Below the pieces are notes generated by a model. That model was given only the letters and a program-made list of their open reading frames with translations. It did not search any database and was not told the DNA's origin. Position numbers and translations under genes: made by a program. From the IMG/VR virus record IMGVR_UViG_3300009551_000042: 64,000 nucleotides of DNA. The stretch is one strand, 5' to 3'. This document shows, one piece after another, positions 1 through 64,000 of this stretch; the first letter of the stretch is position 1, and every line of letters begins with the position of its first letter. This stretch comes from a virus (Duplodnaviria; Heunggongvirae; Uroviricota; Caudoviricetes).

Positions 1-1
1 G

Positions 2-790
2 GCCGGATCCAGCGCTGGCTCCGTTACGCTGCGTGCTGGCTCCTCGGCTTCTCAACTTCAGTTGACGGCCGGGTCGCCAGGTATCCTCGCAACAAACGTG
101 AGTCTTGCCTGGGACTCTTCGGCGAGCACACCGAAGATCTACCAAGTCACCGACACCACGGCGACGATTATCGGTGACGCATTCCTGATCAATGCTCAGG
201 ATTGCTCCGGCACAACCGCTGTAACCGGTGGCGCGATGACATTGCGTGCCGGCGACGCGACCGGTGGTAGCGGTAACCGTAACGGCGGAGCTTTGACGCT
301 GCGCTCTGGAACCGGCGCGACGACGGTTGGCAACGTTTCTCTGCTTGCTGGGTCTTACAACCTGGTCGGCTACAGCAACTCGACCAGTAAGCTCACGCTA
401 GGTGACGCCACAGGTGCTGACACCGTATTCGTAGGCGCCGGCAACCTCTACGCCTTCCAATGGAAGGTGGGCGCTACGCTTGCGATGAGCTACCAGTCTG
501 GCAGCTCTGGCGGTCTGGTCTTCGAGGGGTCAACAGACAACATCTCGATCGGCAGCGCACCAGGCGCCACTGTGGTTCACATGGCGACCGCAGGCGGCGG
601 CGCAAACGTTGGACTGATTCCAAACTCTGTATCACCGGCATTCAACGGCGCACAGGGAATCATCTACATCGGCAACCGAACGACGCTACCGAGCAGCAAC
701 CCGTCCGCGGGTGGCTATCTGTACGTTGACGGCGGTGCGCTGAAGTACCGCGGTTCGAGCGGCACGATCACCACTGTTGCTGCTGCGTAA
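2..790 (+). CDS. Gly/Thr/Ser/Ala-rich fibre-like structural protein, C-terminal fragment
   Basis: Frame is open from nt 2 (GSVTLRAGSSAS...) and repeats TLRAGD/TLRSG units; continues from upstream of the window. Confidence 0.5.
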   Translation, partial: AGSSAGSVTLRAGSSASQLQLTAGSPGILATNVSLAWDSSASTPKIYQVTDTTATIIGDAFLINAQDCSGTTAVTGGAMTLRAGDATGGSGNRNGGALTLRSGTGATTVGNVSLLAGSYNLVGYSNSTSKLTLGDATGADTVFVGAGNLYAFQWKVGATLAMSYQSGSSGGLVFEGSTDNISIGSAPGATVVHMATAGGGANVGLIPNSVSPAFNGAQGIIYIGNRTTLPSSNPSAGGYLYVDGGALKYRGSSGTITTVAAA

Positions 791-794
791 CTCA

Positions 795-827
795 AAGGCG
801 GCGCTCTTCGGGGCGCCGCTCGTTCTT
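795..827 (+). terminator. Hairpin GCGGCGC-tcttcggg-GCGCCGC then T-rich tail (putative intrinsic terminator)
   Basis: 7-bp GC stem directly after the stop at 788-790, followed by tcgttctt. Confidence 0.35.
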
Positions 828-842
828 AGGGAGAAAAACTAA

Positions 843-1196
843 ATGATTCGTGTACCCGAACAGCTCGGGCCAGGCATTGATTTGCGCTGGTTCACCGAGC
901 ATGTCATCGACAATTCGCCGCTGTTTAAGACAGCCAGCGCGATTGCAAAAGCCTCGCTCGTGTTGGCCGCCGATCTCGACACCGTTGGTGCCGACGTCGA
1001 AGTCAACCCTGGCGGCCTGAAGCTTGTTCGTGAGGCTCTCACCAGTGAAGAGCAACCGCTTTCGCTGCCTGAACTCGTTGCCTCCAAGACTGATGAAGAG
1101 GGCAAGCCCATCGGTGAGCCCGTAAAGATCCCGCCTCGCGTATACGCGCGCTTCATCGACGCGCTGTGCACCGACGTACAGAAAGAAACAGAATGA
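843..1196 (+). CDS. hypothetical protein
   Basis: GGGAGA RBS 8 nt upstream; ORF 117 aa. Confidence 0.6.
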   Translation: MIRVPEQLGPGIDLRWFTEHVIDNSPLFKTASAIAKASLVLAADLDTVGADVEVNPGGLKLVREALTSEEQPLSLPELVASKTDEEGKPIGEPVKIPPRVYARFIDALCTDVQKETE

Positions 1197-1441
1197 GTGC
1201 TGCACTTAAGCTCGTGCCTCGTGTGCGCGAGTCCCGCGATCTGCTCGCGGACGAAAAAGTATCAATTCAAGGTGAGCCACGCGCTGTCGCCGTCGCGAAG
1301 TTTCGCGAACTGGCTGACAAGCTCGAATGCGGCGAACTCGACGGCGCCCGCGTTCAGTGGCGCGACGGTCTTCCGGAGATGGAGACCGTGACCATGGACG
1401 GCGAAACCGTTCAATTCACGCAATTCAAGATCGAGGTCTAA
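1193..1441 (+). CDS. hypothetical protein
   Basis: ATGA start/stop overlap with upstream gene (MSAALKLVPR...); longer 1166 start rejected. Confidence 0.5.
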   Translation: MSAALKLVPRVRESRDLLADEKVSIQGEPRAVAVAKFRELADKLECGELDGARVQWRDGLPEMETVTMDGETVQFTQFKIEV

Positions 1442-1446
1442 ACTAG

Positions 1447-1854
1447 ATGGCTCTGAATCCAAAGACCGGCGTTGCTCGTCGCAATGCCGCGCTGGATACC
1501 GCTTTTGACGCGCTGAACAGCGGTCATTTGATGGTCTATGACAGCACCCAGCCGACCGACGCCGACACGGCGCTTGGTGCGCAGGTGAAGCTCGCCGACC
1601 TTGCTTTCGGCTCGACCGCATTCGCGGCTGCCGCATCGGGTTCGAAGGCGGCAAACAGCATCACGCAAGACTCCAGCGCTGACGCGACCGGCACAGCAAC
1701 TTGGGCAACGCTTGTCCCCACCTCGCGCGCAACCGTCGGATTTATGGACATGTCCGTCGGAACTTCCGGCGCAAACCTGAACTTCAACTCCGTTGCGATC
1801 TCTAGCGGCGCGGCGGTGTCCGTCTCTTCGCTGACGATCACGCAGGCTGCCTAA
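1447..1854 (+). CDS. hypothetical structural protein
   Basis: ORF 135 aa, tight spacing in the structural operon. Confidence 0.6.
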   Translation: MALNPKTGVARRNAALDTAFDALNSGHLMVYDSTQPTDADTALGAQVKLADLAFGSTAFAAAASGSKAANSITQDSSADATGTATWATLVPTSRATVGFMDMSVGTSGANLNFNSVAISSGAAVSVSSLTITQAA

Positions 1855-2147
1855 TGGCTAAGATTTTCATCGTGCGTCACCAGGCCGCTGGTCTGGTGCA
1901 CGAGTTCCCCTTTGCTGAATCGCCCAGCAAGGAACAGATCGACGCGGTCGCGTCATTCTGCGCGCGTAGTCACGGCGAGGTTCACGGCAAAACCGGTGAG
2001 TCGTACTGGGTTCGCGTTGAAGAGCGCGAGTTGCTGAGCGCCACCGACCTGCCGTCTGTCCCATCCCCCGGCGGTGTCTCCACCGGCAATGCCGCCGCGT
2101 CCGGTGAATTCACCGTTTCCGGCGAAGGCGCAGTTTCCGAAAAGTAA
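1854..2147 (+). CDS. hypothetical protein
   Basis: TAATG overlap with upstream gene; 97 aa. Confidence 0.55.
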   Translation: MAKIFIVRHQAAGLVHEFPFAESPSKEQIDAVASFCARSHGEVHGKTGESYWVRVEERELLSATDLPSVPSPGGVSTGNAAASGEFTVSGEGAVSEK

Positions 2148-2150
2148 TCC

Positions 2151-2699
2151 ATGTCTGGACTTCCGTTCTTTCCACAGGTGCTAACGCAGCAAAAGTCTGC
2201 TGGCACGCTGTTCAATACGTACACGACCGCGAAGACGGTCATCAACCAAGAAAACCTGCTCACCCTGCCACCCAACTACTTGGGACAGGGTTCGAAGCTG
2301 AAGATCCGTGTCTACGGCGGCATCTCGAACGTCGTCACCGCAACGCCGACCTTCACCTTTCAGGTGATGATGGGCTCGACCGTTGCTTGGTCTTCGGGTG
2401 CTATCACCACGAACGCGACGGCCAATACGCTGCTACCGTTCACGCTCGATATCGAGCTGCGCGTGGACTCGATCGGAACCGGCACGGCCGCTAAGTACAT
2501 GGGCCATGCATCGCTGACCTGCGCAGCGTTCGCGTCTGGCTCGACTGCGATCACCGTTCCTGTTGCAAGCCCTGCAGTTGGCAACGGTTGGGATTCGACA
2601 ATCGCAAACATCCTGGATTTCTGGGTTGGCATCAGCGCGTCGAACGCCGGCAACGGTGTGCAGATCTACGACTACAAGGTCTCGCAAGAGTGGAGCTAA
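2151..2699 (+). CDS. hypothetical virion/tail protein
   Basis: ORF 182 aa, Thr/Ser/Asn-rich, in operon with fibres. Confidence 0.6.
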   Translation: MSGLPFFPQVLTQQKSAGTLFNTYTTAKTVINQENLLTLPPNYLGQGSKLKIRVYGGISNVVTATPTFTFQVMMGSTVAWSSGAITTNATANTLLPFTLDIELRVDSIGTGTAAKYMGHASLTCAAFASGSTAITVPVASPAVGNGWDSTIANILDFWVGISASNAGNGVQIYDYKVSQEWS

Positions 2700-2704
2700 G
2701 CTGA

Positions 2705-5059
2705 GTGCGACGCGCGTTCCAGCCGCCGCGCATGGGTCATGGTATTTTTACCCCGGCGGCTGTTCGCGCTTCGCAGATCTTGTCCGTTTCCGGAAACAAG
2801 ATCGTCGATAGCGCGGGCAGAACCGTCTACCTGCGCGGCTTCTCACATTCGAGCCCTGAGTACTCTCCGATCTATCCGGGCTCGACTCAGTTCTATGACG
2901 ACGCCACGCCGTACCTGATGGACAGGTCGGCGCGGCTGGGTGCGAATATGATTCGCATCCCGCTCAACCAAGCCGCTTGGCTTGGAACCGTTGCTGGCAA
3001 TGAGTCCGTAACTGGCGCCAACTACCGCGCTGCGATCGTTGCGCTCGTCACCGCGGCGCGTTCCTACGGTCTCTACGTGATCGTGGAGTTGCACTGGAAC
3101 GATCCGCGACCGACTCCTGACACGACGTATCAAGGATCTCAGCAGCAGATGCCGGATCGCCAGAACAGTCTGGCATTCTGGACGTCCGTCGCTACGCAAT
3201 TCAAGGCTGACACTGGCGTCATCCTTGAGCTGTACAACGAGCCGAACGTCGTCAACTGGTCGGAGTGGCTCAACGGCGGCAAGTCGATTTCGTACTTCAA
3301 CACGAACGGCTCAGGCGCGATCAGCATGTCAACGCTCGGCCTTCCGGACTGGACGACAGCCGGCATGCAAGAGCTGGTGAATACGGTCCGCGCTACCGGT
3401 GCAACGAACATCATCGTTGTCAACGGACTAAATTACTCAGCGTCGCTCGGACAGAATGCCGGTGATTGCAACGGTGATCCAACCCTTGGTTGGCTAGCCA
3501 ACAAGCCCACTGATCCGCTGCAAAACCTGGTCGCCGGTACACACTTCTACCCAGACCAGCCCTACACCAAGGATTACTCAAATCCTGGCTCTCGGTACTT
3601 TCATTCACCGAGTGCGGCAACGGTTCTCACCGTCGCGACCTACTACCCGGTCCTAATTGGTGAGTATGGCGACAAGCGTACCACACCGCTGGACAACTTC
3701 GCGCCTTTGGTTTTGCCATGGGCCGAAAAGAATGGTCTTCACCACTGCGCGTGGACGCTGAACGATTGGACTCAGGACAACACGCTGGTGTCGAGCTTCT
3801 TCGACACCAACAATCCGTATGAGGTTGTCCCGAACGCTGGTCTAGGCGCGCTTGCGCTGCCCTACATCAGCGGTCGCCGCCAGATCACGAAGCCAAACAC
3901 GAACATCAGCGCCGGAAGACCGATCTATGCAAGTACGACCGGCGCCGGCAACGTGTCCAACATCACGCAAGGGCGTTGGGATACTTCTAGCTGGCAGTCG
4001 ACCGGCTTCCCTGCCGACGTGTCGCTCGATCTCTCTGGTGTAACAGCTACCCAGCGCACTCACCTTTCGCTGGTTTGGTCGACGAACAATTACATCGGCG
4101 ATTCCACGCTAACGGGTGGCACCACCTATCGCTCACCGGGTGACTACGTCATTCAGGGAAACGCTGGTGCTGGTGGCGGAGCGCCGCCGGCTTCGGGTTG
4201 GGTTGACCTTGTTACCGTAACTGGCAACAAGCGTCGCAGCCGTTCGCATCGCTTCGACTTCTGTTCAAGCCTGTCGAACTCAAAGTCGAACACACCGTTC
4301 AACTGGCTACGCATCCACTTCACCGCGGGCCAGTCAGAAAACGAGCCTACACAACCACAGGTCTCGATCGCGCATCTTGACGTCTTTGACGTCACCGCTG
4401 GCGGTCATGACACCTGGTTCATCTTTGGTGATTCGATCACCGCAGAGGGCGCACGCTTTCAGGAAGGCATGGGCGCGGCGTGGATCTCGCGTCTCACTGG
4501 TACTGGTTATGCGCCGCTGATCGAAACAGTCGGGGCGCCCTTCTACCATGCTGTCGACTTCGGAATTAACTACTCGGGGACGTACCCAACCGGCACGCAG
4601 ACTGCCGGCGGGAGCCGAACCGAGTGGCTGAATCTGCTTAACGGGACCGCGGCCCACAACGTTCTGATTTGTCTCGGAACGAACGACGCCGCCGGGACGC
4701 CGAACACGACGCAGTTTTACAACCACCTTCGCACCATGATCGATGACTGCCTCTCGCGAGGTAAGCGTCCGTGGGTTGCGAAGATCCCGTGGTCACCAGA
4801 CACGACGCGCCAGGGCAACACCACACCGCTCAACACCAAGATCGCACAGCTGTACACAGAGTACGGAAGCGCGATCGGCGTTGGCCCTGACTTCTACACT
4901 TATTACGCGGCGCACCCCGAGGCGTGGATTGGGGACACCGTACACCCAACGGGTGATTGGACGCTGTGGGGCGAAGAGGTCGCTCGCGTAATCGCGACGA
5001 CTGCCTATCCGTCGAATCAAAGCTCGTGGGTTAACCCGACGATCGATCTCGCAGCGTAA
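2705..5059 (+). CDS. tail-associated polysaccharide-degrading protein: N-terminal GH5-like glycosidase fused to C-terminal SGNH/GDSL esterase
   Basis: GH5 blocks IVELHWND, ELYNEPN (acid/base NEP), LIGEYG (nucleophile). SGNH blocks FIFGDSITAEG (GDS), LICLGTNDA (GxND), DTVHPTGDW (DxxH). GTG start at 2705; ATG at 2732 is an alternative. Confidence 0.7.
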   Translation: MRRAFQPPRMGHGIFTPAAVRASQILSVSGNKIVDSAGRTVYLRGFSHSSPEYSPIYPGSTQFYDDATPYLMDRSARLGANMIRIPLNQAAWLGTVAGNESVTGANYRAAIVALVTAARSYGLYVIVELHWNDPRPTPDTTYQGSQQQMPDRQNSLAFWTSVATQFKADTGVILELYNEPNVVNWSEWLNGGKSISYFNTNGSGAISMSTLGLPDWTTAGMQELVNTVRATGATNIIVVNGLNYSASLGQNAGDCNGDPTLGWLANKPTDPLQNLVAGTHFYPDQPYTKDYSNPGSRYFHSPSAATVLTVATYYPVLIGEYGDKRTTPLDNFAPLVLPWAEKNGLHHCAWTLNDWTQDNTLVSSFFDTNNPYEVVPNAGLGALALPYISGRRQITKPNTNISAGRPIYASTTGAGNVSNITQGRWDTSSWQSTGFPADVSLDLSGVTATQRTHLSLVWSTNNYIGDSTLTGGTTYRSPGDYVIQGNAGAGGGAPPASGWVDLVTVTGNKRRSRSHRFDFCSSLSNSKSNTPFNWLRIHFTAGQSENEPTQPQVSIAHLDVFDVTAGGHDTWFIFGDSITAEGARFQEGMGAAWISRLTGTGYAPLIETVGAPFYHAVDFGINYSGTYPTGTQTAGGSRTEWLNLLNGTAAHNVLICLGTNDAAGTPNTTQFYNHLRTMIDDCLSRGKRPWVAKIPWSPDTTRQGNTTPLNTKIAQLYTEYGSAIGVGPDFYTYYAAHPEAWIGDTVHPTGDWTLWGEEVARVIATTAYPSNQSSWVNPTIDLAA

Positions 5060-5063
5060 ATAA

Positions 5064-7370
5064 ATGACAGCTCGTCTTCGCAGGGCCACCTCGTTGGTAG
5101 GTGGCGGCGGCAACGGTGCGCTTACCGTCACGCTAGCTGAGGTTGGCGCCATCGCGGCTAGCGCATCTAAGCGCGCCGAGGTGTTCCTCGCCGTGTACTT
5201 CGGCGGCTCCCAGATGACCTCTGGCGAGCTGTCGAACGACGCGAGCGGCATGACGACGTTCTTTTTCGGAGCAGCGCCGGCAAACAACCACTTCGCGGAG
5301 ATTTTTCTCCGCGAAGCGCCAGGGCCAGCAACCGGAACCTACGGCATGAACGGCAGCGTTCACGCTGGCTGGCGCGTGCTCGGTATTGGCATCGTGGACG
5401 GCGTTGACGTCACGTCGACGCTAACGGCTGCTGTCAAAGCAACTAACACGGGAACCGGAACCGGATCACCGTCGTGCCCAAGCGTAACGGGTGCCGCCGT
5501 TGGTGACTTCCACATCATCGGCATTGCCTGCAATACCGGTGGTGGTTTCGGAACACAGACACCGCCAGCCGGTTACCAGGCATTCCTGCCACTGCCGGAA
5601 GGAAACTGGTATTACAAGGTCCTAACGAGCGGTGACCTTACCGGCTCGACGGTAGCCGCGCAGACGATCACGACAACCGGCACACCAGCGAGCTGGGTGT
5701 CCATGTCGTGTGTGCTCAAAGCGACGAGCACATCAAACCCGAGCTATCGGTACTACCGCTTCCGCTCGACCGAGTCAGCGGTTTCGGACACGATGACCGC
5801 TGCGGAGATCAATCTCCTCGACGGCACCGGAACTCCCCTCACTCGAACGGGATGGACGCTTGGGGCCTCAAGCTCTTTCAGAGGCAACCCAGTCTCCAAC
5901 ACGACTGACGGTAGCACCGGCACGTTTTGGGAAACCGACTGGTCGCAACCTGCCGGCACGGTCGGAGCCAAGGCCCCCCCCTACCACTGGCAGGCTGATC
6001 TAGGTGCTGCTACCGCTGTTTCTGCCCTTCGCTACACGCCTCGCGGCGGTTCGATGGGCAATAACGGCGCTGTTGGCTACTTCGATATCTACGGCAGCAA
6101 CGACGGGTCAGCATGGACGCTGCTGACTGGTGGTTATCAGCCGGCGTTCTCAGCGATTGATGGAAACGCGACGATCGAGATCCAGGTCTCGACCGCTGCG
6201 GTTGTGGCCGCCACGTACGGCCCGCTACTCGGCAAGCAGCAACGCTGGCCAGGCTTTCCGCCTACAGCCCCGCCTGGTGGCATTGCGCGCCTTGGCATGG
6301 GCGTACTGGCGCCTCAGGCATCCGTCTACGCCTTTCAGGGCGGCGGTGGTGCGCTATCGCCGTACGCGGTAGCGGGAACAGGCGCTCAAGGAACGGGCGC
6401 CACGGGTACGGCGGCGCTTTCGCCGTTCGACTCTGCTGGTCTCGGTCTTGAGACGTTTGCCGGCACGGTTACTGCGGCGTTTTCGGCGTTCGCGGTAACA
6501 GCCGTCGGACTGCTGACGTTCGTTGCCTCGGGCACGGCGTCAATGTCGCCGTTTGCCTGCTCTGGTTCTGGCGCGGAGTCATTCGCGTGCTCCGGTACCG
6601 CAGCCATGTCGCAATTCGCGGCAAGTGCAAGCGGGACGGTCGGCACGTACACGCCACCGCCGGCCTTCTGGGCTCAAGCGCAGCCACGCACCCTAGGTTT
6701 CGGCCCGGCGCGCTTGGTCATGCCGATTGCGCCGATGCTTGGCCTTGGCCTGCTAGTCGCGCAATCGCCGGCAGCAGGGTTCGTCTGCTCCGGATCGGCT
6801 GGTCTATCGAGCTTCGCGACCAACGCGAGCGGCGCGATCACTTTCGTGGCTATCGGTTCGGTCGCCATGTCGACATTCGCGTGTGCCGGAACCGGCGTAG
6901 GCGGTGCCGTCACTGGCAGCGGTTCAGCGGCGTGCGCGCCGTTCGGCTCGTCTGCTTCTGGTCTCGAATCGTTCTCGTGTTCTGGCAGCGCTGCAATGCG
7001 GCCGTTTGCCAGCTCGGGGAACGGAGCCTTGGGGACTGTATTCGTTGGCTCGGGGTCTGCGGCCTTCTCGGCGTTTGCCGTAACTGCCATAGCTGTCCAG
7101 GGCTTCACCGGAACTGCTTCGGCGCTCGTTCAGTCCTTTGCGGTGTCTGGTGCCGCGTTCCAAACGCATGCGGCAACCGGTACGGCCAGCATGTCGCCGT
7201 TCGCATCAACGTCGATTGGTTTCGTTGGCGACTTCATCGGCTTCGGCTCTGCAGCCATGGCCCCGTTTGCTGTGACGTCACTCGGGTTGATCCCGATCAC
7301 GTTCACCTACGTGACCAGCAGAACGAAAGCCAGCATCACAATCATCACCCCGACCTCGCGATCTGTATGA
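5064..7370 (+). CDS. tail fibre-like protein with F5/8 type C (discoidin-like) carbohydrate-binding domain and C-terminal tandem-repeat array
   Basis: YRYYRF...TFWETDW...YFDIYGSNDGSAWTLL resembles a discoidin domain. Residues ~410-730 are imperfect ~13-aa repeats (GSAAMSPFA/CSG...) = ~39-nt DNA repeats at 6300-7260. Confidence 0.65.
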   Translation: MTARLRRATSLVGGGGNGALTVTLAEVGAIAASASKRAEVFLAVYFGGSQMTSGELSNDASGMTTFFFGAAPANNHFAEIFLREAPGPATGTYGMNGSVHAGWRVLGIGIVDGVDVTSTLTAAVKATNTGTGTGSPSCPSVTGAAVGDFHIIGIACNTGGGFGTQTPPAGYQAFLPLPEGNWYYKVLTSGDLTGSTVAAQTITTTGTPASWVSMSCVLKATSTSNPSYRYYRFRSTESAVSDTMTAAEINLLDGTGTPLTRTGWTLGASSSFRGNPVSNTTDGSTGTFWETDWSQPAGTVGAKAPPYHWQADLGAATAVSALRYTPRGGSMGNNGAVGYFDIYGSNDGSAWTLLTGGYQPAFSAIDGNATIEIQVSTAAVVAATYGPLLGKQQRWPGFPPTAPPGGIARLGMGVLAPQASVYAFQGGGGALSPYAVAGTGAQGTGATGTAALSPFDSAGLGLETFAGTVTAAFSAFAVTAVGLLTFVASGTASMSPFACSGSGAESFACSGTAAMSQFAASASGTVGTYTPPPAFWAQAQPRTLGFGPARLVMPIAPMLGLGLLVAQSPAAGFVCSGSAGLSSFATNASGAITFVAIGSVAMSTFACAGTGVGGAVTGSGSAACAPFGSSASGLESFSCSGSAAMRPFASSGNGALGTVFVGSGSAAFSAFAVTAIAVQGFTGTASALVQSFAVSGAAFQTHAATGTASMSPFASTSIGFVGDFIGFGSAAMAPFAVTSLGLIPITFTYVTSRTKASITIITPTSRSV
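6300..7260 (+). repeat. intragenic imperfect tandem repeats (~39 nt unit) inside the fibre gene
   Basis: Recurring gccatgtcgccgttcgc / tcgttctcgtg... units; the antisense ORFs are mirror artefacts. Confidence 0.55.
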
Positions 7371-7714
7371 CGCTTCCGAACACGGAAAACCTAACGCTTG
7401 TGCGAGGCGATGACTACTCGCAGGCGTTCGAGTTCACTCAAACAGTCAGTAGCTTCACACAAATCTACTTCACTGCGCGAGTTGCCTACGCGACCTACGA
7501 AACAGACAATTCCGCTGCCGCATTCTCAGCAATGCTTGGCAGCGGAATCTCTGCCATTGGCTCGAACACGGTTCAGCTCGACATTACGCACGCACAGTCG
7601 CTCACGCTCACTGCTGCGTCCTATTACTACGACATTCAAGTCTTGACCACGACTGGCAAGATCTACACAACCCAACGCGGAATGCTCCGAGTCCTCTCGG
7701 ACGTGACCCGCTGA
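7367..7714 (+). CDS. hypothetical protein
   Basis: ATGA overlap with fibre gene stop (MTLPNTENLTLVRGDD...). Confidence 0.5.
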   Translation: MTLPNTENLTLVRGDDYSQAFEFTQTVSSFTQIYFTARVAYATYETDNSAAAFSAMLGSGISAIGSNTVQLDITHAQSLTLTAASYYYDIQVLTTTGKIYTTQRGMLRVLSDVTR

Positions 7715-7800
7715 ATTACTAGCCGCTCCGCGCAGGCGCCTCGGCTTGCGATTCTCCCTAAGCGAGCCTGGGCGTCTGCTCGGGGCGGCAAGGATTTTTC

Positions 7801-7962
7801 ATGTTGACTGCTCTCACTGTGAGTCTCCCCATTTGGCTTCCGATCGTGGTTGGTCTCGTCGGCACCGGGCTAGAAGCAACGGGCAACCCGGTTGCGGTTG
7901 CTATCGGCCAAAAGCTCGAAGCGATCTCGATCGACCTCCCGAAGCTATTCGGAAAGAAGTAA
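7801..7962 (+). CDS. small membrane protein (holin-like?), 53 aa
   Basis: aagga RBS; one predicted TM helix LTVSLPIWLPIVVGLVGTGL; below the ORF-track length cut-off. Confidence 0.35.
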   Translation: MLTALTVSLPIWLPIVVGLVGTGLEATGNPVAVAIGQKLEAISIDLPKLFGKK

Positions 7963-7963
7963 A

Positions 7964-8188
7964 ATGCTCAAAGCTCTGTTGACCACGCTAGCGCTCGTCG
8001 CGGGCTGCTCTGGGGCTCTTTCCGACCCCTGTTCCGTCGACACGCTGACGGCGCAGACGGCCGCGATTGTGGCCGAATGCAAGGCCCGTCGCCCGAGCGA
8101 GTGTAGGGGCTTCGAGGTTCTAGACGAATGCCCGCTAATTCAGGAATGCGACGCGCGTCTAGATAAGGTCGGTGCATCATGCCACTGA
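7964..8188 (+). CDS. Cys-rich lipoprotein (o-spanin-like?)
   Basis: Signal peptide plus lipobox LALVAGC; 7 Cys; immediately follows the small TM gene. Confidence 0.45.
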   Translation: MLKALLTTLALVAGCSGALSDPCSVDTLTAQTAAIVAECKARRPSECRGFEVLDECPLIQECDARLDKVGASCH

Positions 8189-8340
8189 TCGAAACCTTGG
8201 TTGGGTTGCTCTCGAAAGTTCCTGAGCCGGTCCTGGAGCTGATGGTTGACCTAGCGAAAGCGGTCGCCGGTTCTAAGACGCAAGGCGAAGCCGCTCGTAA
8301 GGCCATGATCGTAGCGGCGAAGAAAGCGATCCGATCGTGA
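8179..8340 (+). CDS. small helical protein, 53 aa
   Basis: Overlaps lipoprotein gene stop; MPLIETLVGLLSK... Confidence 0.3.
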   Translation: MPLIETLVGLLSKVPEPVLELMVDLAKAVAGSKTQGEAARKAMIVAAKKAIRS

Positions 8341-8616
8341 GCTACCATCGGTGTCCCGTGCACGGGCTGGCCCCGTGCGACTGCCGATGGGCTCTAGTGC
8401 CGAAACGCTGACGTCGACAATACTCGCTGATGTGAGTTTGATTCGCCCGCGAACTTTCGCTGACATCTTTCTTGCTTCTGTTCTTATCCCTGGGCTGTTC
8501 GCTTGGACGGCCCTTAAGGGACTCTTGCTCCACGTGACCGACCGGCGTCGGTGATGGGCTGTAACCCCGTTCCGCTTTGCGCGGCAGTTAGGTTCGACTC
8601 CTAAGTGGTGCACTAT

Positions 8617-8691
8617 GCGGCTGTATCTCAATTGGCAGAGGCCCGGCTTTTAACCGGTGCGACGTCGGTTCGAACCCGGCCAGCCGCACCA
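8617..8691 (+). tRNA. tRNA-Lys(TTT)
   Basis: 7-bp acceptor gcggctg/cagccgc, T-arm gtcgg-ttcgaac-ccggc, loop cttttaa, CCA encoded. Confidence 0.65.
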
Positions 8692-8695
8692 CAAT

Positions 8696-8769
8696 GCGTG
8701 TGTAGCACAGAGGTAGTGCAGTCGGCTCTTAACCGATCGGATCGCGTTCGACTCGCGACGCACGCACCA
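8696..8769 (+). tRNA. tRNA-Lys(CTT)
   Basis: Acceptor gcgtgtg/cgcacgc, D gcac/gtgc, AC gtcgg-ctcttaa-ccgat, T tcgcg-ttcgact-cgcga, CCA encoded. Confidence 0.7.
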
Positions 8770-8816
8770 TCCCCCACGGTTCGCCCGTGGGCTGCCTGGG
8801 GCAACCAGGCTTCTAT

Positions 8817-8888
8817 TCCGGGATCGTCTAACTGGTAGGACTAGGGATTCTGAATCCCTCAACGCTGGATCGTACCCAGCTCTCGGAT
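8817..8888 (+). tRNA. tRNA-Gln(CTG)
   Basis: U1:A72 acceptor tccggga/tctcgga, AC aggga-ttctgaa-tccct, T gctgg-atcgtac-ccagc (A54 T-loop). Confidence 0.6.
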
Positions 8889-8904
8889 CTCTTTGACAAT
8901 CTAT

Positions 8905-8989
8905 TCCAGGATGGGTGAGCGGCAAGCCACTCGGCTGTTAACCGAGCGCAGAAATGCAATCGTTGGTTCGAATCCAACTCCTGGAGCCA
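8905..8989 (+). tRNA. type II (long variable arm) tRNA whose anticodon loop reads GTT
   Basis: Acceptor tccagga/tcctgga, G73, CCA encoded; AC ctcgg-ctgttaa-ccgag; variable hairpin gca-gaaa-tgc; T gttgg-ttcgaat-ccaac. Confidence 0.5.
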
Positions 8990-8991
8990 TT

Positions 8992-9063
8992 GCCGGTCTA
9001 GCACTCGGGGAGTGCACCTCATTTGTAACGAGGAGTAGATGGGTTCGAATCCCTTGATCGGCT
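8992..9063 (+). tRNA. tRNA-Thr(TGT)
   Basis: Acceptor gccggtc/gatcggc, D gcac/gtgc, AC loop ttgtaa with A31-C39 mismatch, T atggg-ttcgaat-ccctt. Confidence 0.55.
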
Positions 9064-9150
9064 CTAGGGTGCCTGTTGGTGTGGCGTACCCGTTAACTGA
9101 AGTAACCCAACGCTCGCTGGCAGACCGAGCAAACCCGTCCGCTCATTCAT

Positions 9151-9221
9151 GGCGCATGTACTGCTGGTGCGGTAGTCGGCTTTTCACACCGACCCGCCGG
9201 GATCGTAACCCGGATGCGTCA
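9151..9221 (+). tRNA. tRNA, probable Glu(TTC) with expanded anticodon loop (C31-A39 mismatch)
   Basis: Acceptor ggcgcat/atgcgtc, T ccggg-atcgtaa-cccgg; AC stem gtcgg/ccgac with 9-nt loop cttttcaca. Confidence 0.4.
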
Positions 9222-9310
9222 CTACCCGGAGCGGCAACCGGGCATCAAAGTGTCGCGCGCAGGCTTCGAGACATTTGGCCCGGGCTGGTTCTCTCGATTG
9301 TAGCGCGTTA

Positions 9311-9383
9311 GGGTCGTTAGCAAATCTGGTGATTGCCGTGCGTTGAAGCCGCACAGAGGCCGGTTCGAATCCGGCGCGACCCA
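9311..9383 (+). tRNA. tRNA-Phe(GAA)
   Basis: Acceptor gggtcgt/gcgaccc, D gcaa/ttgc, AC gtgcg-ttgaagc-cgcac, T gccgg-ttcgaat-ccggc. Confidence 0.75.
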
Positions 9384-9473
9384 CTTGTGCGGAGTTGGCT
9401 CCGTTGGCGACGGGGGAAGGCCTGTGACCTGGGGTGAGAGGACCCTTTTGACTGCCAGGAAAGACTGGCTCTG

Positions 9474-9546
9474 CGAGCTGAAGTCCGTTGGACGGACACG
9501 TGTCTTGGGCACACGATGTATGAGAGTTCGATTCTCTCCAGCTCGA
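9474..9546 (+). tRNA. tRNA-Pro(TGG)
   Basis: C1:G72 acceptor cgagctg/cagctcg, D gtcc/ggac, AC cgtgt-cttgggc-acacg, T gagag-ttcgatt-ctctc. Confidence 0.7.
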
Positions 9547-9551
9547 CGACT

Positions 9552-9626
9552 GGGGTGTGGCCCGGGTTTGGGCAAGGGCGGCTGTGACCCGCTTTTAACG
9601 GAGTTCGACTCTCCGGCATCCCTCCA
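9552..9626 (+). tRNA. tRNA, probable His(GTG)
   Basis: Acceptor ggggtgt/gcatccc, T cggag-ttcgact-ctccg, CCA encoded; AC ggcgg-ctgtgac-ccgct; D-arm irregular. Confidence 0.45.
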
Positions 9627-10186
9627 TGGACAGGGAGAAAAGCAAACGCCTGAGCTATGTGCTGAGGCACCACCCAGAAAGCGCCGGGCTTACGCTTGAC
9701 GTTGCTGGTTGGGCTGACGTGCATCGCCTTATGGCGAACATGGGGTTTAACCCGACCGAACTGTCTCACGAAGTGCTTACGAATTCAAAGCAGCGCTTCG
9801 AGTTCAGTGATGATGGGATGCGCATTCGCGCCTGTCAAGGTCACAGTGTGGATGTAGACCTGGGGCTACGCGAGCAGCAGCCGCCCATAGTGCTTTTCCA
9901 CGGTACGTGCGAAGACTCACTTCCTGGAATTCGGGAAGAGGGCATCAAAGCGATGTCCCGTAGACAGGTGCACCTGTCGACCGACCGCGAGACGGCTCAG
10001 CAGGTCGGGGCTCGTCACGGTGCGCCAGTCGTCTTGAGCGTTCAGTCATTGCTGATGTGCGTTGAGGGCTACCGCTTCTATCTCTCGACCAACGGAGTCT
10101 GGCTTACGGATTCCGTACCATCAAAGTTCATCAACTTCGGGCCGCGCCGACAGCCCTCGGGTATTCCCGAAAACCCGGCGCCCTAA
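9626..10186 (+). CDS. kptA: RNA 2'-phosphotransferase (Tpt1/KptA family)
   Basis: KRLSYVLRHHPE, IRACQGHSVDVDL, VLFHGTCEDSL, RRQVHLS motifs; start ATG overlaps the CCA end of the preceding tRNA. Confidence 0.8.
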   Translation: MDREKSKRLSYVLRHHPESAGLTLDVAGWADVHRLMANMGFNPTELSHEVLTNSKQRFEFSDDGMRIRACQGHSVDVDLGLREQQPPIVLFHGTCEDSLPGIREEGIKAMSRRQVHLSTDRETAQQVGARHGAPVVLSVQSLLMCVEGYRFYLSTNGVWLTDSVPSKFINFGPRRQPSGIPENPAP

Positions 10187-10188
10187 AT

Positions 10189-10259
10189 GCTACCGGACGC
10201 GATTGGATCGCGAACCCGCTGTCTACGGGTTGAAGAGGGTTCGATTCCCTTCGGTAGCG
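10189..10259 (+). tRNA. tRNA-Asp(GTC)
   Basis: Acceptor gctaccg/cggtagc, D cgcg/cgcg, AC acccg-ctgtcta-cgggt, T gaggg-ttcgatt-ccctt. Confidence 0.7.
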
Positions 10260-10330
10260 CCCGCTGGTGACACAGCAGACCGCTACCCGTCGGCACACGG
10301 GTTGATAGGCGTAACGGGTACGCCGCTCAT

Positions 10331-10398
10331 GAGTCCGAGTGCAGGGCACAACGAAGCCTCCAAAACTTCGGAACTAGGTTCGATTCCTAGCGGGCTCG
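10331..10398 (+). tRNA. tRNA, probable Trp(CCA); compact D-arm, C31-A39 mismatch
   Basis: Acceptor gagtccg/cgggctc, T ctagg-ttcgatt-cctag; AC stem cgaag/cttcg with inner loop ctccaaa; 68 nt. Confidence 0.4.
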
Positions 10399-10557
10399 CT
10401 ACATGTCGAGATCAAGGCATGACAGCAAGCGTCGTGGTGGCCGTGAATATTGGTCGCGTCGCTACACGCCAACAGCGCTCTCCTGGGGAACGTATGGCAA
10501 ACGTTTGACGCATCGCTTCGAGCGGCAGCAAGCCAAACGAATCATTCTCGAACAATC

Positions 10558-10630
10558 GGGGCACTGACGAAGGCGTCGGAACATCCTTGCAAGATGTCTC
10601 CAGAGGGAGCGTTACCCTCGTGCTCCACCA
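10558..10630 (+). tRNA. tRNA-Ala(TGC)
   Basis: Acceptor ggggcac/gtgctcc with G3-U70, AC acatc-cttgcaa-gatgt, T gaggg-agcgtta-ccctc (non-canonical T-loop), CCA encoded. Confidence 0.6.
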
Positions 10631-10730
10631 GTCGCCAGTTAGCTGATAAATCACTGGCAAGCAGGGACAAGGGTTACCGGTTTACTAGACCCTCCTGCGA
10701 ACTCGATTGCAACGAGCAAACCGGAACAAT

Positions 10731-10799
10731 GCTGGTTCGTCTTGGAGACCGCTCTGCATGGTAAGCAGGCCGGAACGGGATCGAAACCCGTAACCAGCT
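10731..10799 (+). tRNA. tRNA-Thr(GGT)
   Basis: Acceptor gctggtt/aaccagc, AC tctgc-atggtaa-gcagg, T acggg-atcgaaa-cccgt; tiny D-loop. Confidence 0.45.
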
Positions 10800-10978
10800 C
10801 GGGCATTCCCAGGATCGGGGAGTTTGAAAGTCGGCACGCCTGCCGGCGCTTAGCAACTTAAACGCGGGTTGTGGTGACATGTGGCGCGCCGGTCGCTCCG
10901 GCAATGACAATCACATGCAGGCCGGTTTGCTGTCCGGTCGCAATCCACCAAAGCGGACTAGTCACTAAAACAGCATCT

Positions 10979-11053
10979 GCGCGTGAGGTGTACTTGGCTG
11001 CATCTCTGTCTTCCAAACAGAAGGACTCGGATCATTCCCGAGCACGCGCACCA
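10979..11053 (+). tRNA. tRNA-Gly(TCC)
   Basis: Acceptor gcgcgtg/cacgcgc, AC tctgt-cttccaa-acaga, T ctcgg-atcattc-ccgag, CCA encoded. Confidence 0.65.
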
Positions 11054-11054
11054 C

Positions 11055-11128
11055 GCAGTCAATGAGTTACGGTAGCTCGTCGCATTGCCAATGCGGAGGC
11101 CCGGGATCATCACCCGGTGACTGCACCA
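11055..11128 (+). tRNA. tRNA-Gly(GCC)
   Basis: Acceptor gcagtca/tgactgc, D gagt/gctc, AC tcgca-ttgccaa-tgcgg, T ccggg-atcatca-cccgg, CCA encoded. Confidence 0.7.
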
Positions 11129-11129
11129 C

Positions 11130-11198
11130 GACCCGCAGCCCAGGGGGCTAGCAGCGCTGCAAACGCAGCTCGGGGCGGATCGATACCGCCGCGGGTCT
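11130..11198 (+). tRNA. tRNA-like, anticodon unresolved
   Basis: Acceptor gacccgc/gcgggtc and T ggcgg-atcgata-ccgcc are clean; the central region folds as a tetraloop hairpin (gctgc-aaac-gcagc) instead of a 7-nt anticodon loop. Confidence 0.35.
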
Positions 11199-11203
11199 CA
11201 AGC

Positions 11204-11271
11204 GCCCCCGCCGATGGACGGCACCGCGTCTTCTAAACGCACGTGAGCAGGCTCGATCCCTGCCGGGGGCA
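11204..11271 (+). tRNA. tRNA-Arg(TCT)
   Basis: Acceptor gcccccg/cgggggc, AC gcgt-cttctaa-acgc, T gcagg-ctcgatc-cctgc; truncated D-arm, 68 nt. Confidence 0.45.
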
Positions 11272-11275
11272 CTAT

Positions 11276-11347
11276 GCCGCGCTCGACTTCAGGTGAGGTC
11301 GTAGGTTTCTCAAACCTACCAGACGGGATCGTTACCCGTGCGCGGTG
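11276..11347 (+). tRNA. tRNA-Glu(CTC)
   Basis: Acceptor gccgcgc/gcgcggt, D gact/ggtc, AC taggt-ttctcaa-accta, T acggg-atcgtta-cccgt. Confidence 0.7.
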
Positions 11348-11385
11348 CCGATGAAACCAGGCACCACACCGATCGGTTAAATCAT

Positions 11386-11454
11386 ACCCCGGCCCGAGGA
11401 TGGGCCGTGACGCTACGAACGTTACTGGACAGGGTTCGAGTCCCTGACGGGGTA
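11386..11454 (+). tRNA. tRNA-Arg(ACG)
   Basis: AC tgacg-ctacgaa-cgtta, D ggcc/ggcc, T caggg-ttcgagt-ccctg; acceptor has a G7-A66 mismatch or a 1-nt offset. Confidence 0.5.
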
Positions 11455-11512
11455 CCTATGTCGGGCGAGTGAAACGGTTCACGTCAGCCTCATAAGCTGA
11501 AAACACCCAGGT

Positions 11513-12478
11513 TCAATTCCAGGGGCCCGACTCCAAAATCTTCTCCGCGTACGCTTGCCCAATGAGGCAATCCGCGGCGCCAGTCCTATGGATCATGTCA
11601 GCGCCAAACGCTGACCCGTAGGAGTCGATCGCGTGACCAGGTGACGCGATCGACGTCTGCACGGCGCGCACAGCATCCATGCTGGCCTTCTTGTATCGCG
11701 GCGACCAAGTGATCACGATGTACGGATCCAGCGGCTGTTTCGCGACGCCTTCGAACGCCGCCCGCAACGCAGCGAGCCGTCCGGGCCAGGCTGCGGTAAC
11801 CTCGGGGTCGCCGAGCTTCGCTTCGTTCTCGCCTTGATCCCAGACCCAGCGGAAATCAAACGCAGTACCGGACGGGAACTCTTTGGCGAGCAGCGAAACC
11901 GCCAGCTCGAATTTCTTGACGTAAGGAACGCCGGGACCAGTCGGATCCCACTGGCTGATGTACGTGCCGCCGTGCGTGATCTTGATCACGGCAACGCGAC
12001 GGCCGGCAGCCTGCAAGGCCTTTGCTGCGCATAGCTCATGTGACAGCGTGCCGTCGAACGCAGGAGCAACTGACAGGAACGCTTCCTGCTGGAGCGCCTT
12101 TGCCTTGCCGAAGCTGAACTGGAACTCCGGAATTGTTGCGTCCGGAACGCCTCCCGGTACCGAGTCCGTCGACATTCCCTCCGCGTTGCTCTGACCAGCA
12201 ACGAACAGCACGATGACTGGAAGCTCTGGGCCTGCACCAGCTTCGCCTCCAGTGGCTAACGCACCCGCTTCGCCTCCGGCGCCTGCTGCTCCGGCCTCGA
12301 CGCTCGCAGCCTGTCCCGCTTCGCCACCGATGGTCGCTTGCTCAACAACGGCAGGAGCGCCGGCCCCTGATTCGTGGGCCCCCGCCTCGTCGCACAGTGT
12401 GGCCTGATTCGACTCAGTAGGCACCGCTGACGAGCAAGCCACCACCATTCCCACTACAAGCATAGCCATGTGTTTCAT
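11513..12478 (-). CDS. secreted lipoprotein, SASA-type SGNH carbohydrate esterase (sialate O-acetylesterase-like)
   Basis: Signal/lipobox MKHMAMLVVGMVVAC, Ala/Gly-rich linker, then VAGQSNAEG (GQSNMxG-type motif). Only minus-strand gene inside the plus-strand tRNA array. Confidence 0.6.
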   Translation of the reverse strand: MKHMAMLVVGMVVACSSAVPTESNQATLCDEAGAHESGAGAPAVVEQATIGGEAGQAASVEAGAAGAGGEAGALATGGEAGAGPELPVIVLFVAGQSNAEGMSTDSVPGGVPDATIPEFQFSFGKAKALQQEAFLSVAPAFDGTLSHELCAAKALQAAGRRVAVIKITHGGTYISQWDPTGPGVPYVKKFELAVSLLAKEFPSGTAFDFRWVWDQGENEAKLGDPEVTAAWPGRLAALRAAFEGVAKQPLDPYIVITWSPRYKKASMDAVRAVQTSIASPGHAIDSYGSAFGADMIHRTGAADCLIGQAYAEKILESGPWN

Positions 12479-12517
12479 CTATGCGCATGGATATCGTCCA
12501 TATTTATTACCGTCAAG

Positions 12518-12589
12518 CGTGCGCGGCTGAGGTAGCAGCGAAGGCTCATATCCTTTAGCTTTTGGGTTCGAATCCCAGGCGCACGACCA
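12518..12589 (+). tRNA. tRNA-Met/Ile(CAT)
   Basis: C1:G72 acceptor cgtgcgc/gcgcacg, AC gaagg-ctcatat-ccttt, T ttggg-ttcgaat-cccag, CCA encoded; no initiator G-C triplet. Confidence 0.55.
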
Positions 12590-12660
12590 CCAGGAGGCGC
12601 GAATGATGCCTATTCGCTGGCGAGGACTTTAGCGGACCCCGAACTATCGGAGGTTTCGCA

Positions 12661-12735
12661 TGTGCAAGTATTGCAAGCTTGCGATCCAGCTCGGCGGCAA
12701 GATGTGCCGCCCATGCTGGCGTCGGAAGCGTTGAA
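12661..12735 (+). CDS. 24-aa zinc-ribbon micro-ORF (MCKYCKLAIQLGGKMCRPCWRRKR)
   Basis: GGAGG RBS 8 nt upstream, CxxC-N9-CxxC; a second AGGAGG-ATG micro-ORF (MMPIRWRGL) lies at 12603-12632. Confidence 0.3.
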
Positions 12736-12812
12736 CTGACACTCGCAGAGGCGAACGCCTGCTGCGCAAAAATGGAGAGCCGCGCGCCAAGCGTCTGAAC
12801 AGCGGCAACTAT

Positions 12813-12884
12813 TCCAGGTTCGTCTAACGGGTAGGACGCAGGATTTTGGTTCCTGCTATCGGGGTTCGAATCCTCGCCCTGGAA
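12813..12884 (+). tRNA. tRNA-Gln(TTG)
   Basis: U1:A72 acceptor tccaggt/ccctgga (7:66 mismatch), D gtct/ggac, AC cagga-ttttggt-tcctg, T cgggg-ttcgaat-cctcg. Confidence 0.55.
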
Positions 12885-12888
12885 CAAC

Positions 12889-12963
12889 GGCACGCGAGTC
12901 CAGCTGGTGAAGGCGGCGCACTTACAATGCGTTCTCGCATGGGTTCGATTCCCTGGCGTGTCA
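12889..12963 (+). tRNA. tRNA-Val(TAC)
   Basis: Acceptor ggcacgc/gcgtgtc, AC gcgca-cttacaa-tgcgt, T-stem with 1-nt bulge around ggg-ttcgatt-ccc. Confidence 0.5.
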
Positions 12964-12969
12964 CCCCGA

Positions 12970-13041
12970 GCGCGTTCGGTTGGGTAGCCTAGCCGGCCTT
13001 ATGAGCGGTGAGAGCTGGTTCGACTCCAGCAGCGCGCACCA
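12970..13041 (+). tRNA. tRNA, anticodon unresolved (expanded 8-10-nt loop ccttatga)
   Basis: Acceptor gcgcgtt/agcgcgc, T gctgg-ttcgact-ccagc, CCA encoded; no clean 5-7-5 anticodon hairpin. Confidence 0.4.
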
Positions 13042-13042
13042 T

Positions 13043-13116
13043 GCACCTGAGTCCACCTGGTTGGTGGAAACGATCTGATACGTCGTACGCGGTGAGTTCG
13101 ATTCTCACGAGGTGCA
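13043..13116 (+). tRNA. tRNA-Ile(GAT)
   Basis: D tcca/tgga, AC acgat-ctgatac-gtcgt, T gtgag-ttcgatt-ctcac; acceptor gcacctg/gaggtgc with 7:66 mismatch. Confidence 0.6.
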
Positions 13117-13152
13117 CCCGTCTGCGGGAGGACGTTAAACAGTCCCGTCAAT

Positions 13153-13226
13153 CCTGACGTAGCCCAATTGGCCGAGGCAACCGTCTTAGAAACGGACAGA
13201 TGTGGGTTCGAGTCCCTCCGTCAGGA
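13153..13226 (+). tRNA. type I tRNA whose anticodon loop reads TAG (Leu CUA codon) but lacks a long variable arm
   Basis: C1:G72 acceptor cctgacg/cgtcagg, AC accgt-cttagaa-acgga, 5-nt variable loop, T gtggg-ttcgagt-ccctc. Confidence 0.45.
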
Positions 13227-13241
13227 CTAGTAGCGACTAAC

Positions 13242-13326
13242 GCAAGCGTGGTGGAACAGGCAGACGCAGCGGCTTCAAACCCCGCCGGGCTATCAGCCCA
13301 TGCGAGTTCGACTCTCGCCGCTTGCA
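13242..13326 (+). tRNA. type II tRNA (85 nt); anticodon loop cttcaaa (TCA) or alternative register CAA
   Basis: Acceptor gcaagcg/cgcttgc, T gcgag-ttcgact-ctcgc; anticodon stem imperfect (gg/cc then mismatch). Confidence 0.45.
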
Positions 13327-13332
13327 CAGACC

Positions 13333-13857
13333 ATGAGACGCCGAAGAGCAAACCAACCCGGTCGCAAAACGCTGGTTCTTAGCGCAAGCTACGTGCCCGT
13401 CCGCATTATCTCATGGCGCGACGCAATCAAGATGCGTTGCGAGGACACGGCCGATGTGGTGGCGGAGTACCGCGAGACGGTTAGCTCACCGTCGGTAACG
13501 TGGCGCATTCCGGCCGTGATCCGCGAGCGGCAATTTCACAAGGGCCGCGCTGGTGTCAGGTTTAGTCCGCTGAATGTCTTCAGGCGCGACGGCTACCGCT
13601 GTCAGTATTGCGGCGACAGATTCCCGCCCGACAAGCTCGAATGCGAACACGTTGTCCCGAAGAGCAAGGGCGGGAAGCGCAACTGGGAAAACATCGTTGC
13701 GGCATGCCGCACATGCAACGCCAGAAAGCGCGATAGGAGCTGCGAGGAGATCGGCATGTTCCCGTTGGCCAAACCAGTGCGGCCCAAGTCGCTTCCTGTC
13801 GACAGGCTCGAGGTGCCGCACGAGCGAGCGCCTGAAGAATGGCTCGCGTATTTGTGA
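13333..13857 (+). CDS. HNH endonuclease
   Basis: CQYCG...HVVPKSKGG...N...ACRTCNARK HNH motif; ATG chosen right after the tRNA 3' end (longer 13300 start would overlap the tRNA). Confidence 0.7.
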   Translation: MRRRRANQPGRKTLVLSASYVPVRIISWRDAIKMRCEDTADVVAEYRETVSSPSVTWRIPAVIRERQFHKGRAGVRFSPLNVFRRDGYRCQYCGDRFPPDKLECEHVVPKSKGGKRNWENIVAACRTCNARKRDRSCEEIGMFPLAKPVRPKSLPVDRLEVPHERAPEEWLAYL

Positions 13858-13862
13858 TTTCT

Positions 13863-13945
13863 GGAAAGTAAACCCTGAGTGGTCGGGGAGCCGGTTTGAA
13901 CCCGGTGGCACCGCAAGGTGAGGCGTTCGACTCGTCTGCTTTCCT
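13863..13945 (+). tRNA. tRNA-Ser(TGA), type II
   Basis: Acceptor ggaaagt/gctttcc, AC gccgg-tttgaac-ccggt, variable hairpin cacc-gcaa-ggtg, T aggcg-ttcgact-cgtct. Confidence 0.6.
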
Positions 13946-13951
13946 CAAACT

Positions 13952-14037
13952 GGAGAGTAAACCGGCAAGGCTGGCCGGGCTTGCTTGCTAAGCAATGTCG
14001 CACCGTAAGGTGTGGGCTTCGATTGCTCTGCTCTCCG
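13952..14037 (+). tRNA. tRNA-Ser(GCT), type II
   Basis: Acceptor ggagagt/gctctcc with G73, AC ttgc-ttgctaa-gcaa, variable hairpin cacc-gtaa-ggtg, T tgggc-ttcgatt-gctct. Confidence 0.6.
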
Positions 14038-14045
14038 CAAAATTC

Positions 14046-14113
14046 GCCCGCGCGCTTCGGAAGCATCGTGCATTCGTATCGCACCTAACCCGGTTCGACT
14101 CCGGGCGTGGGCT
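14046..14113 (+). tRNA. tRNA, possibly Thr(CGT) (A31-C39 mismatch, compact D-arm)
   Basis: Acceptor gcccgcg/cgtgggc, T cccgg-ttcgact-ccggg, AC gtgc-(a)ttcgtat(c)-gcac. Confidence 0.35.
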
Positions 14114-14115
14114 CT

Positions 14116-14802
14116 ATGGATCTCGACCTGTGGCGCACGGCTGCCGTTGCGCTCGATGAGTACGCTTGCAATGGGGACAAGGGGCGCGACAAGCGTGATC
14201 CTGTCTACCTTGAGGTCGTCGAAAAGCGCGACGGAATTCTAGTCCCGTATGACCGCTATTCCAGCTGCGCAGATCGCGCGCACTGGAAACTCTGGCGCCT
14301 CGGGGTGCGAGAGAAGTTCGTTAACCGAGAGGAACGAACACCGCTGCCGAACGATTGGCACGTCGGCGCCAACATCTCCCAGCTTTGGAACAAGGCAATG
14401 GGCTCACCATCTGAGCAACCTACCGCCGACTGGCTTCCGGAACCAGGCGATGAGCTGCTGATTTGGAACACCGGGAACGATGCTCATTCGCTCTCGATCA
14501 TGAGCTACGACCCGGTAAAGCGCGAAGCGCGCACCGCGAACTACGGAACCGCCGGCATGAGTAAGGCGACGTTTCCAGGCGCGAAGTGCAGCACCGCTCC
14601 CCTAGTTTACACCGCGCAAGATGGCTGGCTCTATGGGCTCAGTCACAAGCGCAAGGTGCAGCGTGTAACCAAGCTAGCCAAGGTGGTCCCTCTGATCACG
14701 GCGAAGCCTAACTTCAGAGACAGTGCTGGTCAGTACATCTTCGGAAACGGAGAATCGCTGGATGCGCTAGAGGCCCCGTGGAATCAGAACACACTCGCGT
14801 AA
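14116..14802 (+). CDS. hypothetical protein, possible Cys/His peptidase-like (CHAP/NlpC-like?) enzyme
   Basis: ATG immediately after the tRNA 3' end; conserved-looking SCADRAHW and NDAHSLSIMS segments; function not established. Confidence 0.45.
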   Translation: MDLDLWRTAAVALDEYACNGDKGRDKRDPVYLEVVEKRDGILVPYDRYSSCADRAHWKLWRLGVREKFVNREERTPLPNDWHVGANISQLWNKAMGSPSEQPTADWLPEPGDELLIWNTGNDAHSLSIMSYDPVKREARTANYGTAGMSKATFPGAKCSTAPLVYTAQDGWLYGLSHKRKVQRVTKLAKVVPLITAKPNFRDSAGQYIFGNGESLDALEAPWNQNTLA

Positions 14803-14834
14803 CAGTCCCCCCAGCGGCAGAGGTCGACAACCGC

Positions 14835-15221
14835 ATGGTGCAGCTCGCTTTGAGCAGTATGGCCACCACGCTGGAGACCATCGAATCGGCCGTTAGCCAC
14901 ATCCCCGGCATTCGGGGCGCCCTACAGACGCTTGAGAACCAGCACGACGTCACCGTTAAGCTGATTGGTGAAGCCAAGGGCGCGGCCAATCTTGCCGGCG
15001 GCATGGCAGCGCGAGCGCTGGAAGAGATCCAGGACGTTCGCATTACGGTCAATCGTATCGAGACAGCTGTCGGACTGCTAGCTCAGTCGATGCAGGGACT
15101 TGAGCAGGCCAGCCGCTCGCTAATCGAAACCGTGTACCCCGAGCGCGATAGCCCGAGCACGCCACCAGAGATTGAGCTGGCAGACGTTGTGCCGATCCGA
15201 CGAGCGATGACCGGCGAGTAA
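14835..15221 (+). CDS. hypothetical coiled-coil protein
   Basis: Internal ATG after the upstream stop; the longer 14778 start would overlap. Confidence 0.5.
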   Translation: MVQLALSSMATTLETIESAVSHIPGIRGALQTLENQHDVTVKLIGEAKGAANLAGGMAARALEEIQDVRITVNRIETAVGLLAQSMQGLEQASRSLIETVYPERDSPSTPPEIELADVVPIRRAMTGE

Positions 15222-15241
15222 AGATTTCGGAGAGGGAGAGA

Positions 15242-15808
15242 ATGCAAGCACCACCAAAGCCGCGCCGTCCGCAGCCGGACGCGCGAGGTTTGCCTTTGGC
15301 GCGTCAGGACATCGTGCCAGGTATACCAAAACAGGCGCCATCGCCGCGCGCCCTGGAGGCCGCCAGGGAGGCCGCACGGGCTAGCAGCCCCGAGGTCCAT
15401 GACCTGCAGATCGAGTCCCTAGACGGCCGCGTAACCGCACTAGAGGCCCGTGTCGGTGACATGAGCGCGAGTCAGCACCGGGTAGCAAACTCGGTCGACA
15501 AGCTCACTGAAAAGTTCGGCGAATGGGAACTTCAGGCAGCCGGCAGCGAGAACGTCAAGATCCAGGAAGAGCAAAAGACCAAACGCTGGGTCTCGCTCAT
15601 TGGCCTACTGACCATGATCATTTCGCCGCTCGGCGCTGTAGCGGGTAGCTATCTCACGCGCGAGACGCCGCATACGCAGACTCAGCAAGTAATCGTCAAA
15701 AGCGAGATGCAAGAAGAGCTTGACGAATGCGCGAAAAAGCCGCGCGAGAAATACGCAGAGTGCTGGCGTGACGTCACGCTGAAGCATCTCCCACAACAAG
15801 AACGCTAA
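15242..15808 (+). CDS. hypothetical protein with C-terminal TM segment
   Basis: GGAGAGGGAGAG RBS; TM WVSLIGLLTMIISPLGAVAGSYL. Confidence 0.6.
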   Translation: MQAPPKPRRPQPDARGLPLARQDIVPGIPKQAPSPRALEAAREAARASSPEVHDLQIESLDGRVTALEARVGDMSASQHRVANSVDKLTEKFGEWELQAAGSENVKIQEEQKTKRWVSLIGLLTMIISPLGAVAGSYLTRETPHTQTQQVIVKSEMQEELDECAKKPREKYAECWRDVTLKHLPQQER

Positions 15809-15825
15809 CGACAGTCAGGTGTCGT

Positions 15826-15863
15826 CAAAGCCCCTCGGGTTCACGCCCGGGGGGCTTTTTTGC
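15826..15863. terminator. bidirectional intrinsic terminator
   Basis: aaagcccctcgggttcacgcccggggggcttttttg: GC-rich hairpin with T6 on plus and A-run on minus, between convergent genes. Confidence 0.6.
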
Positions 15864-15870
15864 GTCCATC

Positions 15871-16020
15871 TTACGGTTCTAGGCAACCCTTGTCGCTGTA
15901 GAGGTGCACCGCGTGACTGCGCGAAGCGCAGTCATCAGAGGCGACGCTATAGAGCAGCGCGCAGGCCGCGAAAACAATCACGCCAATCGACAGCAACCAA
16001 AGATAATGCTTGTTCACCAT
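15871..16020 (-). CDS. small membrane protein, 49 aa
   Basis: GGGAGGATGAA RBS; MVNKHYLWLLSIGVIVFAACALLY...; below the ORF-track length cut-off. Confidence 0.45.
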   Translation of the reverse strand: MVNKHYLWLLSIGVIVFAACALLYSVASDDCASRSHAVHLYSDKGCLEP

Positions 16021-16042
16021 TTCATCCTCCCTATTGGTTCGC

Positions 16043-16336
16043 TTACACCGATCGCTGGCTACGTTGGTTGGAGTTCTTGAGCGGGTCGAAACCGCACCAC
16101 GGGCAGGCGCTCAGCGGCCCATGGTCGCCGCGCATGCGGCAAGTCTCCGGCGTCACGTTGATGTATTCGATCGCGCGATCGAATCGCTCCAGCGCATCTT
16201 CCAGCCTTTCATCGGCGCGTCGAAGCTGTGCCTCGCTGCGTTCGCGCTGCTCGGGCGTGAGCGCCCCCAATGCTGCTGCGCAAGCCGCGCGCGCTTCCCG
16301 TGTCAGCTGCTTGGCGCGCTCGATAACCTCGCTCAC
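16043..16336 (-). CDS. hypothetical protein
   Basis: GTGA start/stop coupling to the upstream gene; the longer Arg-rich N-terminus in the ORF track is rejected. Confidence 0.5.
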   Translation of the reverse strand: MSEVIERAKQLTREARAACAAALGALTPEQRERSEAQLRRADERLEDALERFDRAIEYINVTPETCRMRGDHGPLSACPWCGFDPLKNSNQRSQRSV

Positions 16337-16545
16337 GGTTTGACCTGCTTGATAGGCTGACAGCCGCTCGTGAGCTTTTCTTCGAGCGCTTTCGAGACGA
16401 GCAGCGTGCCGCCGGACAGCACCGCGTGCACGATGACGCCGTCTTCCGTGTGGCTCTCGAACGGTAGCATCTGAGGCGCTGGCGCCCATGGCGTACCCAT
16501 CAACACCATGCCTTGCGCCGCTTGGTCTGTAATCTCTTTCAGCAT
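16333..16545 (-). CDS. hypothetical protein
   Basis: ORF 70 aa, operon spacing. Confidence 0.5.
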   Translation of the reverse strand: MLKEITDQAAQGMVLMGTPWAPAPQMLPFESHTEDGVIVHAVLSGGTLLVSKALEEKLTSGCQPIKQVKP

Positions 16546-16555
16546 GAGCGTCCTT

Positions 16556-16786
16556 TCACGAGCGCCTGACTACCTCACCACCGCGCTTCCAAGGTCCAAC
16601 TCCCGCCGCAGCTCCACTGTGTTCACCGTAGAAATCCGTTTCAATCCCGCGCTTACGTCTTGGGCGAGAGAAACCTTTGAACCAGTCATAGAACCTGCGA
16701 ATACAAGGTCCGCAAACGACAACGCGCTCGGAATACCAAGCGCCTGTGCTCACGTGATAAGGGCCACCGCAAAGAAAACAGGCCAC
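16556..16786 (-). CDS. zinc-ribbon protein (CxxC-N17-CxxC)
   Basis: CFLCGG...CGPC; GTG start lies inside the T-tail of the hairpin at 16779-16812, so uncertain. Confidence 0.35.
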   Translation of the reverse strand: MACFLCGGPYHVSTGAWYSERVVVCGPCIRRFYDWFKGFSRPRRKRGIETDFYGEHSGAAAGVGPWKRGGEVVRRS

Positions 16787-16812
16787 GCTCCGCGGAGGAT
16801 GGCGGAGCGTGG
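16779..16812. terminator. 13-bp perfect hairpin ggccacgctccgc-ggaggatg-gcggagcgtggcc with T-tract on the minus side
   Basis: Seen directly; sits between minus-strand genes 16823-17233 and 16556-16786. Confidence 0.45.
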
Positions 16813-16822
16813 CCTTTGGGTA

Positions 16823-17233
16823 CTAGCGCGTCGGGTCGTGCTGCGCGGTGTAAGAATCTGCCGGAGGGTGGATCGCGCGATAGGCCGCGCTCATGCGGTA
16901 CATGATGCGGCCACGCTTAGCCTCCGTGTCAAAGGGCTCACCGATGCGACCTGGCAAATCAGGCAAACGATAGGATGCGCCGTGGTTGAGAACGGAAAGC
17001 ACAGTTCGCGGGGAAGCCTGTTGAAGGGTCTGGATTAGCTCGCCCTTCTCACGCGGCCAGGCGTCCAGCTCCGCCTGCGTCCATTTCGCCTCCGTCCCAT
17101 CGTTCTCGTCGGGATAAAGGACGATGCATTCTGTGATGATATGCCCTGCACGGGTCTGCGCTACCGCTTCATCGGCGCGCCTGTGCGCCTTGTCCACCCG
17201 CGCGATCTCTTCCTTGGTCGGTGTCGTCATCAC
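16823..17233 (-). CDS. hypothetical protein
   Basis: ORF 136 aa. Confidence 0.6.
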   Translation of the reverse strand: MMTTPTKEEIARVDKAHRRADEAVAQTRAGHIITECIVLYPDENDGTEAKWTQAELDAWPREKGELIQTLQQASPRTVLSVLNHGASYRLPDLPGRIGEPFDTEAKRGRIMYRMSAAYRAIHPPADSYTAQHDPTR

Positions 17234-17469
17234 CTGTCCTTTCGGCCTAGAGCCGAGAACAACGGCTAGCAGGACTAGGCATAGGCTTCAAGATCCTTTA
17301 TTACTTTCGGCGTGGCCACATGCACATGACCAAGACCAAGATCGCCGAGACTGCAAAAACCAGCCAATCCGACCCTGATAGTGGGATCACCTCTCGCGGC
17401 ACCACCGTCTCATCGATGCTCTCCATGCACAACGCGCCTACCAGCGGCAGGCATGAACCGCAAGCGTCT

Positions 17470-18468
17470 TTATGCCCGGAGCTGGCTAGAGCTGATATCC
17501 CAGCGCCCCTCAAGGGGCTCCAGGTTGTAGATGACACCGGATTCCGGAACCGCCGCGATAGCCTCTTCGGCGCTGACCCAGCGCCCGTTGACCTCGCGTC
17601 CAACAATCTTCAAGGTCGTGTCATTGTCGGCGAGCTTGCGTAGGAGGTCCATCGGGTCAGGACCCCACTTCGGGTCGAGCATCCGAAGGAAGGCGTCTGC
17701 ACCGATGACGATTGCACGACGCGGAAACGCATTGGACTTATCCAGATAGAGCGGCATACCCGACGTGAACAGACGGTCTCTGCGGTGCAGCATCTTGGCT
17801 CGCTGCACCATCTCAGCCAGCGCTAGCGGTGGCTTGTGCGGCGTGGTCGCTTCGATCCAGTGAATCGCGTTGACCGATTCGGCGATAGCCAGGTGTCCCT
17901 GATGCGGCGGATTGAAGGCACCTGGGTATAGCGCGCGATGCGCTGGTGGTGTGGCGTGGCGTGTACCATCGGCTGCCCAGTAGGAGCGACCTAGAAAGAG
18001 ACTAAGCGCGTGTCCCGTGACCTCACCGGACAGAGGGCGCCCGCGATCGAGTAGCATCTTGATCACTGAGTCCGCATGCCGTCCCTGCCACTCGCGAGCC
18101 TTTGCGCCGTGCTCATTCTCGTAGCCGTAGTGGTACGCCCTGACGCCCTCCGCCGTCATCAGGGCAACATGGATGCGGTTCTCGCCCTTGCGCGGCTTAG
18201 CGCTCGCCACAGCGCCGCTGAGCCCTACCCCAACCGCGTCAGTCCCGGGCTGCCATGCGCGATAGTAGGCCATCATCGCCATCTCGATCGATGTATCCTC
18301 ACAGCACGCTCGCTCCGGCGCGAAGCCTAAAAAGTCCTCTAGCTGATCGTGACCGTACGGGAAGCAGGCCCCGGCGAAGTAGGCGGAGCAGCCGGGCACA
18401 CGCCAAATGTCGGCCTGTGCTCCGGCTCCTGCACCCGTTGCCGCAATGTAGATGCGGCGCTTACTCAC
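17470..18468 (-). CDS. nicotinamide-nucleotide adenylyltransferase (NMNAT, C-terminal HxGH nucleotidyltransferase domain) with N-terminal domain of unknown function
   Basis: GAFNPPHQGHL (H/T)xGH motif in C-terminal half; 4-nt overlap with the NAMPT gene. Confidence 0.65.
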   Translation of the reverse strand: MSKRRIYIAATGAGAGAQADIWRVPGCSAYFAGACFPYGHDQLEDFLGFAPERACCEDTSIEMAMMAYYRAWQPGTDAVGVGLSGAVASAKPRKGENRIHVALMTAEGVRAYHYGYENEHGAKAREWQGRHADSVIKMLLDRGRPLSGEVTGHALSLFLGRSYWAADGTRHATPPAHRALYPGAFNPPHQGHLAIAESVNAIHWIEATTPHKPPLALAEMVQRAKMLHRRDRLFTSGMPLYLDKSNAFPRRAIVIGADAFLRMLDPKWGPDPMDLLRKLADNDTTLKIVGREVNGRWVSAEEAIAAVPESGVIYNLEPLEGRWDISSSQLRA

Positions 18469-19862
18469 GCTGCCAAGCTCCTGTCCGCGTTGGCGCGAAC
18501 CTCGTCGAGGGTGAACGTGCGCTTGAGTTCGCCGTTTTCGAAGACGGTCTGCAACTCATCTCGCAGCTGGGTCGGTTGCTGAACTGTCGTATAAGCACCG
18601 GTCTGCGCGTTGCGCACGAGAGACAAGCGGCCCCATTTGCTTCGCTTCCCCGGGTCCGTGACAGGGTCCTTAGCGATCGGACGCGATACGCCGTTGACCG
18701 TTACCTCGCTCGGCTTGAACGCAAACTTCTGCGTGTCGCGGTCGACCTTCTGTAGCAACGCGCCGCCCATACCGAACGCGATGTTTGACGCACTGTAGCC
18801 ATTGGCCTTCATGACGAGGAGGATCTCAGTGATGGAGTCGTGATTGACGCCGTCGCCCTGGATCACGCGGAGCCACTTCGGGAGCAGCTTGTAGCCGCGC
18901 ATGTTCATCGGCGCGCCGACCTTGCGCTCCAGGATCTGAAGCGTCTTCAGCACGACGTCCGGCGGGTGACCCGAGTCCGGGCGAACCACGAGAGTGGCGC
19001 CGCTGCGCTCGATGTCCTCGCGAAGCTCACCGCCCCACACGTTCTCCAGCACGTTCCACAGGTCGTAACTGTCCGAGACGCACGCGAACAGAGAGCCAGG
19101 CTTGGCGAACTGTTTGACGACGTTGCGGTATGCATCGAGCTCGCCGTCTCGTCCCCAGCTGATGATCGTGCTGTGCTCGGTCGCCGGGATCGAGAACGCC
19201 GGCATGCCGTTAGCGGTGCCGTAGAAGCGGCGCGCTGCCAGAATGCCTTCCACTGTGTCTGAGCCCTGGAAGTTCACCAGGTGCGCCATGCCGCCAAGCT
19301 CGGCGGATTCCGCGCTCGACACTCCGCGGGCCCCGAAGTCGTGAAGCTTGAACGGCAGCTCGGCCAAGGGCGCGTCGCTGGTCTCGTTCAGGTATTCCAG
19401 GATCGTCCGCTTGATGTAGTGCGATTGCGTGGCAACCGTGGTCGGATACCAAATCGCGCGCAGCAGAACGGTCTCGAGGTACGAGGGGAGCCAGAAGAAC
19501 TCTGGATCCGTCGACTCGACGGACATCAGGATGTTGTGCGTCGGAACGACGGTGCCCTCGGCTACCGCCTTGATGCGCAGCGGCAGCGTCCCGCCGTGCT
19601 TATCAACGAGACGCAACCAAGCCGCACGGTCGAACGGCTCACCGTGCGCCGCGAAGAACTCTGCAGCCTCCCGAACGTCGTCGACAGTTAGAACGGCGCC
19701 GCTGAGGTACGCCTTTAGGAAGGCCTGGAGACCGAAGAAAACAGTCGATCCGTACTTGCCGCCGCGACTCTCCAGGTAGCTGTAAAGCCCCGTGGTCCCC
19801 GGCGGGAACAGACCGATGTGTGATGGCTTGTATGAATCAGTAGCTAGACACAGATTGCGCAT
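18465..19862 (-). CDS. nadV: nicotinamide phosphoribosyltransferase (NAMPT/NadV)
   Basis: 465 aa; characteristic type II phosphoribosyltransferase blocks (GYRGVSS-like, DSGHPPDVV). Confidence 0.8.
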   Translation of the reverse strand: MRNLCLATDSYKPSHIGLFPPGTTGLYSYLESRGGKYGSTVFFGLQAFLKAYLSGAVLTVDDVREAAEFFAAHGEPFDRAAWLRLVDKHGGTLPLRIKAVAEGTVVPTHNILMSVESTDPEFFWLPSYLETVLLRAIWYPTTVATQSHYIKRTILEYLNETSDAPLAELPFKLHDFGARGVSSAESAELGGMAHLVNFQGSDTVEGILAARRFYGTANGMPAFSIPATEHSTIISWGRDGELDAYRNVVKQFAKPGSLFACVSDSYDLWNVLENVWGGELREDIERSGATLVVRPDSGHPPDVVLKTLQILERKVGAPMNMRGYKLLPKWLRVIQGDGVNHDSITEILLVMKANGYSASNIAFGMGGALLQKVDRDTQKFAFKPSEVTVNGVSRPIAKDPVTDPGKRSKWGRLSLVRNAQTGAYTTVQQPTQLRDELQTVFENGELKRTFTLDEVRANADRSLAA

Positions 19863-20370
19863 GCCCCGGTGTTAAAGCCGGGGCAGCGTTCATCACTAGA
19901 ACAGGCGCCGCGTCTTGCTCAAGCGCGCTACGCAAGATCTCGACATGATCGAAAGCCAGTCTCCCGGGTTCGAACAGGTCGCCTGTCATCTCCACCCATT
20001 CAGCTGCGGCAGCGTCGTCACCGGCTTTGATGATGATCGGGCCCTCGTAGTCATCGAGCGAAGCCACGAAAGCCACGCTCACGACCCAGCCACGCGGATC
20101 CCTTCCGGGCGTCGTGAACGCCCGGACCTGTACGAGAGAAGCGGCGCGGTGGTAGACGTCATTGACGACAAGGCGTAGCCCGGTCTCTTCCTCCAGCTCC
20201 CGCTGGGCCGCCTCCTCCGCGCTCTCACCCTCGTTCACGTAGCCGCCAGGCAGCGCCCACATGCCCTTGAACGGCTCGTCGCGGCGCTTGATGAGCAGCA
20301 CGCGCGAGCCGTCCAAGACCACGCAATCGACAGTCAGCGCCGGGCGCGGATAGTCGTAGGTATGCTTCAC
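19837..20370 (-). CDS. NUDIX hydrolase
   Basis: Nudix box GGYVNEGESAEEAAQRELEEETGL. Confidence 0.75.
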   Translation of the reverse strand: MKHTYDYPRPALTVDCVVLDGSRVLLIKRRDEPFKGMWALPGGYVNEGESAEEAAQRELEEETGLRLVVNDVYHRAASLVQVRAFTTPGRDPRGWVVSVAFVASLDDYEGPIIIKAGDDAAAAEWVEMTGDLFEPGRLAFDHVEILRSALEQDAAPVLVMNAAPALTPGHAQSVSSY

Positions 20371-20705
20371 GCCTGGGCTCGTGGGGGTTGAGGCTGCTGC
20401 TTGCCGTTAGGCTTGGCTGCGCCATTGGTCGCGGGCGCTGGTGGCGGCACATCCGCCGGGCGTGCGTCAGCGCGCGCCTTTTCCGTCTCCCCCCTCTTGG
20501 TTTCCTCGTCGCTCTCAGGGAGAACGAGATCGCCCATCTTGGATCGAAGCTTGATCATCTGCATGACAGGGTCGGGAATCTTTTCGATGAATTCCTGACG
20601 CTTCTTGGCGATGGCCTTCTCTTGTTCGTCGAACTTGGCGATTTGCTCTTCGACGTATGCGCAGTAGGCGTAGATTTCTTTCGGTTGCTGTTTCGGTCGT
20701 GCCAT
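20367..20705 (-). CDS. hypothetical protein
   Basis: ORF 112 aa, 4-nt overlap with the Nudix gene. Confidence 0.55.
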   Translation of the reverse strand: MARPKQQPKEIYAYCAYVEEQIAKFDEQEKAIAKKRQEFIEKIPDPVMQMIKLRSKMGDLVLPESDEETKRGETEKARADARPADVPPPAPATNGAAKPNGKQQPQPPRAQA

Positions 20706-20794
20706 TTTTGGGTGTCCCTTCCAAAAGTCAGCCCCAACGGGCCTGAGTAATAGATACCATAGCCAGACTATTACTCAAGCCCGACGAGCTACTT

Positions 20795-21196
20795 TCAGAA
20801 CGGAATGTCGTCGTCACCAGCGGGCGGTGCCGGGGCGTCATCCGACCCTGAGCTACCCTTTCCACCACCGCAGAGCACCACATTCGAGGCGTTAACCTCG
20901 GTCTTGTAGCGCTTGTTTCCGTCCTTATCGTCATACGACGACGTACGGTTCGACCCCTCGACCAGGATCCTGGAACCCTTGGTTAGGAACTTGGACAGGG
21001 CCTCGGCGCGCTTGCCCCAGAGGGTAACCGAATGCCATTCGGTCCGTTCGGTGCGTGGGCCGCCATCCTTACCGGGGATGGATTCCGTGGTCGCTAAGCG
21101 CATGTTGAGGACGGAATTCCCGTTGCTCGTCACGCGCAACTCGGGATCCGCCCCCAGGTTGCCTAGCAATGTTACTCGATTCAAACCTTCAGCCAT
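20795..21196 (-). CDS. ssb: single-stranded DNA-binding protein
   Basis: OB-fold-like N-terminus, Gly-rich linker, acidic C-terminal tail DDDIPF. Confidence 0.8.
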   Translation of the reverse strand: MAEGLNRVTLLGNLGADPELRVTSNGNSVLNMRLATTESIPGKDGGPRTERTEWHSVTLWGKRAEALSKFLTKGSRILVEGSNRTSSYDDKDGNKRYKTEVNASNVVLCGGGKGSSGSDDAPAPPAGDDDIPF

Positions 21197-21213
21197 TCTT
21201 TACTTTCCTGCTT

Positions 21214-21954
21214 TTATTCGGCCGCAATTGGCCAGAGTTCTTCTAGATTGACCGGCGCATCGTCCAGCAACGTGGCGAGCTTCACGGCCATCGTTGGATC
21301 CCATGCCCGGATCGAGTCCAGGATCTTGTGCGAGATGCCGCGGATGGACAGGATCTCCTCGTCGGCAGCCGCGCGGATCCCGTCGATGGTGCCGAACTTG
21401 CGCAGCAACGCACCAGCCTTGGCTGGCCCAATCAGAGGACAGCCTTCGATGTTGTCGGCGTTGTCGCCGCAGAGCGCCAGATAGTCGCGGATCTGGTTCG
21501 GTTGGACGCCGAACTTCTCAACGCACTTCGCTTCGTTCACCAGGCCACGGCGGTTCGTGAGCCACACCGTTTCGCACACGAGCGCGTACAGGTCTTTGTC
21601 CTCGACGATCAGCTGTACATCTTCCGGCCACGCCTGCCGAACAAGCGTGGCCATCAGATCGTCGGCCTCGTAACCCTCACATTCGACGACAGGAAGCCCG
21701 AGCAGCTGGCACTGTTCTTTGACTGACTGCAATGCGTCGACCGCGTCTTGCGGCTTCGGTGGGCGGTTGCCCTTGTATTCAGGAGACCACACACAGCGGA
21801 GCAACCTCGGCCCGTCGCAGAGGATGGCGAGACGTTCGGACCGTCCCCTATAAAATAGGATGCTGTCCATCGTGCGCTCGTAAGCCTCAAGGGCTGACTT
21901 GCGCACGAAGTAGTTTCGCCAAAACTCTGCTGACAGGTCGAAGAGTGTGATCAT
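21214..21954 (-). CDS. 5'-3' exonuclease / flap endonuclease (Pol I N-terminal-like)
   Basis: EGYEADDLMATL metal site and H3TH GDNADNIEGCPLIGPAKAGALLRKFG. Confidence 0.8.
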   Translation of the reverse strand: MITLFDLSAEFWRNYFVRKSALEAYERTMDSILFYRGRSERLAILCDGPRLLRCVWSPEYKGNRPPKPQDAVDALQSVKEQCQLLGLPVVECEGYEADDLMATLVRQAWPEDVQLIVEDKDLYALVCETVWLTNRRGLVNEAKCVEKFGVQPNQIRDYLALCGDNADNIEGCPLIGPAKAGALLRKFGTIDGIRAAADEEILSIRGISHKILDSIRAWDPTMAVKLATLLDDAPVNLEELWPIAAE

Positions 21955-21957
21955 TTT

Positions 21958-22086
21958 TCAGGATGCCCAATGCAGGTGAACGAACACCCACCACACAAGT
22001 TCAATCAGCTTCCAAAGCCCGAGCGGCACGAAGACCACCACGAGACCGAGCAGCATCTTGAAGAGCTGTTCAAGCCCATCGAACAT
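21958..22086 (-). CDS. 42-aa membrane peptide
   Basis: MFDGLEQLFKMLLGLVVVFVPLGLWKLIELVWWVFVHLHWAS, strongly hydrophobic, GC3-rich, 12 nt after the ATPase stop; preferred over the antisense His-rich ORF 21970-22152. Confidence 0.4.
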   Translation of the reverse strand: MFDGLEQLFKMLLGLVVVFVPLGLWKLIELVWWVFVHLHWAS

Positions 22087-22097
22087 CCCGGGCCCCA

Positions 22098-23000
22098 TCA
22101 CGCCGCCTTGAGACGGTTGGTAGCCGACTCCAGAGCTGCCCGCACAACCTGAACACTGCTGCCCAGCTGGTCGCGCTTGCTCGTTGCGTCGGCCTTCACG
22201 GCGTTGACCTCGTCGAGCGACGTAGCGGCCTCAAGGCGCGCCACCAGCTCGCCGGCAACGTCGTTAGCCGGAGGGACGGATGCAGCCGGGATCTCGCGCT
22301 TCGGTGCGCCGCTGTTGAGCCACGCCAGCAGCGTGTCGGCAACATCCTTGCCCGGCTTGCGGTACACCTTGCCGTCGAGCGCTTCGACGCGCGTCTTTCC
22401 GATCGCGAGATCGTGCTCGATCGTCAACATACCTTCGACGTCCATCTCGTATTGGAAGCCGTCACGCATCTCCGGCGCGAGCCCGAGCTTCGTGACCTTG
22501 CCGCCTTCCTTGCTGTACTCCTGCTTCGCGCGCAGCGTGATGATCACGTGCGCATTGCAATTCAGGATCGCCGCAACGAACTTCTTGTAGATCGGGTCGA
22601 CGATCTTCCAAGCGTTGAAGCTGTCGCCCTTGCCACCTTGAGCGCGCTGGCGCTTGACCTCGTTGTCGATCAGCTCAAGGAAGCCGCCGGAGCCATTCCA
22701 GAAGTGGCTACCGGAATCGATGATGATCACGTCATAGCCAGCGGCCGCGCCGGCTTCTAGGAACTCGCAAGCCTTGTCGGGGTGGAAATTCCCCTCGAAC
22801 TCGTGCACGTCGAAGTTGAACTTATCGCCGTACTTGCTTGCGGACTTCGTCTCGGTGTCACCCAGCAAGATGCGCTGCCCAAGGTGGGCCGCTATGCTGA
22901 GCGCAGAGAAAGTCTTCCCCGAGCCGCTCGGCCCGTGGATCGCCATTCTGAGTTTTGATTGTTCTTTGGTTGCCTTTTTGAATTCGAATTTCGTCGACAT
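22098..23000 (-). CDS. RecA-fold ATPase (Sak4-like ssDNA annealing/recombination ATPase)
   Basis: Walker A GPSGSGKT, Walker B VIIID; ~300 aa phage-type. Confidence 0.65.
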   Translation of the reverse strand: MSTKFEFKKATKEQSKLRMAIHGPSGSGKTFSALSIAAHLGQRILLGDTETKSASKYGDKFNFDVHEFEGNFHPDKACEFLEAGAAAGYDVIIIDSGSHFWNGSGGFLELIDNEVKRQRAQGGKGDSFNAWKIVDPIYKKFVAAILNCNAHVIITLRAKQEYSKEGGKVTKLGLAPEMRDGFQYEMDVEGMLTIEHDLAIGKTRVEALDGKVYRKPGKDVADTLLAWLNSGAPKREIPAASVPPANDVAGELVARLEAATSLDEVNAVKADATSKRDQLGSSVQVVRAALESATNRLKAA

Positions 23001-23033
23001 GCCCCCGGTGTAACGGGGGTGGTGAGTTCGGTG

Positions 23034-23573
23034 CTAGAGCCGCATGTCGTAGGGACACAGCCACACTCGAGGATCTGATGTCCTCTGCATTCTGTGTTGA
23101 ATTGAGGAGATCGAAACTCCGGCGAGTCGCGCCATTTCTTTTGTCGTTAGCATTACACCATAAACATCATGAACCTTTTGGGATCCGCCATGAGCGACAT
23201 TAGAGCCGCAGCCAGAGGCGCAACTTTTATGGCGCCGCGCGCGAAGCTCAGCGGCTCTCAACTCCTTTTCTTGCCCGCAATCGCACCTGCACAAATAGAC
23301 TCTTCCATTAGCAGCTGACGATACCCGCGCAACCACCAAGAGTTGGCCGTACCTGTTGTCAGTTAAGTCCTCCATCCGGTGAGATGGATCGCCACAACTT
23401 TTCGTTCCGCTACTGTTGCCTTTGACAAGATCACGTCCGGCAACTTCTTTTATGGCTCCACAGATGCACCGGCATATCCATTTCCGGCGACCGTCGTTGG
23501 TCTTATTGTCGCTCGCCGAAAGAACGGTCAATAGCCCATATACGTTGCCAGTTATGTCAGCATGTTTACCCAA
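23034..23573 (-). CDS. DNA-binding protein with two zinc-ribbon repeats and C-terminal HTH
   Basis: Duplicated YG(L/Q)L(T/L)V...W(I/L)CRC.CG units; C-terminal TKEMARLAGVSISSIQHRMQ. Confidence 0.5.
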   Translation of the reverse strand: MGKHADITGNVYGLLTVLSASDNKTNDGRRKWICRCICGAIKEVAGRDLVKGNSSGTKSCGDPSHRMEDLTDNRYGQLLVVARVSSAANGRVYLCRCDCGQEKELRAAELRARRHKSCASGCGSNVAHGGSQKVHDVYGVMLTTKEMARLAGVSISSIQHRMQRTSDPRVWLCPYDMRL

Positions 23574-24890
23574 TCGGCACCAGCCCCCTTCTGCTTCGCG
23601 AACTCCACGAGCCGTGTGCGAAACGAACGGTACGCTTCTAGTTTTTCTTCGTTCTCATCTGGCACTGGCAACGCCGCCGGGAATGAGTAGTCACACTCTG
23701 AGCAAACCAGCGCGCCAGCTGGCACGTTGAAGTTGCATTCCGGGCACACCTTCCAGGGTGCGACCGATTCCCCGTTCCCCGACTCGCGTCCTGTAACGAG
23801 CTTCCATTCACGCTCATCAGTCGGCAAGCCGAAGCCGCGCCTTAGACATGCCCCTACGTGATCCAACAGGATAGGCCGCTGGCCTCGATATGGACGCTCG
23901 AAACGCCCTGTCATTTGAAGGTAATAGGTCAGGCTGCGCGTTGGTCTCGCAATCACTACGCACTTGCACACCGGCATATCCCAACCCTCGGTGAGCACCG
24001 CGACGTTTACGATAACGTGGATTTCTTTCTTCTCGAACCGCCGCAGGATTTCGGTGCGCTCCGCTTGCGGCGTATCGCCAAGCAGAACGGCGCACGAGAT
24101 GCGAGCGCGTTTGAGCTGCCTGGCGATGTGCTCCGCGTGCATTCTGCCCACTGCGAAAACCACCGTTTGTAGGTTCATCGCGTGGCGCCGGACCTCATTT
24201 ACGATGGTTCCCACCAAGCTACGCTTGTTGACGCGGGCCTCTAGCTCACGCAACGAGTAGTCACCTTGACTCAGACGCAGGCCCTTCAGTTCAGGCCGCT
24301 CGCGCTCCGGAACAGTATAAGCGCGCGGCTCAACTATGAATCCTCCTGCGATCAGCTCGCTCGGTTTGGCAATGACGTATAGCTCCTCGTAGAAGTCGCC
24401 CAGCCCGCGCCCGTCGAAGCGGATAGGTGTAGCTGTCAGCCCGAGGTGACGCGCCTCGGGGTAGTCGGTGAGCAGCGTTTGGTAGGAGTCAGCCATGGTG
24501 CGGTGGCACTCATCGACGATCACGAGGTCAGCCGGTGGCCTCGCCTCGCGAGCGATCAGCGTCTGAATACCGCAGACCTGGACAGCGGCGTCTGGGTTGA
24601 CTCTCTCGCGACCGGACGCCAGCACGGCGTCGCTTCCCATGATAACGCCGAGGTCGACGAGTCCTACGCCGCCACGGCGAATCTGCTCGAAGGCCTGGAT
24701 TGCAAGCTCTCGGCGATGCACCACAAACAGCACGCGCTTCCCACGCTTTACATAGTCGGCAATGATACGCGCCGCGATCACCGTCTTGCCGCAACCGGTA
24801 GGACCGGTCATGCACAAGCGCTTAGCTTTGGACCTTTTGAAATGCGTAAAGGCGCGTTCCTGGTAATCGCGCACCTGCAGCTTTTTCACC
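23552..24890 (-). CDS. SF2 DEAD/DEAH-box helicase with C-terminal zinc ribbon
   Basis: Walker A TGPTGCGKT, DECH box, CPECNF...CSECDY ribbon; start reassigned to GTG 24890 (GGAGG RBS, GTGA coupling). Confidence 0.75.
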
Positions 24891-25095
24891 GCGGCGCCTC
24901 CACCACGCAAAGACACCGACCCTCCAGCAACTCCGCGTGCTCGCCGGTTGCACACTTCTTCGCCTCGCACTCGTTGGTGTTCCGAAACGCTAGCCATGCG
25001 GTGATGGCAACAGCGATGAAGAACACCAGGCAGCCTACGGGGCTACGGGGGCTGAAGATCAGCGCCACGTCCAGCACGTCACCGTCATCGATCAT
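24886..25095 (-). CDS. small membrane protein
   Basis: TM LVFFIAVAITAWLAF; GTGA coupling to the helicase and ATGA coupling to the upstream gene. Confidence 0.45.
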   Translation of the reverse strand: MIDDGDVLDVALIFSPRSPVGCLVFFIAVAITAWLAFRNTNECEAKKCATGEHAELLEGRCLCVVEAPR

Positions 25096-25676
25096 TTGCT
25101 AAACCTCTCGTCGAGCTTGCCTACGCGGCCAGGAGGCACCACACCATCGGGCCACAAATGCGGGTTTGGACCGAGTCCAGCGACGTAGAGCCACTCATCG
25201 ATCTCGTGCGCGACCAGCTCGATCATCAGCCGTCGCGCCTCACGGACCGCTTCCTCGGCGGTGTCTACGTACTTACCTCCGCCGCGCAGGAGAATTTCCT
25301 GCGTGTGCAGACCGCCAGTTAGCGGGGTCGGCTTCACGCTAACTGAGACGCAGACATAAGTCTTCTCGTACGGAATGAACGAAGGCATCCCTAGCGCCGT
25401 GTGGAATCGGAGGTCACGCAAGGAAAGCGTGATCTCATCCAGCGCTTTACTTACTGCTGCTAAGCGCTCGTCGATAGGCGGAGCTGCGTAGCCACCGATC
25501 GTAACGGTCTCGAATTTCAACTCAGTGAGCCGGCCTCCGAAGTCGTGAAGCTTCGGAAAGTCCAGCTTGTCTGACTCGGTCGGTTGCGGTGGAGCTGGCT
25601 CCTTTGCAGCTGCCTTGCGCTTCACCTGCCGCAAGCGCTCACGCTCGCGCCACCGCTCGTCATGCTTGCTCAGCAT
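25092..25676 (-). CDS. hypothetical protein
   Basis: ORF 194 aa. Confidence 0.6.
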   Translation of the reverse strand: MLSKHDERWRERERLRQVKRKAAAKEPAPPQPTESDKLDFPKLHDFGGRLTELKFETVTIGGYAAPPIDERLAAVSKALDEITLSLRDLRFHTALGMPSFIPYEKTYVCVSVSVKPTPLTGGLHTQEILLRGGGKYVDTAEEAVREARRLMIELVAHEIDEWLYVAGLGPNPHLWPDGVVPPGRVGKLDERFSK

Positions 25677-25690
25677 TCAAAACCTCCGGG

Positions 25691-26079
25691 TGGACCGCCC
25701 GGGAATCGAACCCGGGTCCACGAGACGGAACAGAGGATCTCGCTCACGCGCGTAGTCCGTTTAGAGCCCGGACGGGCTTGACGCCGGGGGGACGGCGCCT
25801 CCACCACCAGTGCCTACTAGAACGTCGATGGAAGGTGCACTGGAACCATCGTCGACAGCTGCCCGTGTATTTGCGCCGTGAGAGCTACTCGGGCTCTCGC
25901 ACCCACGACGGCTTACGCTGCCAGGGGCAGGTAAGCATCACCCTCGTCGGCTTGCGCCTCGAAGGGGACCGCGTTGTCGTTCGCAGTTACGTTTGCTCGC
26001 CGGGATTAACGACTCTCGCGAGCATGAGTCGGCGCGATCAATCCTACATCCACATCCCATGTCGAAACCTGTGCGGCCC
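25691..26079 (-). ncRNA. ssrA: tmRNA (ssrA-like), tag reading frame ANDNAVPFEAQADEGDAYLPLAA-stop
   Basis: Minus strand: 5' GGGCCGCACAGGTTTCGACATGGG (cf. bacterial GGGG...GGAUUCGACGGG); 3' T-arm ccggg-ttcgatt-cccgg plus acceptor gcggtcc pairing with the 5' end including G3-U70; tag ORF at plus 25904-25975 ending LAA-TAA. Confidence 0.7.
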
Positions 26080-26087
26080 AGACACGC

Positions 26088-26288
26088 TCAGTCGTTGTCG
26101 GTGAAAAACTCCTCAATGCCGCCGTGCGCCTCGATGTAGCGCCAAGCCAGCACGCCTGCGATTGCGATGGCGACGAAGAATCCGCCAATCAGGATGACAT
26201 CGAAAAACTTGATCACGAGCAGCGCAACGATTGCGACAACTGCCGTTGTGATGATGGTCTTCTTTTCCTCAGCCCAGAACTTTTCCAT
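26088..26288 (-). CDS. small membrane protein (2 TM)
   Basis: TAVVAIVALLVIKFF and IGGFFVAIAIAGVLAW. Confidence 0.55.
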   Translation of the reverse strand: MEKFWAEEKKTIITTAVVAIVALLVIKFFDVILIGGFFVAIAIAGVLAWRYIEAHGGIEEFFTDND

Positions 26289-26350
26289 GGTGCCTCCGTA
26301 AGCAAGAGCCAGCGCGCCCGCGTGATTGCGAGCGCGCCGACCCGAGCGGA

Positions 26351-26950
26351 TCAGTCGTGGAGAGCGCCGGAAAACGCGGCCATGAAATCGACGTCCGTCA
26401 GAGCCTTGACGTCCACGATGTCATGTTTTGCGTTGAGGTTGTCGTCCAGCTCGGTGAGGAACGTGCGGAGCCCGCTGTTGATCTCGCCGACGGTGAGGAA
26501 CGAGATCGCGAACTCGTGCTCTTCGCGAAGCTCGGAAGCGATCGTGCGGATCGTGTTCTTGACAGCCTCCGGGTCGCTCGGGGCGCCGTCCGTGGCTACG
26601 AACAGAACCGTCTGATCGTAGTTGCCTGCACGGTGGAGTTTGTAGGCCTCGCGGATCACGCCGGCCGTGTCCGTCATGCCTTCCTTGGCGTCCAGACCGT
26701 TGATGATCGTTTCCGCCTTGTCGGCCGTGACGCCCTTGTACGGGGTGATCCGCTCACCGAACGAAAGAACGTCGATACCGTCCGAGTCCCATTTGCTTGC
26801 TTCCTTGGCGAAGGTGATGACGCCTTCCTTCAGGTATTCGATGCGGCTCTTGCCGCCGGGGCAATCCTTGGTTTGCATCGACGCGCTCACGTCGACCGCG
26901 AAAATGAAGTTGTCGCCCTTGTTCAGCTCGAGTTGATTTGATTGGTCCAT
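26351..26950 (-). CDS. von Willebrand factor A (vWA) domain protein
   Basis: MIDAS FAVDVSASM; AAGGAACAGGAAA RBS before ATG 26950 (the longer 26998 start is less likely). Confidence 0.7.
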   Translation of the reverse strand: MDQSNQLELNKGDNFIFAVDVSASMQTKDCPGGKSRIEYLKEGVITFAKEASKWDSDGIDVLSFGERITPYKGVTADKAETIINGLDAKEGMTDTAGVIREAYKLHRAGNYDQTVLFVATDGAPSDPEAVKNTIRTIASELREEHEFAISFLTVGEINSGLRTFLTELDDNLNAKHDIVDVKALTDVDFMAAFSGALHD

Positions 26951-27039
26951 GTTATTTCCTGTTCCTTTCGTTGCACACACGTACACCTCCGCTCCCATGC
27001 GGGGTGATTGACTTGGTAGATGTTGAGCGTGACTCGGCG

Positions 27040-27264
27040 CTAGGCCGGCACCGTTGAATGCAGTGGCTTACGGTCGCCCTCAGTGCACAGCACAGGAGCA
27101 TCCAAGATGACCCGGAGTCCTTCGAGCGCAAGCCCAGCGACTGCTACGGCCTCACGCGCCTCAGCGTCGCCAGCAAGCGTGTCCGTGGCTGCGTGACGCA
27201 CCACAGAACGGAGCTGTGCGGTAACTTCAGCGGCGCGAGCAACGATACGATCGAAGCGCGTCAT
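27040..27264 (-). CDS. hypothetical small protein
   Basis: 74 aa; start directly abuts the palindromic operator-like site. Confidence 0.5.
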   Translation of the reverse strand: MTRFDRIVARAAEVTAQLRSVVRHAATDTLAGDAEAREAVAVAGLALEGLRVILDAPVLCTEGDRKPLHSTVPA

Positions 27265-27271
27265 CAGTTAT

Positions 27272-27296
27272 AAGTTATTACTGGCAGTAATAACTT
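27272..27296. promoter_or_regulatory. perfect palindrome AAGTTATTACTG-g-CAGTAATAACTT (operator-like)
   Basis: 12-bp inverted repeat with 1-nt spacer immediately upstream of the minus-strand gene; half-site variants recur at 28225-28238, 28307-28322, 31104-31135. Confidence 0.5.
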
Positions 27297-27312
27297 CGCG
27301 CAACAAAAATCG

Positions 27313-27618
27313 TCACGCCGACTGGACGTGCAGCAGAAACAGGCCGGATTTCACGCACATTGCGCTTGCTACATCGCACGCGATCCCGAGCGACGTCTCC
27401 AGACCAATGTCTTCGCTGACGAGAAATCCAAGCGCGAGCCACACTCCCCACTCGCTCTGCGCGTAGATGAGATCCTCTTCCAGGACGAACGCTTCGCCGT
27501 CGGGAACAGCGCTCGTCATCACGACGCTGTAGCCCAGCTCACCCGCGGCCACGTCGTAACGCGATCCGAGTCTACGCAGCTCAATGATCAGTTCCCGGCG
27601 CGCCCCAGACATCTTCAT
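27313..27618 (-). CDS. hypothetical protein
   Basis: Start at MKMSGARREL...; GC3-rich. The upstream Arg-rich extension is rejected, and the antisense ORF 27328-27645 judged spurious. Confidence 0.45.
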   Translation of the reverse strand: MKMSGARRELIIELRRLGSRYDVAAGELGYSVVMTSAVPDGEAFVLEEDLIYAQSEWGVWLALGFLVSEDIGLETSLGIACDVASAMCVKSGLFLLHVQSA

Positions 27619-27685
27619 GAGACCGCGCAGAGTGCCCCGCGCTAACAAAATCGTCAACGCAATCCCGCCCCGCGTGTGACTTTTT

Positions 27686-28210
27686 TTAGGGCTTGCTTCG
27701 GATCTTGCGCGACGATCGTCGAGTGCTGCCCGCGCTTCGTACGCTCGGCGGCGATGTGTCACTTCCTGAAGTACGCTTACGCCCGAACGTTTCGAGCATG
27801 GTGGCAACTGCGATCAGATCCAGGGCTTCCAACTGTTCAGGTGGGAACGACAGCACCGACCGACCCACGCGCTCCCACACTTTTTCAGTGAAGCGATTTC
27901 CAGCGACACGGCGCGCAGAAAATAGAGCCACTTGATAATTGGGCAGCTCGGAACACATGCGCAGTGTGTGCGAAGGGGCATCGTCTTCGATGTTTAGGAT
28001 CTCGTTGATGCTGATCCCAAGCTCACGCGCGATCTTGCTAGCGCTCTCAACGGACCCACCCATGTCACCGTTAACGAAGCGGTGAAGCCACGACTGGCTT
28101 TGCTCAATCGCAACAGCCGCGCTGCTCAAGTTGCCACCGTGAATCTCGATGAGGCGCCTCGCAAACGTGCGAACACGCTCGTTCATTTCTGGGGTTAGAT
28201 GAGCGGCCAC
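27686..28210 (-). CDS. HTH (XRE-like) transcriptional regulator, CI-like repressor candidate
   Basis: HTH SKIARELGISINEILNI; divergent from a Cro-like gene across an AT-rich intergenic region. Confidence 0.6.
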   Translation of the reverse strand: MAAHLTPEMNERVRTFARRLIEIHGGNLSSAAVAIEQSQSWLHRFVNGDMGGSVESASKIARELGISINEILNIEDDAPSHTLRMCSELPNYQVALFSARRVAGNRFTEKVWERVGRSVLSFPPEQLEALDLIAVATMLETFGRKRTSGSDTSPPSVRSAGSTRRSSRKIRSKP

Positions 28211-28326
28211 TGGCTTTTACCGAGGTTATTATAGTCAGGCATAAATCGCCACCAATTTTTTGACACGGAAACGTCGAATTTCACACAGGTTTTGATGGCG
28301 TCTATGCTTGGTAGTAATAAATTGTC
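28211..28326. promoter_or_regulatory. AT-rich divergent promoter/operator region (genetic-switch-like)
   Basis: Contains TTGACA (28256) and the operator-like half-sites gttattatagtcag and cttggtagtaataaat in inverted orientation. Confidence 0.45.
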
Positions 28327-28437
28327 TTGCACGTATGCAAAGCCGAGAGCACATTGCGAGGTGTGAGACGGCAGCTGAGGGAGCGGCGCTCCAGAACGCT
28401 AGCGGATCCACGGGGCACTGCAACTGATTTTGCATCA

Positions 28438-28671
28438 GTGCAAAAGGCTCCCGCCAGCGAGAATGATAGTGCTGCTGATTGGATCGGACAAGAGCTTGAA
28501 AAGTCCGGACTTTCGGTCGCCCAGCTAGCCGAAAAAGCAGGGATAGACCCGTCAACCGCATGGCGGTGGGCGAAGGGAATTGGAAACTTCAGCCAGGTGA
28601 AGGCTGTTCTTTTTCTGATGTCTTTCAACTCTGACAAGGCTGACTTAAGTCCCCCAGTCGCTGCTGAATAG
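28438..28671 (+). CDS. Cro/CI-type HTH protein
   Basis: HTH SGLSVAQLAEKAGIDPSTAWRWAKG; GTG 28438 start proposed (ATG 28327 alternative). Confidence 0.5.
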   Translation: MQKAPASENDSAADWIGQELEKSGLSVAQLAEKAGIDPSTAWRWAKGIGNFSQVKAVLFLMSFNSDKADLSPPVAAE

Positions 28672-28877
28672 ACCCCGGAACTAGCAAGTCCGCAGCCGCA
28701 AACGCAAGCGTTTTCAGCACGACCAATCCTATCGTGTGTGAAATTCGTGTACCTAATCCGCCACGGATCGGCCTTTAGGCATAACTTCGACAAGCAACCC
28801 CCGCGGGCTCAGAACCGCAGAAAACGACGCATTCTAGCGGCGAATGACCAGCCGCCCCTAAGACCGTAGGCCAGTTC

Positions 28878-30509
28878 ATGAAATACCTACAGCACTTCAA
28901 TCCGGCTCGCACGCCGCAGACCGAGCAAGCGTCCGCTAAGCAGGTCCCGAACTCGGCCGGCGGGTTTTCCTTTGCCGTCGACAACTGGAAGCGCCTGGAA
29001 AGGTTCGTGATCTTGGGGTCTGAGGGCGGCAGTTACTACGCGAGTGAGAAGACGCTGACCCGCGAAAGCGCCGCAGCTGTCCTGGCGTGCTGTGCGGAGG
29101 ATGGTCCGCGCGCCGTCAGTTCTGTCGTGGAAATCTCGGACAGCGGCCGGGCACCAAAGAACGATGCCGCTATATTTGCCCTAGCGCTTGCCGCCACGCA
29201 CGATAACCCGAGCGCTCGTGAGGCGGCGCTCTCCGCGCTACCGCGCGTGTGTCGAACCGGGACGCACCTGTTCCAGTTTGTTTCACAGGTCGATCAGATG
29301 CGCGGCTGGGGCAGAGCCCTACGGCGCGGCGTATCGAACTGGTACACGAGCAAGACGCAAGCTGACCTTGCGTTTCAGGTTTGCAAGTACCAGAACCGCG
29401 AGGGTTGGTCGCACGCTGACGTTCTAGCCCGCTGCCACGCGCGAAGCCTCGACCTGAATCCGGTGTTACGTTGGATCGTCGCTGGCATCAACGGGGGCGG
29501 TGAGCGCGCACATTACAGCCGGGAGATGCAGCTGTTTCGTGAGTATCCGGACCCGGGTCCCCTCCCCGAGTTCCTGATCGACTTCGAGGAGCTGAAGCAT
29601 GCTGACGAGAAGCGAACCATTCAGCTGATTCAAAAACACGGCTACACGCACGAAATGATCGCGACCGAGCATAAGAACTCGGCGGCGGTTTGGGAGTCAT
29701 TACTCCCGCGCATGGGCATGACCGCGCTCATTCGTAACCTGGGCAAACTGACCGAGGTCGGTTTACTCAAGCCGCTGAGTGCAGCCGCGCGAACAGTCTC
29801 CGAGCGATTGCAGGATCGAGAGGCCTTGCGCAAGGGGCGAGTCCATCCGATTCAAATGCTCTCGGCCCTCAGTGTCTACGCACAAGGCCACGGCGAGCGC
29901 GGGTCTCTGACCTGGGTTCCCGTTAGCACTGTGACCGATGCACTGAATGAGGGTTTCTATCAGTCGTTCGGAGTCATCCAGCCGAGCGGCAAGCGCCACA
30001 TGCTGGCGCTCGATGTTTCTGGAAGCATGACCTGCGGGCGCATCGCTGGAGTGCCGGGGCTCACGCCGCGCACTGCGTCTGCGTGCATGGCGATGGTGAC
30101 CGCCCGCGTTGAAAAGGAATGGGAGGTATACGGCTTCTCAGATCGCTTCATCAAGCTGGACATCAGCCCGACTCGTCGCCTGGACGAAATTTGCCACTAC
30201 ATGAACCGGTTGCCGTTCAGCTCGACGAATTGCTCGCTACCGATTCAGTTCGCGAGCCAGCAAAAGATGGAGGTCGATCTGTTCTCCGTCTACACCGACT
30301 CAGAGACCTACGCGGGCAATGAGCACCCGCACCAGTCACTGCGCCGATACCGGCAAAACATGGGTATTCCGGCTCGCATGGCCGTGATCGGGATGGTTTC
30401 CAACGGATTCACGATCGCTGATCCTGATGACGCCGGCATGCTGGACGTCGTCGGCTTTGACACAGCGACGCCCGCGCTACTTTCAGCGTTCGCGCGCGGC
30501 GACCTCTAG
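28878..30509 (+). CDS. rsr: Ro60-related protein (Rsr; TROVE domain plus C-terminal vWA)
   Basis: 543 aa; TROVE-like N-terminal region; C-terminal MIDAS LALDVSGSM. Confidence 0.8.
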   Translation: MKYLQHFNPARTPQTEQASAKQVPNSAGGFSFAVDNWKRLERFVILGSEGGSYYASEKTLTRESAAAVLACCAEDGPRAVSSVVEISDSGRAPKNDAAIFALALAATHDNPSAREAALSALPRVCRTGTHLFQFVSQVDQMRGWGRALRRGVSNWYTSKTQADLAFQVCKYQNREGWSHADVLARCHARSLDLNPVLRWIVAGINGGGERAHYSREMQLFREYPDPGPLPEFLIDFEELKHADEKRTIQLIQKHGYTHEMIATEHKNSAAVWESLLPRMGMTALIRNLGKLTEVGLLKPLSAAARTVSERLQDREALRKGRVHPIQMLSALSVYAQGHGERGSLTWVPVSTVTDALNEGFYQSFGVIQPSGKRHMLALDVSGSMTCGRIAGVPGLTPRTASACMAMVTARVEKEWEVYGFSDRFIKLDISPTRRLDEICHYMNRLPFSSTNCSLPIQFASQQKMEVDLFSVYTDSETYAGNEHPHQSLRRYRQNMGIPARMAVIGMVSNGFTIADPDDAGMLDVVGFDTATPALLSAFARGDL

Positions 30510-30627
30510 TAGCCAAACGAGGCCACAACTAAAACAAGACTACGGCACGAGCCGGAAGCTGGTGGGTTATCAATTGTAAACTGATGCCAACCCCACCGGC
30601 GCCACCTTTGTTCGTGCCAACTTTTAC

Positions 30628-30763
30628 GCAGGTGATCGTCTAGCGGTAGGACGCGAAAATCTCCCTTGACGCCCTCTTTGTCCAATCCTCGGTTGGGCCG
30701 ATAGTTGAGGGTTACCATCTTCAGGAGATCGAAACGCTGGTTCGAATCCAGCTCACCTGCCCA
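30628..30763 (+). ncRNA. Y RNA-like ncRNA (tRNA-mimic module plus long imperfect helix) downstream of rsr
   Basis: 8-bp acceptor-like stem gcaggtga/tcacctgc with CCA after it, D-arm gtc-tagcggtag-gac, T-arm gctgg-ttcgaat-ccagc; the anticodon arm is replaced by an ~80-nt bulged helix (atctcc/ggagat, gccctc/gagggt). Confidence 0.55.
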
Positions 30764-31103
30764 GAGCCCAGGGCCGCACGACGGAGGGTTAACCCGTTAA
30801 GTTTTCCCCCTCCGTCACCACCTTTGCCCGGGCTCGCCTACTTATGACTGAGAGAGTCTTCGTTCCGAGCTGGGTTCTCATAGGCCTGCTCTGTGCCATC
30901 GCGTGCGCCGCTGGCGTCGCTGCTGGTTGCCATTGATCGGGCGACTGGTCAGCTCCGGCCTAGCGGTCGGGTTCCTTGTCGGATTTTGCCTCGGGAGTTT
31001 CGTCGGCCTTCTATGCACCCGTTAACCGCACCGCTTGTTTTTTCCATCTTGGCGCGGATGCCCGTCTGTTGGGCTGACCGTCACGATCATAGAAAACCGT
31101 GGC

Positions 31104-31135
31104 AGTTATTGACTGTGGCGCATGCTATTACTGAG
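31104..31135. promoter_or_regulatory. operator-like motif copies gttattgactg / gctattactgagg
   Basis: Same GTTATTACTG family as the 27272 palindrome; lies in a ~350-nt apparently non-coding stretch after the Y RNA. Confidence 0.35.
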
Positions 31136-31166
31136 GTCGCCAACAGCTCACGGCAGCCAGTGGACA

Positions 31167-31495
31167 AGGCCGGAAAGCTCATCACGACGTTTTACCACGA
31201 GGGCCGCGGATGCCTCGACGTGCATAGCGGCGCGCATCGTGGTCCGGGGCGCGGGCCGTTTCAGCTCGAAGGCCAGAGCAAGCGCTACTCTGGGCCGTTC
31301 GTTGGGCTCGACTACGAATCCACCCTGAACGCCGCCCGTGTGGCTGGCGACGTTTTCGATCACTCGTATCAATGCGGCTCGACGCCCGCTGATGTTTTCA
31401 CGGCCTACGCCGGCCGCCCCTGCGGCAAGCCATGGCCGACCTTAGACGACAGAACGCGCACCTACCGCTGGGTTACGTGGAGGCTTAGTCAATGA
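31167..31495 (+). CDS. hypothetical protein (start uncertain)
   Basis: The ORF-track N-terminus looks like non-coding read-through; in-frame GTG at 31116 or 31167. Confidence 0.4.
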
Positions 31496-31755
31496 AATTC
31501 GAGGTGGAGATCGATAACGAGAAGGTCTTCGACACCAAGACCGGCTTGGATACGATCCATTGGAAGGTGACGCTCAAGCGGAACGGCGAGTTCATCTGTG
31601 AAACGACGGATGAGGATCTAGGCAAGGCCTTTGCTGACGCGCACCAGATGGCTACCCACGAAGTCGCCGAAGATCTGGCCGCGCGTGTAGGCGCGTTCTT
31701 TGAAGAGTTCGACACTATGCGCCGCCGCTTGGCGACTTTGGAGAAGAAGAAATGA
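31492..31755 (+). CDS. hypothetical protein
   Basis: GGAGG RBS, ATGA coupling. Confidence 0.55.
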   Translation: MKFEVEIDNEKVFDTKTGLDTIHWKVTLKRNGEFICETTDEDLGKAFADAHQMATHEVAEDLAARVGAFFEEFDTMRRRLATLEKKK

Positions 31756-32237
31756 TCGGGCACTCTCAAGGCATGGCCGCACTCATGCGCGACGTTGCTG
31801 CGTTCCACGCCGCACACGGAAGCGCGGACCCGACCAACCTGATAGAAAAGCCATGCGTAGAGGTCGTGCGTCTACGTGCGAAGCTGATCACGGAAGAGTA
31901 CTGCGAAACGATCGTTGCGATGTTCGCCGGCAACACGCCGGAGGTGAAGGCACTCCTGAAAGAGATGCTGCAACCCATCCTCGACGTGATCGACCAGTGC
32001 CCGGCAGACCACTTCGACCTTGAGGCAACCGCCGACGGACTAGCTGATCTGATTTACGTATCGGTCGGCACAGCTCTGGCTCTCGGGATGACCAGGTTTC
32101 CAAGTGTATGGTCCGAAGTGCAGCGGTCCAACATGGACAAGCTCGGCGGCGGTAGGCGTGAGGACGGGAAGATCCTCAAGCCAGAAGGCTGGAAGCCTCC
32201 ACACATCCACCATGCGCTTTACGACGTAGCCGTCTAA
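31752..32237 (+). CDS. all-alpha NTP pyrophosphohydrolase (MazG-like) candidate
   Basis: Acidic helices EEYCET...DLEATADGLADLIYV; ATGA coupling. Confidence 0.4.
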   Translation: MIGHSQGMAALMRDVAAFHAAHGSADPTNLIEKPCVEVVRLRAKLITEEYCETIVAMFAGNTPEVKALLKEMLQPILDVIDQCPADHFDLEATADGLADLIYVSVGTALALGMTRFPSVWSEVQRSNMDKLGGGRREDGKILKPEGWKPPHIHHALYDVAV

Positions 32238-32266
32238 TCGGCAGCAGTCGGGAGTCTCTCTGCGCC

Positions 32267-32605
32267 ATGCGTGGCGCCACGGGAAAGGTGTATCCAATGA
32301 TTAAGGATGGTCTGCGCCAAGCGCGAGCTTTGCTCGACGCCGGATGGTGCAAGGGCGCCTCTGCGCTCGACGCGGAAGGCCTAGCGTGCTGGTCTGATTC
32401 AAAGCGCGCTGTTTGCTTCTGTATGCTGGGCGCGATCAATCGCGCGTTTCCAGATGGCGGCCAGCGAGACATCGCCTTCAAGCTCATCAGGCCACTCATT
32501 CCCGCGAACTTTCTTGGGTCAATCTACGGGTTCAATGACGACCCGAAGACAACGAAAGCAATGGTTCTGGCGACCATGGACGAAGCAATCGAGGTAGCCC
32601 CATGA
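32267..32605 (+). CDS. hypothetical protein (paralog A)
   Basis: Shares ARALLDAGWCKG...C..LGAI pattern with the next gene. Confidence 0.55.
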   Translation: MRGATGKVYPMIKDGLRQARALLDAGWCKGASALDAEGLACWSDSKRAVCFCMLGAINRAFPDGGQRDIAFKLIRPLIPANFLGSIYGFNDDPKTTKAMVLATMDEAIEVAP

Positions 32606-32961
32606 CACCGATCGATATCCTGAAAGCAGCCCGCGACCTCATCGCCGACCCGAGTCGTTGGGCCCAAGGTTACTTCGCCAGGACTGAGACCGGTGAGTCG
32701 TGCGCCTCATACTGCGAGAAGGCCAGCTGCTGGTGTCTCTGGGGCGCCATCCTGAAGGTTTGCGGGTTCAGTGCGCACACGCAGACCACGCCAGAGGTTG
32801 AGGCTGCCTTGGGGCTCCTAGACCGCGCCGCGAGGTGCCTGTACCCGGACAGTTGGCGGATCAACATGCCGCGTTACTTCGCGGTAGTGAATGACGACCA
32901 AGACCACGCTGGTGTCCTCGCCCTGACGGACCTCGCCATAGAGCTAGCGGAGGCCGCGTGA
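32602..32961 (+). CDS. hypothetical protein (paralog B)
   Basis: ARDLIADPSRWAQG...CWCLWGAILK; ATGA coupling. Confidence 0.55.
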   Translation: MTPIDILKAARDLIADPSRWAQGYFARTETGESCASYCEKASCWCLWGAILKVCGFSAHTQTTPEVEAALGLLDRAARCLYPDSWRINMPRYFAVVNDDQDHAGVLALTDLAIELAEAA

Positions 32962-33161
32962 GTCTGCTTGGCATCGGGACCGTTGGTTGCGGAGTTGGAC
33001 TCCTACTCCTCGCCGCCTGGCTCGGAGTGACAGCGCTATTGGGGATCGGAGCCGCCTGGGTTCTGTCTTACTTCGGTTTGGTCGTGCCTTGGTACGTCTG
33101 CGCTGTCGCTCTGTTCATCCTGTCTAGCATCTTCCGCTTTGGCGTGACGGTGACCAAATGA
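32958..33161 (+). CDS. small membrane protein
   Basis: Two hydrophobic helices; GTGA coupling. Confidence 0.5.
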   Translation: MSLLGIGTVGCGVGLLLLAAWLGVTALLGIGAAWVLSYFGLVVPWYVCAVALFILSSIFRFGVTVTK

Positions 33162-33520
33162 AGTTCATCGTCTACCGGGACACCTGGCTGAGGGGCCGAA
33201 CCGATAGCGCTCTGCATATCCAGGGGCAGCGATGTTGCCTTGGGTTCCTGGGGTTGGCCTGCGGATACACGGACGAAGAGATGGACATGTCGGCCACACC
33301 CGACGATGTCTGTTTCTTGGGCAACCGCTGGCCCAAGGCGCTGGTCAGCCTCATGGAGGACGAAGAGTCGGCCGCCTTCTGCGATAGTCATCTGTGCTCG
33401 CAGATCATGGGGGAGAACGACGGGGGCGGTGTGACGGAAGCCGAGCGCGAAGCTCGGCTCACTGCCCTATTCGCCAAGGGCGGGATCGAGGTCGAGTTCA
33501 GGGACGGGGCCGGGCCGTGA
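33158..33520 (+). CDS. hypothetical Cys-rich protein
   Basis: ATGA coupling; 120 aa. Confidence 0.55.
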   Translation: MKFIVYRDTWLRGRTDSALHIQGQRCCLGFLGLACGYTDEEMDMSATPDDVCFLGNRWPKALVSLMEDEESAAFCDSHLCSQIMGENDGGGVTEAEREARLTALFAKGGIEVEFRDGAGP

Positions 33521-33703
33521 GACAGGCGCAACCGGCACTTGCTGTCGTGGAAACCACACCACGGGTAATAGCGGTCATAGAATCGCAACCAACGCCACAC
33601 CTTGAGGGGGCGCGGATCAAGCCCAGCCGTGAACTCATTGGCGCCATGGCAGATCTTTTGATCGCGGATCTACTTCGCAGGGGCCCGAAAAAGGAATAGG
33701 ATA

Positions 33704-35359
33704 TTGGCCATGCGTTGCGCTTTCTATGGCCGGAAATCAACCGAAGAACAGATCGCCTCTCTGGACGTCCAGATGGAAGAGGCGACGAGGTATGCCCAAT
33801 CTAAGGGTTGGACGCTTGCTCCCGGACACATCTACCAAGACAGCGCGATCAGCCGCGCAGAGTTCAAGAAGCGCCCAGGTCTTATCGCGCTGCTCAACGC
33901 TCTAAGCTCCGGTGAGTTCGACGCGGTGATCATGCGCGACGACTCGCGCTTGGGCGGCGACATGCACCGCACCGGCCTGGTCGTTCAGGACATCATCGAG
34001 AACGGTAAGCGGCTCTTCTGCTACTTCGAGGAGAACGAAATCACCCTAGAGTCCGCCACGGACAAGTTCATGATGGCCGTGCGAGGTTTCGCGGCTGAGC
34101 TAGAGCGAGAGAAGATTGCAGGTCGTACCCGTGAGCACCTTGAGACTAAGGCCCGCAAGGGCTACGTAACTGGAGGCAAGTGTTACGGATACGACAACGA
34201 GCGTTTAGCCGACCATGTTGAGCACCGCATCAACGAAACCCAAGCCGCTATCGTTCGCGAGGTGTTCCAGGCGAAGGCAGATGGCGACGGCTACAAGAAG
34301 ATCGCAAAGCGTCTAAACGCGCGCGGCGTCCCCTCGCCTAGCGCCGGGAAGCGCGGCACTGGGTCATGGGCCCCGACTATGATCCTCAGCATGCTTCGAA
34401 ACGAGCGCTATATCGGCGCCGTTCTCTGGGGCAAGGCTACGAAGACTTACCGCGGAGGAACGAAAGTCAGGCTTCAATCAGCGGAGGAGGATCGAATCCG
34501 TAGTGAGCGCCCAGAGCTGCGCATTGTCCCGCAAGAGCTGTGGGATCAGGTTCAAGCCGGAATGCGGCAAAACAAGTCGAGCGGACGCAGGCGCGGGCCA
34601 GAGCCTCGCTACCTGCTATCCGGGATTGCCCGATGCTCTGAGTGCGACGGCCCCATGCGGGCACATGCGGCAAAGTTCGGTTCTGAAAAAACCCACCTGT
34701 ACCTTTGCGCTCGTCACCATGATCGCGGTGACGCCGTCTGCAAGAGCGATCTGCGTCGGCCGGTGGCCCTCGTGGACGCAGCCGTGATCGATTGGGTCAT
34801 GGCAAATGTCTTGAATGAAGAGGTCATCACGGCCGTGTTGGCTGAGGTCAGGGGCCGCGTAGCAAAGCGAAGCGAGGCGCCCAACGCCGAGCGCGACGAG
34901 CTGGAAACAGAGTCGAAGCGCCTACGCGCGGAGATCGATCGGCTGGTCGGTGCTTTGGCTAGCGGCGTTGAATCCGCGACGATCGCCACCGTCATCGGTC
35001 AGCGCGAAAAGCGACTGATGGAGGTCAAGGCTCGCCTTGAGGTCATTGCTATCGCGCCTTCGGTCCTGGACCTGGAGGTGCGACGGCTGGAAAAGGAAGC
35101 CCGTGCGCGCCTGAAAGAGTTCAAGAAGATTCTGAGCGGCAACGTGGCCGTTCTTGAGTCACGAAAAGTGCTCGAAGCGCTGTTTGATGGCCCAATGCGC
35201 TTCACCGAGACATCGACCCCCGGTGGCCGCCGCTTTCGCGTTGAATTTGCGGTGGCCACCGGGAATCTGATGTCCCCTACTGCGGGCGTCCCCAAGGGGA
35301 TTCGAACAGTAGGGGACATGATGGAATTCCCTGAAAAACGAGGGGTGCTCACAGCCTAG
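33704..35359 (+). CDS. large serine recombinase / serine integrase
   Basis: N-terminal resolvase catalytic domain (AFYGRKSTEEQ), recombinase domain, zinc ribbon CSECDGPM...C..C, coiled-coil C-terminus. Confidence 0.8.
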   Translation: MAMRCAFYGRKSTEEQIASLDVQMEEATRYAQSKGWTLAPGHIYQDSAISRAEFKKRPGLIALLNALSSGEFDAVIMRDDSRLGGDMHRTGLVVQDIIENGKRLFCYFEENEITLESATDKFMMAVRGFAAELEREKIAGRTREHLETKARKGYVTGGKCYGYDNERLADHVEHRINETQAAIVREVFQAKADGDGYKKIAKRLNARGVPSPSAGKRGTGSWAPTMILSMLRNERYIGAVLWGKATKTYRGGTKVRLQSAEEDRIRSERPELRIVPQELWDQVQAGMRQNKSSGRRRGPEPRYLLSGIARCSECDGPMRAHAAKFGSEKTHLYLCARHHDRGDAVCKSDLRRPVALVDAAVIDWVMANVLNEEVITAVLAEVRGRVAKRSEAPNAERDELETESKRLRAEIDRLVGALASGVESATIATVIGQREKRLMEVKARLEVIAIAPSVLDLEVRRLEKEARARLKEFKKILSGNVAVLESRKVLEALFDGPMRFTETSTPGGRRFRVEFAVATGNLMSPTAGVPKGIRTVGDMMEFPEKRGVLTA

Positions 35360-35366
35360 CACAGAG

Positions 35367-35387
35367 GCTCCGAGCGCCCAGGCTGGG
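35367..35387. other. perfect 9-bp inverted repeat GAGCGCCCA-ggc-TGGGCGCTC directly after the integrase stop
   Basis: Seen in sequence; no T-tract follows, so it is either a GC-only terminator or part of a recombination site. Confidence 0.3.
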
Positions 35388-35631
35388 CGCTCCTCGTTGG
35401 CAGCTTGGCCAGGTTCCGCAACGATTCTGCAAATGACCGGTACATCGTGCACCTCCATTCCTCGCTCAACGCGGGTCGTTCGCGCCGGCATTGCCGCCGC
35501 ATTCGAGGATGGTTTCGGCGGTTGGGACATCTTCCATGGTCGCGATTTCCTTTTCAATACGACCGTAAACGCGCCGGCAGGCGACCTTTACGAGGTGCTC
35601 AGACTGATCCTCAAGCTCAAGGAAAGAACCG

Positions 35632-35940
35632 ATGACCTACCAGTTTCCGACGAATAAACGGTTTCGCAAGCTCGCCGCAAAGCTCGCCGATGCCGTGACC
35701 GTGGCGATCAATTCTGGTCGCAAGGTGGGCAACCGGAACGGTGGAACCTGCCCCTTTGGTTGCTTGTTTCCGCCGCGGGTTCCTCGCCCCGGTTGCTGGC
35801 AAGGCGCGCGAGTTTTGGGGTGCACCCAAGAAGAAGCTTCGGCCTTCATGACAGCTTTCGATGGTGAACCGCGCGATCGTTACACCATCTCTGAGCCATT
35901 CTATCGGCTCGGACTCGCTTACCGTAGCCGCTTCGCTTGA
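35632..35940 (+). CDS. hypothetical protein
   Basis: AAGGAAAG RBS. Confidence 0.45.
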   Translation: MTYQFPTNKRFRKLAAKLADAVTVAINSGRKVGNRNGGTCPFGCLFPPRVPRPGCWQGARVLGCTQEEASAFMTAFDGEPRDRYTISEPFYRLGLAYRSRFA

Positions 35941-35981
35941 CCTTCTAGTGACCAACGGATCGCCTCGCGCATCGTGCGCGG

Positions 35982-36782
35982 ATGCGCCTCGCTTGGCTCA
36001 CTGATATTCACCTAGACCACCTCAAACCTCGACGCGAAGCGCGTCGGGCATTCGCGGAACTCGTCGCCAATTCCGCGGACGCTTGTGTGATTACCGGCGA
36101 CTGTTCCAGCGCTACAGAAGCCCATCTACTCGGCGATTTCGCGGACGATAACGGTAAACCCGTCTACTTCGTCCTAGGGAATCACGACTACTGGGGCAGC
36201 TCATTCGGCGGCGCCGAGGAGCACGTGCGTAAGCTTTGTGCTGCGCGTTCCAACCTGCATTGGCTGACTGAATCAGGTCCAATTGACATCGCTCCCGGCG
36301 TTCAGCTGTGCGGTGTTGACGGTTGGTACGACGCCGAATTCGGCAACTGGCGATCCAGCGACTTCATCATGGTTGATTGGAAAAAGATCACCGACTTGCG
36401 GAAGATTTTCCAAGTAATGGCAGGCGAACACCTCGTCAAAGCCTGCCGCGAGCGTGCGCAAATGTTCGCCATCAAGGCACGGGAACAGCTCTCGAAGGCG
36501 ACCGCAAAGCGCGTGTTCTTCGCAACGCATATGCCACCGTTCGAGCAGTCAGCCATGCATGAGGGGCGCCCCTCTACGCCTCAAGCTCTACCTTGGTACA
36601 CCTCACGCGCGATGGGTTACGCGCTCATGATTCACGCCGACAAACACCGCGACCAGGAATTCACGACGCTTTGCGGCCACGTTCATTCGGCATCTGAGTA
36701 CATCGAAGGGCCGAACCACACCGTCCTTTGTGGCGCGGCTGAGTACGGTAGGCCGGAGATTGTGAGGGTTTTCGACCTATGA
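35982..36782 (+). CDS. calcineurin-like metallophosphoesterase
   Basis: DIHLDH, ITGDCSSA, GNHDYW, GHVH blocks. Confidence 0.7.
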   Translation: MRLAWLTDIHLDHLKPRREARRAFAELVANSADACVITGDCSSATEAHLLGDFADDNGKPVYFVLGNHDYWGSSFGGAEEHVRKLCAARSNLHWLTESGPIDIAPGVQLCGVDGWYDAEFGNWRSSDFIMVDWKKITDLRKIFQVMAGEHLVKACRERAQMFAIKAREQLSKATAKRVFFATHMPPFEQSAMHEGRPSTPQALPWYTSRAMGYALMIHADKHRDQEFTTLCGHVHSASEYIEGPNHTVLCGAAEYGRPEIVRVFDL

Positions 36783-36982
36783 AGTACATCTCATTCGGCC
36801 TCACTTCCATCTGCGTGGGCTGCATCGCCGGCATCATCTCCGGAGACAGCTGGATCGGGACGTTCGGTTCGCTCGGCCCCTGGTTCCTGTTGATATCGCT
36901 CGATCAAATCGTCAACGGCTCCGAGCATGAGTCCAGACGGGCTCCGCTTGTGCCGGCCATCGTTGCGGACGATCTCCTATGA
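36779..36982 (+). CDS. small membrane protein
   Basis: ATGA coupling; hydrophobic N-terminal half. Confidence 0.5.
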   Translation: MKYISFGLTSICVGCIAGIISGDSWIGTFGSLGPWFLLISLDQIVNGSEHESRRAPLVPAIVADDLL

Positions 36983-37419
36983 GAACCGCCGTCCTCGTCT
37001 CTGGTTACCGGGAATGGACCAGCCGCGACGCGATCCTGCATCGCCTCAACCGGTACGAGGCCGGAACGATTCTTTTGCACGGCGACTGCGGCGAATCGGT
37101 TCGGAACAGTCCCGATCCGTGGGATTGGTATCACATCGGCGCCGACAAGATCGCGGGCGAGATAGGCAAGATTCTGCGCTTTCACGTGCACGCCTACCCT
37201 GCCCATTGGGACCTCGGAAAGCGCGGCGGACCGCACCGTAACGACACCATGTTGGACGTGCTCCTGGTGCTCCAGCGTCGTGGCTACGACTGCCATTTCG
37301 AAGCGTTTCTACACCCGAACAGCGTCGGCATCGTCCGCATGATCGAATCGCTCGACAAGCATAACTCTCGCCTAATCACCGCCAAACAGATCCCCAAATT
37401 CATCACAAAGGCCACATGA
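36979..37419 (+). CDS. hypothetical protein
   Basis: ATGA coupling; 146 aa. Confidence 0.55.
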   Translation: MRTAVLVSGYREWTSRDAILHRLNRYEAGTILLHGDCGESVRNSPDPWDWYHIGADKIAGEIGKILRFHVHAYPAHWDLGKRGGPHRNDTMLDVLLVLQRRGYDCHFEAFLHPNSVGIVRMIESLDKHNSRLITAKQIPKFITKAT

Positions 37420-37979
37420 AAACAGCAAAGTTCGACAGCCTGACACCGGAACAGAAGCGCATCACCATCGCCAACGACGTGCTCGAACAGCTTCGGCTAC
37501 GTCGATTCGTCGCGACAACTGGCACTTGGGTTCGCCAATTGGGGCGAGCAGCTAAGAAAAAAGTCGGTGAGGACGTCGAGGTTTGCGACGTCACACGCAA
37601 GCTCAAGAAGTGCAATGTTTGCGCCTTGGGCGGCATGTTCATTGCTGCCGTAGAGCGCGCCGACAAGCTCAAGGGACGCGACCTGCAGGGCGGAACAGAC
37701 TGGGATGGGACCCGCGTTCAGCTCGCGCAAAAGGACGTGTTTCGGTACATGGAGCAGTTCTTTTCCAAGAAGCAGCTCCAGCTGATTGAGGCAGCGTTCG
37801 AGCGCGGCGCGGGGGCGTGCAACAACACAGTAGCCGAGGAGTTCTGTCCGGTGGGTCTCGGACCAGAGGAGCGGATGCGCCTCATCATGGAGAACATCGT
37901 CGCCAACAATGGCCGCTTTCTTCCCGGCAAACGCCCTGTGCTGATCTGGGCTACGCCGGGCTATGAGGGGGCAGCGTGA
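37416..37979 (+). CDS. hypothetical protein
   Basis: ATGA coupling; 187 aa. Confidence 0.55.
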   Translation: MKTAKFDSLTPEQKRITIANDVLEQLRLRRFVATTGTWVRQLGRAAKKKVGEDVEVCDVTRKLKKCNVCALGGMFIAAVERADKLKGRDLQGGTDWDGTRVQLAQKDVFRYMEQFFSKKQLQLIEAAFERGAGACNNTVAEEFCPVGLGPEERMRLIMENIVANNGRFLPGKRPVLIWATPGYEGAA

Positions 37980-38317
37980 CGCCGCAGGAGATCTTCGACA
38001 AGGTCGCTACGCACCTGCTCGCGCAGGGAAAGAAGGCGAGAAATGGAGCGGGTGGACCGTGTCTGTATCGTGCTGAGGACGGCGCACGATGCGCAGCCGG
38101 GTGCCTCATTCCCGATGAACTCTACAACGCGAGCATGGAATGTAAGCGGATTCGCGTGCTCTCGCAGACCTACAAGCTTCCAGAATTCATCACAGACAAC
38201 ATCCGCCTCATCGTTCAGCTCCAGGACGTTCACGACCAAGCAGACCCCACCGGGTGGCGCAGTGAACTGCACAGAGTGGCAGCGGATAACAACCTGAGCG
38301 CAGCAGTTCTGAGCTAG
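37976..38317 (+). CDS. hypothetical protein
   Basis: GTGA coupling; 113 aa. Confidence 0.55.
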   Translation: MTPQEIFDKVATHLLAQGKKARNGAGGPCLYRAEDGARCAAGCLIPDELYNASMECKRIRVLSQTYKLPEFITDNIRLIVQLQDVHDQADPTGWRSELHRVAADNNLSAAVLS

Positions 38318-38387
38318 CAGCGAGCGATCACAGGGGCGGATAAAAGCGGGATCACGCGCTCATTACTGGCGAGCGCGGGCGGGAGAC

Positions 38388-39923
38388 GTGTGCCCAATGA
38401 TCGAAACAAGCAGCTACATGGACGTGCTGAACGACGAGCAGCGCTGGCACGTCGAGCACTCTGACGCCCTCACCTTTCTCCAAAAACTTCCGGACGCCTG
38501 CTGTGACTCCATCGTCACCGATCCCCCGTCTGGAACCGGGTTCATGGGGCGCGATTGGGACAAGAACAAGGGCGAGCGCGACAAGTGGATCGGATGGCTC
38601 GCGGAGATCATGCGCGAAGCATTCCGGGTTCTGAAGCCCGGTGGACACGGCTTGATCTGGGCGTTTCCCCGCACGTCACACTGGACCGGTATCGCGCTCG
38701 AAGATGCGGGTTTTGAGCTTCGGGATAAGATCCAACACGTCTTTGGATCAGGCTTTCCCAAGTCGCTGAACGTCGACAAAGCGATCGATAAGAAGAAGGG
38801 CGCAAAACGAAAGAAGGTCGGTGAGTACACGATCGCTGGTACTTCCGCGATGTCACTTGCGGAGAAAGGCGGAACGTATTCCGCCGGTATTGCCAGCAGC
38901 GGTCACAAGAAAGTGATCGAAATCACCACGCCGGAAAGCGACGAGGCGAAGCAGTGGGAGGGCTACGGAACCGGGCTTAAGCCAGCGCATGAGGATTGGT
39001 GGCTGGTTCGTAAGCCGTGCGAAGGGTCGATCGTAGATAGTGTCTTGCGCAACGGAACTGGTGCGCTAAACATCAATGACTGTCGCATCGGAAACGGTGC
39101 TGACAAGGGCATCTGGCCGGTTACCGCTCGCACAAGCGAGCGCGGAACTATGACCGGTGAGCTTGGATGCGTTGAAACCAAGCGTGAAGTTGGCCGCTGG
39201 CCTGCCAACTTTCTGCTTTCGCATTCCGCCGGATGCGTGTGCGAGGGCACGCGCGAAATCAAAGCTAACCCGACTTGGGACACACCGAATCGGGACACCG
39301 AACCGAGTTCGTTCACGGGCAAAGCCGTCTCCGATGTGGCTCACGGCTCCAAAGGAAAAGAGCGCGTGCCGGTGTGGCGCTGTGCTCCTGACTGTCCGGT
39401 GTTCTTGCTCGATATCGGGCAAAAGCTCGACGCATCGCGCTACTTCGCTGACCTCACGTGGGGTCCCGATGACGTCCCTGTGCCGTTCATCTACCAGGCC
39501 AAACCGTCACGCAAAGAACGCGACGCGGGCCTCCAGAACTTCAAGCGACTGACCGGCGGCAAAGCCACGGGACGTAAAGACGGCTCCGCCGGAACGAACT
39601 CACCGCGCGCTGGAGCGGGCCGCAAGGGCGGATCAGCGAACTCACACCCTACGGTCAAGTCAGTGGCGCTCATGCGCTACCTGTGCCGACTTGTAACGCC
39701 TCCTAACGGCGTTGTCCTCGACGTATTCACTGGCTCAGGAACGACCGGGATTGCGTGCCTACGCGAGGGATTCCGCTTCCTGGGGTGCGAGCTGAACGAC
39801 ACCCAAAAGGAGCCATTCGTCAGCATTGCACGTGCCCGTATCGGGCACGTCGAGGGGCGGACGTTCATCCCGCGCGAGTCACTACGCGCGGTCGTAACCG
39901 ACAGCCAAGGGAGTCTCTTTTGA
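38388..39923 (+). CDS. DNA amino-methyltransferase (N6-A/N4-C class, motif IV before motif I)
   Basis: SIVTDPPSG (DPPx) near N-terminus, VLDVFTGSGTTGIA (FxGxG) near C-terminus. Confidence 0.7.
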   Translation: MCPMIETSSYMDVLNDEQRWHVEHSDALTFLQKLPDACCDSIVTDPPSGTGFMGRDWDKNKGERDKWIGWLAEIMREAFRVLKPGGHGLIWAFPRTSHWTGIALEDAGFELRDKIQHVFGSGFPKSLNVDKAIDKKKGAKRKKVGEYTIAGTSAMSLAEKGGTYSAGIASSGHKKVIEITTPESDEAKQWEGYGTGLKPAHEDWWLVRKPCEGSIVDSVLRNGTGALNINDCRIGNGADKGIWPVTARTSERGTMTGELGCVETKREVGRWPANFLLSHSAGCVCEGTREIKANPTWDTPNRDTEPSSFTGKAVSDVAHGSKGKERVPVWRCAPDCPVFLLDIGQKLDASRYFADLTWGPDDVPVPFIYQAKPSRKERDAGLQNFKRLTGGKATGRKDGSAGTNSPRAGAGRKGGSANSHPTVKSVALMRYLCRLVTPPNGVVLDVFTGSGTTGIACLREGFRFLGCELNDTQKEPFVSIARARIGHVEGRTFIPRESLRAVVTDSQGSLF

Positions 39924-40144
39924 GAGCTGAGCAGATCTATCAAGTCTTCGATCAGGCCGGCCTAGCGCCGCCTGTGCACTGGGCAGCAGCACCGCAAGTC
40001 TGGCGAAGCGCATGCGCGGCGCTCGCTAGCGACTTCGACGACGAAGCGGAATCGCTCCTGCTCGCCCAAGAAATTCACGCGCCGATCGACCAGTTACCCA
40101 CCGAATCACTGCTCGACGCAGTGCGAAAGGTCATGCGTAAATGA
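39920..40144 (+). CDS. small hypothetical protein (TTG start coupled to the MTase stop)
   Basis: TTGA overlap upstream, ATGA overlap with dnaN downstream. Confidence 0.35.
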   Translation: MRAEQIYQVFDQAGLAPPVHWAAAPQVWRSACAALASDFDDEAESLLLAQEIHAPIDQLPTESLLDAVRKVMRK

Positions 40145-41250
40145 AGTTCACAGCCGAAAAAGAAGACCTTCTGGCAGCGCTTTCGCGTTGTGTTGGGGTC
40201 GCCGAACAGAAGTCAACGAACCCGATTCTAGGGACGGTTCGCATTGCGGCCGGTCCCGATCTCTCGATGCGCGCAACTGACTTGATGCGCGGAATTGCGT
40301 GTCGCGTGGACGGCGCAACGCAAAAAGAGGGCTCGATTTGCTTGGGCGCTCACGACCTTTTGGAGCGCGTAAAGCTCATGCCGGACGGCGCAATCGTCGT
40401 CGATGTGGACGGCAGCAAGGCGACTATCAAGGCCAAGTCCGCGTCACGCCGATTCACGATGCACGGCATCCCGGGCGATGAATTCCCCGTCGCTCTGCCG
40501 AAACACGAGCGTTTGAACCCGCTGGACACCAGTACTCACAAGCTTGCTCAGGTGCTGAGCGCTGTCCATCACGCGGTGTCAACAGACCCTACCCGCTTGC
40601 AGCTCAACGCGGTCAACCTGGAACATTGGGACGGCCATTTGCGAGCCGTTGCCACGGATGGTCATCGCGTTGCGGCCGTGAGTACCGGCGAGTTGGACCC
40701 CACCAGCAAGCCCGCTGCGTGGTTGATTCCGGCCTCCGGCATCGCCCACCTTCGCAAGCTTTGCGACACGAAGGCCGACGAGTCGGTCACGCTGTTCGAG
40801 TCTCGCGAGGCGCTTTTTGCGGAGTTCGATGCGTTCGATTTCTCGTGCAAGCTTACCGCGGGCAGCTTCGTTCCTTGGCAGCAAGTTGTCCCCGAACACA
40901 GCGAACGCTCTGTCACGGTTGACCGTAAGGCGCTGATTGAGGCGCTCCGCGCCGTCGGCACCGCGACCGGTCTCAGTGGCGCGGTGCGCTTCGTCTTCGG
41001 CGAAACGCTCCGTCTGGAATCGGAAAGCCCGTCGGGTGGCGACGCTTTCGACGAGGTCGCTTGCGAGTCGGTGAGCGGCAACGGGCAGTCAGCCACGATC
41101 GGCTTGAGTCATCACTACATGCTGAACGCGCTGAGTGTTCTCGGTGTCGACAAGGTCTCGATCGGAAGTAGCGGCGAGCTGGATCCGGTCCTTATCAAGG
41201 TACCCGGGCGCTCGGAGTTCTTGGCTTGCGTGATGCCAATCAGGATCTGA
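40141..41250 (+). CDS. dnaN: DNA polymerase III beta sliding clamp
   Basis: 369 aa, three-domain clamp-like; MKFTAEKEDLLAAL N-terminus. Confidence 0.75.
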   Translation: MKFTAEKEDLLAALSRCVGVAEQKSTNPILGTVRIAAGPDLSMRATDLMRGIACRVDGATQKEGSICLGAHDLLERVKLMPDGAIVVDVDGSKATIKAKSASRRFTMHGIPGDEFPVALPKHERLNPLDTSTHKLAQVLSAVHHAVSTDPTRLQLNAVNLEHWDGHLRAVATDGHRVAAVSTGELDPTSKPAAWLIPASGIAHLRKLCDTKADESVTLFESREALFAEFDAFDFSCKLTAGSFVPWQQVVPEHSERSVTVDRKALIEALRAVGTATGLSGAVRFVFGETLRLESESPSGGDAFDEVACESVSGNGQSATIGLSHHYMLNALSVLGVDKVSIGSSGELDPVLIKVPGRSEFLACVMPIRI

Positions 41251-41254
41251 AACC

Positions 41255-41872
41255 ATGACCAAACCGCTGTTCGCTGTCGAGTATCGACAGCAAGGAACGA
41301 CCGAGAAACGCAACGACGCCCGCGAAGAGCGGAAGAAAACCCAGGTCACGCCTTGGACGTGCCTCGTTGAATGCTTTCAGAAGCAGAAGCGAACGCCCGT
41401 ATCTTTTCTGTTTTTGGCTGCGCGCAGGCGAACCTGGCTGACCCCCGAAGAGATCGCCGAAGAACTAAACCGCCTGTCCTCAGCAGGCGAGAATCTAACT
41501 GCCGCCGACGTCCATTTGTTCACGGTCGCGGCCGAGCGCCGACTGAAGCGCCGCGGTACCTACGCACGGCGTTTCAACACCTTTCTCGAATTGGCTGACG
41601 TCGAGATCAAAAAGGAACGCGAGAAGCTCGCTGCGGCCGAGAGCGAAACCGATCGCGCCATTCGCGAGCAAGCCGAGGACGTTCAATACGCCTATCACAT
41701 GACCTTCCAGGAAATCGGGTGGCAGCGCGGGTCATCGTGGCAAAGAGCGCAACAAGAGGTCAACGAGGCAATGGCAGAGCTTCACGGCAAGCTCAAGCAG
41801 TCAGCCGGCAGGGCTCGCAAGTCGAACGAGAACATCCGCAAGTTCCTCGATTCGGCTGGGGTTCACCCGTGA
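41255..41872 (+). CDS. hypothetical protein
   Basis: ORF 205 aa. Confidence 0.55.
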   Translation: MTKPLFAVEYRQQGTTEKRNDAREERKKTQVTPWTCLVECFQKQKRTPVSFLFLAARRRTWLTPEEIAEELNRLSSAGENLTAADVHLFTVAAERRLKRRGTYARRFNTFLELADVEIKKEREKLAAAESETDRAIREQAEDVQYAYHMTFQEIGWQRGSSWQRAQQEVNEAMAELHGKLKQSAGRARKSNENIRKFLDSAGVHP

Positions 41873-42387
41873 ACTGTGAGTCCATTTTCGTCGATTATCG
41901 CCCTTTGGTGAAGGTGCTGGTGGGCCAGTTCAAGCGGACGCTTGCGGCCGTCGACTGGGATGACCTCTTCAGTGAGGCCAATGGTGCGCTTTGGAAGGCC
42001 TACCTGACCTATCGCCCACAGGCTGGCATGACATTCGGTCAATATGCACGAATGCTAATTCGTCAGCGCCTGTGCGTCATCTATGCGCACGAGCGACGGC
42101 GCGCTCGGCTCGGGGATCCGATTGTGGAGAACTCCGATGGGGACCGCATTGTCGACGAAATCCCAACCTACGACGCCGACCACGTCGAAGCAGACGAGCT
42201 TGCGCGCGTGATGCACGAAGCGATGTCATGCCTCCCAATCAAAGAGCGCCTCGTATTGCGGATGCGCTTCTATGGGGAGGGAATGACGCTCGAACTCGTG
42301 GGCGAGGAGCTGGGATTCACACGTGAGCGCGTACGGCAAATCGAAGAATCAGCGCTAGCGAAGCTGCGCAGAAAGGTGGACTGGTGA
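41869..42387 (+). CDS. sigma-70 family RNA polymerase sigma factor (regions 2 and 4)
   Basis: DDLFSEANGALWKAYLTY (region 2) and LELVGEELGFTRERVRQIEESALAKLR (region 4); GTGA coupling start. Confidence 0.7.
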   Translation: MNCESIFVDYRPLVKVLVGQFKRTLAAVDWDDLFSEANGALWKAYLTYRPQAGMTFGQYARMLIRQRLCVIYAHERRRARLGDPIVENSDGDRIVDEIPTYDADHVEADELARVMHEAMSCLPIKERLVLRMRFYGEGMTLELVGEELGFTRERVRQIEESALAKLRRKVDW

Positions 42388-42515
42388 TGCGGTACTTCCT
42401 TGTTAACGACGAAAGCGGCGAAGAGGTGGAATTGGTGCTTTCTCAGAGGGACGCTGAGGAATCACGGGCCTTTTGGAAGTCGCTCGGGTGGACGTTGTTC
42501 CAATGCACACCGTAA
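42387..42515 (+). CDS. 42-aa hypothetical protein
   Basis: TGATG coupling to the sigma gene; below the ORF-track cut-off. Confidence 0.35.
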   Translation: MRYFLVNDESGEEVELVLSQRDAEESRAFWKSLGWTLFQCTP

Positions 42516-42694
42516 CCGAACACCGCGTCACCTATTGGGCTGTCCATGGTGACCGCTGGTGCAATGTTGACGGCCTGATTTCGGCCGAGTTGCTGCGCAA
42601 ATGGGAGCAAGCTGGCTGGCGAATCGTGACGCGAGTCACGCACACCGAACGGGAAGTATTCGGAGAATTGGAGCACAGGTTCGATGTTGAGTGA
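42503..42694 (+). CDS. small hypothetical protein
   Basis: Internal ATG (MHTVTEHRV...) after the upstream stop. Confidence 0.4.
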   Translation: MHTVTEHRVTYWAVHGDRWCNVDGLISAELLRKWEQAGWRIVTRVTHTEREVFGELEHRFDVE

Positions 42695-42917
42695 ATGGCT
42701 ACACAATGTCTTCTGGGCTGTGAAAATTGCCTCTGTGCTGGCGACGATTGTCGGCGCAGTTCTAGGTGCCGTGGCGCCGATCGTCTGGGTGTGTGAATTC
42801 ACAAGCTGGCGATCGGTGTGGTTTCCGATCCTCTCTATTGCCATAGCACTCGGCTTCGCTGGGGTTGCGCCAATGGCCATCTGCTGGGCAAGCACTACTA
42901 CGTTGCAGTGCAAATGA
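42684..42917 (+). CDS. membrane protein (2 TM)
   Basis: Hydrophobic; overlapping start. Confidence 0.5.
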   Translation: MLSEWLHNVFWAVKIASVLATIVGAVLGAVAPIVWVCEFTSWRSVWFPILSIAIALGFAGVAPMAICWASTTTLQCK

Positions 42918-43306
42918 AGCCAGAAATCCACGCCAAAAACTCTGCCAGGAAGTTCGGCGGCAAGCCTGAAGACTACCTGGAGATCCACGACTGGCTAGAC
43001 CAGACGAAGGCGCATCACGCGGACATGCGGCACCGCGCGATGCTTCACAACAGCTGGGGGATCTACCTGGCTGAGCAGTGGTTTGGCCACAGCATCACCA
43101 ATAGCGACGGTCGCAGCGTGAGCGTTCGCGACGTCGCGGAACACCACGTCCTCGAAGACATGGGCCGCATTCCTAGTGTCGGGGACTACCTGAAAGGTAT
43201 GCCCTTCTACAGCTGGCTTGGCGGTCCGAAGCGCAGACGCGGCACTGATGCAATGGGTGACGAGCATCCGCCAGACGAAGAAACAACGTTCCAGGGAGCT
43301 GACTAA
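42914..43306 (+). CDS. hypothetical protein
   Basis: ATGA coupling (MKPEIHAKNS...). Confidence 0.55.
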   Translation: MKPEIHAKNSARKFGGKPEDYLEIHDWLDQTKAHHADMRHRAMLHNSWGIYLAEQWFGHSITNSDGRSVSVRDVAEHHVLEDMGRIPSVGDYLKGMPFYSWLGGPKRRRGTDAMGDEHPPDEETTFQGAD

Positions 43307-43798
43307 ATGACCCTTTCAAAGTTCATGGCTGCGGCAGAGAAGCTCAAGCAAGCTCGGAAAGAGATCGCGGAGCTTGGTGCAAAAGAAGGCGGCGAAGCGA
43401 TTCGCGAGGCTTTCGCGCCAGCATTCGAGCCCCCGACGAACCTCACCAAGATCGTTTGGACTCAATATACGCCGTTTTTCAACGATGGCGAAGCCTGCGA
43501 GTTCAGCGCGCATGAGCCGGAGTTGTACCGCGGTGGAACCGGTGACGACACCGAGGAGTCGAGCGACATTTACGGACTGATCGACCGCGAGGGCAGGCGC
43601 CACAACCCCGACTATCAGGACTACCTGAAACGCAAACGCGCTGAACTCGAAGCGAAGTTTGGCGCGAACGCCGTCACCACCGTGATCGATCTTTGGTCGA
43701 AGCTCGACGACGACATTCTTCTCGCCGTTTTCGGCGACCACAAGGAAATCACCATCACGAAGGACGGCGTCACCGTCGAGGAGCACGAGCACGAATGA
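43307..43798 (+). CDS. hypothetical protein (paralog 1, WTQYTPFFNDGEAC)
   Basis: Tandem paralog of the next gene. Confidence 0.55.
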   Translation: MTLSKFMAAAEKLKQARKEIAELGAKEGGEAIREAFAPAFEPPTNLTKIVWTQYTPFFNDGEACEFSAHEPELYRGGTGDDTEESSDIYGLIDREGRRHNPDYQDYLKRKRAELEAKFGANAVTTVIDLWSKLDDDILLAVFGDHKEITITKDGVTVEEHEHE

Positions 43799-44220
43799 GC
43801 ATTGAAGCAGTCAAGGAAGCCACGGCGAAGCTCAACAAGGCGCGTGAGGAACTGCGCGCAGTCGCCAAGAGCGCACGAGAGCCAATCGCAAAGATGTTCC
43901 AAGAGATCCTCGAACGTCACACCGACGTGAATTGTGTGACTTGGACGCAGTACGCGCCCCACTTCAATGATGGCGACGCCTGCATCTTTCATGTTCACGG
44001 GTTCTGTATTCTCCCGGCCAACGAAGAGCCGCGCAGCAATCAACCGGACTACGATTTTGAAGGCCAACCAGACGGCGTGAGTGAGGAAGCTTACGAGGAA
44101 CTGAGCAGCGCGTTCAGCAACATTGATAACGAAGACTTGCTCAAAGCCGTTTTCGGCGCTGACGCGAAGATCATCATCACGCGCGACGATTGCGAGGTCG
44201 ACTACTGTGACCACGACTGA
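43795..44220 (+). CDS. hypothetical protein (paralog 2, WTQYAPHFNDGDAC)
   Basis: ATGA coupling. Confidence 0.55.
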   Translation: MSIEAVKEATAKLNKAREELRAVAKSAREPIAKMFQEILERHTDVNCVTWTQYAPHFNDGDACIFHVHGFCILPANEEPRSNQPDYDFEGQPDGVSEEAYEELSSAFSNIDNEDLLKAVFGADAKIIITRDDCEVDYCDHD

Positions 44221-44761
44221 AATCCTCCTCGACTGCGACGGCGTTCTAGGCCAGTTCGCCCCGGAGGCCGTCGACTTCTGCAATCTCTACGGCCGTGAGC
44301 CCGGCGCAAAACCCTGGACGATCGACGACGTCACCAACTGGGATATCCTCAAAAACTTCGGCTTGGAACACCTGCAAGATCGACTCGATCAGCACATGAT
44401 CGACACCGACTTTTGCAGGCACATGCCGCTGTATCCAGGCGCTCAGGAATTCGTGGAAGCGCTGCGCGGATTGGGCAACGTGACGATCGTTACGAGCCCT
44501 TACACGGCGGTCCCTAATTGGTGCAGCGCGCGCTATGCCTGGCTCGCGGAACACTTCAACATCGACAAGCGCGATGTGATTTTCGCTAAGAAGAAGTGGA
44601 AAGTCTGGGGCGACTACCTGATCGACGATCAGACCGAGAACTGTATCCAGTTCGAGGCGAAGGCGCCCTACGGATCACCGCTCTGTCTAGCCCGGCCCTG
44701 GAATGAAGACTTCATCGGGCGCTGTTCAAGCTTCGAAGAGATCATCTACGAGATCAGTTGA
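44207..44761 (+). CDS. HAD-superfamily 5'(3')-deoxyribonucleotidase-like
   Basis: Motif I ILLDCDGVL; GTG start proposed. Confidence 0.6.
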   Translation: MTTTEILLDCDGVLGQFAPEAVDFCNLYGREPGAKPWTIDDVTNWDILKNFGLEHLQDRLDQHMIDTDFCRHMPLYPGAQEFVEALRGLGNVTIVTSPYTAVPNWCSARYAWLAEHFNIDKRDVIFAKKKWKVWGDYLIDDQTENCIQFEAKAPYGSPLCLARPWNEDFIGRCSSFEEIIYEIS

Positions 44762-45042
44762 GGGTATTTGTCAGCCTGGTTGCATTCAACCTGGCTGAGG
44801 TCGCGATTCAGAGGGAAGAGGCGCGGGGGATGGTTGAGGCGTGCCTTTGGCGCCTTCTAGCGCTCATTGGCGAAAGGCGACCAAAGCTTGTTGGAGTCTA
44901 CGACGGTGACGCGGGATGCGTTCACGTCGTCTATCGGGTGAGGACGCGCAGTCGTGCGCTGCAATGGCACGCGCTGTCCGCACCATTCGGGGATCTGGAC
45001 CGACGGTTCATTGATGACGCTTGGGGGCAAGAGGAAACATGA
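44758..45042 (+). CDS. hypothetical protein
   Basis: ORF 94 aa. Confidence 0.45.
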   Translation: MRVFVSLVAFNLAEVAIQREEARGMVEACLWRLLALIGERRPKLVGVYDGDAGCVHVVYRVRTRSRALQWHALSAPFGDLDRRFIDDAWGQEET

Positions 45043-46058
45043 CGGATTTTCATGTCGAATGTGTGCGGGTAGGCAAGATCGATAAACACCCGAACGCGGA
45101 CACGCTCGGGATCACGCACGTCGGGGACTACCCGGTGATCGTGAAGCTCGACGACTTCAAAGAGGGCGATCTTGCTGTGTACGTGCCGGTCGATGCGATC
45201 GTGCCGAACAAGCCAGAATGGGCATTTCTTGGCGGACACTTCCGCATCAAGGCCAAGCGCCTACGTGGCGTGTTCTCACAAGGCCTTTTGATGCCGGCGC
45301 CGCTCGGAGTGCTCGAAGGCGAGGACTGCGCTGTGCTGCTGGAGATCGAGAAATACGAGACTCCGGAAGAGAAAGCGGAGCGCTCTGGAGGTGGTCCCAA
45401 CAATCCGCGGCCGCGCGCAGCGGTACCGGCAAGCCTACCGCGTTACACGGACCTGGAGAACGTGCGCCGTTGGCCAAACGCGCTGCGTGAGGGAGAAGAC
45501 GTCGTCATCACCGAAAAGATCGAGGGTGAGAACTGCGGCGTGACTTACGAGCGCTTCCCGTGGTGGAAACGGGCATGGAACTGGTTCTGGTGCGAGCCCA
45601 TGGGGCGCACGATCGTACGCAGCCGCAACCAGCTCAAGACGGAAGGCAAATGGGTTGAGGTCACAGCATCGATCGACTTCGAACAGCTGCCGGATCCGGA
45701 GCGCTATTCGATCTACGGCGAGAGCTACGGCTACACTGCCGGGTTCAACTACGGCAAGCGCAACATCCCGCGCTTCGCGATGTTCGATGCTTGGGATCGC
45801 AAGGAAAAGCGTTGGTGCAACTGGCAAGAGGTGGCTGCGCTCTCATCGTTGCTCGACCTCGACCTAGTTCCCATTCTGCACTGGGGTCCGTGGTCACGCG
45901 ATCTGTTGAATCTCGCTGAGGGTGAATCCGAATGGGATTCGCACGTGCGTGAGGGCTTCGTGGTCCGGCCTGAGAACGAGCGCACCGAGCCCGGATTGGG
46001 TCGCGTGATTCTCAAGTGCAAGGGCGAAGGCTACTTGCTCAGGAAGGAAGCGGCGTGA
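45039..46058 (+). CDS. Rnl2-like ATP-dependent RNA ligase
   Basis: Motif I ITEKIEGENCGV (cf. T4 Rnl2 VTEKIHGTN); GAGGAAA RBS. Confidence 0.7.
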   Translation: MTDFHVECVRVGKIDKHPNADTLGITHVGDYPVIVKLDDFKEGDLAVYVPVDAIVPNKPEWAFLGGHFRIKAKRLRGVFSQGLLMPAPLGVLEGEDCAVLLEIEKYETPEEKAERSGGGPNNPRPRAAVPASLPRYTDLENVRRWPNALREGEDVVITEKIEGENCGVTYERFPWWKRAWNWFWCEPMGRTIVRSRNQLKTEGKWVEVTASIDFEQLPDPERYSIYGESYGYTAGFNYGKRNIPRFAMFDAWDRKEKRWCNWQEVAALSSLLDLDLVPILHWGPWSRDLLNLAEGESEWDSHVREGFVVRPENERTEPGLGRVILKCKGEGYLLRKEAA

Positions 46059-46429
46059 GTTACAACGTTGACCACGTCGAGATCGTAGCCAGCAACCGCT
46101 TTTGCATTCCGCGCGACAGCATTGCGATTCTTCGAAAGCTCGTAACCGACGACGACCTTCCTGAGATCTGCTTTCTGGATGAGATCGACGACGAGCGCTT
46201 TTTCAGCGAGGACACGGAGGAGATTCTCCATCCGAAGCATCTGAGCTGGTGCGGCAGCGGCAGCGGCTGGTCTGTAAAGACGCTCGAAACGCTGCTCTCA
46301 CACTTCAGCGGATCGGTTGACTTGGTTCTTACCTGGGAAGGCGGAGATTCGTTCTCCGGCCTGCGGCTCGTGGACGGGAAGGTGACGCGACACGACGTAT
46401 TGATGTCACTGGGGTCTGAGCGTGGTTGA
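46055..46429 (+). CDS. hypothetical protein
   Basis: AGGAAGGAAG RBS, GTGA coupling. Confidence 0.5.
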   Translation: MSYNVDHVEIVASNRFCIPRDSIAILRKLVTDDDLPEICFLDEIDDERFFSEDTEEILHPKHLSWCGSGSGWSVKTLETLLSHFSGSVDLVLTWEGGDSFSGLRLVDGKVTRHDVLMSLGSERG

Positions 46430-47858
46430 CACGCTTCGCCCGTATCAGATCAACCTTCTAAAGAACATCGAAGCGGGTTGGAACCGTGGCGCCCGCCGCC
46501 AGTTGGCTGTCTTGCCAACTGGCGGCGGTAAGACGGTGGTGGCCTCAGAATTCATCCACCGCGAGCCTGGCTCGGTCCTTTTCGTGGTGCACCGCCGCGA
46601 CCTAGTGCGACAGACGGCGAAGCGCCTGCGCGATCGCTTCGGAGCCTCCGAGGTCGGAGTCGTACTGCCGGGCGCTGACCGTTCGCCATACTCTCGGATC
46701 CAGGTTGGAACAGTTCAGACATTCAACGCGCGTGGCATTCGTCCCGATGCTGCTCTAGCCATCTTCGACGAGGCCCACCACTACGCCGCCGACGATTGGG
46801 CAACGCTCCTCAATCACTACTCCCAGGCGCGCTTACTTGGGCTCACAGCAACGCCGCAGCGTGCCGACGGGAAGCCGCTCAACGATTGCTTTGACGAGCT
46901 TGTTGTCGGTGCTCGCTACTCGGAACTACTGGCTGACGGCTTCTTGGTGCCTTGCGGCATCTTCAGGCCACCGCCCGTGCTCGACGCCGGAGACCTCGCA
47001 AAGGATCCCCTCGCGGCGTGGCAAGAGTACGGCGACGACAGCCAGACATTTGTGTTCTGTGCGAGCGTCGAAGCCGCTGAGGCGCTAGCGCGCCGCTTCT
47101 GTGAGGCGGGTGTACCTGCTAAGTGCATTGAAGCCAACACCCCAAAGGGTGAGCGCGATCAGGCAATCGCGGCGTTCGAGCGCGGCGAACTCAAAGTCAT
47201 CACCAATGTGAACACGATGACCGAGGGGATCGACGTGCCGCAAGCGCGGTGCGTAATTCTGGCTCGGTCGTTCAATCATCTTGGCGCCTACCTGCAAGCA
47301 TGCGGCCGGGTACTACGTCCCCACCCTACCAAGCCACACGCAATCCTGATCGATCTTGTCGGCGCAACGTATACGCACCTCTCGCCTACGATCGATCGCG
47401 ACTACTCGCTAGACGGCGAAGGCATCAAGACGCCCGGCGTCGGGCCGATGGCGACGTGCCCCGCGTGCCTGATCAGCTATCCGAGCCGCCCCGGCGGCTG
47501 TCCCGCGTGCGGCCACGTTGCACCGAAGGAAGAGAAACCGCTACCGAAGATCTGGGATCTGCAGCTTGAGGCAGTGTTCGACTTCCAGCACACGCCAGTC
47601 AGCGCGAAGCTGAGTGAGTACAAGCGCCTAAGAGAGATTGGCCGTCAACGCGGCTGGAATCTCTACTTCATTCAGAAAGAGTACAAGAAACTGTTCGGCG
47701 AGCTGCCCGTCATTCACGACGCGACAGAGCAAGAACAGCGCGACATGTTCGAGCGATTCCGCACCACGGCGGAGGAGCGTGGATTCAAGGCCGGATACGT
47801 TGGCGTCCGCTTCAAAGAGATGTTCGGGAAGTGGCCGCCGAGGAGTTGGGCAGCGTGA
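46422..47858 (+). CDS. SF2 DEAH-box helicase with C-terminal zinc ribbon (paralog of 23552-24890)
   Basis: LPTGGGKT, FDEAHH, CPACLISYPSRPGGCPACGH. Confidence 0.75.
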   Translation: MVDTLRPYQINLLKNIEAGWNRGARRQLAVLPTGGGKTVVASEFIHREPGSVLFVVHRRDLVRQTAKRLRDRFGASEVGVVLPGADRSPYSRIQVGTVQTFNARGIRPDAALAIFDEAHHYAADDWATLLNHYSQARLLGLTATPQRADGKPLNDCFDELVVGARYSELLADGFLVPCGIFRPPPVLDAGDLAKDPLAAWQEYGDDSQTFVFCASVEAAEALARRFCEAGVPAKCIEANTPKGERDQAIAAFERGELKVITNVNTMTEGIDVPQARCVILARSFNHLGAYLQACGRVLRPHPTKPHAILIDLVGATYTHLSPTIDRDYSLDGEGIKTPGVGPMATCPACLISYPSRPGGCPACGHVAPKEEKPLPKIWDLQLEAVFDFQHTPVSAKLSEYKRLREIGRQRGWNLYFIQKEYKKLFGELPVIHDATEQEQRDMFERFRTTAEERGFKAGYVGVRFKEMFGKWPPRSWAA

Positions 47859-47929
47859 TCGATATCGCAATCGGCGCCGCGCTGGCGGTCGTCTGTCTCT
47901 GGGTTGGCTCTCGTTACTTCTGAAAGGGA
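47855..47929 (+). CDS. 24-aa TM micro-ORF
   Basis: GTGA coupling to the helicase stop; IDIAIGAALAVVCLWVGSRYF. Confidence 0.25.
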
Positions 47930-47933
47930 AAGC

Positions 47934-48812
47934 ATGGAGAAACTATTCGCAGCCGTTGTTTTAGTACTGTTTTCATTCTTCGGGCTCGTCGGCAGCTGCA
48001 CCAGCGTCAGCACGGGATCGGTTGGCGTGGTGAAGCACTTTGGCGCCGTTCAGCCGTACACTTTGCCCGAGGGAGTTAGCTGGGTTCGCCCTTGGCCGTT
48101 TGCCAGCGTGACCGAGGTCACCACGCAAAACAACACAACCGAGACCGAGGCGGATGCCGCTTCGAAAGACCTGCAGATGGTGAAGACCAAGGTCACTCTG
48201 CAGTGGTCGATCGCGCCGCACATGGCCGCGCTGTTCCTGCAGCGCTTTGGCGATTGTGACGGCTGCTGGGTCGGTCTCATCACGCCCGCTGTTGAGGAGA
48301 CGGTCAAGGCGGTGAGCGCACGCTACACGGCGGAACAGCTTATCACGCAGCGGCATCAGGTGAAGGCTGAGATCGAACAGGGCCTGAACGGGTTTCTCAA
48401 AAAGACGCTGAGTGAGCGAGGTGTCGACGGTGCGATCCATATCGCTAACGTGGCCGTGACGAATTTCGAGTTTTCGCACGACTTCAACGCATCGATCGAG
48501 GCCAAGGTGAAGGCCGAGCAAGACAGTTTGCGCGCGGAGAATGAGAAGCGCACAAAGATCACGCAAGCCGAAGCAAAGGCGCGCGAAGTCACGCTAGCCG
48601 CAGAAGCCACGGCCAAACAAACGACGCTCGCCGCAGACGCGGAAGCCTACGCAACCGAGGTGCAGTCAAAGGCCAAGGCTGGTGCGATCAAGCGCGAAGC
48701 CGACGCGCTCAACGCAAACCCGCAGCTGGTAGAGCTGCGCCGCATCGAGCAATGGAACGGTGTGCTACCTCAGTATCAGGGCGCGGCTGTGCCGTGGTTC
48801 TCAGTCAAATGA
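47934..48812 (+). CDS. SPFH/band-7 (stomatin/prohibitin-like) membrane protein
   Basis: N-terminal TM then SPFH core and long Ala/Glu coiled coil; RBS GGGAAAG. Confidence 0.75.
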   Translation: MEKLFAAVVLVLFSFFGLVGSCTSVSTGSVGVVKHFGAVQPYTLPEGVSWVRPWPFASVTEVTTQNNTTETEADAASKDLQMVKTKVTLQWSIAPHMAALFLQRFGDCDGCWVGLITPAVEETVKAVSARYTAEQLITQRHQVKAEIEQGLNGFLKKTLSERGVDGAIHIANVAVTNFEFSHDFNASIEAKVKAEQDSLRAENEKRTKITQAEAKAREVTLAAEATAKQTTLAADAEAYATEVQSKAKAGAIKREADALNANPQLVELRRIEQWNGVLPQYQGAAVPWFSVK

Positions 48813-49012
48813 CTGACGTGCTTTTCGGCTGGTTCCTGGGCGCAATTATCTCCGGATTTGCCGTGCCCACGATCCTTATGGAGTCGGACTTCAAGGCGCC
48901 AGAAATCGCAGCGCTGGCCATCTTCTGGCCCTTCTCGCTTCTAGCAATGACTTTGATCGGCGTGAGACAGCTGATTCGGCGCTTCTATGACCGAATCAGA
49001 GATTCAGCATGA
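48809..49012 (+). CDS. small membrane protein (NfeD-like partner?)
   Basis: ATGA coupling to the SPFH gene; 2 TM. Confidence 0.45.
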   Translation: MTDVLFGWFLGAIISGFAVPTILMESDFKAPEIAALAIFWPFSLLAMTLIGVRQLIRRFYDRIRDSA

Positions 49013-49337
49013 TATCCGCGTAGCGCTCGGGCAGCTGCCCGATGTGCGCGTGTTCCGAAACAACGTGGGCGTGGCGGATGTACGCGGATCCAAGGTCCGC
49101 TTTGGTCTCGCGAAGGGATCCAGCGACCTGATCGGGTTCATCCGTCACGACTTCAACGGCAAAAAGATCGCCCGGTTCGTGTCACTGGAAGTCAAGACAC
49201 CCACGGGCAAGACGACTGAAGAACAGGATCTCTGGATTGCTGCAATTCGTCGCTTTGGTGGATTCGCCTGCGTCGTGCGCAGCGTTGAAGACGCCCTAGC
49301 AGCCATCGAGCGAGCAAGAAAAGGTGAGTACGAATGA
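48987..49337 (+). CDS. VRR-NUC domain nuclease (PD-(D/E)xK)
   Basis: GSSDLIG...LEVKTPTGK core. Confidence 0.65.
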   Translation: MTESEIQHDIRVALGQLPDVRVFRNNVGVADVRGSKVRFGLAKGSSDLIGFIRHDFNGKKIARFVSLEVKTPTGKTTEEQDLWIAAIRRFGGFACVVRSVEDALAAIERARKGEYE

Positions 49338-49441
49338 CCGCGCTTGTTGTCTGTCTACTGTTTCTCTCGTTCATTCAGAACGAGCCATCTCTGATGGCGT
49401 TCTTTGCGTTCCTGCTGATCTGCCAGGTGCTGAATGACTGA
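49334..49441 (+). CDS. 35-aa TM peptide
   Basis: ATGA coupling; MTALVVCLLFLSF... Confidence 0.35.
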   Translation: MTALVVCLLFLSFIQNEPSLMAFFAFLLICQVLND

Positions 49442-49559
49442 TCGTCAATACACCGGATTCACGCTGTGCCTGTTGCTGCTGGTCTTCTTCGGCGCTGATT
49501 GGTTGGCCTTGCCGCTGTGTGCGGTGGGCAACGCGCTGGATTGGAGCATCAAGGCGTGA
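49435..49559 (+). CDS. 40-aa TM peptide
   Basis: ATGA coupling upstream and GTGA coupling to the primase. Confidence 0.35.
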
Positions 49560-51688
49560 TCACACGCTTTCGTGAGCTGTATGCGACGGAAGCGAAACCG
49601 GACCCGATCGACTGGCAGTCACTCTTCGCTGAGTTCAGCCAGAAGGTACCCTACCGCGGTGATCTTCGTCATCCGGGTTGGAGCCCGGCCGAGTTCGATC
49701 CGCCAAAGCGCAGCCTAGACAACTGCAAGCGCATTCATGCGCTTGTGCTGGACTTCGACAATCAGAGCAAAGGTGGTGACCGTGTAGCGGACCCGGTCAC
49801 CATCGAGTCCATCACCGAAACGCTGCTCGACTATTACGCGCTTATCCATACGACGCGGCACCACACCCGCGATTGGCCCCGCTTCCGCGTTATCCTGCCC
49901 CTAGAGCGCCCGATCGATCGGCTGGGCTATCAGGTGCTCTGGCAGGCTGCGGCGCGCGTGTGGCCCACCCTGGACCCGGCTCCGAAGGATCCGTCACGCT
50001 TTTGGTATACCCCAGGCGTTGCCGATATTGAAGGCGCCGAGTTCGAGGCGCTCACCATCAAAGGCGCGTACCTCAACCCGGATGAATTCAGTAAGCCAAT
50101 CGTCGAGACGAAGCCGCCACCTGCGGCCCCTAGCTCGCTCTTGGAGACCAGAGCCCGCGCGTACCTGGAAAAGATGCCGGCCGCGATCTCTGGTGCCGGC
50201 GGTCACAATGATCTGTGGCGCGCTGCGCGCAAGCTCGTTTGCGATTTCGGTCTCAACGAGCAAGCTGCGTTTCGAATTCTGAAGACAGAGTACAACCCGC
50301 GCTGTCAGCCGCCTTGGTCTGACAAGGAAATCCAGCACAAGGTCCAACAGGCGCTCACGCGCGCGAACGAGCATCACCCGATCCAAGATCGCCCGATGCC
50401 GGGCGCTGTGCCGATGGTGAACCTCGGTGAGTACGAAATCGAAGCCGCTGCTGCGACCGTTGAAATCGTGAAGAACGATGCATGGAAGAAGAACCTTCGG
50501 TACGACAAGAACGGGCAGCTAACCAAAGACGTCGGGAACGTCACGCTCATTCTGAAGAATGAGGCGGGGTTCCGTGACTGCCTTCGCTATGACGAAATGT
50601 CTTACCGCTGCATGTGGTACCGCGAACCATCGTACAGCATCGGGATCGAGCCGCCACAGGCCGGTGAGATGCTTGAGGATCACCATGCGGTGTATGTGCA
50701 GCAGGTTCTAGCGAAGAACTTCGGGCTTTCGGTCAGCGACGCGATGACATGGAAAGCGCTCGAAGCCGCCGCGCACGAAAAGAGCGTCCATCCCGTCAAA
50801 GAGTACCTCTTGCCGCTCATCTGGGACGGCGTGCCACGCCTCTCAACGTGGCTCACGACCTATCTGGGGGCCCCTCAAACCGAATACACGCAAAGCGTGG
50901 GGCGATGGTGGATGATCTCGGCTGTTGCGCGAGCCTTACGCGCTGGCTGTCAGGTGGACCATTGCCTGATTCTCGAAGGCGAGCAGGGCGAAGGCAAATC
51001 GCAAGTCATCAAGGCGCTTTCCGATCCTTGGTACCTCGGATCGCTGCCCGATATTCGGGACCGCGATCGTGCGGCGGACACGATCGGTGGGTCATGGATC
51101 GTCGAGATCGCGGAGCTAGACGCTATCAAGGGCGCGAGCATGACTCGCGTCAAAGAATTCCTCACGCTGCAAAGCGACAAATACCGCGCCGCTTACGCTC
51201 GCTCGCCTGTTACGCGACCCCGCTCGTGCGTGTTCTTCGGAACCACAAATGAAAAAACGTACCTAAGCGATCCAACTGGCGCGCGCCGTTTTTGGCCTGT
51301 TGAGGTCGCTGGACCCATCCACCGTGTCGGCATTGAGCGTGACCGCGATCAGCTTTGGGCTGAGGCCGTTGCTGCCTATCGAGCCGGTGAGAAATGGTAT
51401 CCCGAGAAGCAACACCGGGACATGATCGAGGAGGAGCAATCCGCTCGCTACCTAGAAGACGATTGGACCGGCATCGTTAGGCGCTTCATCAAGACGAACG
51501 GCGCTAGCGATGAAGGGTTCTCGTGTGAGGAAATCATGACGCAAGCGCTCAACATCGAGCCGCGCCTGATGGACCGATCAGCTCAAACGCGCATCGGCGC
51601 GATCCTAACCAAACTGAAGTGCACCAGAAAGCGAGTCCAGATCAATGGAGAACGTGACTACCGATACTTCGCGCCAACTAAACCGTAA
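49556..51688 (+). CDS. D5-like primase-helicase (SF3 NTPase)
   Basis: N-terminal primase-like region; Walker A LEGEQGEGKSQVIKAL, Walker B WIVEIAELD; GTG start at 49556. Confidence 0.7.
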   Translation: MITRFRELYATEAKPDPIDWQSLFAEFSQKVPYRGDLRHPGWSPAEFDPPKRSLDNCKRIHALVLDFDNQSKGGDRVADPVTIESITETLLDYYALIHTTRHHTRDWPRFRVILPLERPIDRLGYQVLWQAAARVWPTLDPAPKDPSRFWYTPGVADIEGAEFEALTIKGAYLNPDEFSKPIVETKPPPAAPSSLLETRARAYLEKMPAAISGAGGHNDLWRAARKLVCDFGLNEQAAFRILKTEYNPRCQPPWSDKEIQHKVQQALTRANEHHPIQDRPMPGAVPMVNLGEYEIEAAAATVEIVKNDAWKKNLRYDKNGQLTKDVGNVTLILKNEAGFRDCLRYDEMSYRCMWYREPSYSIGIEPPQAGEMLEDHHAVYVQQVLAKNFGLSVSDAMTWKALEAAAHEKSVHPVKEYLLPLIWDGVPRLSTWLTTYLGAPQTEYTQSVGRWWMISAVARALRAGCQVDHCLILEGEQGEGKSQVIKALSDPWYLGSLPDIRDRDRAADTIGGSWIVEIAELDAIKGASMTRVKEFLTLQSDKYRAAYARSPVTRPRSCVFFGTTNEKTYLSDPTGARRFWPVEVAGPIHRVGIERDRDQLWAEAVAAYRAGEKWYPEKQHRDMIEEEQSARYLEDDWTGIVRRFIKTNGASDEGFSCEEIMTQALNIEPRLMDRSAQTRIGAILTKLKCTRKRVQINGERDYRYFAPTKP

Positions 51689-51860
51689 GATCGGGGATTG
51701 GGTTGTCGTCACCGCGCCGGGCAAGTGGTTCGGTATGGTTGGCGAGATCATCGATCGAGTTCACGAGAACGTGCGCAGCCGTTTGGACTGGTGGATCGAG
51801 TTCACCGTGGGCCACGAAGGAGCGGGCTTCGCTGAAGATGAGATCATGGTGAAGCCGTGA
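51645..51860 (+). CDS. small KOW-like protein
   Basis: GDWVVVTAPGKWFGMVGEI; overlaps the primase 3' end by 44 nt (alternative ATG 51733). Confidence 0.4.
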   Translation: MENVTTDTSRQLNRKIGDWVVVTAPGKWFGMVGEIIDRVHENVRSRLDWWIEFTVGHEGAGFAEDEIMVKP

Positions 51861-52032
51861 AGGCCCACCGCCTCACAAGCATGACCCGACGCTGTAGCCG
51901 CTTCGCGTATTGCACCACGTGCGGCTTGGTCTCGCTACGAAACCAGGCGAGCGCGAAAGCCACAAAGGCGGAGTGCCGTGGAGAGCGTCCGGTCAAAGCC
52001 TACGTGGTGGGCGATGCAAGCAAGTGCAGGGA

Positions 52033-52302
52033 ATGAGCGACGCCCAAGAATTCAACGAACGCATGGCCGAGTATCGAGCCGCAACCGCGACCAAACAGCC
52101 GCGTGTGATTACCCGTTGCACAAGGCCAGAGGATAACGGCGCGCGCGGTTACTATTGTTCGCGTGAACCAGGGCACACGGGGCCGTGCGCCGCGTATAGC
52201 GCGGTTGACTTCGACCTTGTGGGATTGTTCAGGTCACTAGCAAACGCCGGAGATACCAGGAGCTTCGGCCAATGGCTCGCGCACTGGTGCCGTGAGTCCT
52301 AG
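52033..52302 (+). CDS. hypothetical protein
   Basis: Internal ATG MSDAQEFNER... Confidence 0.45.
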   Translation: MSDAQEFNERMAEYRAATATKQPRVITRCTRPEDNGARGYYCSREPGHTGPCAAYSAVDFDLVGLFRSLANAGDTRSFGQWLAHWCRES

Positions 52303-52503
52303 TCTAGCAGCTAGCTGCACGTAACGATCGTCATCGTAGAACTCTAGCCAGAGGTCGCCGAAGCGTTGCAGCTCTGCTTTTGGGGCTGGCTCAAAAGCTG
52401 TGTGGCCGAACTCACCGCACTTGGAACAAATCCAAGCCCAGCGGCGAACCGCCGTTAGGTACGCTTCGCCCGAGTAGACGGGATCGTGTACGCAGTCAGC
52501 CAC
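52237..52503 (-). CDS. hypothetical protein
   Basis: Coupled to the upstream minus gene. Confidence 0.45.
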   Translation of the reverse strand: MADCVHDPVYSGEAYLTAVRRWAWICSKCGEFGHTAFEPAPKAELQRFGDLWLEFYDDDRYVQLAARLGLTAPVREPLAEAPGISGVC

Positions 52504-52945
52504 GCAACACCAGCCCGAGCATCATCAGGCAACGCGCCGCGACATGCGCGTAAGGGTGCTCGCCCGTGTCCTCGTCGGCCGTTACGCCCTTCATACCGGC
52601 CGCAAGGTGACCGAGCATTTTAGCGATCTGGTGCGGCACGCTCTGGCCCGCCCATTTCGGCCCAGGATGCTTCCCCTGCTGAGCCCATGCGGTGACTCGT
52701 TCGACTGCGTCAAGCGCGTCAGCGAGGCCAATAGCGCGCAGGGTGGGCCAGCGTTCGCTGGGTAGTGGCGGGGTGCCAAGCAGCAGCTGTCCCAGTGCAA
52801 CCCCTAGAGCGCCCGACGCAGGCCGCTCCGCGAAGCATTGCTCACACCCCACCAGTGGCCCCGTGGCATGCACACCGGTTGCCGAATCGATCCAAGCCAA
52901 CCAAGCATCCTTCGACTTGCCGTCAAACGTCTCAGACTCGTTCAT
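52496..52945 (-). CDS. hypothetical protein
   Basis: ORF 149 aa. Confidence 0.55.
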   Translation of the reverse strand: MNESETFDGKSKDAWLAWIDSATGVHATGPLVGCEQCFAERPASGALGVALGQLLLGTPPLPSERWPTLRAIGLADALDAVERVTAWAQQGKHPGPKWAGQSVPHQIAKMLGHLAAGMKGVTADEDTGEHPYAHVAARCLMMLGLVLRG

Positions 52946-53478
52946 AGAACCTCATACGTGAACGGTGGTCTTACACCGGTCGTTTCCTTCGCTGCGCGTT
53001 CGAGCGCTCGCTTGAGGCGCGTGCGTGGTTGCAGTTTCGCCGTTTCACAAAGCGATGTGCGAGCTGGTCCCGCGCCGCTTCCGATCGCCGAGTAGTCTTC
53101 CAGCGTGCGCCAGAAACACAAATCCGACTCCATTACGAACAGGCAACCGGCTACACCTATCATCGCCTGACACTCGTCGATTTCGAATGCGCCTGACTCG
53201 TGCACGTAGCCGTCGTTTATGAGCGACTTGCGGATCTCGTAAGCCAGTTCCACGTTGATCCACTGACCGGGATCCTGGCCTTTGCGAAAGCGCGGAATGT
53301 CGACCACGTATCGCATGAGCGCTTCGAATCTAGCTTTGCCGCAGACGCCGATCAGCACGTCCCCACGTCGGAAGACTTTCGGATCGCGTTGGATCCAAAC
53401 CTCTTCATCGGTGCTGAACGCCGAGTCCCCGCCCATCCAAACGCGGTTCTTGTGAATGAGGCCGACGATTGCGGTCAT
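52942..53478 (-). CDS. Ntn-hydrolase-like (proteasome/HslV-like fold?) protein
   Basis: N-terminal MTAIVGL...GGDS after Met; assignment tentative. Confidence 0.45.
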   Translation of the reverse strand: MTAIVGLIHKNRVWMGGDSAFSTDEEVWIQRDPKVFRRGDVLIGVCGKARFEALMRYVVDIPRFRKGQDPGQWINVELAYEIRKSLINDGYVHESGAFEIDECQAMIGVAGCLFVMESDLCFWRTLEDYSAIGSGAGPARTSLCETAKLQPRTRLKRALERAAKETTGVRPPFTYEVL

Positions 53479-53654
53479 GCGATGTTCGCGCGGTACTCAG
53501 CAAGGAACAGTTCCGACAGGCGCTTGGCAGCATCCTCGTGTGTCTCACCGTACACAGAGCAAATTGGGAACAGAGGCGTTGCGGTCACACCGCCATCGTC
53601 CTCAAGCTCGAACTCGACGACCAACGGGACGACGATAAAACTCTTCTCAGTCAT
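53475..53654 (-). CDS. 59-aa HicB-like (UPF0150-type) small protein
   Basis: MTEKSFIVVPLVVEFELEDDGGVTATPLFPICSVYGETHEDAAKRLSELF; ATGA coupling; below the ORF-track cut-off. Confidence 0.4.
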   Translation of the reverse strand: MTEKSFIVVPLVVEFELEDDGGVTATPLFPICSVYGETHEDAAKRLSELFLAEYRANIA

Positions 53655-53655
53655 A

Positions 53656-53967
53656 TTATTTGCGCTGGTCGAGCTGCATTTCGGTCAGCACCTCGCGCAA
53701 GAGCACATCATCACCGCCTAGGCGCTTGCGATGCTTGCGCACGGCGCGAAACGTCTTCCCGAACTCTGTAAGGGCTTGCTTTTCGGTGATGCCAACATTG
53801 AGCAAAGCAAATGCAGTCGCCACGTGAGCGACAGTAACCGCGCTAAGGTATTGCTCCGGAGACTCGTCGGCGTAGTCAGACATTGCATCGGCGATCTCGT
53901 AACCGAGCACGATCCGATCGGCCGCTGCATCTACCTTCGCCCAGTCAATGGATGACTTGGCTGTCAA
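53656..53967 (-). CDS. hypothetical protein
   Basis: TTG start with GGGAGGG RBS; the longer ORF-track N-terminus is rejected. Confidence 0.4.
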   Translation of the reverse strand: MTAKSSIDWAKVDAAADRIVLGYEIADAMSDYADESPEQYLSAVTVAHVATAFALLNVGITEKQALTEFGKTFRAVRKHRKRLGGDDVLLREVLTEMQLDQRK

Positions 53968-54946
53968 GGATGACCCTCCCGTCAATGATCGGATGGAACT
54001 GCACCCAACCGAGTCCAGTTGCGCGCTCGATGGTTGCCGTTGAGAAGCCGTGCGTCCATTCGCGGCGAGCCTTCCAGCGCTTCGCGTAGCTGAACGCAAG
54101 CGCGTCGTAATCGCCGAGCCAGCCGCATGTCATGCCCACGTGACGCTCACCGTCGGTCGTGCCCGAGTATTCGATCGCAGCTCTGTGCGTGTGACCGAAC
54201 ACAACGCAATGACCCGTCGCGGCTAGTGACTGGCTCACTGAACGTGAGCCGGCGGCCCCGTAGTCATGACAGAACCGGATGTGACCGATCTGGAGTTGTT
54301 CACCGTAAGGAATCCACTGCCACCCCGGGCGGCGTTCGAATTCGAGCAAGTCAGGGATCGAAGTGACCCCATGCAGCTCGGGGGCATTTTTCGCGATGTG
54401 CTTATCAAGGCGATACTCGTGGTTCCCGCCTAGGAACTTGACCGGGCCGGCGAAGGCCGCTTGCAGCTGGTTGCAGGCCTTGACCCCTGCCCCGATCTCG
54501 TCAGCGAACGAAAGCTGACGCGCGGGGTCTTTGGTGAACTCGGAGATGGAGTAGCAGTCGAGGAAGTCACCGAGGCACACGAGTGTGTCAGGCTTCCAAG
54601 CGCGGCAAGCGTTGAGAAAGACATTCCAGGCGCGTTCGTCGTGGTAAGGGACATGGACGTCCGGGCAGATGATCACGCGCTCGATGGCGCTTTCTGGTTC
54701 GGCAACAAAGCGGCGCGTGCTCGGTAGGCGCCCTGCGGCGCGCTGCTGGGCTCGGCTCTGCCGCTCACGACCCGTCGAAACGTGGTCGACCGGTGACCCG
54801 CACTTGAGTCCCTTTTCACGGGCTCGCTCGAACAACGCACGCAACGCGGCGGGTGTGGTCTGGAGACTGAGAGCGGCCTCCCGAACCGACCCGCTACGCC
54901 CCAACAGTTTGATCGCCCTGGTTACCCGTGGATCTTGGTAGGTCAC
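53945..54946 (-). CDS. calcineurin-like metallophosphoesterase (Ser/Thr phosphatase-like)
   Basis: GDFLDCYSISEF, GNHEYRLDKH, GHTH blocks. Confidence 0.7.
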   Translation of the reverse strand: MTYQDPRVTRAIKLLGRSGSVREAALSLQTTPAALRALFERAREKGLKCGSPVDHVSTGRERQSRAQQRAAGRLPSTRRFVAEPESAIERVIICPDVHVPYHDERAWNVFLNACRAWKPDTLVCLGDFLDCYSISEFTKDPARQLSFADEIGAGVKACNQLQAAFAGPVKFLGGNHEYRLDKHIAKNAPELHGVTSIPDLLEFERRPGWQWIPYGEQLQIGHIRFCHDYGAAGSRSVSQSLAATGHCVVFGHTHRAAIEYSGTTDGERHVGMTCGWLGDYDALAFSYAKRWKARREWTHGFSTATIERATGLGWVQFHPIIDGRVILDSQVIH

Positions 54947-55008
54947 GGCGGAAACCCTAAGTTTCCTGGCTGATTCGGTGCTAGTATGCTCCTGGGTAAT
55001 AAAAGAGC

Positions 55009-55037
55009 TTGACTAGGAAACTCAGATTAGGCATAGT
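55009..55037 (+). promoter_or_regulatory. promoter cassette variant TTGACT-N17-CATAGT-N7-ATG
   Basis: Same architecture as eight downstream copies. Confidence 0.5.
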
Positions 55038-55044
55038 GGGTGAC

Positions 55045-55227
55045 ATGAACGCGACGCAATCCACCCGCTACGTGATCCGGTTCGCGGACGGTGAACTGGC
55101 CAAGAACTGCAACGGCGTGCGCACCTTCAAGAGTGCCGCGAACGCGGAGCGCGAACGCGCGGGCAAGGCTCGCCGCGACATCGTGATGGGTCCCCGATAC
55201 GCGACCGCGAAGGTTGAGCCTCGCTGA
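55045..55227 (+). CDS. hypothetical small protein (MNATQ...)
   Basis: Shares its start region (catgaacgcgacgcaa) with the gene at 57676. Confidence 0.45.
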   Translation: MNATQSTRYVIRFADGELAKNCNGVRTFKSAANAERERAGKARRDIVMGPRYATAKVEPR

Positions 55228-55294
55228 GACCAGGCGGCGGCCCCCCGGACCGGAGCTTCGAAAGAGGCCCGGGCTTGAGGCGTTAGAGGAACCC

Positions 55295-55504
55295 ATGTAC
55301 CAGCCCGGCTACCAATCCGCGATCCGTGTTTCTGTCGCTCCCAATTGCTGCAACCCGTACGTGTGTACCAAGTGCGGCGCGAGCGGCGCGGGTCCGTACT
55401 GCTGCGATCCTGATGACAGCCAGTCCGAGCTAGCGCGTCGCGCATTCGGCCCGCATCCGATCCGGCAGCTGCACACCGAACCCCTGACACCGGGGCACCC
55501 ATGA
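55295..55504 (+). CDS. Cys-rich small protein
   Basis: GAGGAA RBS; CCNPYVCTKCG...YCC. Confidence 0.45.
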   Translation: MYQPGYQSAIRVSVAPNCCNPYVCTKCGASGAGPYCCDPDDSQSELARRAFGPHPIRQLHTEPLTPGHP

Positions 55505-55854
55505 ACATCCCCCGGCGCACCGAAGCCGAGCAACTAGCGCTAAACGAGCGCATCAAAAACACCATCACCCCGAGCAAGTTGCGCTCGCTCAAGCGCGGTC
55601 TTCGCGACGCTCGCGCGGAATACTCGCGGTGTCGGGCGGAAGCGCTAGCCGCCGGGCGTGCCATGCGCGCCGAGCCAAAGCGCGGACGCTTGTTGCTCGA
55701 CTACGAGCGCGCGATCGGGGCTGCCGTCATGGCGCGTCACGACGTCAAACACATGGCCAGCATCATTGCTGCTCGTGAGCCATACGTGCAGGTGGGCGCG
55801 AAGTGGTCCGCCCGCGGGCTGGCCAACGTGCGCCGCGCGAATGCGAATCGGTAA
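55501..55854 (+). CDS. hypothetical basic protein
   Basis: ATGA coupling. Confidence 0.5.
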   Translation: MNIPRRTEAEQLALNERIKNTITPSKLRSLKRGLRDARAEYSRCRAEALAAGRAMRAEPKRGRLLLDYERAIGAAVMARHDVKHMASIIAAREPYVQVGAKWSARGLANVRRANANR

Positions 55855-55876
55855 CCGACCACTAGAACCGTGACAA

Positions 55877-56101
55877 GTGAGCGAGCCAATGGCCAAAGGT
55901 GACCCCCAAGCAATCAAGCTGCACTACCGCAAGAGCGATACGAACCGCCGCCCGATCTGCGGCGCGCGCTCTGGCAACATGACGTTCAGCACCACCAAAC
56001 GCGCCGAGGTCGATTGCATCCGCTGCCTGGCGATGCTGACCAACAGCACAAGCTTGCTCATGGGCGCCCCGGGGCGCCCTGTTGCGCCCCGAAGAGATTG
56101 A
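55877..56101 (+). CDS. zinc-finger small protein
   Basis: PICGARSG...DCIRC. Confidence 0.45.
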   Translation: MSEPMAKGDPQAIKLHYRKSDTNRRPICGARSGNMTFSTTKRAEVDCIRCLAMLTNSTSLLMGAPGRPVAPRRD

Positions 56102-56267
56102 CGTGCTGCGCCGCTGCGAACTGGCCGAGCGTTTCACTAGCCCGACTGTTTCGACAACGAAGCCGCGTCCGAGCACGTTCGTGCTGCTCAAAGACATGGG
56201 CCTGATCTGTTGGGCGCCCGGCTGGCGCCTGACCGAAAAAGGCCGCGAAGCCCTCAAGAACGCCTGA
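56082..56267 (+). CDS. hypothetical protein
   Basis: ORF 61 aa. Confidence 0.4.
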   Translation: MRPEEIDVLRRCELAERFTSPTVSTTKPRPSTFVLLKDMGLICWAPGWRLTEKGREALKNA

Positions 56268-56278
56268 GACAGCCACCA

Positions 56279-56542
56279 ATGCGCGAACTAATCATCACCC
56301 TCCCCACCGCGTCAGACCCGCTCGGGCGCTGGCTCGAAGCGAACCACGTGGCGATCAACATTCACGTGTCCATGGGCAAGTACCATATCGAAGCGCGTTG
56401 GAAAAAACTGCATTCGTACAGCGACAACGAGGGGGAGCACAGCGAGATCTGGAACGTCAACCGGTCGGGCACCGACCCGGCGCTGACGTTCGGCCTGGTG
56501 CTCGAAGCCGTGGCAAAGAAGATTGGAAAGCCGCTACCGTGA
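56279..56542 (+). CDS. hypothetical protein
   Basis: Internal ATG MRELIITLP... Confidence 0.5.
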   Translation: MRELIITLPTASDPLGRWLEANHVAINIHVSMGKYHIEARWKKLHSYSDNEGEHSEIWNVNRSGTDPALTFGLVLEAVAKKIGKPLP

Positions 56543-56844
56543 GCTACGACCCACCGGAAGACGCCCCCACCGACGCGCTTGATCCCAAGCGAAAAAAGTT
56601 TCTCGTCACCGCCAAGCGCTGTGATGAGTGCCTGTTCTCTAAGGCGAAACTGGTTGACGATAGCCGGCAGCAGCAAATCCTAAACAACTGCCGCGAAACA
56701 GGGAGCTACTTCCTGTGTCACAAGGGCACGCTGCGCGGTGTAGCCGTCGTGTGTCGCGGGTTCTTCGACACCGAGGCAAACCAGGCTTGTCAGGTAGCTG
56801 ATAGGCTTGGGCTAGTTGAATTCATCGATCCGGAGGAAGTATGA
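56539..56844 (+). CDS. hypothetical Cys-containing protein
   Basis: GTGA coupling. Confidence 0.5.
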   Translation: MSYDPPEDAPTDALDPKRKKFLVTAKRCDECLFSKAKLVDDSRQQQILNNCRETGSYFLCHKGTLRGVAVVCRGFFDTEANQACQVADRLGLVEFIDPEEV

Positions 56845-57290
56845 GCAGCATCGAACGTGATACGTTTTTGACCGTGAGCACACATGGTGACGCAGAAAGC
56901 GCCAAGCGCTTCATCGGTGGAGGCTTTTACAGGGTTGTGCCGTCCGGTCCGGACCCTCGCGACCCGGGCAAGACGATCTTTCGCATGTATCGGACGGCCA
57001 AGGATTGGGGCGATGAAATCCGCAAGCGGGTGGCCGCTGGTGAGAGTCAGCTAGATTTGGCGCAGGAGTTCAATATCAGCCAATCGATCATTTTTCGCAC
57101 CGCAAACGGCACGTACGCGATCAGCGACGAGCGCGAGCCGGACCAGGGTAGCGAACGGGAAAGCGCCATGCGTGACCTGATCACAGATTGGCGTGACAAG
57201 GCGGACAACTGCCTAGCCGACCAGCCAGCGGCTAGCCAAGCCTACGACCATTGCGCGGCGCGGCTGGAAGACTTGCTCGCTACCAAATGA
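56841..57290 (+). CDS. hypothetical protein
   Basis: ATGA coupling. Confidence 0.55.
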   Translation: MSSIERDTFLTVSTHGDAESAKRFIGGGFYRVVPSGPDPRDPGKTIFRMYRTAKDWGDEIRKRVAAGESQLDLAQEFNISQSIIFRTANGTYAISDEREPDQGSERESAMRDLITDWRDKADNCLADQPAASQAYDHCAARLEDLLATK

Positions 57291-57592
57291 TCATCGTTCG
57301 GCACCCCGGAACCATGACCATCAAGCAAGACCTCGAAGCCATCGAGGCCCTGATCCGCAAGGCGCCCCATGAGGCGACGAAACACCATGAGGTGAGCATC
57401 GCCCTGCAAGCGCTGGAGCGCGTCCAGCGGGCAGCCACCGGCCCGCTCGCGAGCGCCTTTGCGGACGCCTATCGGGAAGCCCAAGCGAAGGGCAACGACA
57501 CCGCCCGGTGCGAGCTGTTAGCCCTCGTCGCGGTCAGCGGGGCCATTGTCGAGCGGTACAGGGTGCTCATTCCGTCGACCTCTCGAAAATAG
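57287..57592 (+). CDS. hypothetical protein
   Basis: ATGA coupling. Confidence 0.5.
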   Translation: MIIVRHPGTMTIKQDLEAIEALIRKAPHEATKHHEVSIALQALERVQRAATGPLASAFADAYREAQAKGNDTARCELLALVAVSGAIVERYRVLIPSTSRK

Positions 57593-57639
57593 TTAGAGCC
57601 GTTTTGATGCTGGATCGTGAGTGCTGTGCATTTATCTGA

Positions 57640-57668
57640 TTGACCATTGGACTCAGATAAATCAGTAT
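57640..57668 (+). promoter_or_regulatory. promoter cassette TTGACC-N17-CAGTAT-N7-ATG
   Basis: Repeat-family member. Confidence 0.5.
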
Positions 57669-57675
57669 CCACGAC

Positions 57676-57879
57676 ATGAACGCGACGCAAAACGAAGTGA
57701 ACCGGGTAGCGGCTGAGATCATCGCCAAGAATGCCGCCCGTGAGCACGGGGCGCACCACGTACTTCGCATCGCTTCCCAGGGCTTCAGCCCTTTCCACAG
57801 CCCGGAACTGAACCGCGCCGGCCGTGAGCTGGCGCGACGTCACCCTTTCGTTGCCCACCTCTACCCCGAGGCCCGCTAA
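57676..57879 (+). CDS. hypothetical small protein (MNATQ...)
   Basis: Immediately downstream of a promoter cassette. Confidence 0.5.
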   Translation: MNATQNEVNRVAAEIIAKNAAREHGAHHVLRIASQGFSPFHSPELNRAGRELARRHPFVAHLYPEAR

Positions 57880-57881
57880 AC

Positions 57882-58283
57882 ATGAACGGTTACCAATACG
57901 CAGCCCTCGCCCCTGGCGAGTCACTCCAAAGCCCCGAGGCCTGCGACTGCTGCGGCCGCGAAGGCCTCAAGAAGACCATCAAGCTCGTGAACCCTGAGGG
58001 GCGCGCCGTTTGGTTCGGTGTCGGTTGCGCCGCGCGCGCGCTCAGTGAACCCGAGAGGCTCGTACGTAAAGCTCGCGACGAGCAGATCGAAACCGCCGAT
58101 AAAGCACAGCGTGATGCCGCCAAGGCGGCTCACGACGCCGAGCAAGGGCGCTTCAGCGCCTGGCTTCTAGCCACCGTGGGGGCGTTTGCTGACTGGGACG
58201 GCCGCCCCAACCGCGCAAAGCAGCTCGAAGCCCTGGGCGGGTACCGGGCAGCCTTCAACGCCTACCGTGAGGCCCAATCGTGA
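57882..58283 (+). CDS. hypothetical protein (CxCC-containing)
   Basis: ORF 133 aa. Confidence 0.55.
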   Translation: MNGYQYAALAPGESLQSPEACDCCGREGLKKTIKLVNPEGRAVWFGVGCAARALSEPERLVRKARDEQIETADKAQRDAAKAAHDAEQGRFSAWLLATVGAFADWDGRPNRAKQLEALGGYRAAFNAYREAQS

Positions 58284-58480
58284 AACCCTTCCGCGTCAGC
58301 GTACTGGCCGCCGATGGTGTCACCTGGGCGGCCACAGCCATCGTGGTCGTGGGTCCTGACGGACCCATCAAGGTTAGGCTTTTCTGGATCACCGCTGACG
58401 GCGTTCCCAGTCCGCCCACTACAGACGCTTGGCTTGACCTGACGGGCGCCGCTCTGATGATTCATAACAAATCTGATTGA
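58280..58480 (+). CDS. hypothetical protein
   Basis: GTGA coupling. Confidence 0.45.
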   Translation: MKPFRVSVLAADGVTWAATAIVVVGPDGPIKVRLFWITADGVPSPPTTDAWLDLTGAALMIHNKSD

Positions 58481-58505
58481 CGCCACAACTCACATAAACC
58501 ATACT
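58477..58505 (+). promoter_or_regulatory. promoter cassette TTGACG-N17-CATACT-N9-ATG
   Basis: Repeat-family member. Confidence 0.5.
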
Positions 58506-58514
58506 CACCTCATC

Positions 58515-59081
58515 ATGAACAAAGACGAATTCGCCAAGGCTCTCAACTGGAACCCCAAGAACGTCTGGGCTCGCCTACTGGCTCTCGGGCTTCTGGACAA
58601 CTGCAGTCGTTGCGGCGGCTCGGGGAACTACAGCCGCTGCGCCATGTATGGAACCACCTGCTTCAAGTGCCGCGGTTCAAAGTTCCAACTCCCCCGCCTC
58701 ACGGGCAAGCTGGCGCGTCTGGTGGCTGAACGTGTCGAAGCTGGCGGGCTCGTTGAGTACTTCCTGAGGCAGGAACAGATCCGCAAGGCAAAGGCTGAGC
58801 TTCCGGCGCTGCTAGCCCAGGCTGAAGCCTGTTACTACGTCATTGGTAAGCCGTACTCCGCCGCGAGCATGGCCGGCAACGTCACCCCTGAACTACTCGA
58901 CCTGCAGGAGCGCAATAACCGGCTCTACTGGGGTCACGGGATCAGCCCGACGTGGAACCGTCCGCAACCGGTTGGCGTTCGTGAGGTCAAGGATATGGCG
59001 GAGCGCGGACAGTGTCAGGCTGATTGGGCTGCCGATCGGATTCGCCTGCTGATCCAGGATCTTGCCGCCCCTGTCGGCTGA
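58515..59081 (+). CDS. zinc-ribbon protein
   Basis: CSRCGGSGNYSRC...CFKCRGSK. Confidence 0.55.
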   Translation: MNKDEFAKALNWNPKNVWARLLALGLLDNCSRCGGSGNYSRCAMYGTTCFKCRGSKFQLPRLTGKLARLVAERVEAGGLVEYFLRQEQIRKAKAELPALLAQAEACYYVIGKPYSAASMAGNVTPELLDLQERNNRLYWGHGISPTWNRPQPVGVREVKDMAERGQCQADWAADRIRLLIQDLAAPVG

Positions 59082-59176
59082 ATTCGAGTCCACCCGCCAG
59101 GCTGCCTGATAGGCATAGCACTCAGCCCTGTTTATGATTCTGGACAACGCCCGGGACCCTCGACTAAAAGGGTCCC

Positions 59177-59620
59177 ATGGCGCAACAGACGACCACACAA
59201 CAACTGATAAACACGATCGTAGAAACGCTCAATCTGCTGGTGGAAACCGCGCGCACTGAGGAACAGGAGAACATCGTTTCGCTATTCACCTCCCGGGCGA
59301 GCGCACCCAAGAAAGGGAAGCCCGGACCTAAGCCGGGACGCAAAGCCGTGCGGACGGCAGCTCCGAAGCCCGTCAAGCGCACCAAGCAGCCCAAGCGCTC
59401 TGAGGACGAAATCAACGCGACGATCAAGCGCATGAGCACGTTCCTCACCAAGCACCCCAACAGCAGCTCCAAGCAGATTCAGCAAGCAACTGGGCTCACC
59501 GCTGCCGAGCTGCAGTTCCCCTTCCGTAAGATGAAGGAAGCGAAGATGCTGCGCTCCAAGGGCGAAGGCGTCAACACCACGTACAGCGTGCGCGCGGCTG
59601 CAGCTGCCTCGGAGGCATAA
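59177..59620 (+). CDS. DNA-binding protein, basic AT-hook-like region plus winged-helix
   Basis: KKGKPGPKPGRK; paralog of the next gene. Confidence 0.55.
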   Translation: MAQQTTTQQLINTIVETLNLLVETARTEEQENIVSLFTSRASAPKKGKPGPKPGRKAVRTAAPKPVKRTKQPKRSEDEINATIKRMSTFLTKHPNSSSKQIQQATGLTAAELQFPFRKMKEAKMLRSKGEGVNTTYSVRAAAAASEA

Positions 59621-59752
59621 CCTGGCGGTGGATTAGGTGGGCTGCGTCGAGAAAATCGGCACGGCCCACCGCCATTTACCCGAAATCATAATTCTCGTCA
59701 GATTTCATGAGCATTGACACCGGGCGTTGCCCCCGGGTAATGAAACCGTCTC

Positions 59753-60169
59753 ATGAGTGCTATCGAGAAACTGAGGGATTTCCTGGAGGCGTTTGAGGAG
59801 GAGTGTCGCGCTGGCTACGAGCTAGACCTGCGGGCGGCGCTGGGGAAGCCGCGTAAAGCGGCACCGAGAACCCGCGTGACTAATGAGGTCATGAAGGAAG
59901 TCACGAGCCGTCAGCCGTCACGGACTCAGCGGGCGCAGCCGGCTCAGCAAGCCACTCTACCCCGCCGCGACCCCACCGAGCTGCAACGCATCACCGATAG
60001 CCTGCTGACCTACATAAAGGATCACCCGTCGGAGCGCATCGAGCAGATCTCTGACGGCATGGGGGTATCCACGAAAGAGCTAAAGCTACCGATGCGTTAC
60101 CTGAAACAACAGAAGCAGGTGACCCAAAAGGGCGAGCGCCGCGCCGCGACCTATGCCGCCAAAGGGTGA
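59753..60169 (+). CDS. winged-helix DNA-binding protein (paralog)
   Basis: C-terminal wHTH similar to the previous gene. Confidence 0.55.
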   Translation: MSAIEKLRDFLEAFEEECRAGYELDLRAALGKPRKAAPRTRVTNEVMKEVTSRQPSRTQRAQPAQQATLPRRDPTELQRITDSLLTYIKDHPSERIEQISDGMGVSTKELKLPMRYLKQQKQVTQKGERRAATYAAKG

Positions 60170-60173
60170 AGCC

Positions 60174-60941
60174 ATGCGCTTCTGGCGCCCAGAGGCCGAT
60201 CTAGTGCTCGTTGAGCACTACGGAAAGCGTCCGCCTAGTGAGATCGCCAGCTTGCTAGGGCGCTCGACGGCGGCCGTGAACAATCGAGCTTCGCGCATCG
60301 GGATAACGACTCGGGAACTATGGAGCGCGAAGGAAGAAGCAACCCTACGCGCTCTGTGGGGCTCTGAGCCCGTCGAATCGATCGCTAAGAGGCTCTCACG
60401 CACCCCGGTGGCTGTATGCCTGAAGGCGTCGTTAGTAGGCCTGCGTGCAATGCCCCGACAGGGCGAAGAATCGCTGACCGATGCGGCGCGGCGGTGCAAC
60501 TTTGACGCCGTCACTCTGCGAAATCTGCTCGTTCGCGCGGGGGTCAAGCGGGGCCCGTCTGGGCTTTTCGATTGCTTCGACGTGGATCTAGCGGTTGAGG
60601 CCTACCTCAAAACCCAGCCAATCCACGTCCATGCAACGAAGCGTCGCATGGTTGGCGCGCTGCTCAGGCGCTGGATCGTGGCTGCAATGCAGCACACGAA
60701 CATCGTGATACCGCCGAGGCCACGCAAGCACAAGTTCTGGCGCCTGACCGATGAAACCGTCGATGAGGTGCTGGTCTGGAGGGACTCGCTTGAGTCATTG
60801 ACCGCGGCCTCTAAGCGCCACCGTCGGGACCGTGCGAGGTCGAAACGAAAGCTGATTGAGGCTCAAATCAAGCTCTTTCACTTTCACAAGACCGATTGGG
60901 TCCTGAAAACAGACGCGGATCGCGTTCTGAAAAATAGTTAG
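60174..60941 (+). CDS. DNA-binding protein with tandem HTH-like repeats
   Basis: Two W...E...L......IA..L.R......R repeats. Confidence 0.5.
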   Translation: MRFWRPEADLVLVEHYGKRPPSEIASLLGRSTAAVNNRASRIGITTRELWSAKEEATLRALWGSEPVESIAKRLSRTPVAVCLKASLVGLRAMPRQGEESLTDAARRCNFDAVTLRNLLVRAGVKRGPSGLFDCFDVDLAVEAYLKTQPIHVHATKRRMVGALLRRWIVAAMQHTNIVIPPRPRKHKFWRLTDETVDEVLVWRDSLESLTAASKRHRRDRARSKRKLIEAQIKLFHFHKTDWVLKTDADRVLKNS

Positions 60942-60984
60942 AGCCGTTTTGATGCTGGATACATGCAACGCGCATTTTATCTGA

Positions 60985-61013
60985 TTGACGACACCACTCA
61001 GATAAATCATAGT
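60985..61013 (+). promoter_or_regulatory. promoter cassette TTGACG-N17-CATAGT-N7-ATG
   Basis: Repeat-family member. Confidence 0.5.
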
Positions 61014-61020
61014 CCCTTAC

Positions 61021-61284
61021 ATGAACAAGACGAACCGCGGCGCCCTGATTGCGAAGACCTTCGGTGAGACCTCGCACTATCAGGTCGGTGAAAGCCTGAC
61101 CGTCAACGACTGCAAGATCCTCAACGCCGTTGCGGCTAAGCTGGTTGAGTTCGGCGCCGCTAGCATCGAGCGCCTCCAGAGCGCATGCAAACTAGAGAAA
61201 ATCTCCGTCCAGTGGGCGATCTGCTGGCTCGGTGCCCGTTGCGGTACCGCTGAGATCTACTGGCTCCCCGAGTTCGAGGATTGA
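61021..61284 (+). CDS. hypothetical protein
   Basis: Promoter-proximal start. Confidence 0.5.
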   Translation: MNKTNRGALIAKTFGETSHYQVGESLTVNDCKILNAVAAKLVEFGAASIERLQSACKLEKISVQWAICWLGARCGTAEIYWLPEFED

Positions 61285-61646
61285 TGGAACTGAAAATTCG
61301 CGACGGGTGGCGGGTCGCAAGGCCCGCTGGCTTCTCAGGCTTCGGTATGGGCGCCCCGTGGCGTGAGGCTGAGTGTTGGGAGGTTACGGTTACCGAGATC
61401 AAGACCGCGAGCATTCGCCGAACCTTCCGCGTTCAGGGTGAGCTGATCGCCCAGATCCATCCGGAACGCTGGTGCCTCGACAGCTCCACGATGCTCCCGA
61501 CCGAGGCGGAGCCAGTGCCGGGTGTTTACGTGGGAGGGCGCGAGTTCAATGCGCTGGGGGCGGCGCGCGATGCTGCGCGGGACCTGGTGACATTGCTCGG
61601 CGGGAAGATGTTTTTCCAAGACGTCAGGCTGTGTAAATTCGCATAG
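61281..61646 (+). CDS. hypothetical protein
   Basis: ATGA coupling. Confidence 0.5.
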   Translation: MMELKIRDGWRVARPAGFSGFGMGAPWREAECWEVTVTEIKTASIRRTFRVQGELIAQIHPERWCLDSSTMLPTEAEPVPGVYVGGREFNALGAARDAARDLVTLLGGKMFFQDVRLCKFA

Positions 61647-61682
61647 TTAGAAGAAATCGACCGAGACCCAAACAAATCTGGT

Positions 61683-61711
61683 TGACCAGTGGCATCAGAT
61701 AAATCATAGTC
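61683..61711 (+). promoter_or_regulatory. promoter cassette TTGACC-N17-CATAGT-N7-ATG
   Basis: Repeat-family member. Confidence 0.5.
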
Positions 61712-61717
61712 CCTCTC

Positions 61718-62125
61718 ATGCAAACGCAAATCATCCTCTGCAACGCCGACCAAATCCGCATCGAGTTTTCGCACGTGGCTGTCCGCGGCATCGAGCACCA
61801 GGGTTCGGTCTGGTTCAATGTCTCCGGCGGTAATGCCGTGGTCATTGACCGCTACTGCAGCGGGCGCCGCAAGTGCCACGCCTACCGCCAGGGCACATTG
61901 ACCGATGCTACCCTGGCCGCCGATGCGAAGCTGGTCGAGATCATGACCACCAAGGCTCAGGAGTGGCTCGCGACCGCTGGCCAGGACATCGAGGCCAAGC
62001 GGATCGCCGAGCTGGACCAGGCCGTGATTGACGCCGAGGAGGTTCTTCGCAACGCTTTGGCCGCCGTGGAGGCCGCTCGCGCTATGGTGAGCGAGGCCGA
62101 AAAGAATCGCCGCGCGATCGGCTAA
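61718..62125 (+). CDS. hypothetical protein
   Basis: Promoter-proximal start. Confidence 0.5.
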   Translation: MQTQIILCNADQIRIEFSHVAVRGIEHQGSVWFNVSGGNAVVIDRYCSGRRKCHAYRQGTLTDATLAADAKLVEIMTTKAQEWLATAGQDIEAKRIAELDQAVIDAEEVLRNALAAVEAARAMVSEAEKNRRAIG

Positions 62126-62131
62126 AACTGG

Positions 62132-62160
62132 TTGACAACATCAGTCGCTTACGCCATACT
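62132..62160 (+). promoter_or_regulatory. promoter cassette TTGACA-N17-CATACT-N7-ATG
   Basis: Repeat-family member. Confidence 0.5.
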
Positions 62161-62167
62161 GCTTCCT

Positions 62168-62689
62168 ATGACGAACACCGCAATTGCTCAGGCCGTCGAA
62201 CCGCTCCGCGCTGACGCTATGGATCGCGCCCGCAAGGCCGCTGGCATGCTGGCTGAAGACACTCTCAAGGATCAGGCCGCGCACCCCGAGCAATACACCT
62301 ACCCGATGGGCCTCGGAAACTCCGCGTGGAAGATCCAGAAGGCTCGCCGGGATCGCTTTCTGTCCCTGGTGACCACCAAGTCTGACTATGTTCCCGGGAC
62401 CGGATACGTCGAGAGCTACACCCGCGACGAGGAGAAGATCGCGGCCTTCATTGCCGCCGCGGTGGAAGCGGCCGGGCTCGCCTACACGGCTTTCATTGAG
62501 AAGCTCGAAAGCAAGGTGGGCGCACATTCGGCTGCCACCCTCGAAGGGTCGCACGTCTGGGGTTACAGCGTGCTGACGGTCACCAAGGCGGACGGCTCGG
62601 TGGAGCGCTGGAAGACGCAACAGATCGTCAACGTGAGCGTCCATGGCCTACTTTTCAACCAGTGGCCAAGCCGCAAGATGAAGGGCTGA
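62168..62689 (+). CDS. hypothetical protein
   Basis: ATG 7 nt after the -10 element; the longer 62132 ORF start would cover the promoter. Confidence 0.5.
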   Translation: MTNTAIAQAVEPLRADAMDRARKAAGMLAEDTLKDQAAHPEQYTYPMGLGNSAWKIQKARRDRFLSLVTTKSDYVPGTGYVESYTRDEEKIAAFIAAAVEAAGLAYTAFIEKLESKVGAHSAATLEGSHVWGYSVLTVTKADGSVERWKTQQIVNVSVHGLLFNQWPSRKMKG

Positions 62690-62729
62690 GGGGCGCAAAA
62701 TAAATCGACGTGCAACCGTCTAAATCTGA

Positions 62730-62758
62730 TTGACGGTTGCACTCGGATAGTCCATACT
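62730..62758 (+). promoter_or_regulatory. promoter cassette TTGACG-N17-CATACT-N7-ATG
   Basis: Repeat-family member. Confidence 0.5.
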
Positions 62759-62765
62759 GCTTCTC

Positions 62766-63020
62766 ATGACGAACAGCAACACCATCCACCTGCAGGGAAT
62801 CGGCCTCGTGAACGCGGTTACGGCCGCCGAGCTGACCATCGGCACCCGTACGATCTGGAATTACGGCTATGTGGCCGTGGTCCAAGCCATCAAGCCCAAG
62901 GGTAAGCAGTCGATCGAGGTGACACTCATCACCGAGGGTAGCGGCCACGTGGGCAACCGCGTTTTTCGCAAAACCCGCCTCGTCGGCATCGTGCGAAATA
63001 AATCGACCACGGCCACCTGA
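62766..63020 (+). CDS. hypothetical protein
   Basis: Promoter-proximal start. Confidence 0.5.
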   Translation: MTNSNTIHLQGIGLVNAVTAAELTIGTRTIWNYGYVAVVQAIKPKGKQSIEVTLITEGSGHVGNRVFRKTRLVGIVRNKSTTAT

Positions 63021-63027
63021 AATCTGA

Positions 63028-63056
63028 TTGACAGACGGACTCGGTTAACACATACT
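63028..63056 (+). promoter_or_regulatory. promoter cassette TTGACA-N17-CATACT-N7-ATG
   Basis: Repeat-family member. Confidence 0.5.
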
Positions 63057-63063
63057 CCCTCAC

Positions 63064-63261
63064 ATGAACAAGCCGATGACCCCCGCCGCTCTCCTCACCG
63101 CCGCTATCGCCCTCATCGAGAGCGATTCGATCCGCGCCTGGGCCAACGGCCAGCGCCATGCGTTCTTGTACATCGCCAAGAGCTGGCGCAAGCATAACAG
63201 CTCGCGCAACGATCCGACCGCGTTCGCTACCTACATCACCGCCGTCGCCCTGGGAGCCTGA
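63064..63261 (+). CDS. hypothetical protein
   Basis: Promoter-proximal start. Confidence 0.5.
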   Translation: MNKPMTPAALLTAAIALIESDSIRAWANGQRHAFLYIAKSWRKHNSSRNDPTAFATYITAVALGA

Positions 63262-63264
63262 TCC

Positions 63265-63555
63265 ATGATTACCGCAGGAACCAACGTCAAGATCCTCAAA
63301 GGCTGCAACGCTCGCAACATCCGGAAGGGAACCACGTGGCATGTCCGCGAGGTGCAGCCAATGGGGGCAGAGTACAGTCATCAAGCCCGCGTGGTCCTAA
63401 CCCACGGCTCCCGCGTGCTCACCTTTTGGGCGCGTCACCCCAACCGCCTGAACGATGCGACTGTGCGCCTGAACGATGGCAGCCCTAACTACACGATCGA
63501 AGTCAAGGCGCTGGCGCCTGGTGAGCTGGGGCCCGGACAGATACGGATCAAATAA
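63265..63555 (+). CDS. hypothetical protein
   Basis: ORF 96 aa. Confidence 0.5.
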   Translation: MITAGTNVKILKGCNARNIRKGTTWHVREVQPMGAEYSHQARVVLTHGSRVLTFWARHPNRLNDATVRLNDGSPNYTIEVKALAPGELGPGQIRIK

Positions 63556-63582
63556 ATCGACCGCGGGCCCCATCAAATCTGA

Positions 63583-63611
63583 TTGACACAACCGCCCACA
63601 TAAATCATACT
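63583..63611 (+). promoter_or_regulatory. promoter cassette TTGACA-N17-CATACT-N7-ATG
   Basis: Repeat-family member. Confidence 0.5.
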
Positions 63612-63618
63612 ACTTCTC

Positions 63619-64000
63619 ATGACGAACCAAAACCCCATGGAAATGCTCCTCGCTATCGGTCACAGCGTCGGCCCTGCCGTCGAGAACGACAACCGCGCCG
63701 AGCTGCGCACCAACGGCAAGCACTCGATCTCCCTCAGCCTGATCGCTGGTGACTGGCGCGTCAGCTGCTTTCCTTGCGGCGCCGATGGTTTGCCCGACTA
63801 TGAACAAGACCCGGTGTTCTGCCGCATCGTGGCGGCCGATGTGGCTCACGCGGTTTTCCGTGGCGAGTGCCGCGCCCTCTACTGCCGTGCCGATGACATG
63901 CGCCTCGCCATTGGGAGCGTGTACGACTCGATCAACAGCCTCAAGAGCTGCCGTGACAACGAAGTCCAGAAGGAAGCGGCCACCCTGGTGCGCACCATCC
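63619..64000 (+). CDS. hypothetical Cys-rich protein, 3' partial (runs off window)
   Basis: MTNQNPMEMLLAIGHS...; open to the window end, so absent from the ORF track. Confidence 0.5.
   Translation, partial: MTNQNPMEMLLAIGHSVGPAVENDNRAELRTNGKHSISLSLIAGDWRVSCFPCGADGLPDYEQDPVFCRIVAADVAHAVFRGECRALYCRADDMRLAIGSVYDSINSLKSCRDNEVQKEAATLVRTI

What the first reader, a model, noticed from the sequence alone, without database searches (positions are those of the whole stretch)
28878..30763. Ro60 (Rsr) gene followed by a Y-RNA-like tRNA-mimic
A 543-aa TROVE+vWA protein is followed 118 nt downstream by a ~136-nt element. The element has an acceptor-like stem with encoded CCA, a D-arm (gtc-tagcggtag-gac) and a perfect T-arm. 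In place of the anticodon arm there is an ~80-nt bulged helix. This is the architecture described for bacterial Y RNAs that tether Ro60 to exoribonucleases. Here it sits in a phage with a CI/Cro switch 200 nt upstream. The 200-nt rsr leader (28672-28877) is also non-coding and could hold a second small RNA.
Basis: partly seen in the sequence, partly recalled or inferred. Interest (0 to 1): 0.75.

Follow-up and report, generated by a model that had tools for sequence, protein, structure and literature searches.

The report
Ro60 gene with three Y RNAs
A phage Ro60 gene is followed by three Ro60-binding Y RNAs, and the middle one is a complete tRNA-shaped RNA with normal tRNA ends and a Ro60-binding helix set into its anticodon stem; this differs from the circularly permuted tRNA mimic (YrlA) described so far and occurs next to Ro60 genes in many bacterial phyla.

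Summary
ORF 28878-30509 is a full-length Ro60 (TROVE + Ro60-vWA). The 136-nt element at 30628-30763 has an acceptor stem, D-arm, T-arm and encoded CCA.

1. The 118-nt "gap" holds a plain Y-RNA hairpin (Y1, 30543-30619), and a second hairpin (Y3, 30764-30835) follows the element.
2. The element is not built like published YrlA, which runs Ro strand - T - closed acceptor loop - D - Ro strand. Here the order is the native tRNA order. The 5'/3' ends lie in an 8-bp acceptor stem (G-1:C73, CCA). A capped, two-stranded Ro60-binding helix (GGGCCGA / UUGUCC, bulged C) sits in the anticodon stem.
3. This Y1 - tRNA-Y - Y3 array is conserved after rsr in four related phage contigs (Ro60 62-70% identical). 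A covariance model finds 41 further copies, in loci from at least seven bacterial phyla and in five viral contigs, with strong covariation. Wherever the Ro60 gene lies inside the fetched DNA, it is on the same strand.
4. The rsr leader shows no sign of an RNA, and the CI/Cro call rests on weak HTH hits.

Verdict: a new variant of a known kind. Expression and Ro60 binding are inferred, not shown.

The parts
28878..30509 (+). rsr: a 543-aa Ro60 orthologue (TROVE ring plus Ro60-type vWA domain)
   Evidence: Pfam TROVE 9e-41 and vWA_Ro60 1e-61. Full-length matches to solved Ro60/Rsr structures 2NVO, 1YVP and 9NEN. At least 7577 homologues at E <= 1e-50 among the 8000 candidates scored.
30543..30619 (+). 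Y1: a plain Y-RNA hairpin. The 5' strand is GAGCCGGAAGCUGGUGGGUUAUC and the 3' strand is CCCACCGGCGCCACCUUUGUUCGUGCC.
   Evidence: Rfam RF01656 (nematode stem-bulge RNA, a Y RNA homologue) scores 37.5 bits against a gathering score of 38, E = 2e-5. The hairpin is present at the same place in L008, L009, L010 and L013. In the alignment of Y1 and Y3 hairpins, 8 of 15 pairs keep pairing through changes on both sides.
30628..30763 (+). Y2: a tRNA-shaped Y RNA in native tRNA order, 136 nt
   Evidence: Covariance model R1 scores it 133.8 bits. R1 finds 46 copies (5 seeds, 41 others) at E < 1e-8. On those 46, 94.5% of cells are paired against 73.9% in shuffles, and 20 of 27 pairs have changes on both sides. 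ARAGORN -i calls it a tRNA.
30628..30635 (+). Acceptor stem, 5' strand: G-1 plus positions 1-7. It pairs with 30753-30760 (positions 66-72 plus C73).
   Evidence: All 8 pairs covary across the 46 copies, with 96.7% of cells paired. The -1:73 position is G:C in 23 of 46 and a standard pair in 36 of 46. ARAGORN starts the tRNA at 30629, leaving G30628 as position -1.
30638..30652 (+). D-arm: stem GUCU/GGAC, loop AGCGGUA. U8 is at 30636; A14, G18 G19 and A21 are in place.
   Evidence: Read from the sequence. Three of the 4 stem pairs covary, with 98.9% of cells paired.
30654..30655 (+). C27 and G28, the outer two pairs of the anticodon stem. They pair with C42 and G43 at 30730-30731.
   Evidence: Among 27 copies with the mini-hairpin, 21 complete a 5-bp anticodon-like stem with these nucleotides. 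The pair types vary: CG/CG, CC/GG, CU/AG, UG/CA.
30663..30716 (+). The Y module set into the anticodon stem. Upper helix: CCCUUGAC (30663-30670) with GUUGAGGG (30704-30711). Lower, Ro60-binding helix: UUGUCC (30678-30683) with GGGCCGA (30695-30701), C30699 bulged. Cap: AAUC-CUC-GGUU (30684-30694). YUAYC motif: UUACC (30712-30716).
   Evidence: The lower-helix pairs are nearly invariant in sequence across 46 copies: U-A, U.G, G-C, C/U-G, C-G, C-G. The first cap pair covaries, and cap stems differ between relatives, several ending in GNRA loops. For the upper helix, the longest helix with the copy's own partner averages 6.57 bp, against 4.85 +/- 0.18 bp when partners are swapped between copies. 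The match to the metazoan Ro-binding helix GGUCCGA/UUGACC rests on established knowledge (Stein et al. 2005, as cited in PMC4201824).
30717..30729 (+). Mini-hairpin AUC-UUCAGGA-GAU: a vestigial anticodon stem-loop (Y32, U33, 'CAG', R37, A38). It corresponds to the 'V' stem-loop of YrlA.
   Evidence: A 3-5 bp stem with a 7-nt loop follows YUAYC directly in 27 of 44 copies. Loop position 2 is U in 19 and position 6 is a purine in 22. R1 aligns this hairpin to the anticodon arms of ordinary tRNAs. L010 has CGC/GCG in place of AUC/GAU.
30736..30752 (+). T-arm: GCUGG-UUCGAAU-CCAGC
   Evidence: All cells are paired and 4 of 5 pairs covary.
30761..30763 (+). Encoded CCA, directly after C73
   Evidence: Read from the sequence. 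The three bases after the acceptor stem are CCA in 12 of 46 copies and CC-N in 22 of 46.
30764..30835 (+). Y3: a second plain Y-RNA hairpin (GAGCCCAGGGCCGCACGACGGAGGGUUAAC ... CCCUCCGUCACCACCUUUGCCCGGGCUC). It starts directly after the CCA.
   Evidence: It is conserved in position in L008, L009, L010 and L013. Covariation is shown in alignment A3. The Y 5'-strand motif occurs exactly three times in the 64-kb window, at 30549, 30695 and 30771.

Best explanation
The locus is a phage Ro60 ribonucleoprotein cassette: rsr followed by three Y RNAs.

What is shown:
- Each RNA carries the conserved bulged helix that Ro60 recognises (5' GGGCCGA-like strand, 3' CUUGYCC-like strand, one bulged C). All three are therefore read as Ro60 ligands.
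- Y1 and Y3 are simple stem-loops, like metazoan Y RNAs and nematode sbRNAs.
- Y2 is a complete tRNA scaffold. It has an 8-bp acceptor stem with G-1:C73 and encoded CCA, a D-arm, a T-arm, and the tertiary-pair nucleotides U8, A14, G18G19, G15:C48 and U54-A58.
- A capped two-stranded Ro60-binding helix is set into the 5' strand of its anticodon stem, between positions 28 and 29. A 3-bp remnant of the anticodon hairpin is left.
- This is the same set of parts as YrlA, in the un-permuted (native tRNA) order.

What is inferred:
- The three RNAs are made on the rsr transcript. In relatives, Y1 starts only 7-34 nt after the stop codon, and no terminator-like site was found between rsr and Y3.
- RNase P cuts 5' of Y2, and tRNA 3'-end processing acts at or after the CCA. 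These two cuts separate Y1, Y2 and Y3.
- Ro60 binds each helix. The tRNA-shaped body of Y2, with a free CCA end, recruits a tRNA-binding partner or protects the RNA. This would tether Ro60 to an effector, as Y RNA tethers Rsr to PNPase in Deinococcus.
For: Identity of the protein:
- Ro60 identity is established.

The three Y modules:
- There are three and only three in the window.
- Y1 scores 37.5 bits on the Y-RNA-homologue family RF01656.

Conservation in related phages:
- The array Y1 - tRNA-Y - Y3 follows rsr in four related phage contigs, whose Ro60 is 62-70% identical. The downstream genes are also shared: a 158-aa ORF, a MazG-like gene and a serine recombinase.
- Cap stems differ between relatives: CCAAUC/GGUUGG in the window, CCGC-GUAA-GCGG in L009, CCGG-GUAA-CCGG in L013 and CCCA-GCGA-UGGG in L010.

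Spread and covariation:
- Model R1 finds 41 further full-length copies at 47-98 bits. Ordinary tRNAs score 23-40 bits.
- Covariation is strong: 94.5% of cells paired, 244 cells with changes on both sides against 66 in shuffles, and 36-50% paired when the partners are slid.
- Of the 22 non-seed loci with a strong copy, 17 hold a Ro60 gene within the fetched DNA, always on the same strand as the copies. In the other five (L022, L028, L043, L051, L119) none lies inside the fetched DNA. The chance pattern hits lack both Ro60 and the RNA, except L099 and L123.

Native order:
- In the window there is one D-arm and one T-arm, and D is upstream of T.
- In tandem arrays, the acceptor strands of one unit pair 7/7 in 22 of 24 units. 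Strands of neighbouring units pair only 4-6/7.

tRNA likeness:
- ARAGORN -i calls the element a tRNA, and in-silico excision gives tRNA-Leu(CAG).
- The Rfam tRNA model hits several family members at 40-52 bits.

Processing precedent:
- M. smegmatis YrlA is cut by RNase P and receives CCA (PMC4201824 section 8).
Against: - There are no expression, processing or binding data. Transcript ends, RNase P cleavage and Ro60 binding are all inferred.
- The single-sequence fold is not better than shuffles (z = -1.8).
- The minimum-free-energy structure uses two window-specific pairings, UCUCC/GGAGA and GCCCUC/GAGGGU. These compete with the family consensus.
- The Ro helix is capped by a loop instead of ending in free 5'/3' ends. 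No test shows that Ro60 accepts this.
- The covariance-model alignment is fitted to the model, so pair counts lean towards the proposed structure.
- The effector of the tRNA-like body is unknown even for the studied YrlA.
Confidence: 0.75

Rival explanations
1. It is an ordinary YrlA: the same architecture as the published bacterial and phage tRNA-mimic Y RNAs.
For: - It has the same parts: a Ro 5'-strand motif, YUAY, a small hairpin, a T-arm, a D-arm and an acceptor helix.
- It lies within 4 kb of rsr on the same strand, which is the criterion used in PMC4201824.
- More distant relatives carry canonical YrlA next to Ro60: L002 and L001 and the phages Cashline, Farewell and Bxz1.
Against: - The order of parts differs: D is upstream of T, the acceptor stem is open with CCA, and the Ro helix is capped.
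- Rfam YrlA RF02553 gives no match at E <= 10, yet it finds L001 at 43.5 bits.
- There is no D-arm downstream of the T-arm.
Confidence: 0.04
2. It is a working tRNA gene that carries an insertion. The Y module is either an intervening sequence that is removed, or a tolerated appendage on a tRNA that still decodes (for example, a Leu-CAG-like anticodon loop).
For: - Removing about 60 nt gives a sequence that ARAGORN calls tRNA-Leu(CAG).
- The remnant hairpin keeps the anticodon-loop signature Y32-U33-NNN-R37 in many copies.
- Family members sit on different tRNA scaffolds, including class II scaffolds with long variable arms.
- They often lie within tRNA arrays.
Against: - The insert lies in the stem, between positions 28 and 29, not at the canonical intron site.
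- The Rfam scan at E <= 10, which includes the group I intron models, reported no intron family in this stretch. Bacteria are not known to have the tRNA splicing endonuclease (established knowledge; also stated in 10.1101/312249).
- The insert carries an almost invariant Ro60-binding sequence and co-occurs with rsr.
- A 'Leu' anticodon with a 4-nt variable loop and a G-1:C73 acceptor end fits no bacterial identity set.
- The window already encodes 21 tRNAs.
Confidence: 0.1
3. The 30543-30835 stretch is not cut into separate small RNAs. It acts as a structured 3' UTR of the rsr mRNA with three Ro60 sites, for feedback control or mRNA stabilisation.
For: - Y1 begins only 7-34 nt after the rsr stop codon in all five phage loci, which leaves no room for a promoter.
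- No terminator-like or promoter-like site was found between rsr and Y3.
Against: - Y2 has every RNase P determinant: an acceptor stem, a T-arm and CCA. M. smegmatis YrlA and YrlB are processed from one precursor (PMC4201824 section 8).
- In many bacterial loci the same elements lie upstream of rsr (L015, L017, L084, L145, L147), where they cannot be a 3' UTR.
Confidence: 0.1
4. It is a decayed tRNA pseudogene, and its resemblance to Y RNA is chance.
For: The fold energy is not significant on its own.
Against: - Forty-six homologous copies with compensatory changes.
- A Ro-binding motif that is nearly invariant in sequence.
- Linkage to rsr on the same strand.
- Conserved flanking Y hairpins.
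Confidence: 0.01

Closest known systems
YrlA (Y RNA-like A; Rfam RF02553), described in Chen et al. 2014 (PMC4201824) and Wang et al. 2018 (bioRxiv 10.1101/312249)
   Same: - It is encoded next to rsr on the same strand, in bacteria and in phages.
- It has a Ro-binding 5'-strand motif followed by YUAY.
- It has a small hairpin before the T-arm.
- Its D- and T-arms carry the tRNA tertiary-pair nucleotides.
- The Ro helix takes the place of the anticodon arm.
   Different: - YrlA is circularly permuted: the order is T - closed acceptor stem-loop - D, the RNA ends lie in the Ro helix, and there is no free CCA.
- Here the order is native: acceptor 5' strand - D - Ro helix (capped) - remnant anticodon hairpin - T - acceptor 3' strand - CCA.
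- Here both strands of the Ro helix are recognisable, as in metazoan and Deinococcus Y RNAs. In Salmonella and M. smegmatis YrlA only the 5' strand is recognisable (PMC4201824 section 10).
Metazoan Y RNAs and nematode stem-bulge RNAs (Rfam RF00019, RF01656); D. radiodurans Yrn1 and Yrn2
   Same: - Y1 and Y3 are single stem-loops whose lower stem is the conserved bulged helix, followed by GGGUUAUC-like sequence.
- Y1 scores 37.5 bits on RF01656.
- Several Y RNAs are clustered at one locus.
   Different: - They are bacterial/phage RNAs, presumably cut from the rsr transcript, not separate pol III genes ending in U runs.
- In Yrn1 the Ro helix sits in the acceptor position (PMC4201824 section 10). 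In Y2 it sits in the anticodon position.
[quoted passage not shown]
   Same: A tRNA-like Y RNA with an opened 7-bp acceptor stem and a CCA 3' end, bound by Rsr.
   Different: In M. smegmatis that state is reached by cutting a permuted precursor into two base-paired halves. Here a single continuous chain has that topology as encoded.
b7a-tRNA, predicted by Burroughs & Aravind 2016 (known to me only through the description in 10.1101/312249; the paper itself was not available)
   Same: A tRNA-like gene in native order that is sometimes found next to Rsr or in RNA-repair operons.
   Different: It is described as strongly resembling an authentic tRNA, and no Ro-binding helix is mentioned. I could not compare sequences.
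Circularly permuted tRNA genes of algae and archaea, and the 'dimeric tRNA' model for the origin of YrlA (Sim & Wolin 2018, as cited in 10.1101/312249)
   Same: The family found here, including directly abutting tandem copies (for example L075 5039-5167 and 5169-5295), is the kind of precursor from which a permuted YrlA could arise by a shift of register.
   Different: Those are models or true tRNA precursors. None carries a Ro60-binding helix in native order.

Membership tests
Ro60 / Rsr protein | An N-terminal TROVE (HEAT-repeat ring) domain | tested here: met
   Pfam PF05731, E = 9e-41.
Ro60 / Rsr protein | A C-terminal Ro60-type vWA domain, and full-length similarity to solved Ro60 structures | tested here: met
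   PF25045, E = 1e-61, covering positions 1-165 of 165. Matches to 2NVO (1e-124) and 1YVP (2e-120) over residues 12-532.
Y RNA (general sense) | A conserved bulged helix: a GGUCCGA-like 5' strand pairs with a UUGACC-like 3' strand, leaving one C bulged | tested here: met
   Y2 has GGGCCGA (30695-30701) paired with UUGUCC (30678-30683), with C30699 bulged. The sequence is nearly invariant across 46 copies. Y1 and Y3 carry the same motif.
Y RNA (general sense) | Encoded next to a Ro60 gene | tested here: met
   The RNAs lie 34-326 nt downstream of rsr in the window. Of the 22 non-seed loci with strong copies, 17 hold rsr within the fetched DNA, always on the same strand as the copies.
Y RNA (general sense) | Bound by Ro60 in vivo | not testable with these tools
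   Needs immunoprecipitation or a gel-shift assay.
Y RNA (Rfam RF00019 / RF01656) | Reaches the family's gathering score | tested here: inconclusive
   Y1 scores 37.5 bits against a gathering score of 38 on RF01656 (E = 2e-5). RF00019 gives only an 18-bit hit that joins parts of Y2 and Y3.
YrlA (RF02553) | Ro 5'-strand motif (GNCGAAN0-1G), YUAY, and conserved T- and D-arms | tested here: met
   GCCGAUAG, UUAC, a T-arm and a D-arm are all present. The motif varies slightly, with U in place of the second A.
YrlA (RF02553) | Permuted order: T-arm 5' of D-arm, an acceptor stem closed by a loop, RNA ends in the Ro helix | tested here: not met
   D (30638-30652) precedes T (30736-30752). The acceptor stem is open and ends in CCA. 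The Ro helix is capped. RF02553 gives no match at E <= 10, whereas the canonical relative L001 scores 43.5 bits.
tRNA | Acceptor stem, D-arm and T-arm with the invariant nucleotides, and a 3' CCA | tested here: met
   All helices covary.
tRNA | A continuous 5-bp anticodon stem with a 7-nt loop, and a score above the Rfam tRNA gathering score | tested here: not met
   The stem is interrupted by a 61-nt insert (30656-30716). RF00005 gives only a partial 17.6-bit hit against a gathering score of 29. Default ARAGORN does not call it.
tRNA gene with a group I intron | A self-splicing intron of at least 200 nt in the anticodon loop that matches intron models | tested here: not met
   The insert is 61 nt and lies in the stem. 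No intron family matched at E <= 10.

The most novel reading that the evidence does not exclude
The rsr-linked elements form a broad class that, as far as the held literature shows, has not been described: 'Ro-handle tRNAs'.
- They are complete tRNA scaffolds of several types, class I and class II.
- They have native acceptor ends and often an encoded CCA.
- A capped Ro60-binding helix is grafted into the anticodon stem.
- They would be the un-permuted sisters or ancestors of YrlA, which gives direct sequence support to the dimeric-tRNA model of YrlA origin.
- Unlike YrlA, they would present a free CCA end while bound to Ro60, one that might be aminoacylated. The window clade has G-1:C73, which is the bacterial HisRS identity element.
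Probability: 0.4. Interest if true: 0.75.

Novelty: new variant of a known kind. Interest (0 to 1): 0.6.

Why it matters
- Y RNAs are the regulators that decide what Ro60 does, and the partner of their tRNA-like domain is still unknown.
- A version with ordinary tRNA ends and a CCA tail changes which enzymes could act on it: RNase P, the CCA-adding enzyme, aminoacyl-tRNA synthetases and EF-Tu. This gives concrete experiments.
- The family may cover bacterial groups such as cyanobacteria and myxobacteria, where earlier searches found few YrlA genes (PMC4201824, Methods).
- Together with the abutting tandem copies, it provides living examples of the intermediate that the 'dimeric tRNA' model of Y RNA origin requires.
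- For phage biology, it shows a tRNA- and tmRNA-rich temperate phage carrying a complete three-RNA Ro60 module.

Tried and rejected
- **Rfam at gathering thresholds.** Nothing was found at 30500-30850.
- **Megablast against cultured phages.** No match.
- **Alternative long-range pairing.** The Y2 5' strand (30691-30716) could pair with 30808-30837; this was suggested by an 18-bit Rfam Y_RNA hit. I rejected it because Y3 is a self-contained hairpin that is conserved and covaries in relatives.
- **Minimum-free-energy pairings UCUCC/GGAGA and GCCCUC/GAGGGU**. They are not conserved. Homology supports CCCUUGAC/GUUGAGGG plus the mini-hairpin.
- **The small hairpin as a tRNA variable arm**, which is the reading in the YrlA literature. 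I reinterpret it as the inner part of the anticodon arm. Nucleotides 27-28 and 42-43 complete a 5-bp stem, and the 7-nt loop keeps U33 and R37.
- **A second RNA in the rsr leader, 28672-28877.** There is no fold signal, no Y motif and no conservation.
- **The degenerate pattern scan of genome contigs.** Most of the 120 hits were chance, as expected from the pattern's information content. Only hits confirmed by the covariance model were used.
- **Literature.** Burroughs & Aravind 2016 and the 2020 Annual Review were not available. Prior description therefore cannot be excluded.
Full report
**1. The observation**

ORF 28878-30509 (+) encodes 543 aa. It matches Pfam TROVE (9e-41) and vWA_Ro60 (1e-61, full domain). 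It aligns end to end with solved Ro60 proteins: D. radiodurans Rsr 2NVO, X. laevis 1YVP and human 9NEN. The gene is a Ro60 orthologue.

The stop codon ends at 30509 and the element begins at 30628, which leaves 118 nt between them. The element, 30628-30763, reads as follows:
- acceptor 5' strand GCAGGUGA;
- U8 and C9;
- D-arm GUCU-AGCGGUA-GGAC;
- about 79 nt of helix;
- T-arm GCUGG-UUCGAAU-CCAGC;
- acceptor 3' strand UCACCUGC;
- CCA.

Its fold energy is not exceptional (-48.9 kcal/mol, z = -1.8). The fold alone therefore proves nothing.

ARAGORN does not call the element by default. With its intron option it calls 30629-30763 a tRNA. If about 60 nt are removed in silico, it calls a 75-nt tRNA-Leu(CAG) that starts at 30629, which leaves G30628 as position -1.

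**2.

A permissive Rfam scan of 28300-31300 gave one strong hit. It lay in the "gap", not on the element. Positions 30543-30618 score 37.5 bits (gathering score 38, E = 2e-5) on RF01656, the nematode stem-bulge RNAs, which are Y RNA homologues. This is Y1.

Directly after the CCA lies a paralogous hairpin, Y3 (30764-30835). The Y 5'-strand signature, G[AG]G[CT]CG followed 9-13 nt later by GGTTAHC, occurs exactly three times in the 64-kb window. The three sites are 30549, 30695 and 30771.

The rsr leader 28672-28877 shows nothing. Its fold z-score is +0.77, it has no Y motif, and it gives only spurious Rfam hits. Relatives have just 0-45 nt upstream of rsr.

**3. Relatives**

No cultured phage matches the DNA. 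Cultured phage Ro60 proteins are at most 46.5% identical.

The large protein collection holds Ro60 relatives at 60-70% identity. I fetched the contigs of four of them: L008, L009, L010 (with L011 and L012) and L013 (with L014). All show the same layout: rsr, then Y1, then a tRNA-shaped element, then Y3. The genes that follow are also shared: a 158-aa ORF, a MazG-like gene and a serine recombinase.

The capped stem differs between them while the core is unchanged:

| Locus | Cap stem and loop |
|---|---|
| window | CCAAUC / GGUUGG |
| L009 | CCGC-GUAA-GCGG |
| L013 | CCGG-GUAA-CCGG |
| L010 | CCCA-GCGA-UGGG |

The unchanged core is 5' GGGCCGA paired with 3' CUUG(U/C)CC, with one C bulged. It has the same form as the metazoan Ro60-binding helix GGUC[C]GA / UUGACC (established knowledge, summarised in PMC4201824 section 6).

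Y1 and Y3 also covary. In their joint alignment, 8 of 15 pairs keep pairing through changes on both sides.

**4. Topology compared with known YrlA**

Published YrlA has this order: 5' Ro strand - YUAY - V hairpin - T-arm - acceptor stem closed by a loop - D-arm - 3' Ro strand. The authors describe it as resembling a circularly permuted tRNA that lacks a free CCA end (PMC4201824 sections 5, 6, 10; bioRxiv 10.1101/312249, abstract and discussion).

I saw exactly that arrangement in more distant relatives:
- L002 and L001;
- the phages Cashline, Farewell and Bxz1, which have, for example, a closed acceptor hairpin CACCC-UUCG-GGGUG between T and D.

Rfam's YrlA model RF02553 hits L001 at 43.5 bits (E = 1e-7). 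It gives no match in the window even at E <= 10.

The window element contains the same parts in a different order: acceptor 5' strand - D - Ro 3' strand - cap - Ro 5' strand - YUAYC - small hairpin - T - acceptor 3' strand - CCA. It is YrlA turned back into the native tRNA order. The window has only one D-arm and one T-arm, so the order is not ambiguous.

**5. A family, not a one-off**

I built covariance model R1 from the five phage sequences (27 pairs). I ran it on loci fetched by a degenerate pattern: 14 viral and 120 genome stretches, most of them expected to be chance hits.

R1 found 41 further full-length copies of 124-153 nt at 47-98 bits. Ordinary tRNAs in the same loci score 23-40 bits.

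The bacterial copies come from genomes or MAGs labelled as follows:

| Group | Loci |
|---|---|
| Deinococcus lacus and D. marmoris | L101, L147 |
| Longimicrobium and Gemmatimonadaceae | L058, L074, L076, L106, L071 |
| Chloroflexota | L030, L084, L127, L131 |
| Polyangiaceae and Myxococcales | L075, L119, L132 |
| Tautonia (Planctomycetota) | L145 |
| a Prochloraceae cyanobacterium | L043 |
| Armatimonadota | L051 |

Five viral contigs also carry copies: L015, L017, L022, L025 and L028.

A tblastn search with the window Ro60 finds a Ro60 gene in 17 of these 22 loci. In every one it lies on the same strand as the RNA copies, either upstream or downstream of them. In the other five (L022, L028, L043, L051, L119) no Ro60 gene lies inside the fetched DNA; in L043, L051 and L119 the copies sit within about 500 nt of the end of the fetched stretch. 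Apart from L099 and L123, the chance pattern hits have no Ro60 gene.

Many loci hold two to five copies, often inside tRNA arrays.

On the 46-sequence alignment A2:
- 94.5% of cells are paired, against 73.9% in shuffles and 36-50% when the partners are slid;
- 20 of 27 pairs change on both sides;
- all 8 acceptor pairs covary;
- the lower Ro helix is almost invariant in sequence, as expected for a protein-binding site.

For the upper helix, the longest helix with a copy's own partner averages 6.57 bp. With partners swapped between copies it averages 4.85 +/- 0.18 bp.

In tandem arrays, the acceptor strands of one unit pair 7/7 in 22 of 24 units. Strands of neighbouring units pair only 4-6/7. 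The native order therefore holds there too.

**6. Refined anatomy**

The nucleotides just after the D-arm (27 and 28) pair with the two nucleotides after the small hairpin (42 and 43). The pairs vary between copies:
- C-G and G-C in the window, L008 and L009;
- CC/GG in L013 and L071;
- CU/AG in several Longimicrobium and Polyangiaceae copies.

Twenty-one of the 27 copies with the hairpin complete a 5-bp stem in this way.

The hairpin loop has 7 nt. Position 2 is usually U and position 6 is usually a purine. R1 aligns the hairpin to the anticodon arms of real tRNAs.

The Y module is therefore an insertion into the 5' strand of the anticodon stem. What the YrlA literature calls the V stem-loop looks like the remnant of the anticodon hairpin. 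This is my inference.

In eight or so copies, a full 5-bp stem closes the whole module instead. Some copies sit on class II scaffolds with long variable arms: L043:7362-7501, L101:1453-1604 and L147:6641-6793.

In the window clade the acceptor stem is 8 bp with G-1:C73, followed by CC(A/G). Across the family:
- position -1:73 is G:C in 23 of 46 copies;
- it forms a standard pair in 36 of 46;
- CCA is encoded in 12 of 46.

**7. How it most likely works**

Shown: the parts, their conservation, and their linkage to rsr.

Inferred:
- **Co-transcription with rsr.** Y1 starts 7-34 nt after the stop codon. No terminator-like or promoter-like site lies between rsr and Y3.
- **Processing.** RNase P would cut at the 5' end of Y2, and tRNA 3'-end processing would act at the CCA. 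Because Y3 starts at the next base, these two cuts separate all three RNAs. The precedent is M. smegmatis YrlA, which RNase P cuts and which receives CCA, with YrlA and YrlB coming from one precursor (PMC4201824 section 8).
- **Function.** Ro60 would bind each bulged helix. The tRNA-shaped body of Y2 would recruit a tRNA-binding partner or shield the RNA from exonucleases. These are the two roles discussed for YrlA (PMC4201824 section 10). The effector is unknown.

**8. Rivals**

- **Ordinary YrlA.** Rejected on topology and on the RF02553 result.
- **A decoding or spliced tRNA.** Unlikely. The insert is in the stem, no intron family matched it, it carries a conserved Ro site, and the identity elements conflict with one another.
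- **An unprocessed 3' UTR with three Ro sites.** Possible for this phage. It does not fit the many loci where the RNAs lie upstream of rsr.
- **Chance.** Excluded by the covariation and by the linkage to rsr.

**9. Novelty**

Ro60 with tRNA-mimic Y RNAs in phages is already known; PMC4201824 reports 22 phages. What appears new is:
- the native-order form with a capped helix;
- its spread across phyla;
- the conserved Y - tRNA-Y - Y array.

I found no description of these in the searchable literature. Rfam 15 holds no family that captures it.

Three relevant papers were not available: Burroughs & Aravind 2016 (which describes 'b7a-tRNA'), Sim & Wolin 2018, and Sim et al. 2020. Prior mention therefore cannot be ruled out.

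The family fits the 'dimeric tRNA' model of YrlA origin quoted in 10.1101/312249. Abutting native-order copies, such as L075 5039-5167 and 5169-5295, would yield a permuted YrlA if the register shifted.

**10. Verdict**

The finding is a new variant of a known kind. I set interest at 0.6. All functional steps still need experiments.

Noticed in passing
window 8527-13946: An array of 21 tRNA genes on the + strand, called by ARAGORN. Only 11 of them reach the Rfam tRNA gathering score.
   Followed up: no
window 25688-26079 (-): A phage-encoded tmRNA (Rfam 88.8 bits) with the predicted tag ANDNAVPFEAQADEGDAYLPLAA. It lies 2.8 kb upstream of rsr.
   Followed up: no
window 26351-26998 (-), 18465-19862 (-), 31752-32237 (+), 33704-35359 (+): A stand-alone vWA protein lies between the tmRNA and rsr. 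The window also encodes a nicotinamide phosphoribosyltransferase, a MazG-like pyrophosphohydrolase and a large serine integrase. The rsr - RNAs - MazG - integrase order is kept in L008 and L013.
   Followed up: partly
window 27686-28210 (-) and 28327-28671 (+): A divergent ORF pair with only weak HTH/repressor hits (E about 1e-3 to 7e-3). A 176-aa / 74-aa divergent pair sits at the matching place in L009 but gave no PHROG hit.
   Followed up: partly
L001 4644-5264: A 206-aa ORF with an HNH-like motif (GNVQWVHRDVNKMK) overlaps the stop codon of the Ro60 gene. It ends with a duplicate of the last ~20 Ro60 residues (LLDVCGFDTATPALISDFVAR). This looks like a homing-endonuclease insertion at the 3' end of rsr.
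   Followed up: partly
L021 8170-8760 (-), L152 1540-1720: A third arrangement. Capped Y hairpins flank a permuted T - closed acceptor loop - D unit, in a 165-kb viral contig and in Streptomyces phage TunaTartare. This suggests a continuum between the native and permuted forms.
   Followed up: no
L043:7362-7501, L101:1453-1604, L147:6641-6793, L084:3340-3478: Y modules set into class II-like tRNA scaffolds, with long variable arms and Leu/Ser-type D-arms. The Ro handle therefore occurs on several tRNA types within one locus.
   Followed up: no
L075 2100-7800, L025 1500-7100: The rsr gene sits inside large tRNA arrays of more than 15-30 tRNA genes, together with two to five tRNA-shaped Y RNAs. 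One locus is from a Polyangiaceae MAG and the other from a viral contig.
   Followed up: no
L119 7378-7937 (-): The best non-seed match to the window element (97.8 bits) lies in a Polyangiaceae MAG contig. That contig has the same length (48,980 nt) as the longest contig listed for Ro60 relative P0083 (54% identity). This hints, speculatively, at a myxobacterial host.
   Followed up: no

Follow-up and report, generated by a model that had tools for sequence, protein, structure and literature searches.

In an uncultured 112-kb phage from soil, at least nine small genes stand behind near-identical σ70-type promoter cassettes, which probably act as σ70-family promoters initiating at the A of the ATG startcodon, so that an array of small genes of early type would be expressed from leaderless mRNAs. 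The proposed unit opens with an A-rich box and the -35 box TTGAC(N); a spacer of 17 nt whose sequence is free leads to the -10 box CA(T)A(C/G)T, and between this and the ATG lies a pyrimidine-rich discriminator of 7 nt with C as its last base. RNA polymerase would start at the A of this ATG, the eighth base after the -10 box (C at -1, A at +1), and the resulting mRNA would carry neither a 5' leader nor a Shine-Dalgarno (SD) sequence, with the ribosome binding directly to a 5'-terminal AUG that A+C-rich, unstructured first codons would leave accessible. As intrinsic terminators are lacking between the units and upstream ORFs run into the following promoter before they stop, the SD-less cassette genes may be poorly translated from read-through transcripts, which would tie the output of each gene to its own promoter. 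Alternatively, transcription could begin one base earlier, at the C, which would leave a leader of 1 nt.

Nine cassettes and their surroundings

The window, by which we mean the whole 64,000-nt stretch of DNA analysed, contains nine copies of TTGAC-N18-CA(T/G)(A/T)(C/G/A)T-N7(9)-ATG, all on the + strand between 55009 and 63583 (Table 1). A preliminary description of this DNA had located all of them, with one to be shifted from 61683 to 61682; its -10 box CATA(C/G)T holds for all copies except cassette 2 (CAGTAT), and its distance of 7-9 nt between -10 box and startcodon resolves into 9 nt for cassette 3 and 7 nt for each of the other eight. Searching for TTGAC-N18-CATAST with at most one mismatch gave 8 matches where 0.79 were expected, and eight or more were reached in 0/100 shuffles. 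A matrix scan over the 64 kb on both strands isolated the nine copies, with scores of 38.3-56.4 bits that are partly circular, the matrix being derived from the same nine copies, and with the runner-up site at 3.1 bits; from this gap we conclude that the 64 kb hold no additional cassette copies on either strand.

Table 1. Predicted promoter cassettes and other features in the window
Feature	Coordinates	Strand	TTGAC start	Composition	Gene or remark
Cassette 1	54999..55047	+	55009	TTGACT-N17-CATAGT-gggtgac-ATG	without AAATCTGA (aaatctga) box
Cassette 2	57630..57678	+	57640	ATTTATCTGA-TTGACC-N17-CAGTAT-ccacgac-ATG	second MNATQ gene
Cassette 3	58467..58517	+	58477	AAATCTGA-TTGACG-N17-CATACT-N9-ATG	188-aa CxxC protein
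Cassette 4	60975..61023	+	60985	TTTTATCTGA-TTGACG-N17-CATAGT-cccttac-ATG	87 aa; orthologue L102 8525
Cassette 5	61672..61720	+	61682	AAATCTGG-TTGACC-N17-CATAGT-ccctctc-ATG	135 aa
Cassette 6	62122..62170	+	62132	TTGACA-N17-CATACT-gcttcct-ATG	173 aa, phrog_4687
Cassette 7	62720..62768	+	62730	AAATCTGA-TTGACG-N17-CATACT-gcttctc-ATG	84 aa
Cassette 8	63018..63066	+	63028	AAATCTGA-TTGACA-N17-CATACT-ccctcac-ATG	65 aa
Cassette 9	63573..63621	+	63583	AAATCTGA-TTGACA-N17-CATACT-acttctc-ATG	gene extends past window end
Non-cassette promoter, same geometry	59141..59179	+		TGGACA-N17-CTAAAA-N7-ATG	winged-helix-like 147-aa protein
Non-cassette promoter	59714..59755	+		TTGACA-N17-GTAATG-N10-ATG	MarR-like 138-aa protein, then phrog_323 regulator
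AAATCGACC box	61654..61662	+			26-30 nt upstream of TTGAC
30-nt exact repeat, copy one	57586..57615	+		AAAATAGTTAGAGCCGTTTTGATGCTGGAT
30-nt exact repeat, copy two	60931..60960	+		AAAATAGTTAGAGCCGTTTTGATGCTGGAT
Phage σ70-family factor	41869..42387 (start 41719/41869)	+		Sigma70_r2 + r4	regions 2 and 4 only

Cassette 1 is the first rightward promoter at a divergent junction, and would drive a 60-aa gene and a seven-gene SD-linked operon reaching up to 57592. The MNATQ start attributed earlier to two cassette genes is indeed common to those at 55045 and 57676. The ORF upstream of cassette 3 (58280-58480) has as its stop the TGA within the TTGAC of that cassette, and intrinsic terminators were not in excess (12 found vs 11.7 expected).

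Lineage-specific boxes flank the -35 box of the cassettes (AAATCTGA, AAAATAGATA and AAATAGTTA). The AAATCGACC box has further copies at 62702-62709, 63000-63008 and 63554-63562 and is also present in the related phages L102 and L107 described below, while the ataaatcgac said to precede many cassettes is exact at three copies (62700, 62998 and 63552) and partial at two (61652, agaaatcgac; 62102, aagaatcgcc). A repeat at gene ends, previously given as 28 nt, is real with an exact match of 30 nt; each copy extends across the TAG stop of the gene before it, opens with the AAATAGTTA box, which abuts the -35 box in L107, and showed no structure in a fold test (z = 0 to +1). Inverted repeats cover the -35 box and spacer of cassette 2 (10 bp, ATTTATCTGA...TCAGATAAAT) and cassette 4 (9 bp); the dyad ATTTATCTGA-N13-TCAGATAAAT is perfect only in these two copies, with partial versions in other cassettes and none outside them, and no cognate repressor was identified. 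In cassette 7 the A-box and -35 box are bracketed by a GTGCAACC/GGTTGCAC hairpin (dG -26.5, z -4.9), and hairpins of 8-13 bp, bracketing the -35 box and never followed by a U-tract, are found in 4/37 cassettes of the extended set.

Conservation in related phages and features of the startcodons

This extended set comprises four loci, as 28 further cassettes were found in L102 and L107, both uncultured, and in the 1-kb contig L068; the contigs of the relatives were covered as pieces of about 20 kb, and gave 11-15 cassettes per genome. The spacer is 17 nt and TTGAC is invariant in 37/37 cassettes, and both the TTGACA-like -35 box and a 17-nt spacer with free sequence are as expected of σ70-family promoters. 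The -10 box is mostly CATACT or CATAGT (4/6 matches to TATAAT), with A2 and T6 in every copy since these were selection criteria of the scan; its first position is C rather than T in 35/37 and its fifth C or G. The distance between -10 box and ATG is 7 nt in 32 (86%), 6 nt in two, 8 nt in one and 9 nt in two, which agrees with the leaderless arrangement validated in Deinococcus, where the -10 box lies 6-7 bp before the ORF (PMC12340547). Since duplication links the cassettes of any one genome, these are not independent copies, something which is mitigated by comparison between lineages: in 13 orthologous pairs, identity was 99% for the -35 box and 88% for the -10 box, but fell to 52% in the discriminator, 32% in the spacer and 31% in the sequence upstream. 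Cassette 2, for instance, has orthologues at L107 3575 and L102 14046 with CAGTAT/CACTAT-ccacgac-ATG. The gene content between the cassettes varies among the window, L102 and L107, with insertions, a relocated gene and paralogues.

With regard to translation, the determinants for leaderless mRNAs are AUG identity, zero leader and accessibility (PMC8459731). All cassettes found start with ATG, although the scan also permitted GTG, and the C-ATG-A context is near-invariant. SD complementarity is absent from the cassette genes, as in leaderless genes, with the duplex energy with the anti-SD at or above 0 kcal/mol for 8/9 cassette genes in the window, where 12 genes internal to operons range from -1.0 to -9.5 (mean -5.1) kcal/mol and the background is -2.8. 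The first 36 nt of cassette genes have a mean fold of -2.6 kcal/mol, where random windows reach -7.6 (p = 1e-13) and internal starts -5.7 (p = 6e-4), and the 5' ends are 75% A+C, with mostly AAC or ACG as opening codons; the ATG start and low 5' structure correspond to the AUG and accessible 5' end of leaderless genes. Taken together, the constancy of spacer (17 nt) and distance (7 nt) in 32/37 cassettes, the conservation of the hexamers only, the lack of SD pairing and the unstructured 5' ends strongly support in silico the prediction, made as about 0-2 nt in the preliminary description, that transcripts from functional cassette promoters begin at the ATG or 1-2 nt from it. In other phages, distant homologues of the 173-aa cassette 6 protein follow ordinary leaders with an SD, so the promoter-ATG fusion is lineage-specific.

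Sigma factor and alternative explanations

The phage does encode the σ factor reported earlier. Its region 4.2 helix TRERVRQIE matches σ70/RpoS, with RpoS, SigA and RpoD as best region 4 alignments, while its region 2.4 deviates (IRQRLCV vs IRQAITR), including at the position that in σ70 contacts base -12. Close relatives of this factor were absent from IMG/VR, and no cassette arrays were found at the 50 loci with distant σ factors. Sites with at least 10/12 σ70 consensus positions in the 64 kb are confined to the cassettes and one intragenic-looking site, and the lack of any other strong consensus promoter in the window favours the host σ factor. With nine or more units (11-15 in the relatives) of small ORFan-type genes beside a divergent junction, the array is most likely a host-σ-dependent early battery, with the early timing assigned by analogy.

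The same architecture and leaderless output might instead be read by the phage's own small σ factor, which we consider unlikely but a serious contender. The cassettes would then be a middle-type class, silent until the factor is made, a simple way of keeping 9-15 promoters off in a lysogen. This fits with the retained -35-reading helix and altered region 2.4, and with the C at -12, which hardly varies across the 37 cassettes of three lineages whereas the spacers were randomised; this C and the C/G at the fifth position, kept across lineages, depart from the TAnnnT of primary σ factors and could reflect a different σ factor. The cassettes are also almost the sole TTGAC-N17-NAnnnT sites in the window, and thus obvious targets for a TTGACA-reading factor, and a second repeated bipartite motif that could serve the phage factor was looked for and not found. 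However, such a reading leaves no good host-type promoter in the 64 kb for starting infection or expressing the σ gene itself, small-ORFan arrays beside divergent junctions are usually host-σ early genes, and conserved non-consensus bases are also known in the host-σ-dependent early promoters of T4. Quite doubtful is the further-reaching proposal that a minimal phage σ factor reads TTGACA/CAnnnT promoters hard-wired to AUG and so gives the phage its own route of transcription and translation, independent of SD, within a Gram-negative soil host; if true, only cassette-initiated transcripts would be translated, with read-through RNA silent, and one σ gene would switch the whole 9-15-gene battery, for example in lysogeny.

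Two other explanations do without promoter activity at each gene. The repeats could mainly be recombination or regulatory boundary modules (PeSL-like shuffling cassettes or repressor operators), with a few upstream promoters transcribing most genes and the proximity to the ATG a by-product of tight packing. This is consistent with the differing gene content between cassettes in the window, L102 and L107, the upstream ORFs terminating inside cassettes, the lineage-specific boxes beside the -35 box, the 9-10-bp dyad in 2-3 window copies, the 8-13-bp hairpins in 4/37 copies and the precedent of PeSLs (PMC2839356, PMC4122927), but recombination homology would not keep two hexamers at 17-nt spacing and randomise the sequence between them. 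It also leaves unexplained the ATG fixed 7 nt past the second hexamer (86%) and the purged SD-like sequence, and places genes without ribosome-binding site on read-through mRNA. We regard this explanation as very improbable; the cassettes could take part in shuffling and still be promoters, so that the two roles do not compete. Hardly credible is a similarity without function, left over from genes that were recently duplicated in tandem together with their upstream sequence: while the two MNATQ genes share 57 nt of upstream sequence and the spacer sequence ACTCAGATAAAT is common to window copies, most cassette-driven proteins are mutually unrelated, and orthologous cassettes whose proteins share only 31-86% identity retain the hexamers at 88-99% but not the remaining sequence.

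Significance and comparison with known systems

If confirmed, this group of uncultured phages (contigs of about 87-112 kb) would offer, in compact and natural form, a complete gene battery expressed as leaderless mRNAs through a standardised promoter-ATG module, and would hint that the host translates leaderless mRNAs well. The cassettes also allow correction of gene starts, as automatic callers extend ORFs through the promoter (e.g. L102 at 8540, 10001 and 14046), provide 37 natural promoters, with spacers free in sequence, for studies of start-site choice and leaderless translation, and pose the testable question of a phage σ factor with a σ70-like -35 helix reading a -10 box with C at -12.

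Phage mRNAs beginning at AUG are represented by lambda PRM-cI and Thermus phage phiYS40; the cassettes share the AUG-initial mRNA, but in lambda a single regulatory gene is leaderless, and the AT-rich phiYS40 has middle and late promoters reportedly without -35 box. Many strong host-σ promoters, each with one to three small early genes, characterise the SPO1 host-takeover module and the T4 and T5 early sets, which unlike the cassettes have leaders with strong SD sites. In repressor operator arrays (phiC31 CIRs, L5 stoperators), every promoter under control carries a conserved site, either a dyad or asymmetric, that is bound by a cognate repressor; in the cassettes the dyad is perfect in two copies and partial in others, and lineage-specific boxes abut the -35 box. 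The PeSLs of T4-like phages are similarly repeated strong σ70-like promoter cassettes next to ORFans in a variable region (PMC2839356, PMC4122927), but contain a terminator stem-loop and an SD site, whereas the phage cassettes have a hairpin in 4/37, bracketing rather than preceding the -35 box, and a promoter fused to the ATG without SD.

Leaderless genes with a -10 box beside the ORF are also known from Deinococcus-Thermus and Actinobacteria, as well as Caulobacter and Bradyrhizobium (PMC12340547, PMC3160421, PMC4633059, PMC8459731, PMC4842269). Among Actinobacteria and Deinococcus-Thermus, over 20% of the genes lack a leader (PMC3160421), in Bradyrhizobium 192 start sites coincide exactly with startcodons (PMC4842269), and ATG or GTG at +1 suffices for leaderless translation in mycobacteria, while in E. 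coli it reaches about 10% of leadered translation (PMC4633059). Such genes have in common with the cassettes the -10 box 6-7 bp before the start, the absence of an SD, the 5'-terminal AUG and starts mis-placed by gene callers, but have a TAnnnT -10 box, whereas the phage unit has CAnnnT with a near-perfect TTGACA -35 box always present, and recurs in nearly identical copies within a phage for which weak hints suggest a Gram-negative host. Cluster O mycobacteriophages also have SigA-like promoters (PL1, PR2, PL2) predicted to be leaderless from sequence, although these number three per genome, with ordinary diversity and an actinobacterial host, compared to at least 9-15 homologous cassettes per genome here (PMC4351075). 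Calling the arrangement uncommon for σ70 promoters, as was done initially, is thus overstated in view of Deinococcus, Actinobacteria, Bradyrhizobium and the Cluster O phages (PMC12340547, PMC3160421, PMC4842269, PMC4351075): leaderless genes, including predicted phage ones, are already well known, and the phage cassettes are a clean and conserved case of a known mode of expression rather than a new mechanism.

The cassette array and its relatives

Between 55 and 64 kb, about 23 small genes of the window form a rightward array, and nine of them have a common cassette immediately upstream, consisting of a TTGAC -35 element, a spacer, a -10 element of the CATA(C/G)T type and a closely following ATG. 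The pattern TTGAC-N18-CATAST with at most one mismatch occurred eight times versus 0.79 expected, and a matrix made from the nine copies gave these copies 38-56 bits, with the best other site on both strands of the 64 kb scoring 3 bits; the family thus has sharp limits and lies wholly on the plus strand from 55009 to 63583. This confirms the nine repeated cassettes reported in the preliminary description, which needs adjustment in some details: one copy starts at 61682 rather than 61683, the copy at 57640 has CAGTAT instead of the CATA(C/G)T -10 sequence, the -10 to ATG distance at 58477 is 9 nt and not 7, and the copy at 55009 is without the repeated upstream AAATCTGA box. A second repeat described there as 28 nt is real and exact over 30 nt; it starts with AAATAGTTA, the box found in the L107 lineage (see below), and was ruled out as a terminator or hairpin because it is unstructured (fold z = 0 to +1). 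An alternative -10 sequence within the spacer, ATAAAT, was ruled out as well, as it would leave a spacer of 11 nt and is absent from the relatives.

Relatives were reached via homologues of the 173-aa protein encoded downstream of cassette 62132. L100 and L101 represent the same phage in two other assemblies and end where the window ends; these independent assemblies both stop within ~10 nt of position 64000, and the shared end may reflect an assembly break caused by a repeat, or the genome may terminate just past the ninth cassette. The related phage L102 (87-kb contig, NAMPT 80% identical to that of the window) has 11 cassettes of the form AAAATAGATA-TTGACA-N17-CATA(C/G)T-N7-ATG, and the related phage L107 (105.8-kb contig) has 15, with AAATAGTTA in the place of AAAATAGATA. 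At three sites in L102 (8540, 10001 and 14046) the public gene calls begin inside the promoter and lengthen the ORFs, with the miscalled starts at a spacer GTG, at an ATG just upstream of TTGACA and at the TTG of TTGACA itself; the cassette geometry supplies corrected starts for these genes.

When metagenome contigs were searched with the exact window-type pattern, the only contig with two copies was L068, a 1-kb contig from the sample of L101, where they are accompanied by the window-type AAATCTGA box. Read on the minus strand, L068 (1-1012) encodes the C-terminal end of an HpnH-like radical-SAM protein (DUF3463), and the two cassettes come directly after it; the protein fragment shares 66-75% identity with named relatives from Xanthobacteraceae, Tardiphaga and Nitrobacter. 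L068 is probably another part of the window phage, or of a sister phage, in which case the HpnH-like gene would be a hopanoid-pathway auxiliary gene. The same pattern gave 44 single matches in viral contigs and eight in genome contigs, which were taken as chance, so that no prophage or host was found among the genome contigs. The L102/L107-type pattern matched once in the viral contigs without a second cassette, a match not accepted as a relative, and L055, which at first resembled a hit, is AT-rich and unrelated. The more distant relatives L104 and L106 have no such cassettes, and the homologues of the 173-aa gene in L083-L096 have an ordinary leader, with a Shine-Dalgarno (SD) sequence visible in several loci.

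Promoter footprint and predicted leaderless mRNAs

The spacer is 17 nt long in all 37 cassettes (nine from the window and 28 from L102, L107 and L068). Conservation was measured on 13 between-lineage cassette pairs with homologous downstream proteins, and identity in these orthologous pairs was 99% in the -35 hexamer and 88% in the -10 hexamer, 52% in the discriminator, 50% in the first 45 coding nt, 32% in the spacer and 31% in the region 11-30 nt upstream of the -35. Conservation of two hexamers whose spacing is fixed while the sequence between them varies freely is the footprint of a sigma-70-family promoter, and not that of a recombination site, RNA element or relic of duplication. In the whole window, matches of at least 10/12 to the sigma-70 consensus are found in the cassettes only, bar one at 9838 on the minus strand.

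With regard to the start of transcription, the -10 to ATG distance is 7 nt in 32/37 cassettes (the other five having 6 nt in two cases, 8 nt in one and 9 nt in two) and the base preceding the ATG is almost always C, so that the A of the ATG is the eighth base after the -10 and stands in a C(-1)A(+1) context. This dinucleotide at such a distance from the -10 is a favoured transcription start. All cassette genes start with ATG, in a scan which allowed GTG too, and the second codon is AAC in 19/37 and ACG in 8/37. Anti-SD pairing was calculated for the 23 genes of the region using public gene calls, and in the 20 nt upstream of the cassette genes it was at least 0 kcal/mol for 8/9, compared to -1.0 to -9.5 kcal/mol (mean -5.1) for 12 operon-internal genes of the same region and an average of -2.8 kcal/mol for random 20-mers. 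Over their first 36 nt, the predicted transcripts are 75% A+C and have a mean fold energy of -2.6 kcal/mol, compared to -7.6 for random windows of the region (p = 1e-13) and -5.7 for internal gene starts (p = 6e-4). Leaderless translation in Caulobacter has three determinants, namely AUG identity, zero leader and start-codon accessibility (PMC8459731), and an arrangement with 6-7 bp between -10 and ORF is an experimentally validated leaderless mode in Deinococcus (PMC12340547). The earlier proposal that the cassettes are promoters of near-leaderless mRNAs is well supported at the level of comparative sequence. The upstream ORFs terminate inside the following cassette, for instance 58280-58480 on the TGA of TTGAC, and a search for intrinsic terminators gave none in excess of expectation, so in read-through RNA the cassette genes would be without a ribosome-binding site, and translation of each gene would be tied to its own promoter.

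Candidate sigma factors and flanking elements

The cassettes may be read by the primary sigma factor of the host or by the sigma-70-family protein of the phage itself, a small protein with regions 2 and 4 only. We consider the host factor reasonably likely to be the reader, as the -35 and the spacing are textbook, no other strong consensus promoters are available for starting infection, and small ORFans in arrays are typically early genes. Recognition by the phage factor appears rather unlikely, and has in its favour the C at the first -10 position, nearly invariant in three lineages where T is the usual base, as well as the phage protein itself, which keeps the sigma-70/RpoS -35 recognition helix TRERVRQIE and is changed in region 2.4. 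No alternative motif was found as its target: a second promoter class marked by a repeated bipartite motif was looked for, and GC-rich noise was all that came up. The protein has no close relatives in IMG/VR.

A conserved A-rich box abuts the -35 and is lineage-specific (AAATCTGA, AAAATAGATA or AAATAGTTA), while a AAATCGACC box located 26-30 nt upstream of TTGAC is common to all three lineages. Its position would allow the A-rich box to be an UP-element subsite; equally, both boxes could be regulator sites. The window copies at 57640 and 60985, and no others, have a 9-10-bp dyad (A)TTTATCTGA-N13-TCAGATAAA(T) (ATTTATCTGA-N13-TCAGATAAAT), a possible operator. Genes for three putative DNA-binding proteins, of which those at 59177 and 59753 are winged-helix proteins and that at 60153 is a regulator, lie mid-array behind non-cassette promoters. 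A GC-rich inverted repeat of 8-13 bp brackets the A-rich box and -35 in 4/37 cassettes, with inverted repeats of at least 7 bp at 1.8% in cross-paired controls; the four hairpins have fold energies of -18 to -30 kcal/mol (z -2.7 to -4.9), and none has a U-tract. The stems at the corresponding L102 (10551) and L107 (10564) sites differ in sequence with pairing kept, and both precede genes starting with ATG-ACG-AAC-GCG-AAA.

In the divergent intergenic region left of the array, the minus strand has a CATACT and a GGAAAC-ttag-GGTTTCC hairpin just upstream of the GTG of a metallophosphatase gene; this may be a leadered leftward promoter with a cassette-type -10. Another divergent junction carries a promoter-like TTGACG-N17-CACTCT-N10-ATG, also present in L045 with GACACT as -10, in which gcggtctcATG is conserved.

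Locations of the features in the window and, where named, in other contigs
Feature	Location (strand)	Remark
Cassettes, TTGAC start	55009, 57640, 58477, 60985, 61682, 62132, 62730, 63028, 63583 (+)	
30-nt repeat	57586-57615, 60931-60960	
Hairpins	62710-62750; L102 10530-10570; L107 10545-10580, 11873-11907	11-14-nt loops hold A-rich box and -35 hexamer
Phage sigma factor gene	41869-42387 (+)	
Putative DNA-binding proteins	59177, 59753, 60153	
Non-cassette promoter	59141-59179	shares N17/N7 geometry
Divergent intergenic region	54947-55010	CATACT at 54993-54988 (-)
Metallophosphatase gene	53945-54946 (-)	
Second divergent junction	27657 (-); L045 5781 (+)	
Membrane and lipobox proteins	7801-8182 (+)	lipobox protein 7964-8182
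tRNA genes with tmRNA	8527-13946 (+), 25688-26079 (-)	
Ro60/TROVE + vWA protein	28878-30509 (+)	
Tail-fibre-like gene repeats	6399-7203 (+)	

Phage context and comparison with known systems

The window derives from an uncultured phage, and proteins identical to those of two of its ORFs are recorded on a 112,077-bp JGI contig. It has a GC content of 0.60 and contains 21 tRNA genes and a tmRNA, and also encodes NAMPT, a Ro60-like protein, a serine recombinase, a DNA methylase, a VapE-type primase, DnaN and an RNA ligase. Compared by megablast with 50,697 phage records, the region had no match at the DNA level. Its protein-level matches show 27-47% identity and belong to phages with many different hosts; there is therefore no cultured relative. 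At the protein level, the neighbours belong to phages of Proteobacteria and Myxococcus, with the AAA_24 ATPase nearest to Myxococcus phages and the NAMPT relatives named as Polyangiaceae, Myxococcales and Vicinamibacteria; as pointers to a host, these relatives and those of the HpnH-like fragment are weak and conflicting. A 72-aa protein with a lipobox (LVAGC) adjoins a small membrane protein, and the two may form a holin/spanin-type lysis pair, an arrangement which weakly suggests a diderm/Gram-negative host. Many of the tRNAs have anticodons for A/U-ending codons and the tmRNA is one-piece (Rfam RF00023, 88.8 bits, predicted tag ANDNAVPFEAQADEGDAYLPLAA), a set that fits a phage with a GC content lower than that of its host. 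No Y-RNA-like family was detected near the Ro60 gene at Rfam gathering thresholds. The 768-aa F5/8-type-C tail-fibre-like gene contains 5-9 imperfect repeats of 31-38 nt, which are spaced by multiples of 3 (63, 69, 126 nt and longer) and encode a repeated peptide motif.

Actinobacteria and Deinococcus-Thermus commonly have leaderless genes whose -10 adjoins the ORF (PMC3160421). Such genes are also found in Bradyrhizobium, in which 192 transcription start sites fall exactly on start codons (PMC4842269), and the SigA-like promoters of Cluster O mycobacteriophages are predicted to yield leaderless mRNAs (PMC4351075). The cassettes also resemble the PeSLs of T4-like phages, which are repeated promoter cassettes flanking ORFans (PMC2839356, PMC4122927), although a PeSL also carries a stem-loop terminator and an SD site, whereas the cassettes of the window lineage have neither. 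A PeSL-like shuffling role is possible, because the genes between the cassettes differ among the window phage, L102 and L107. The proposed mechanism is already known; in this uncharacterised phage lineage it takes an unusually uniform form with multiple copies.
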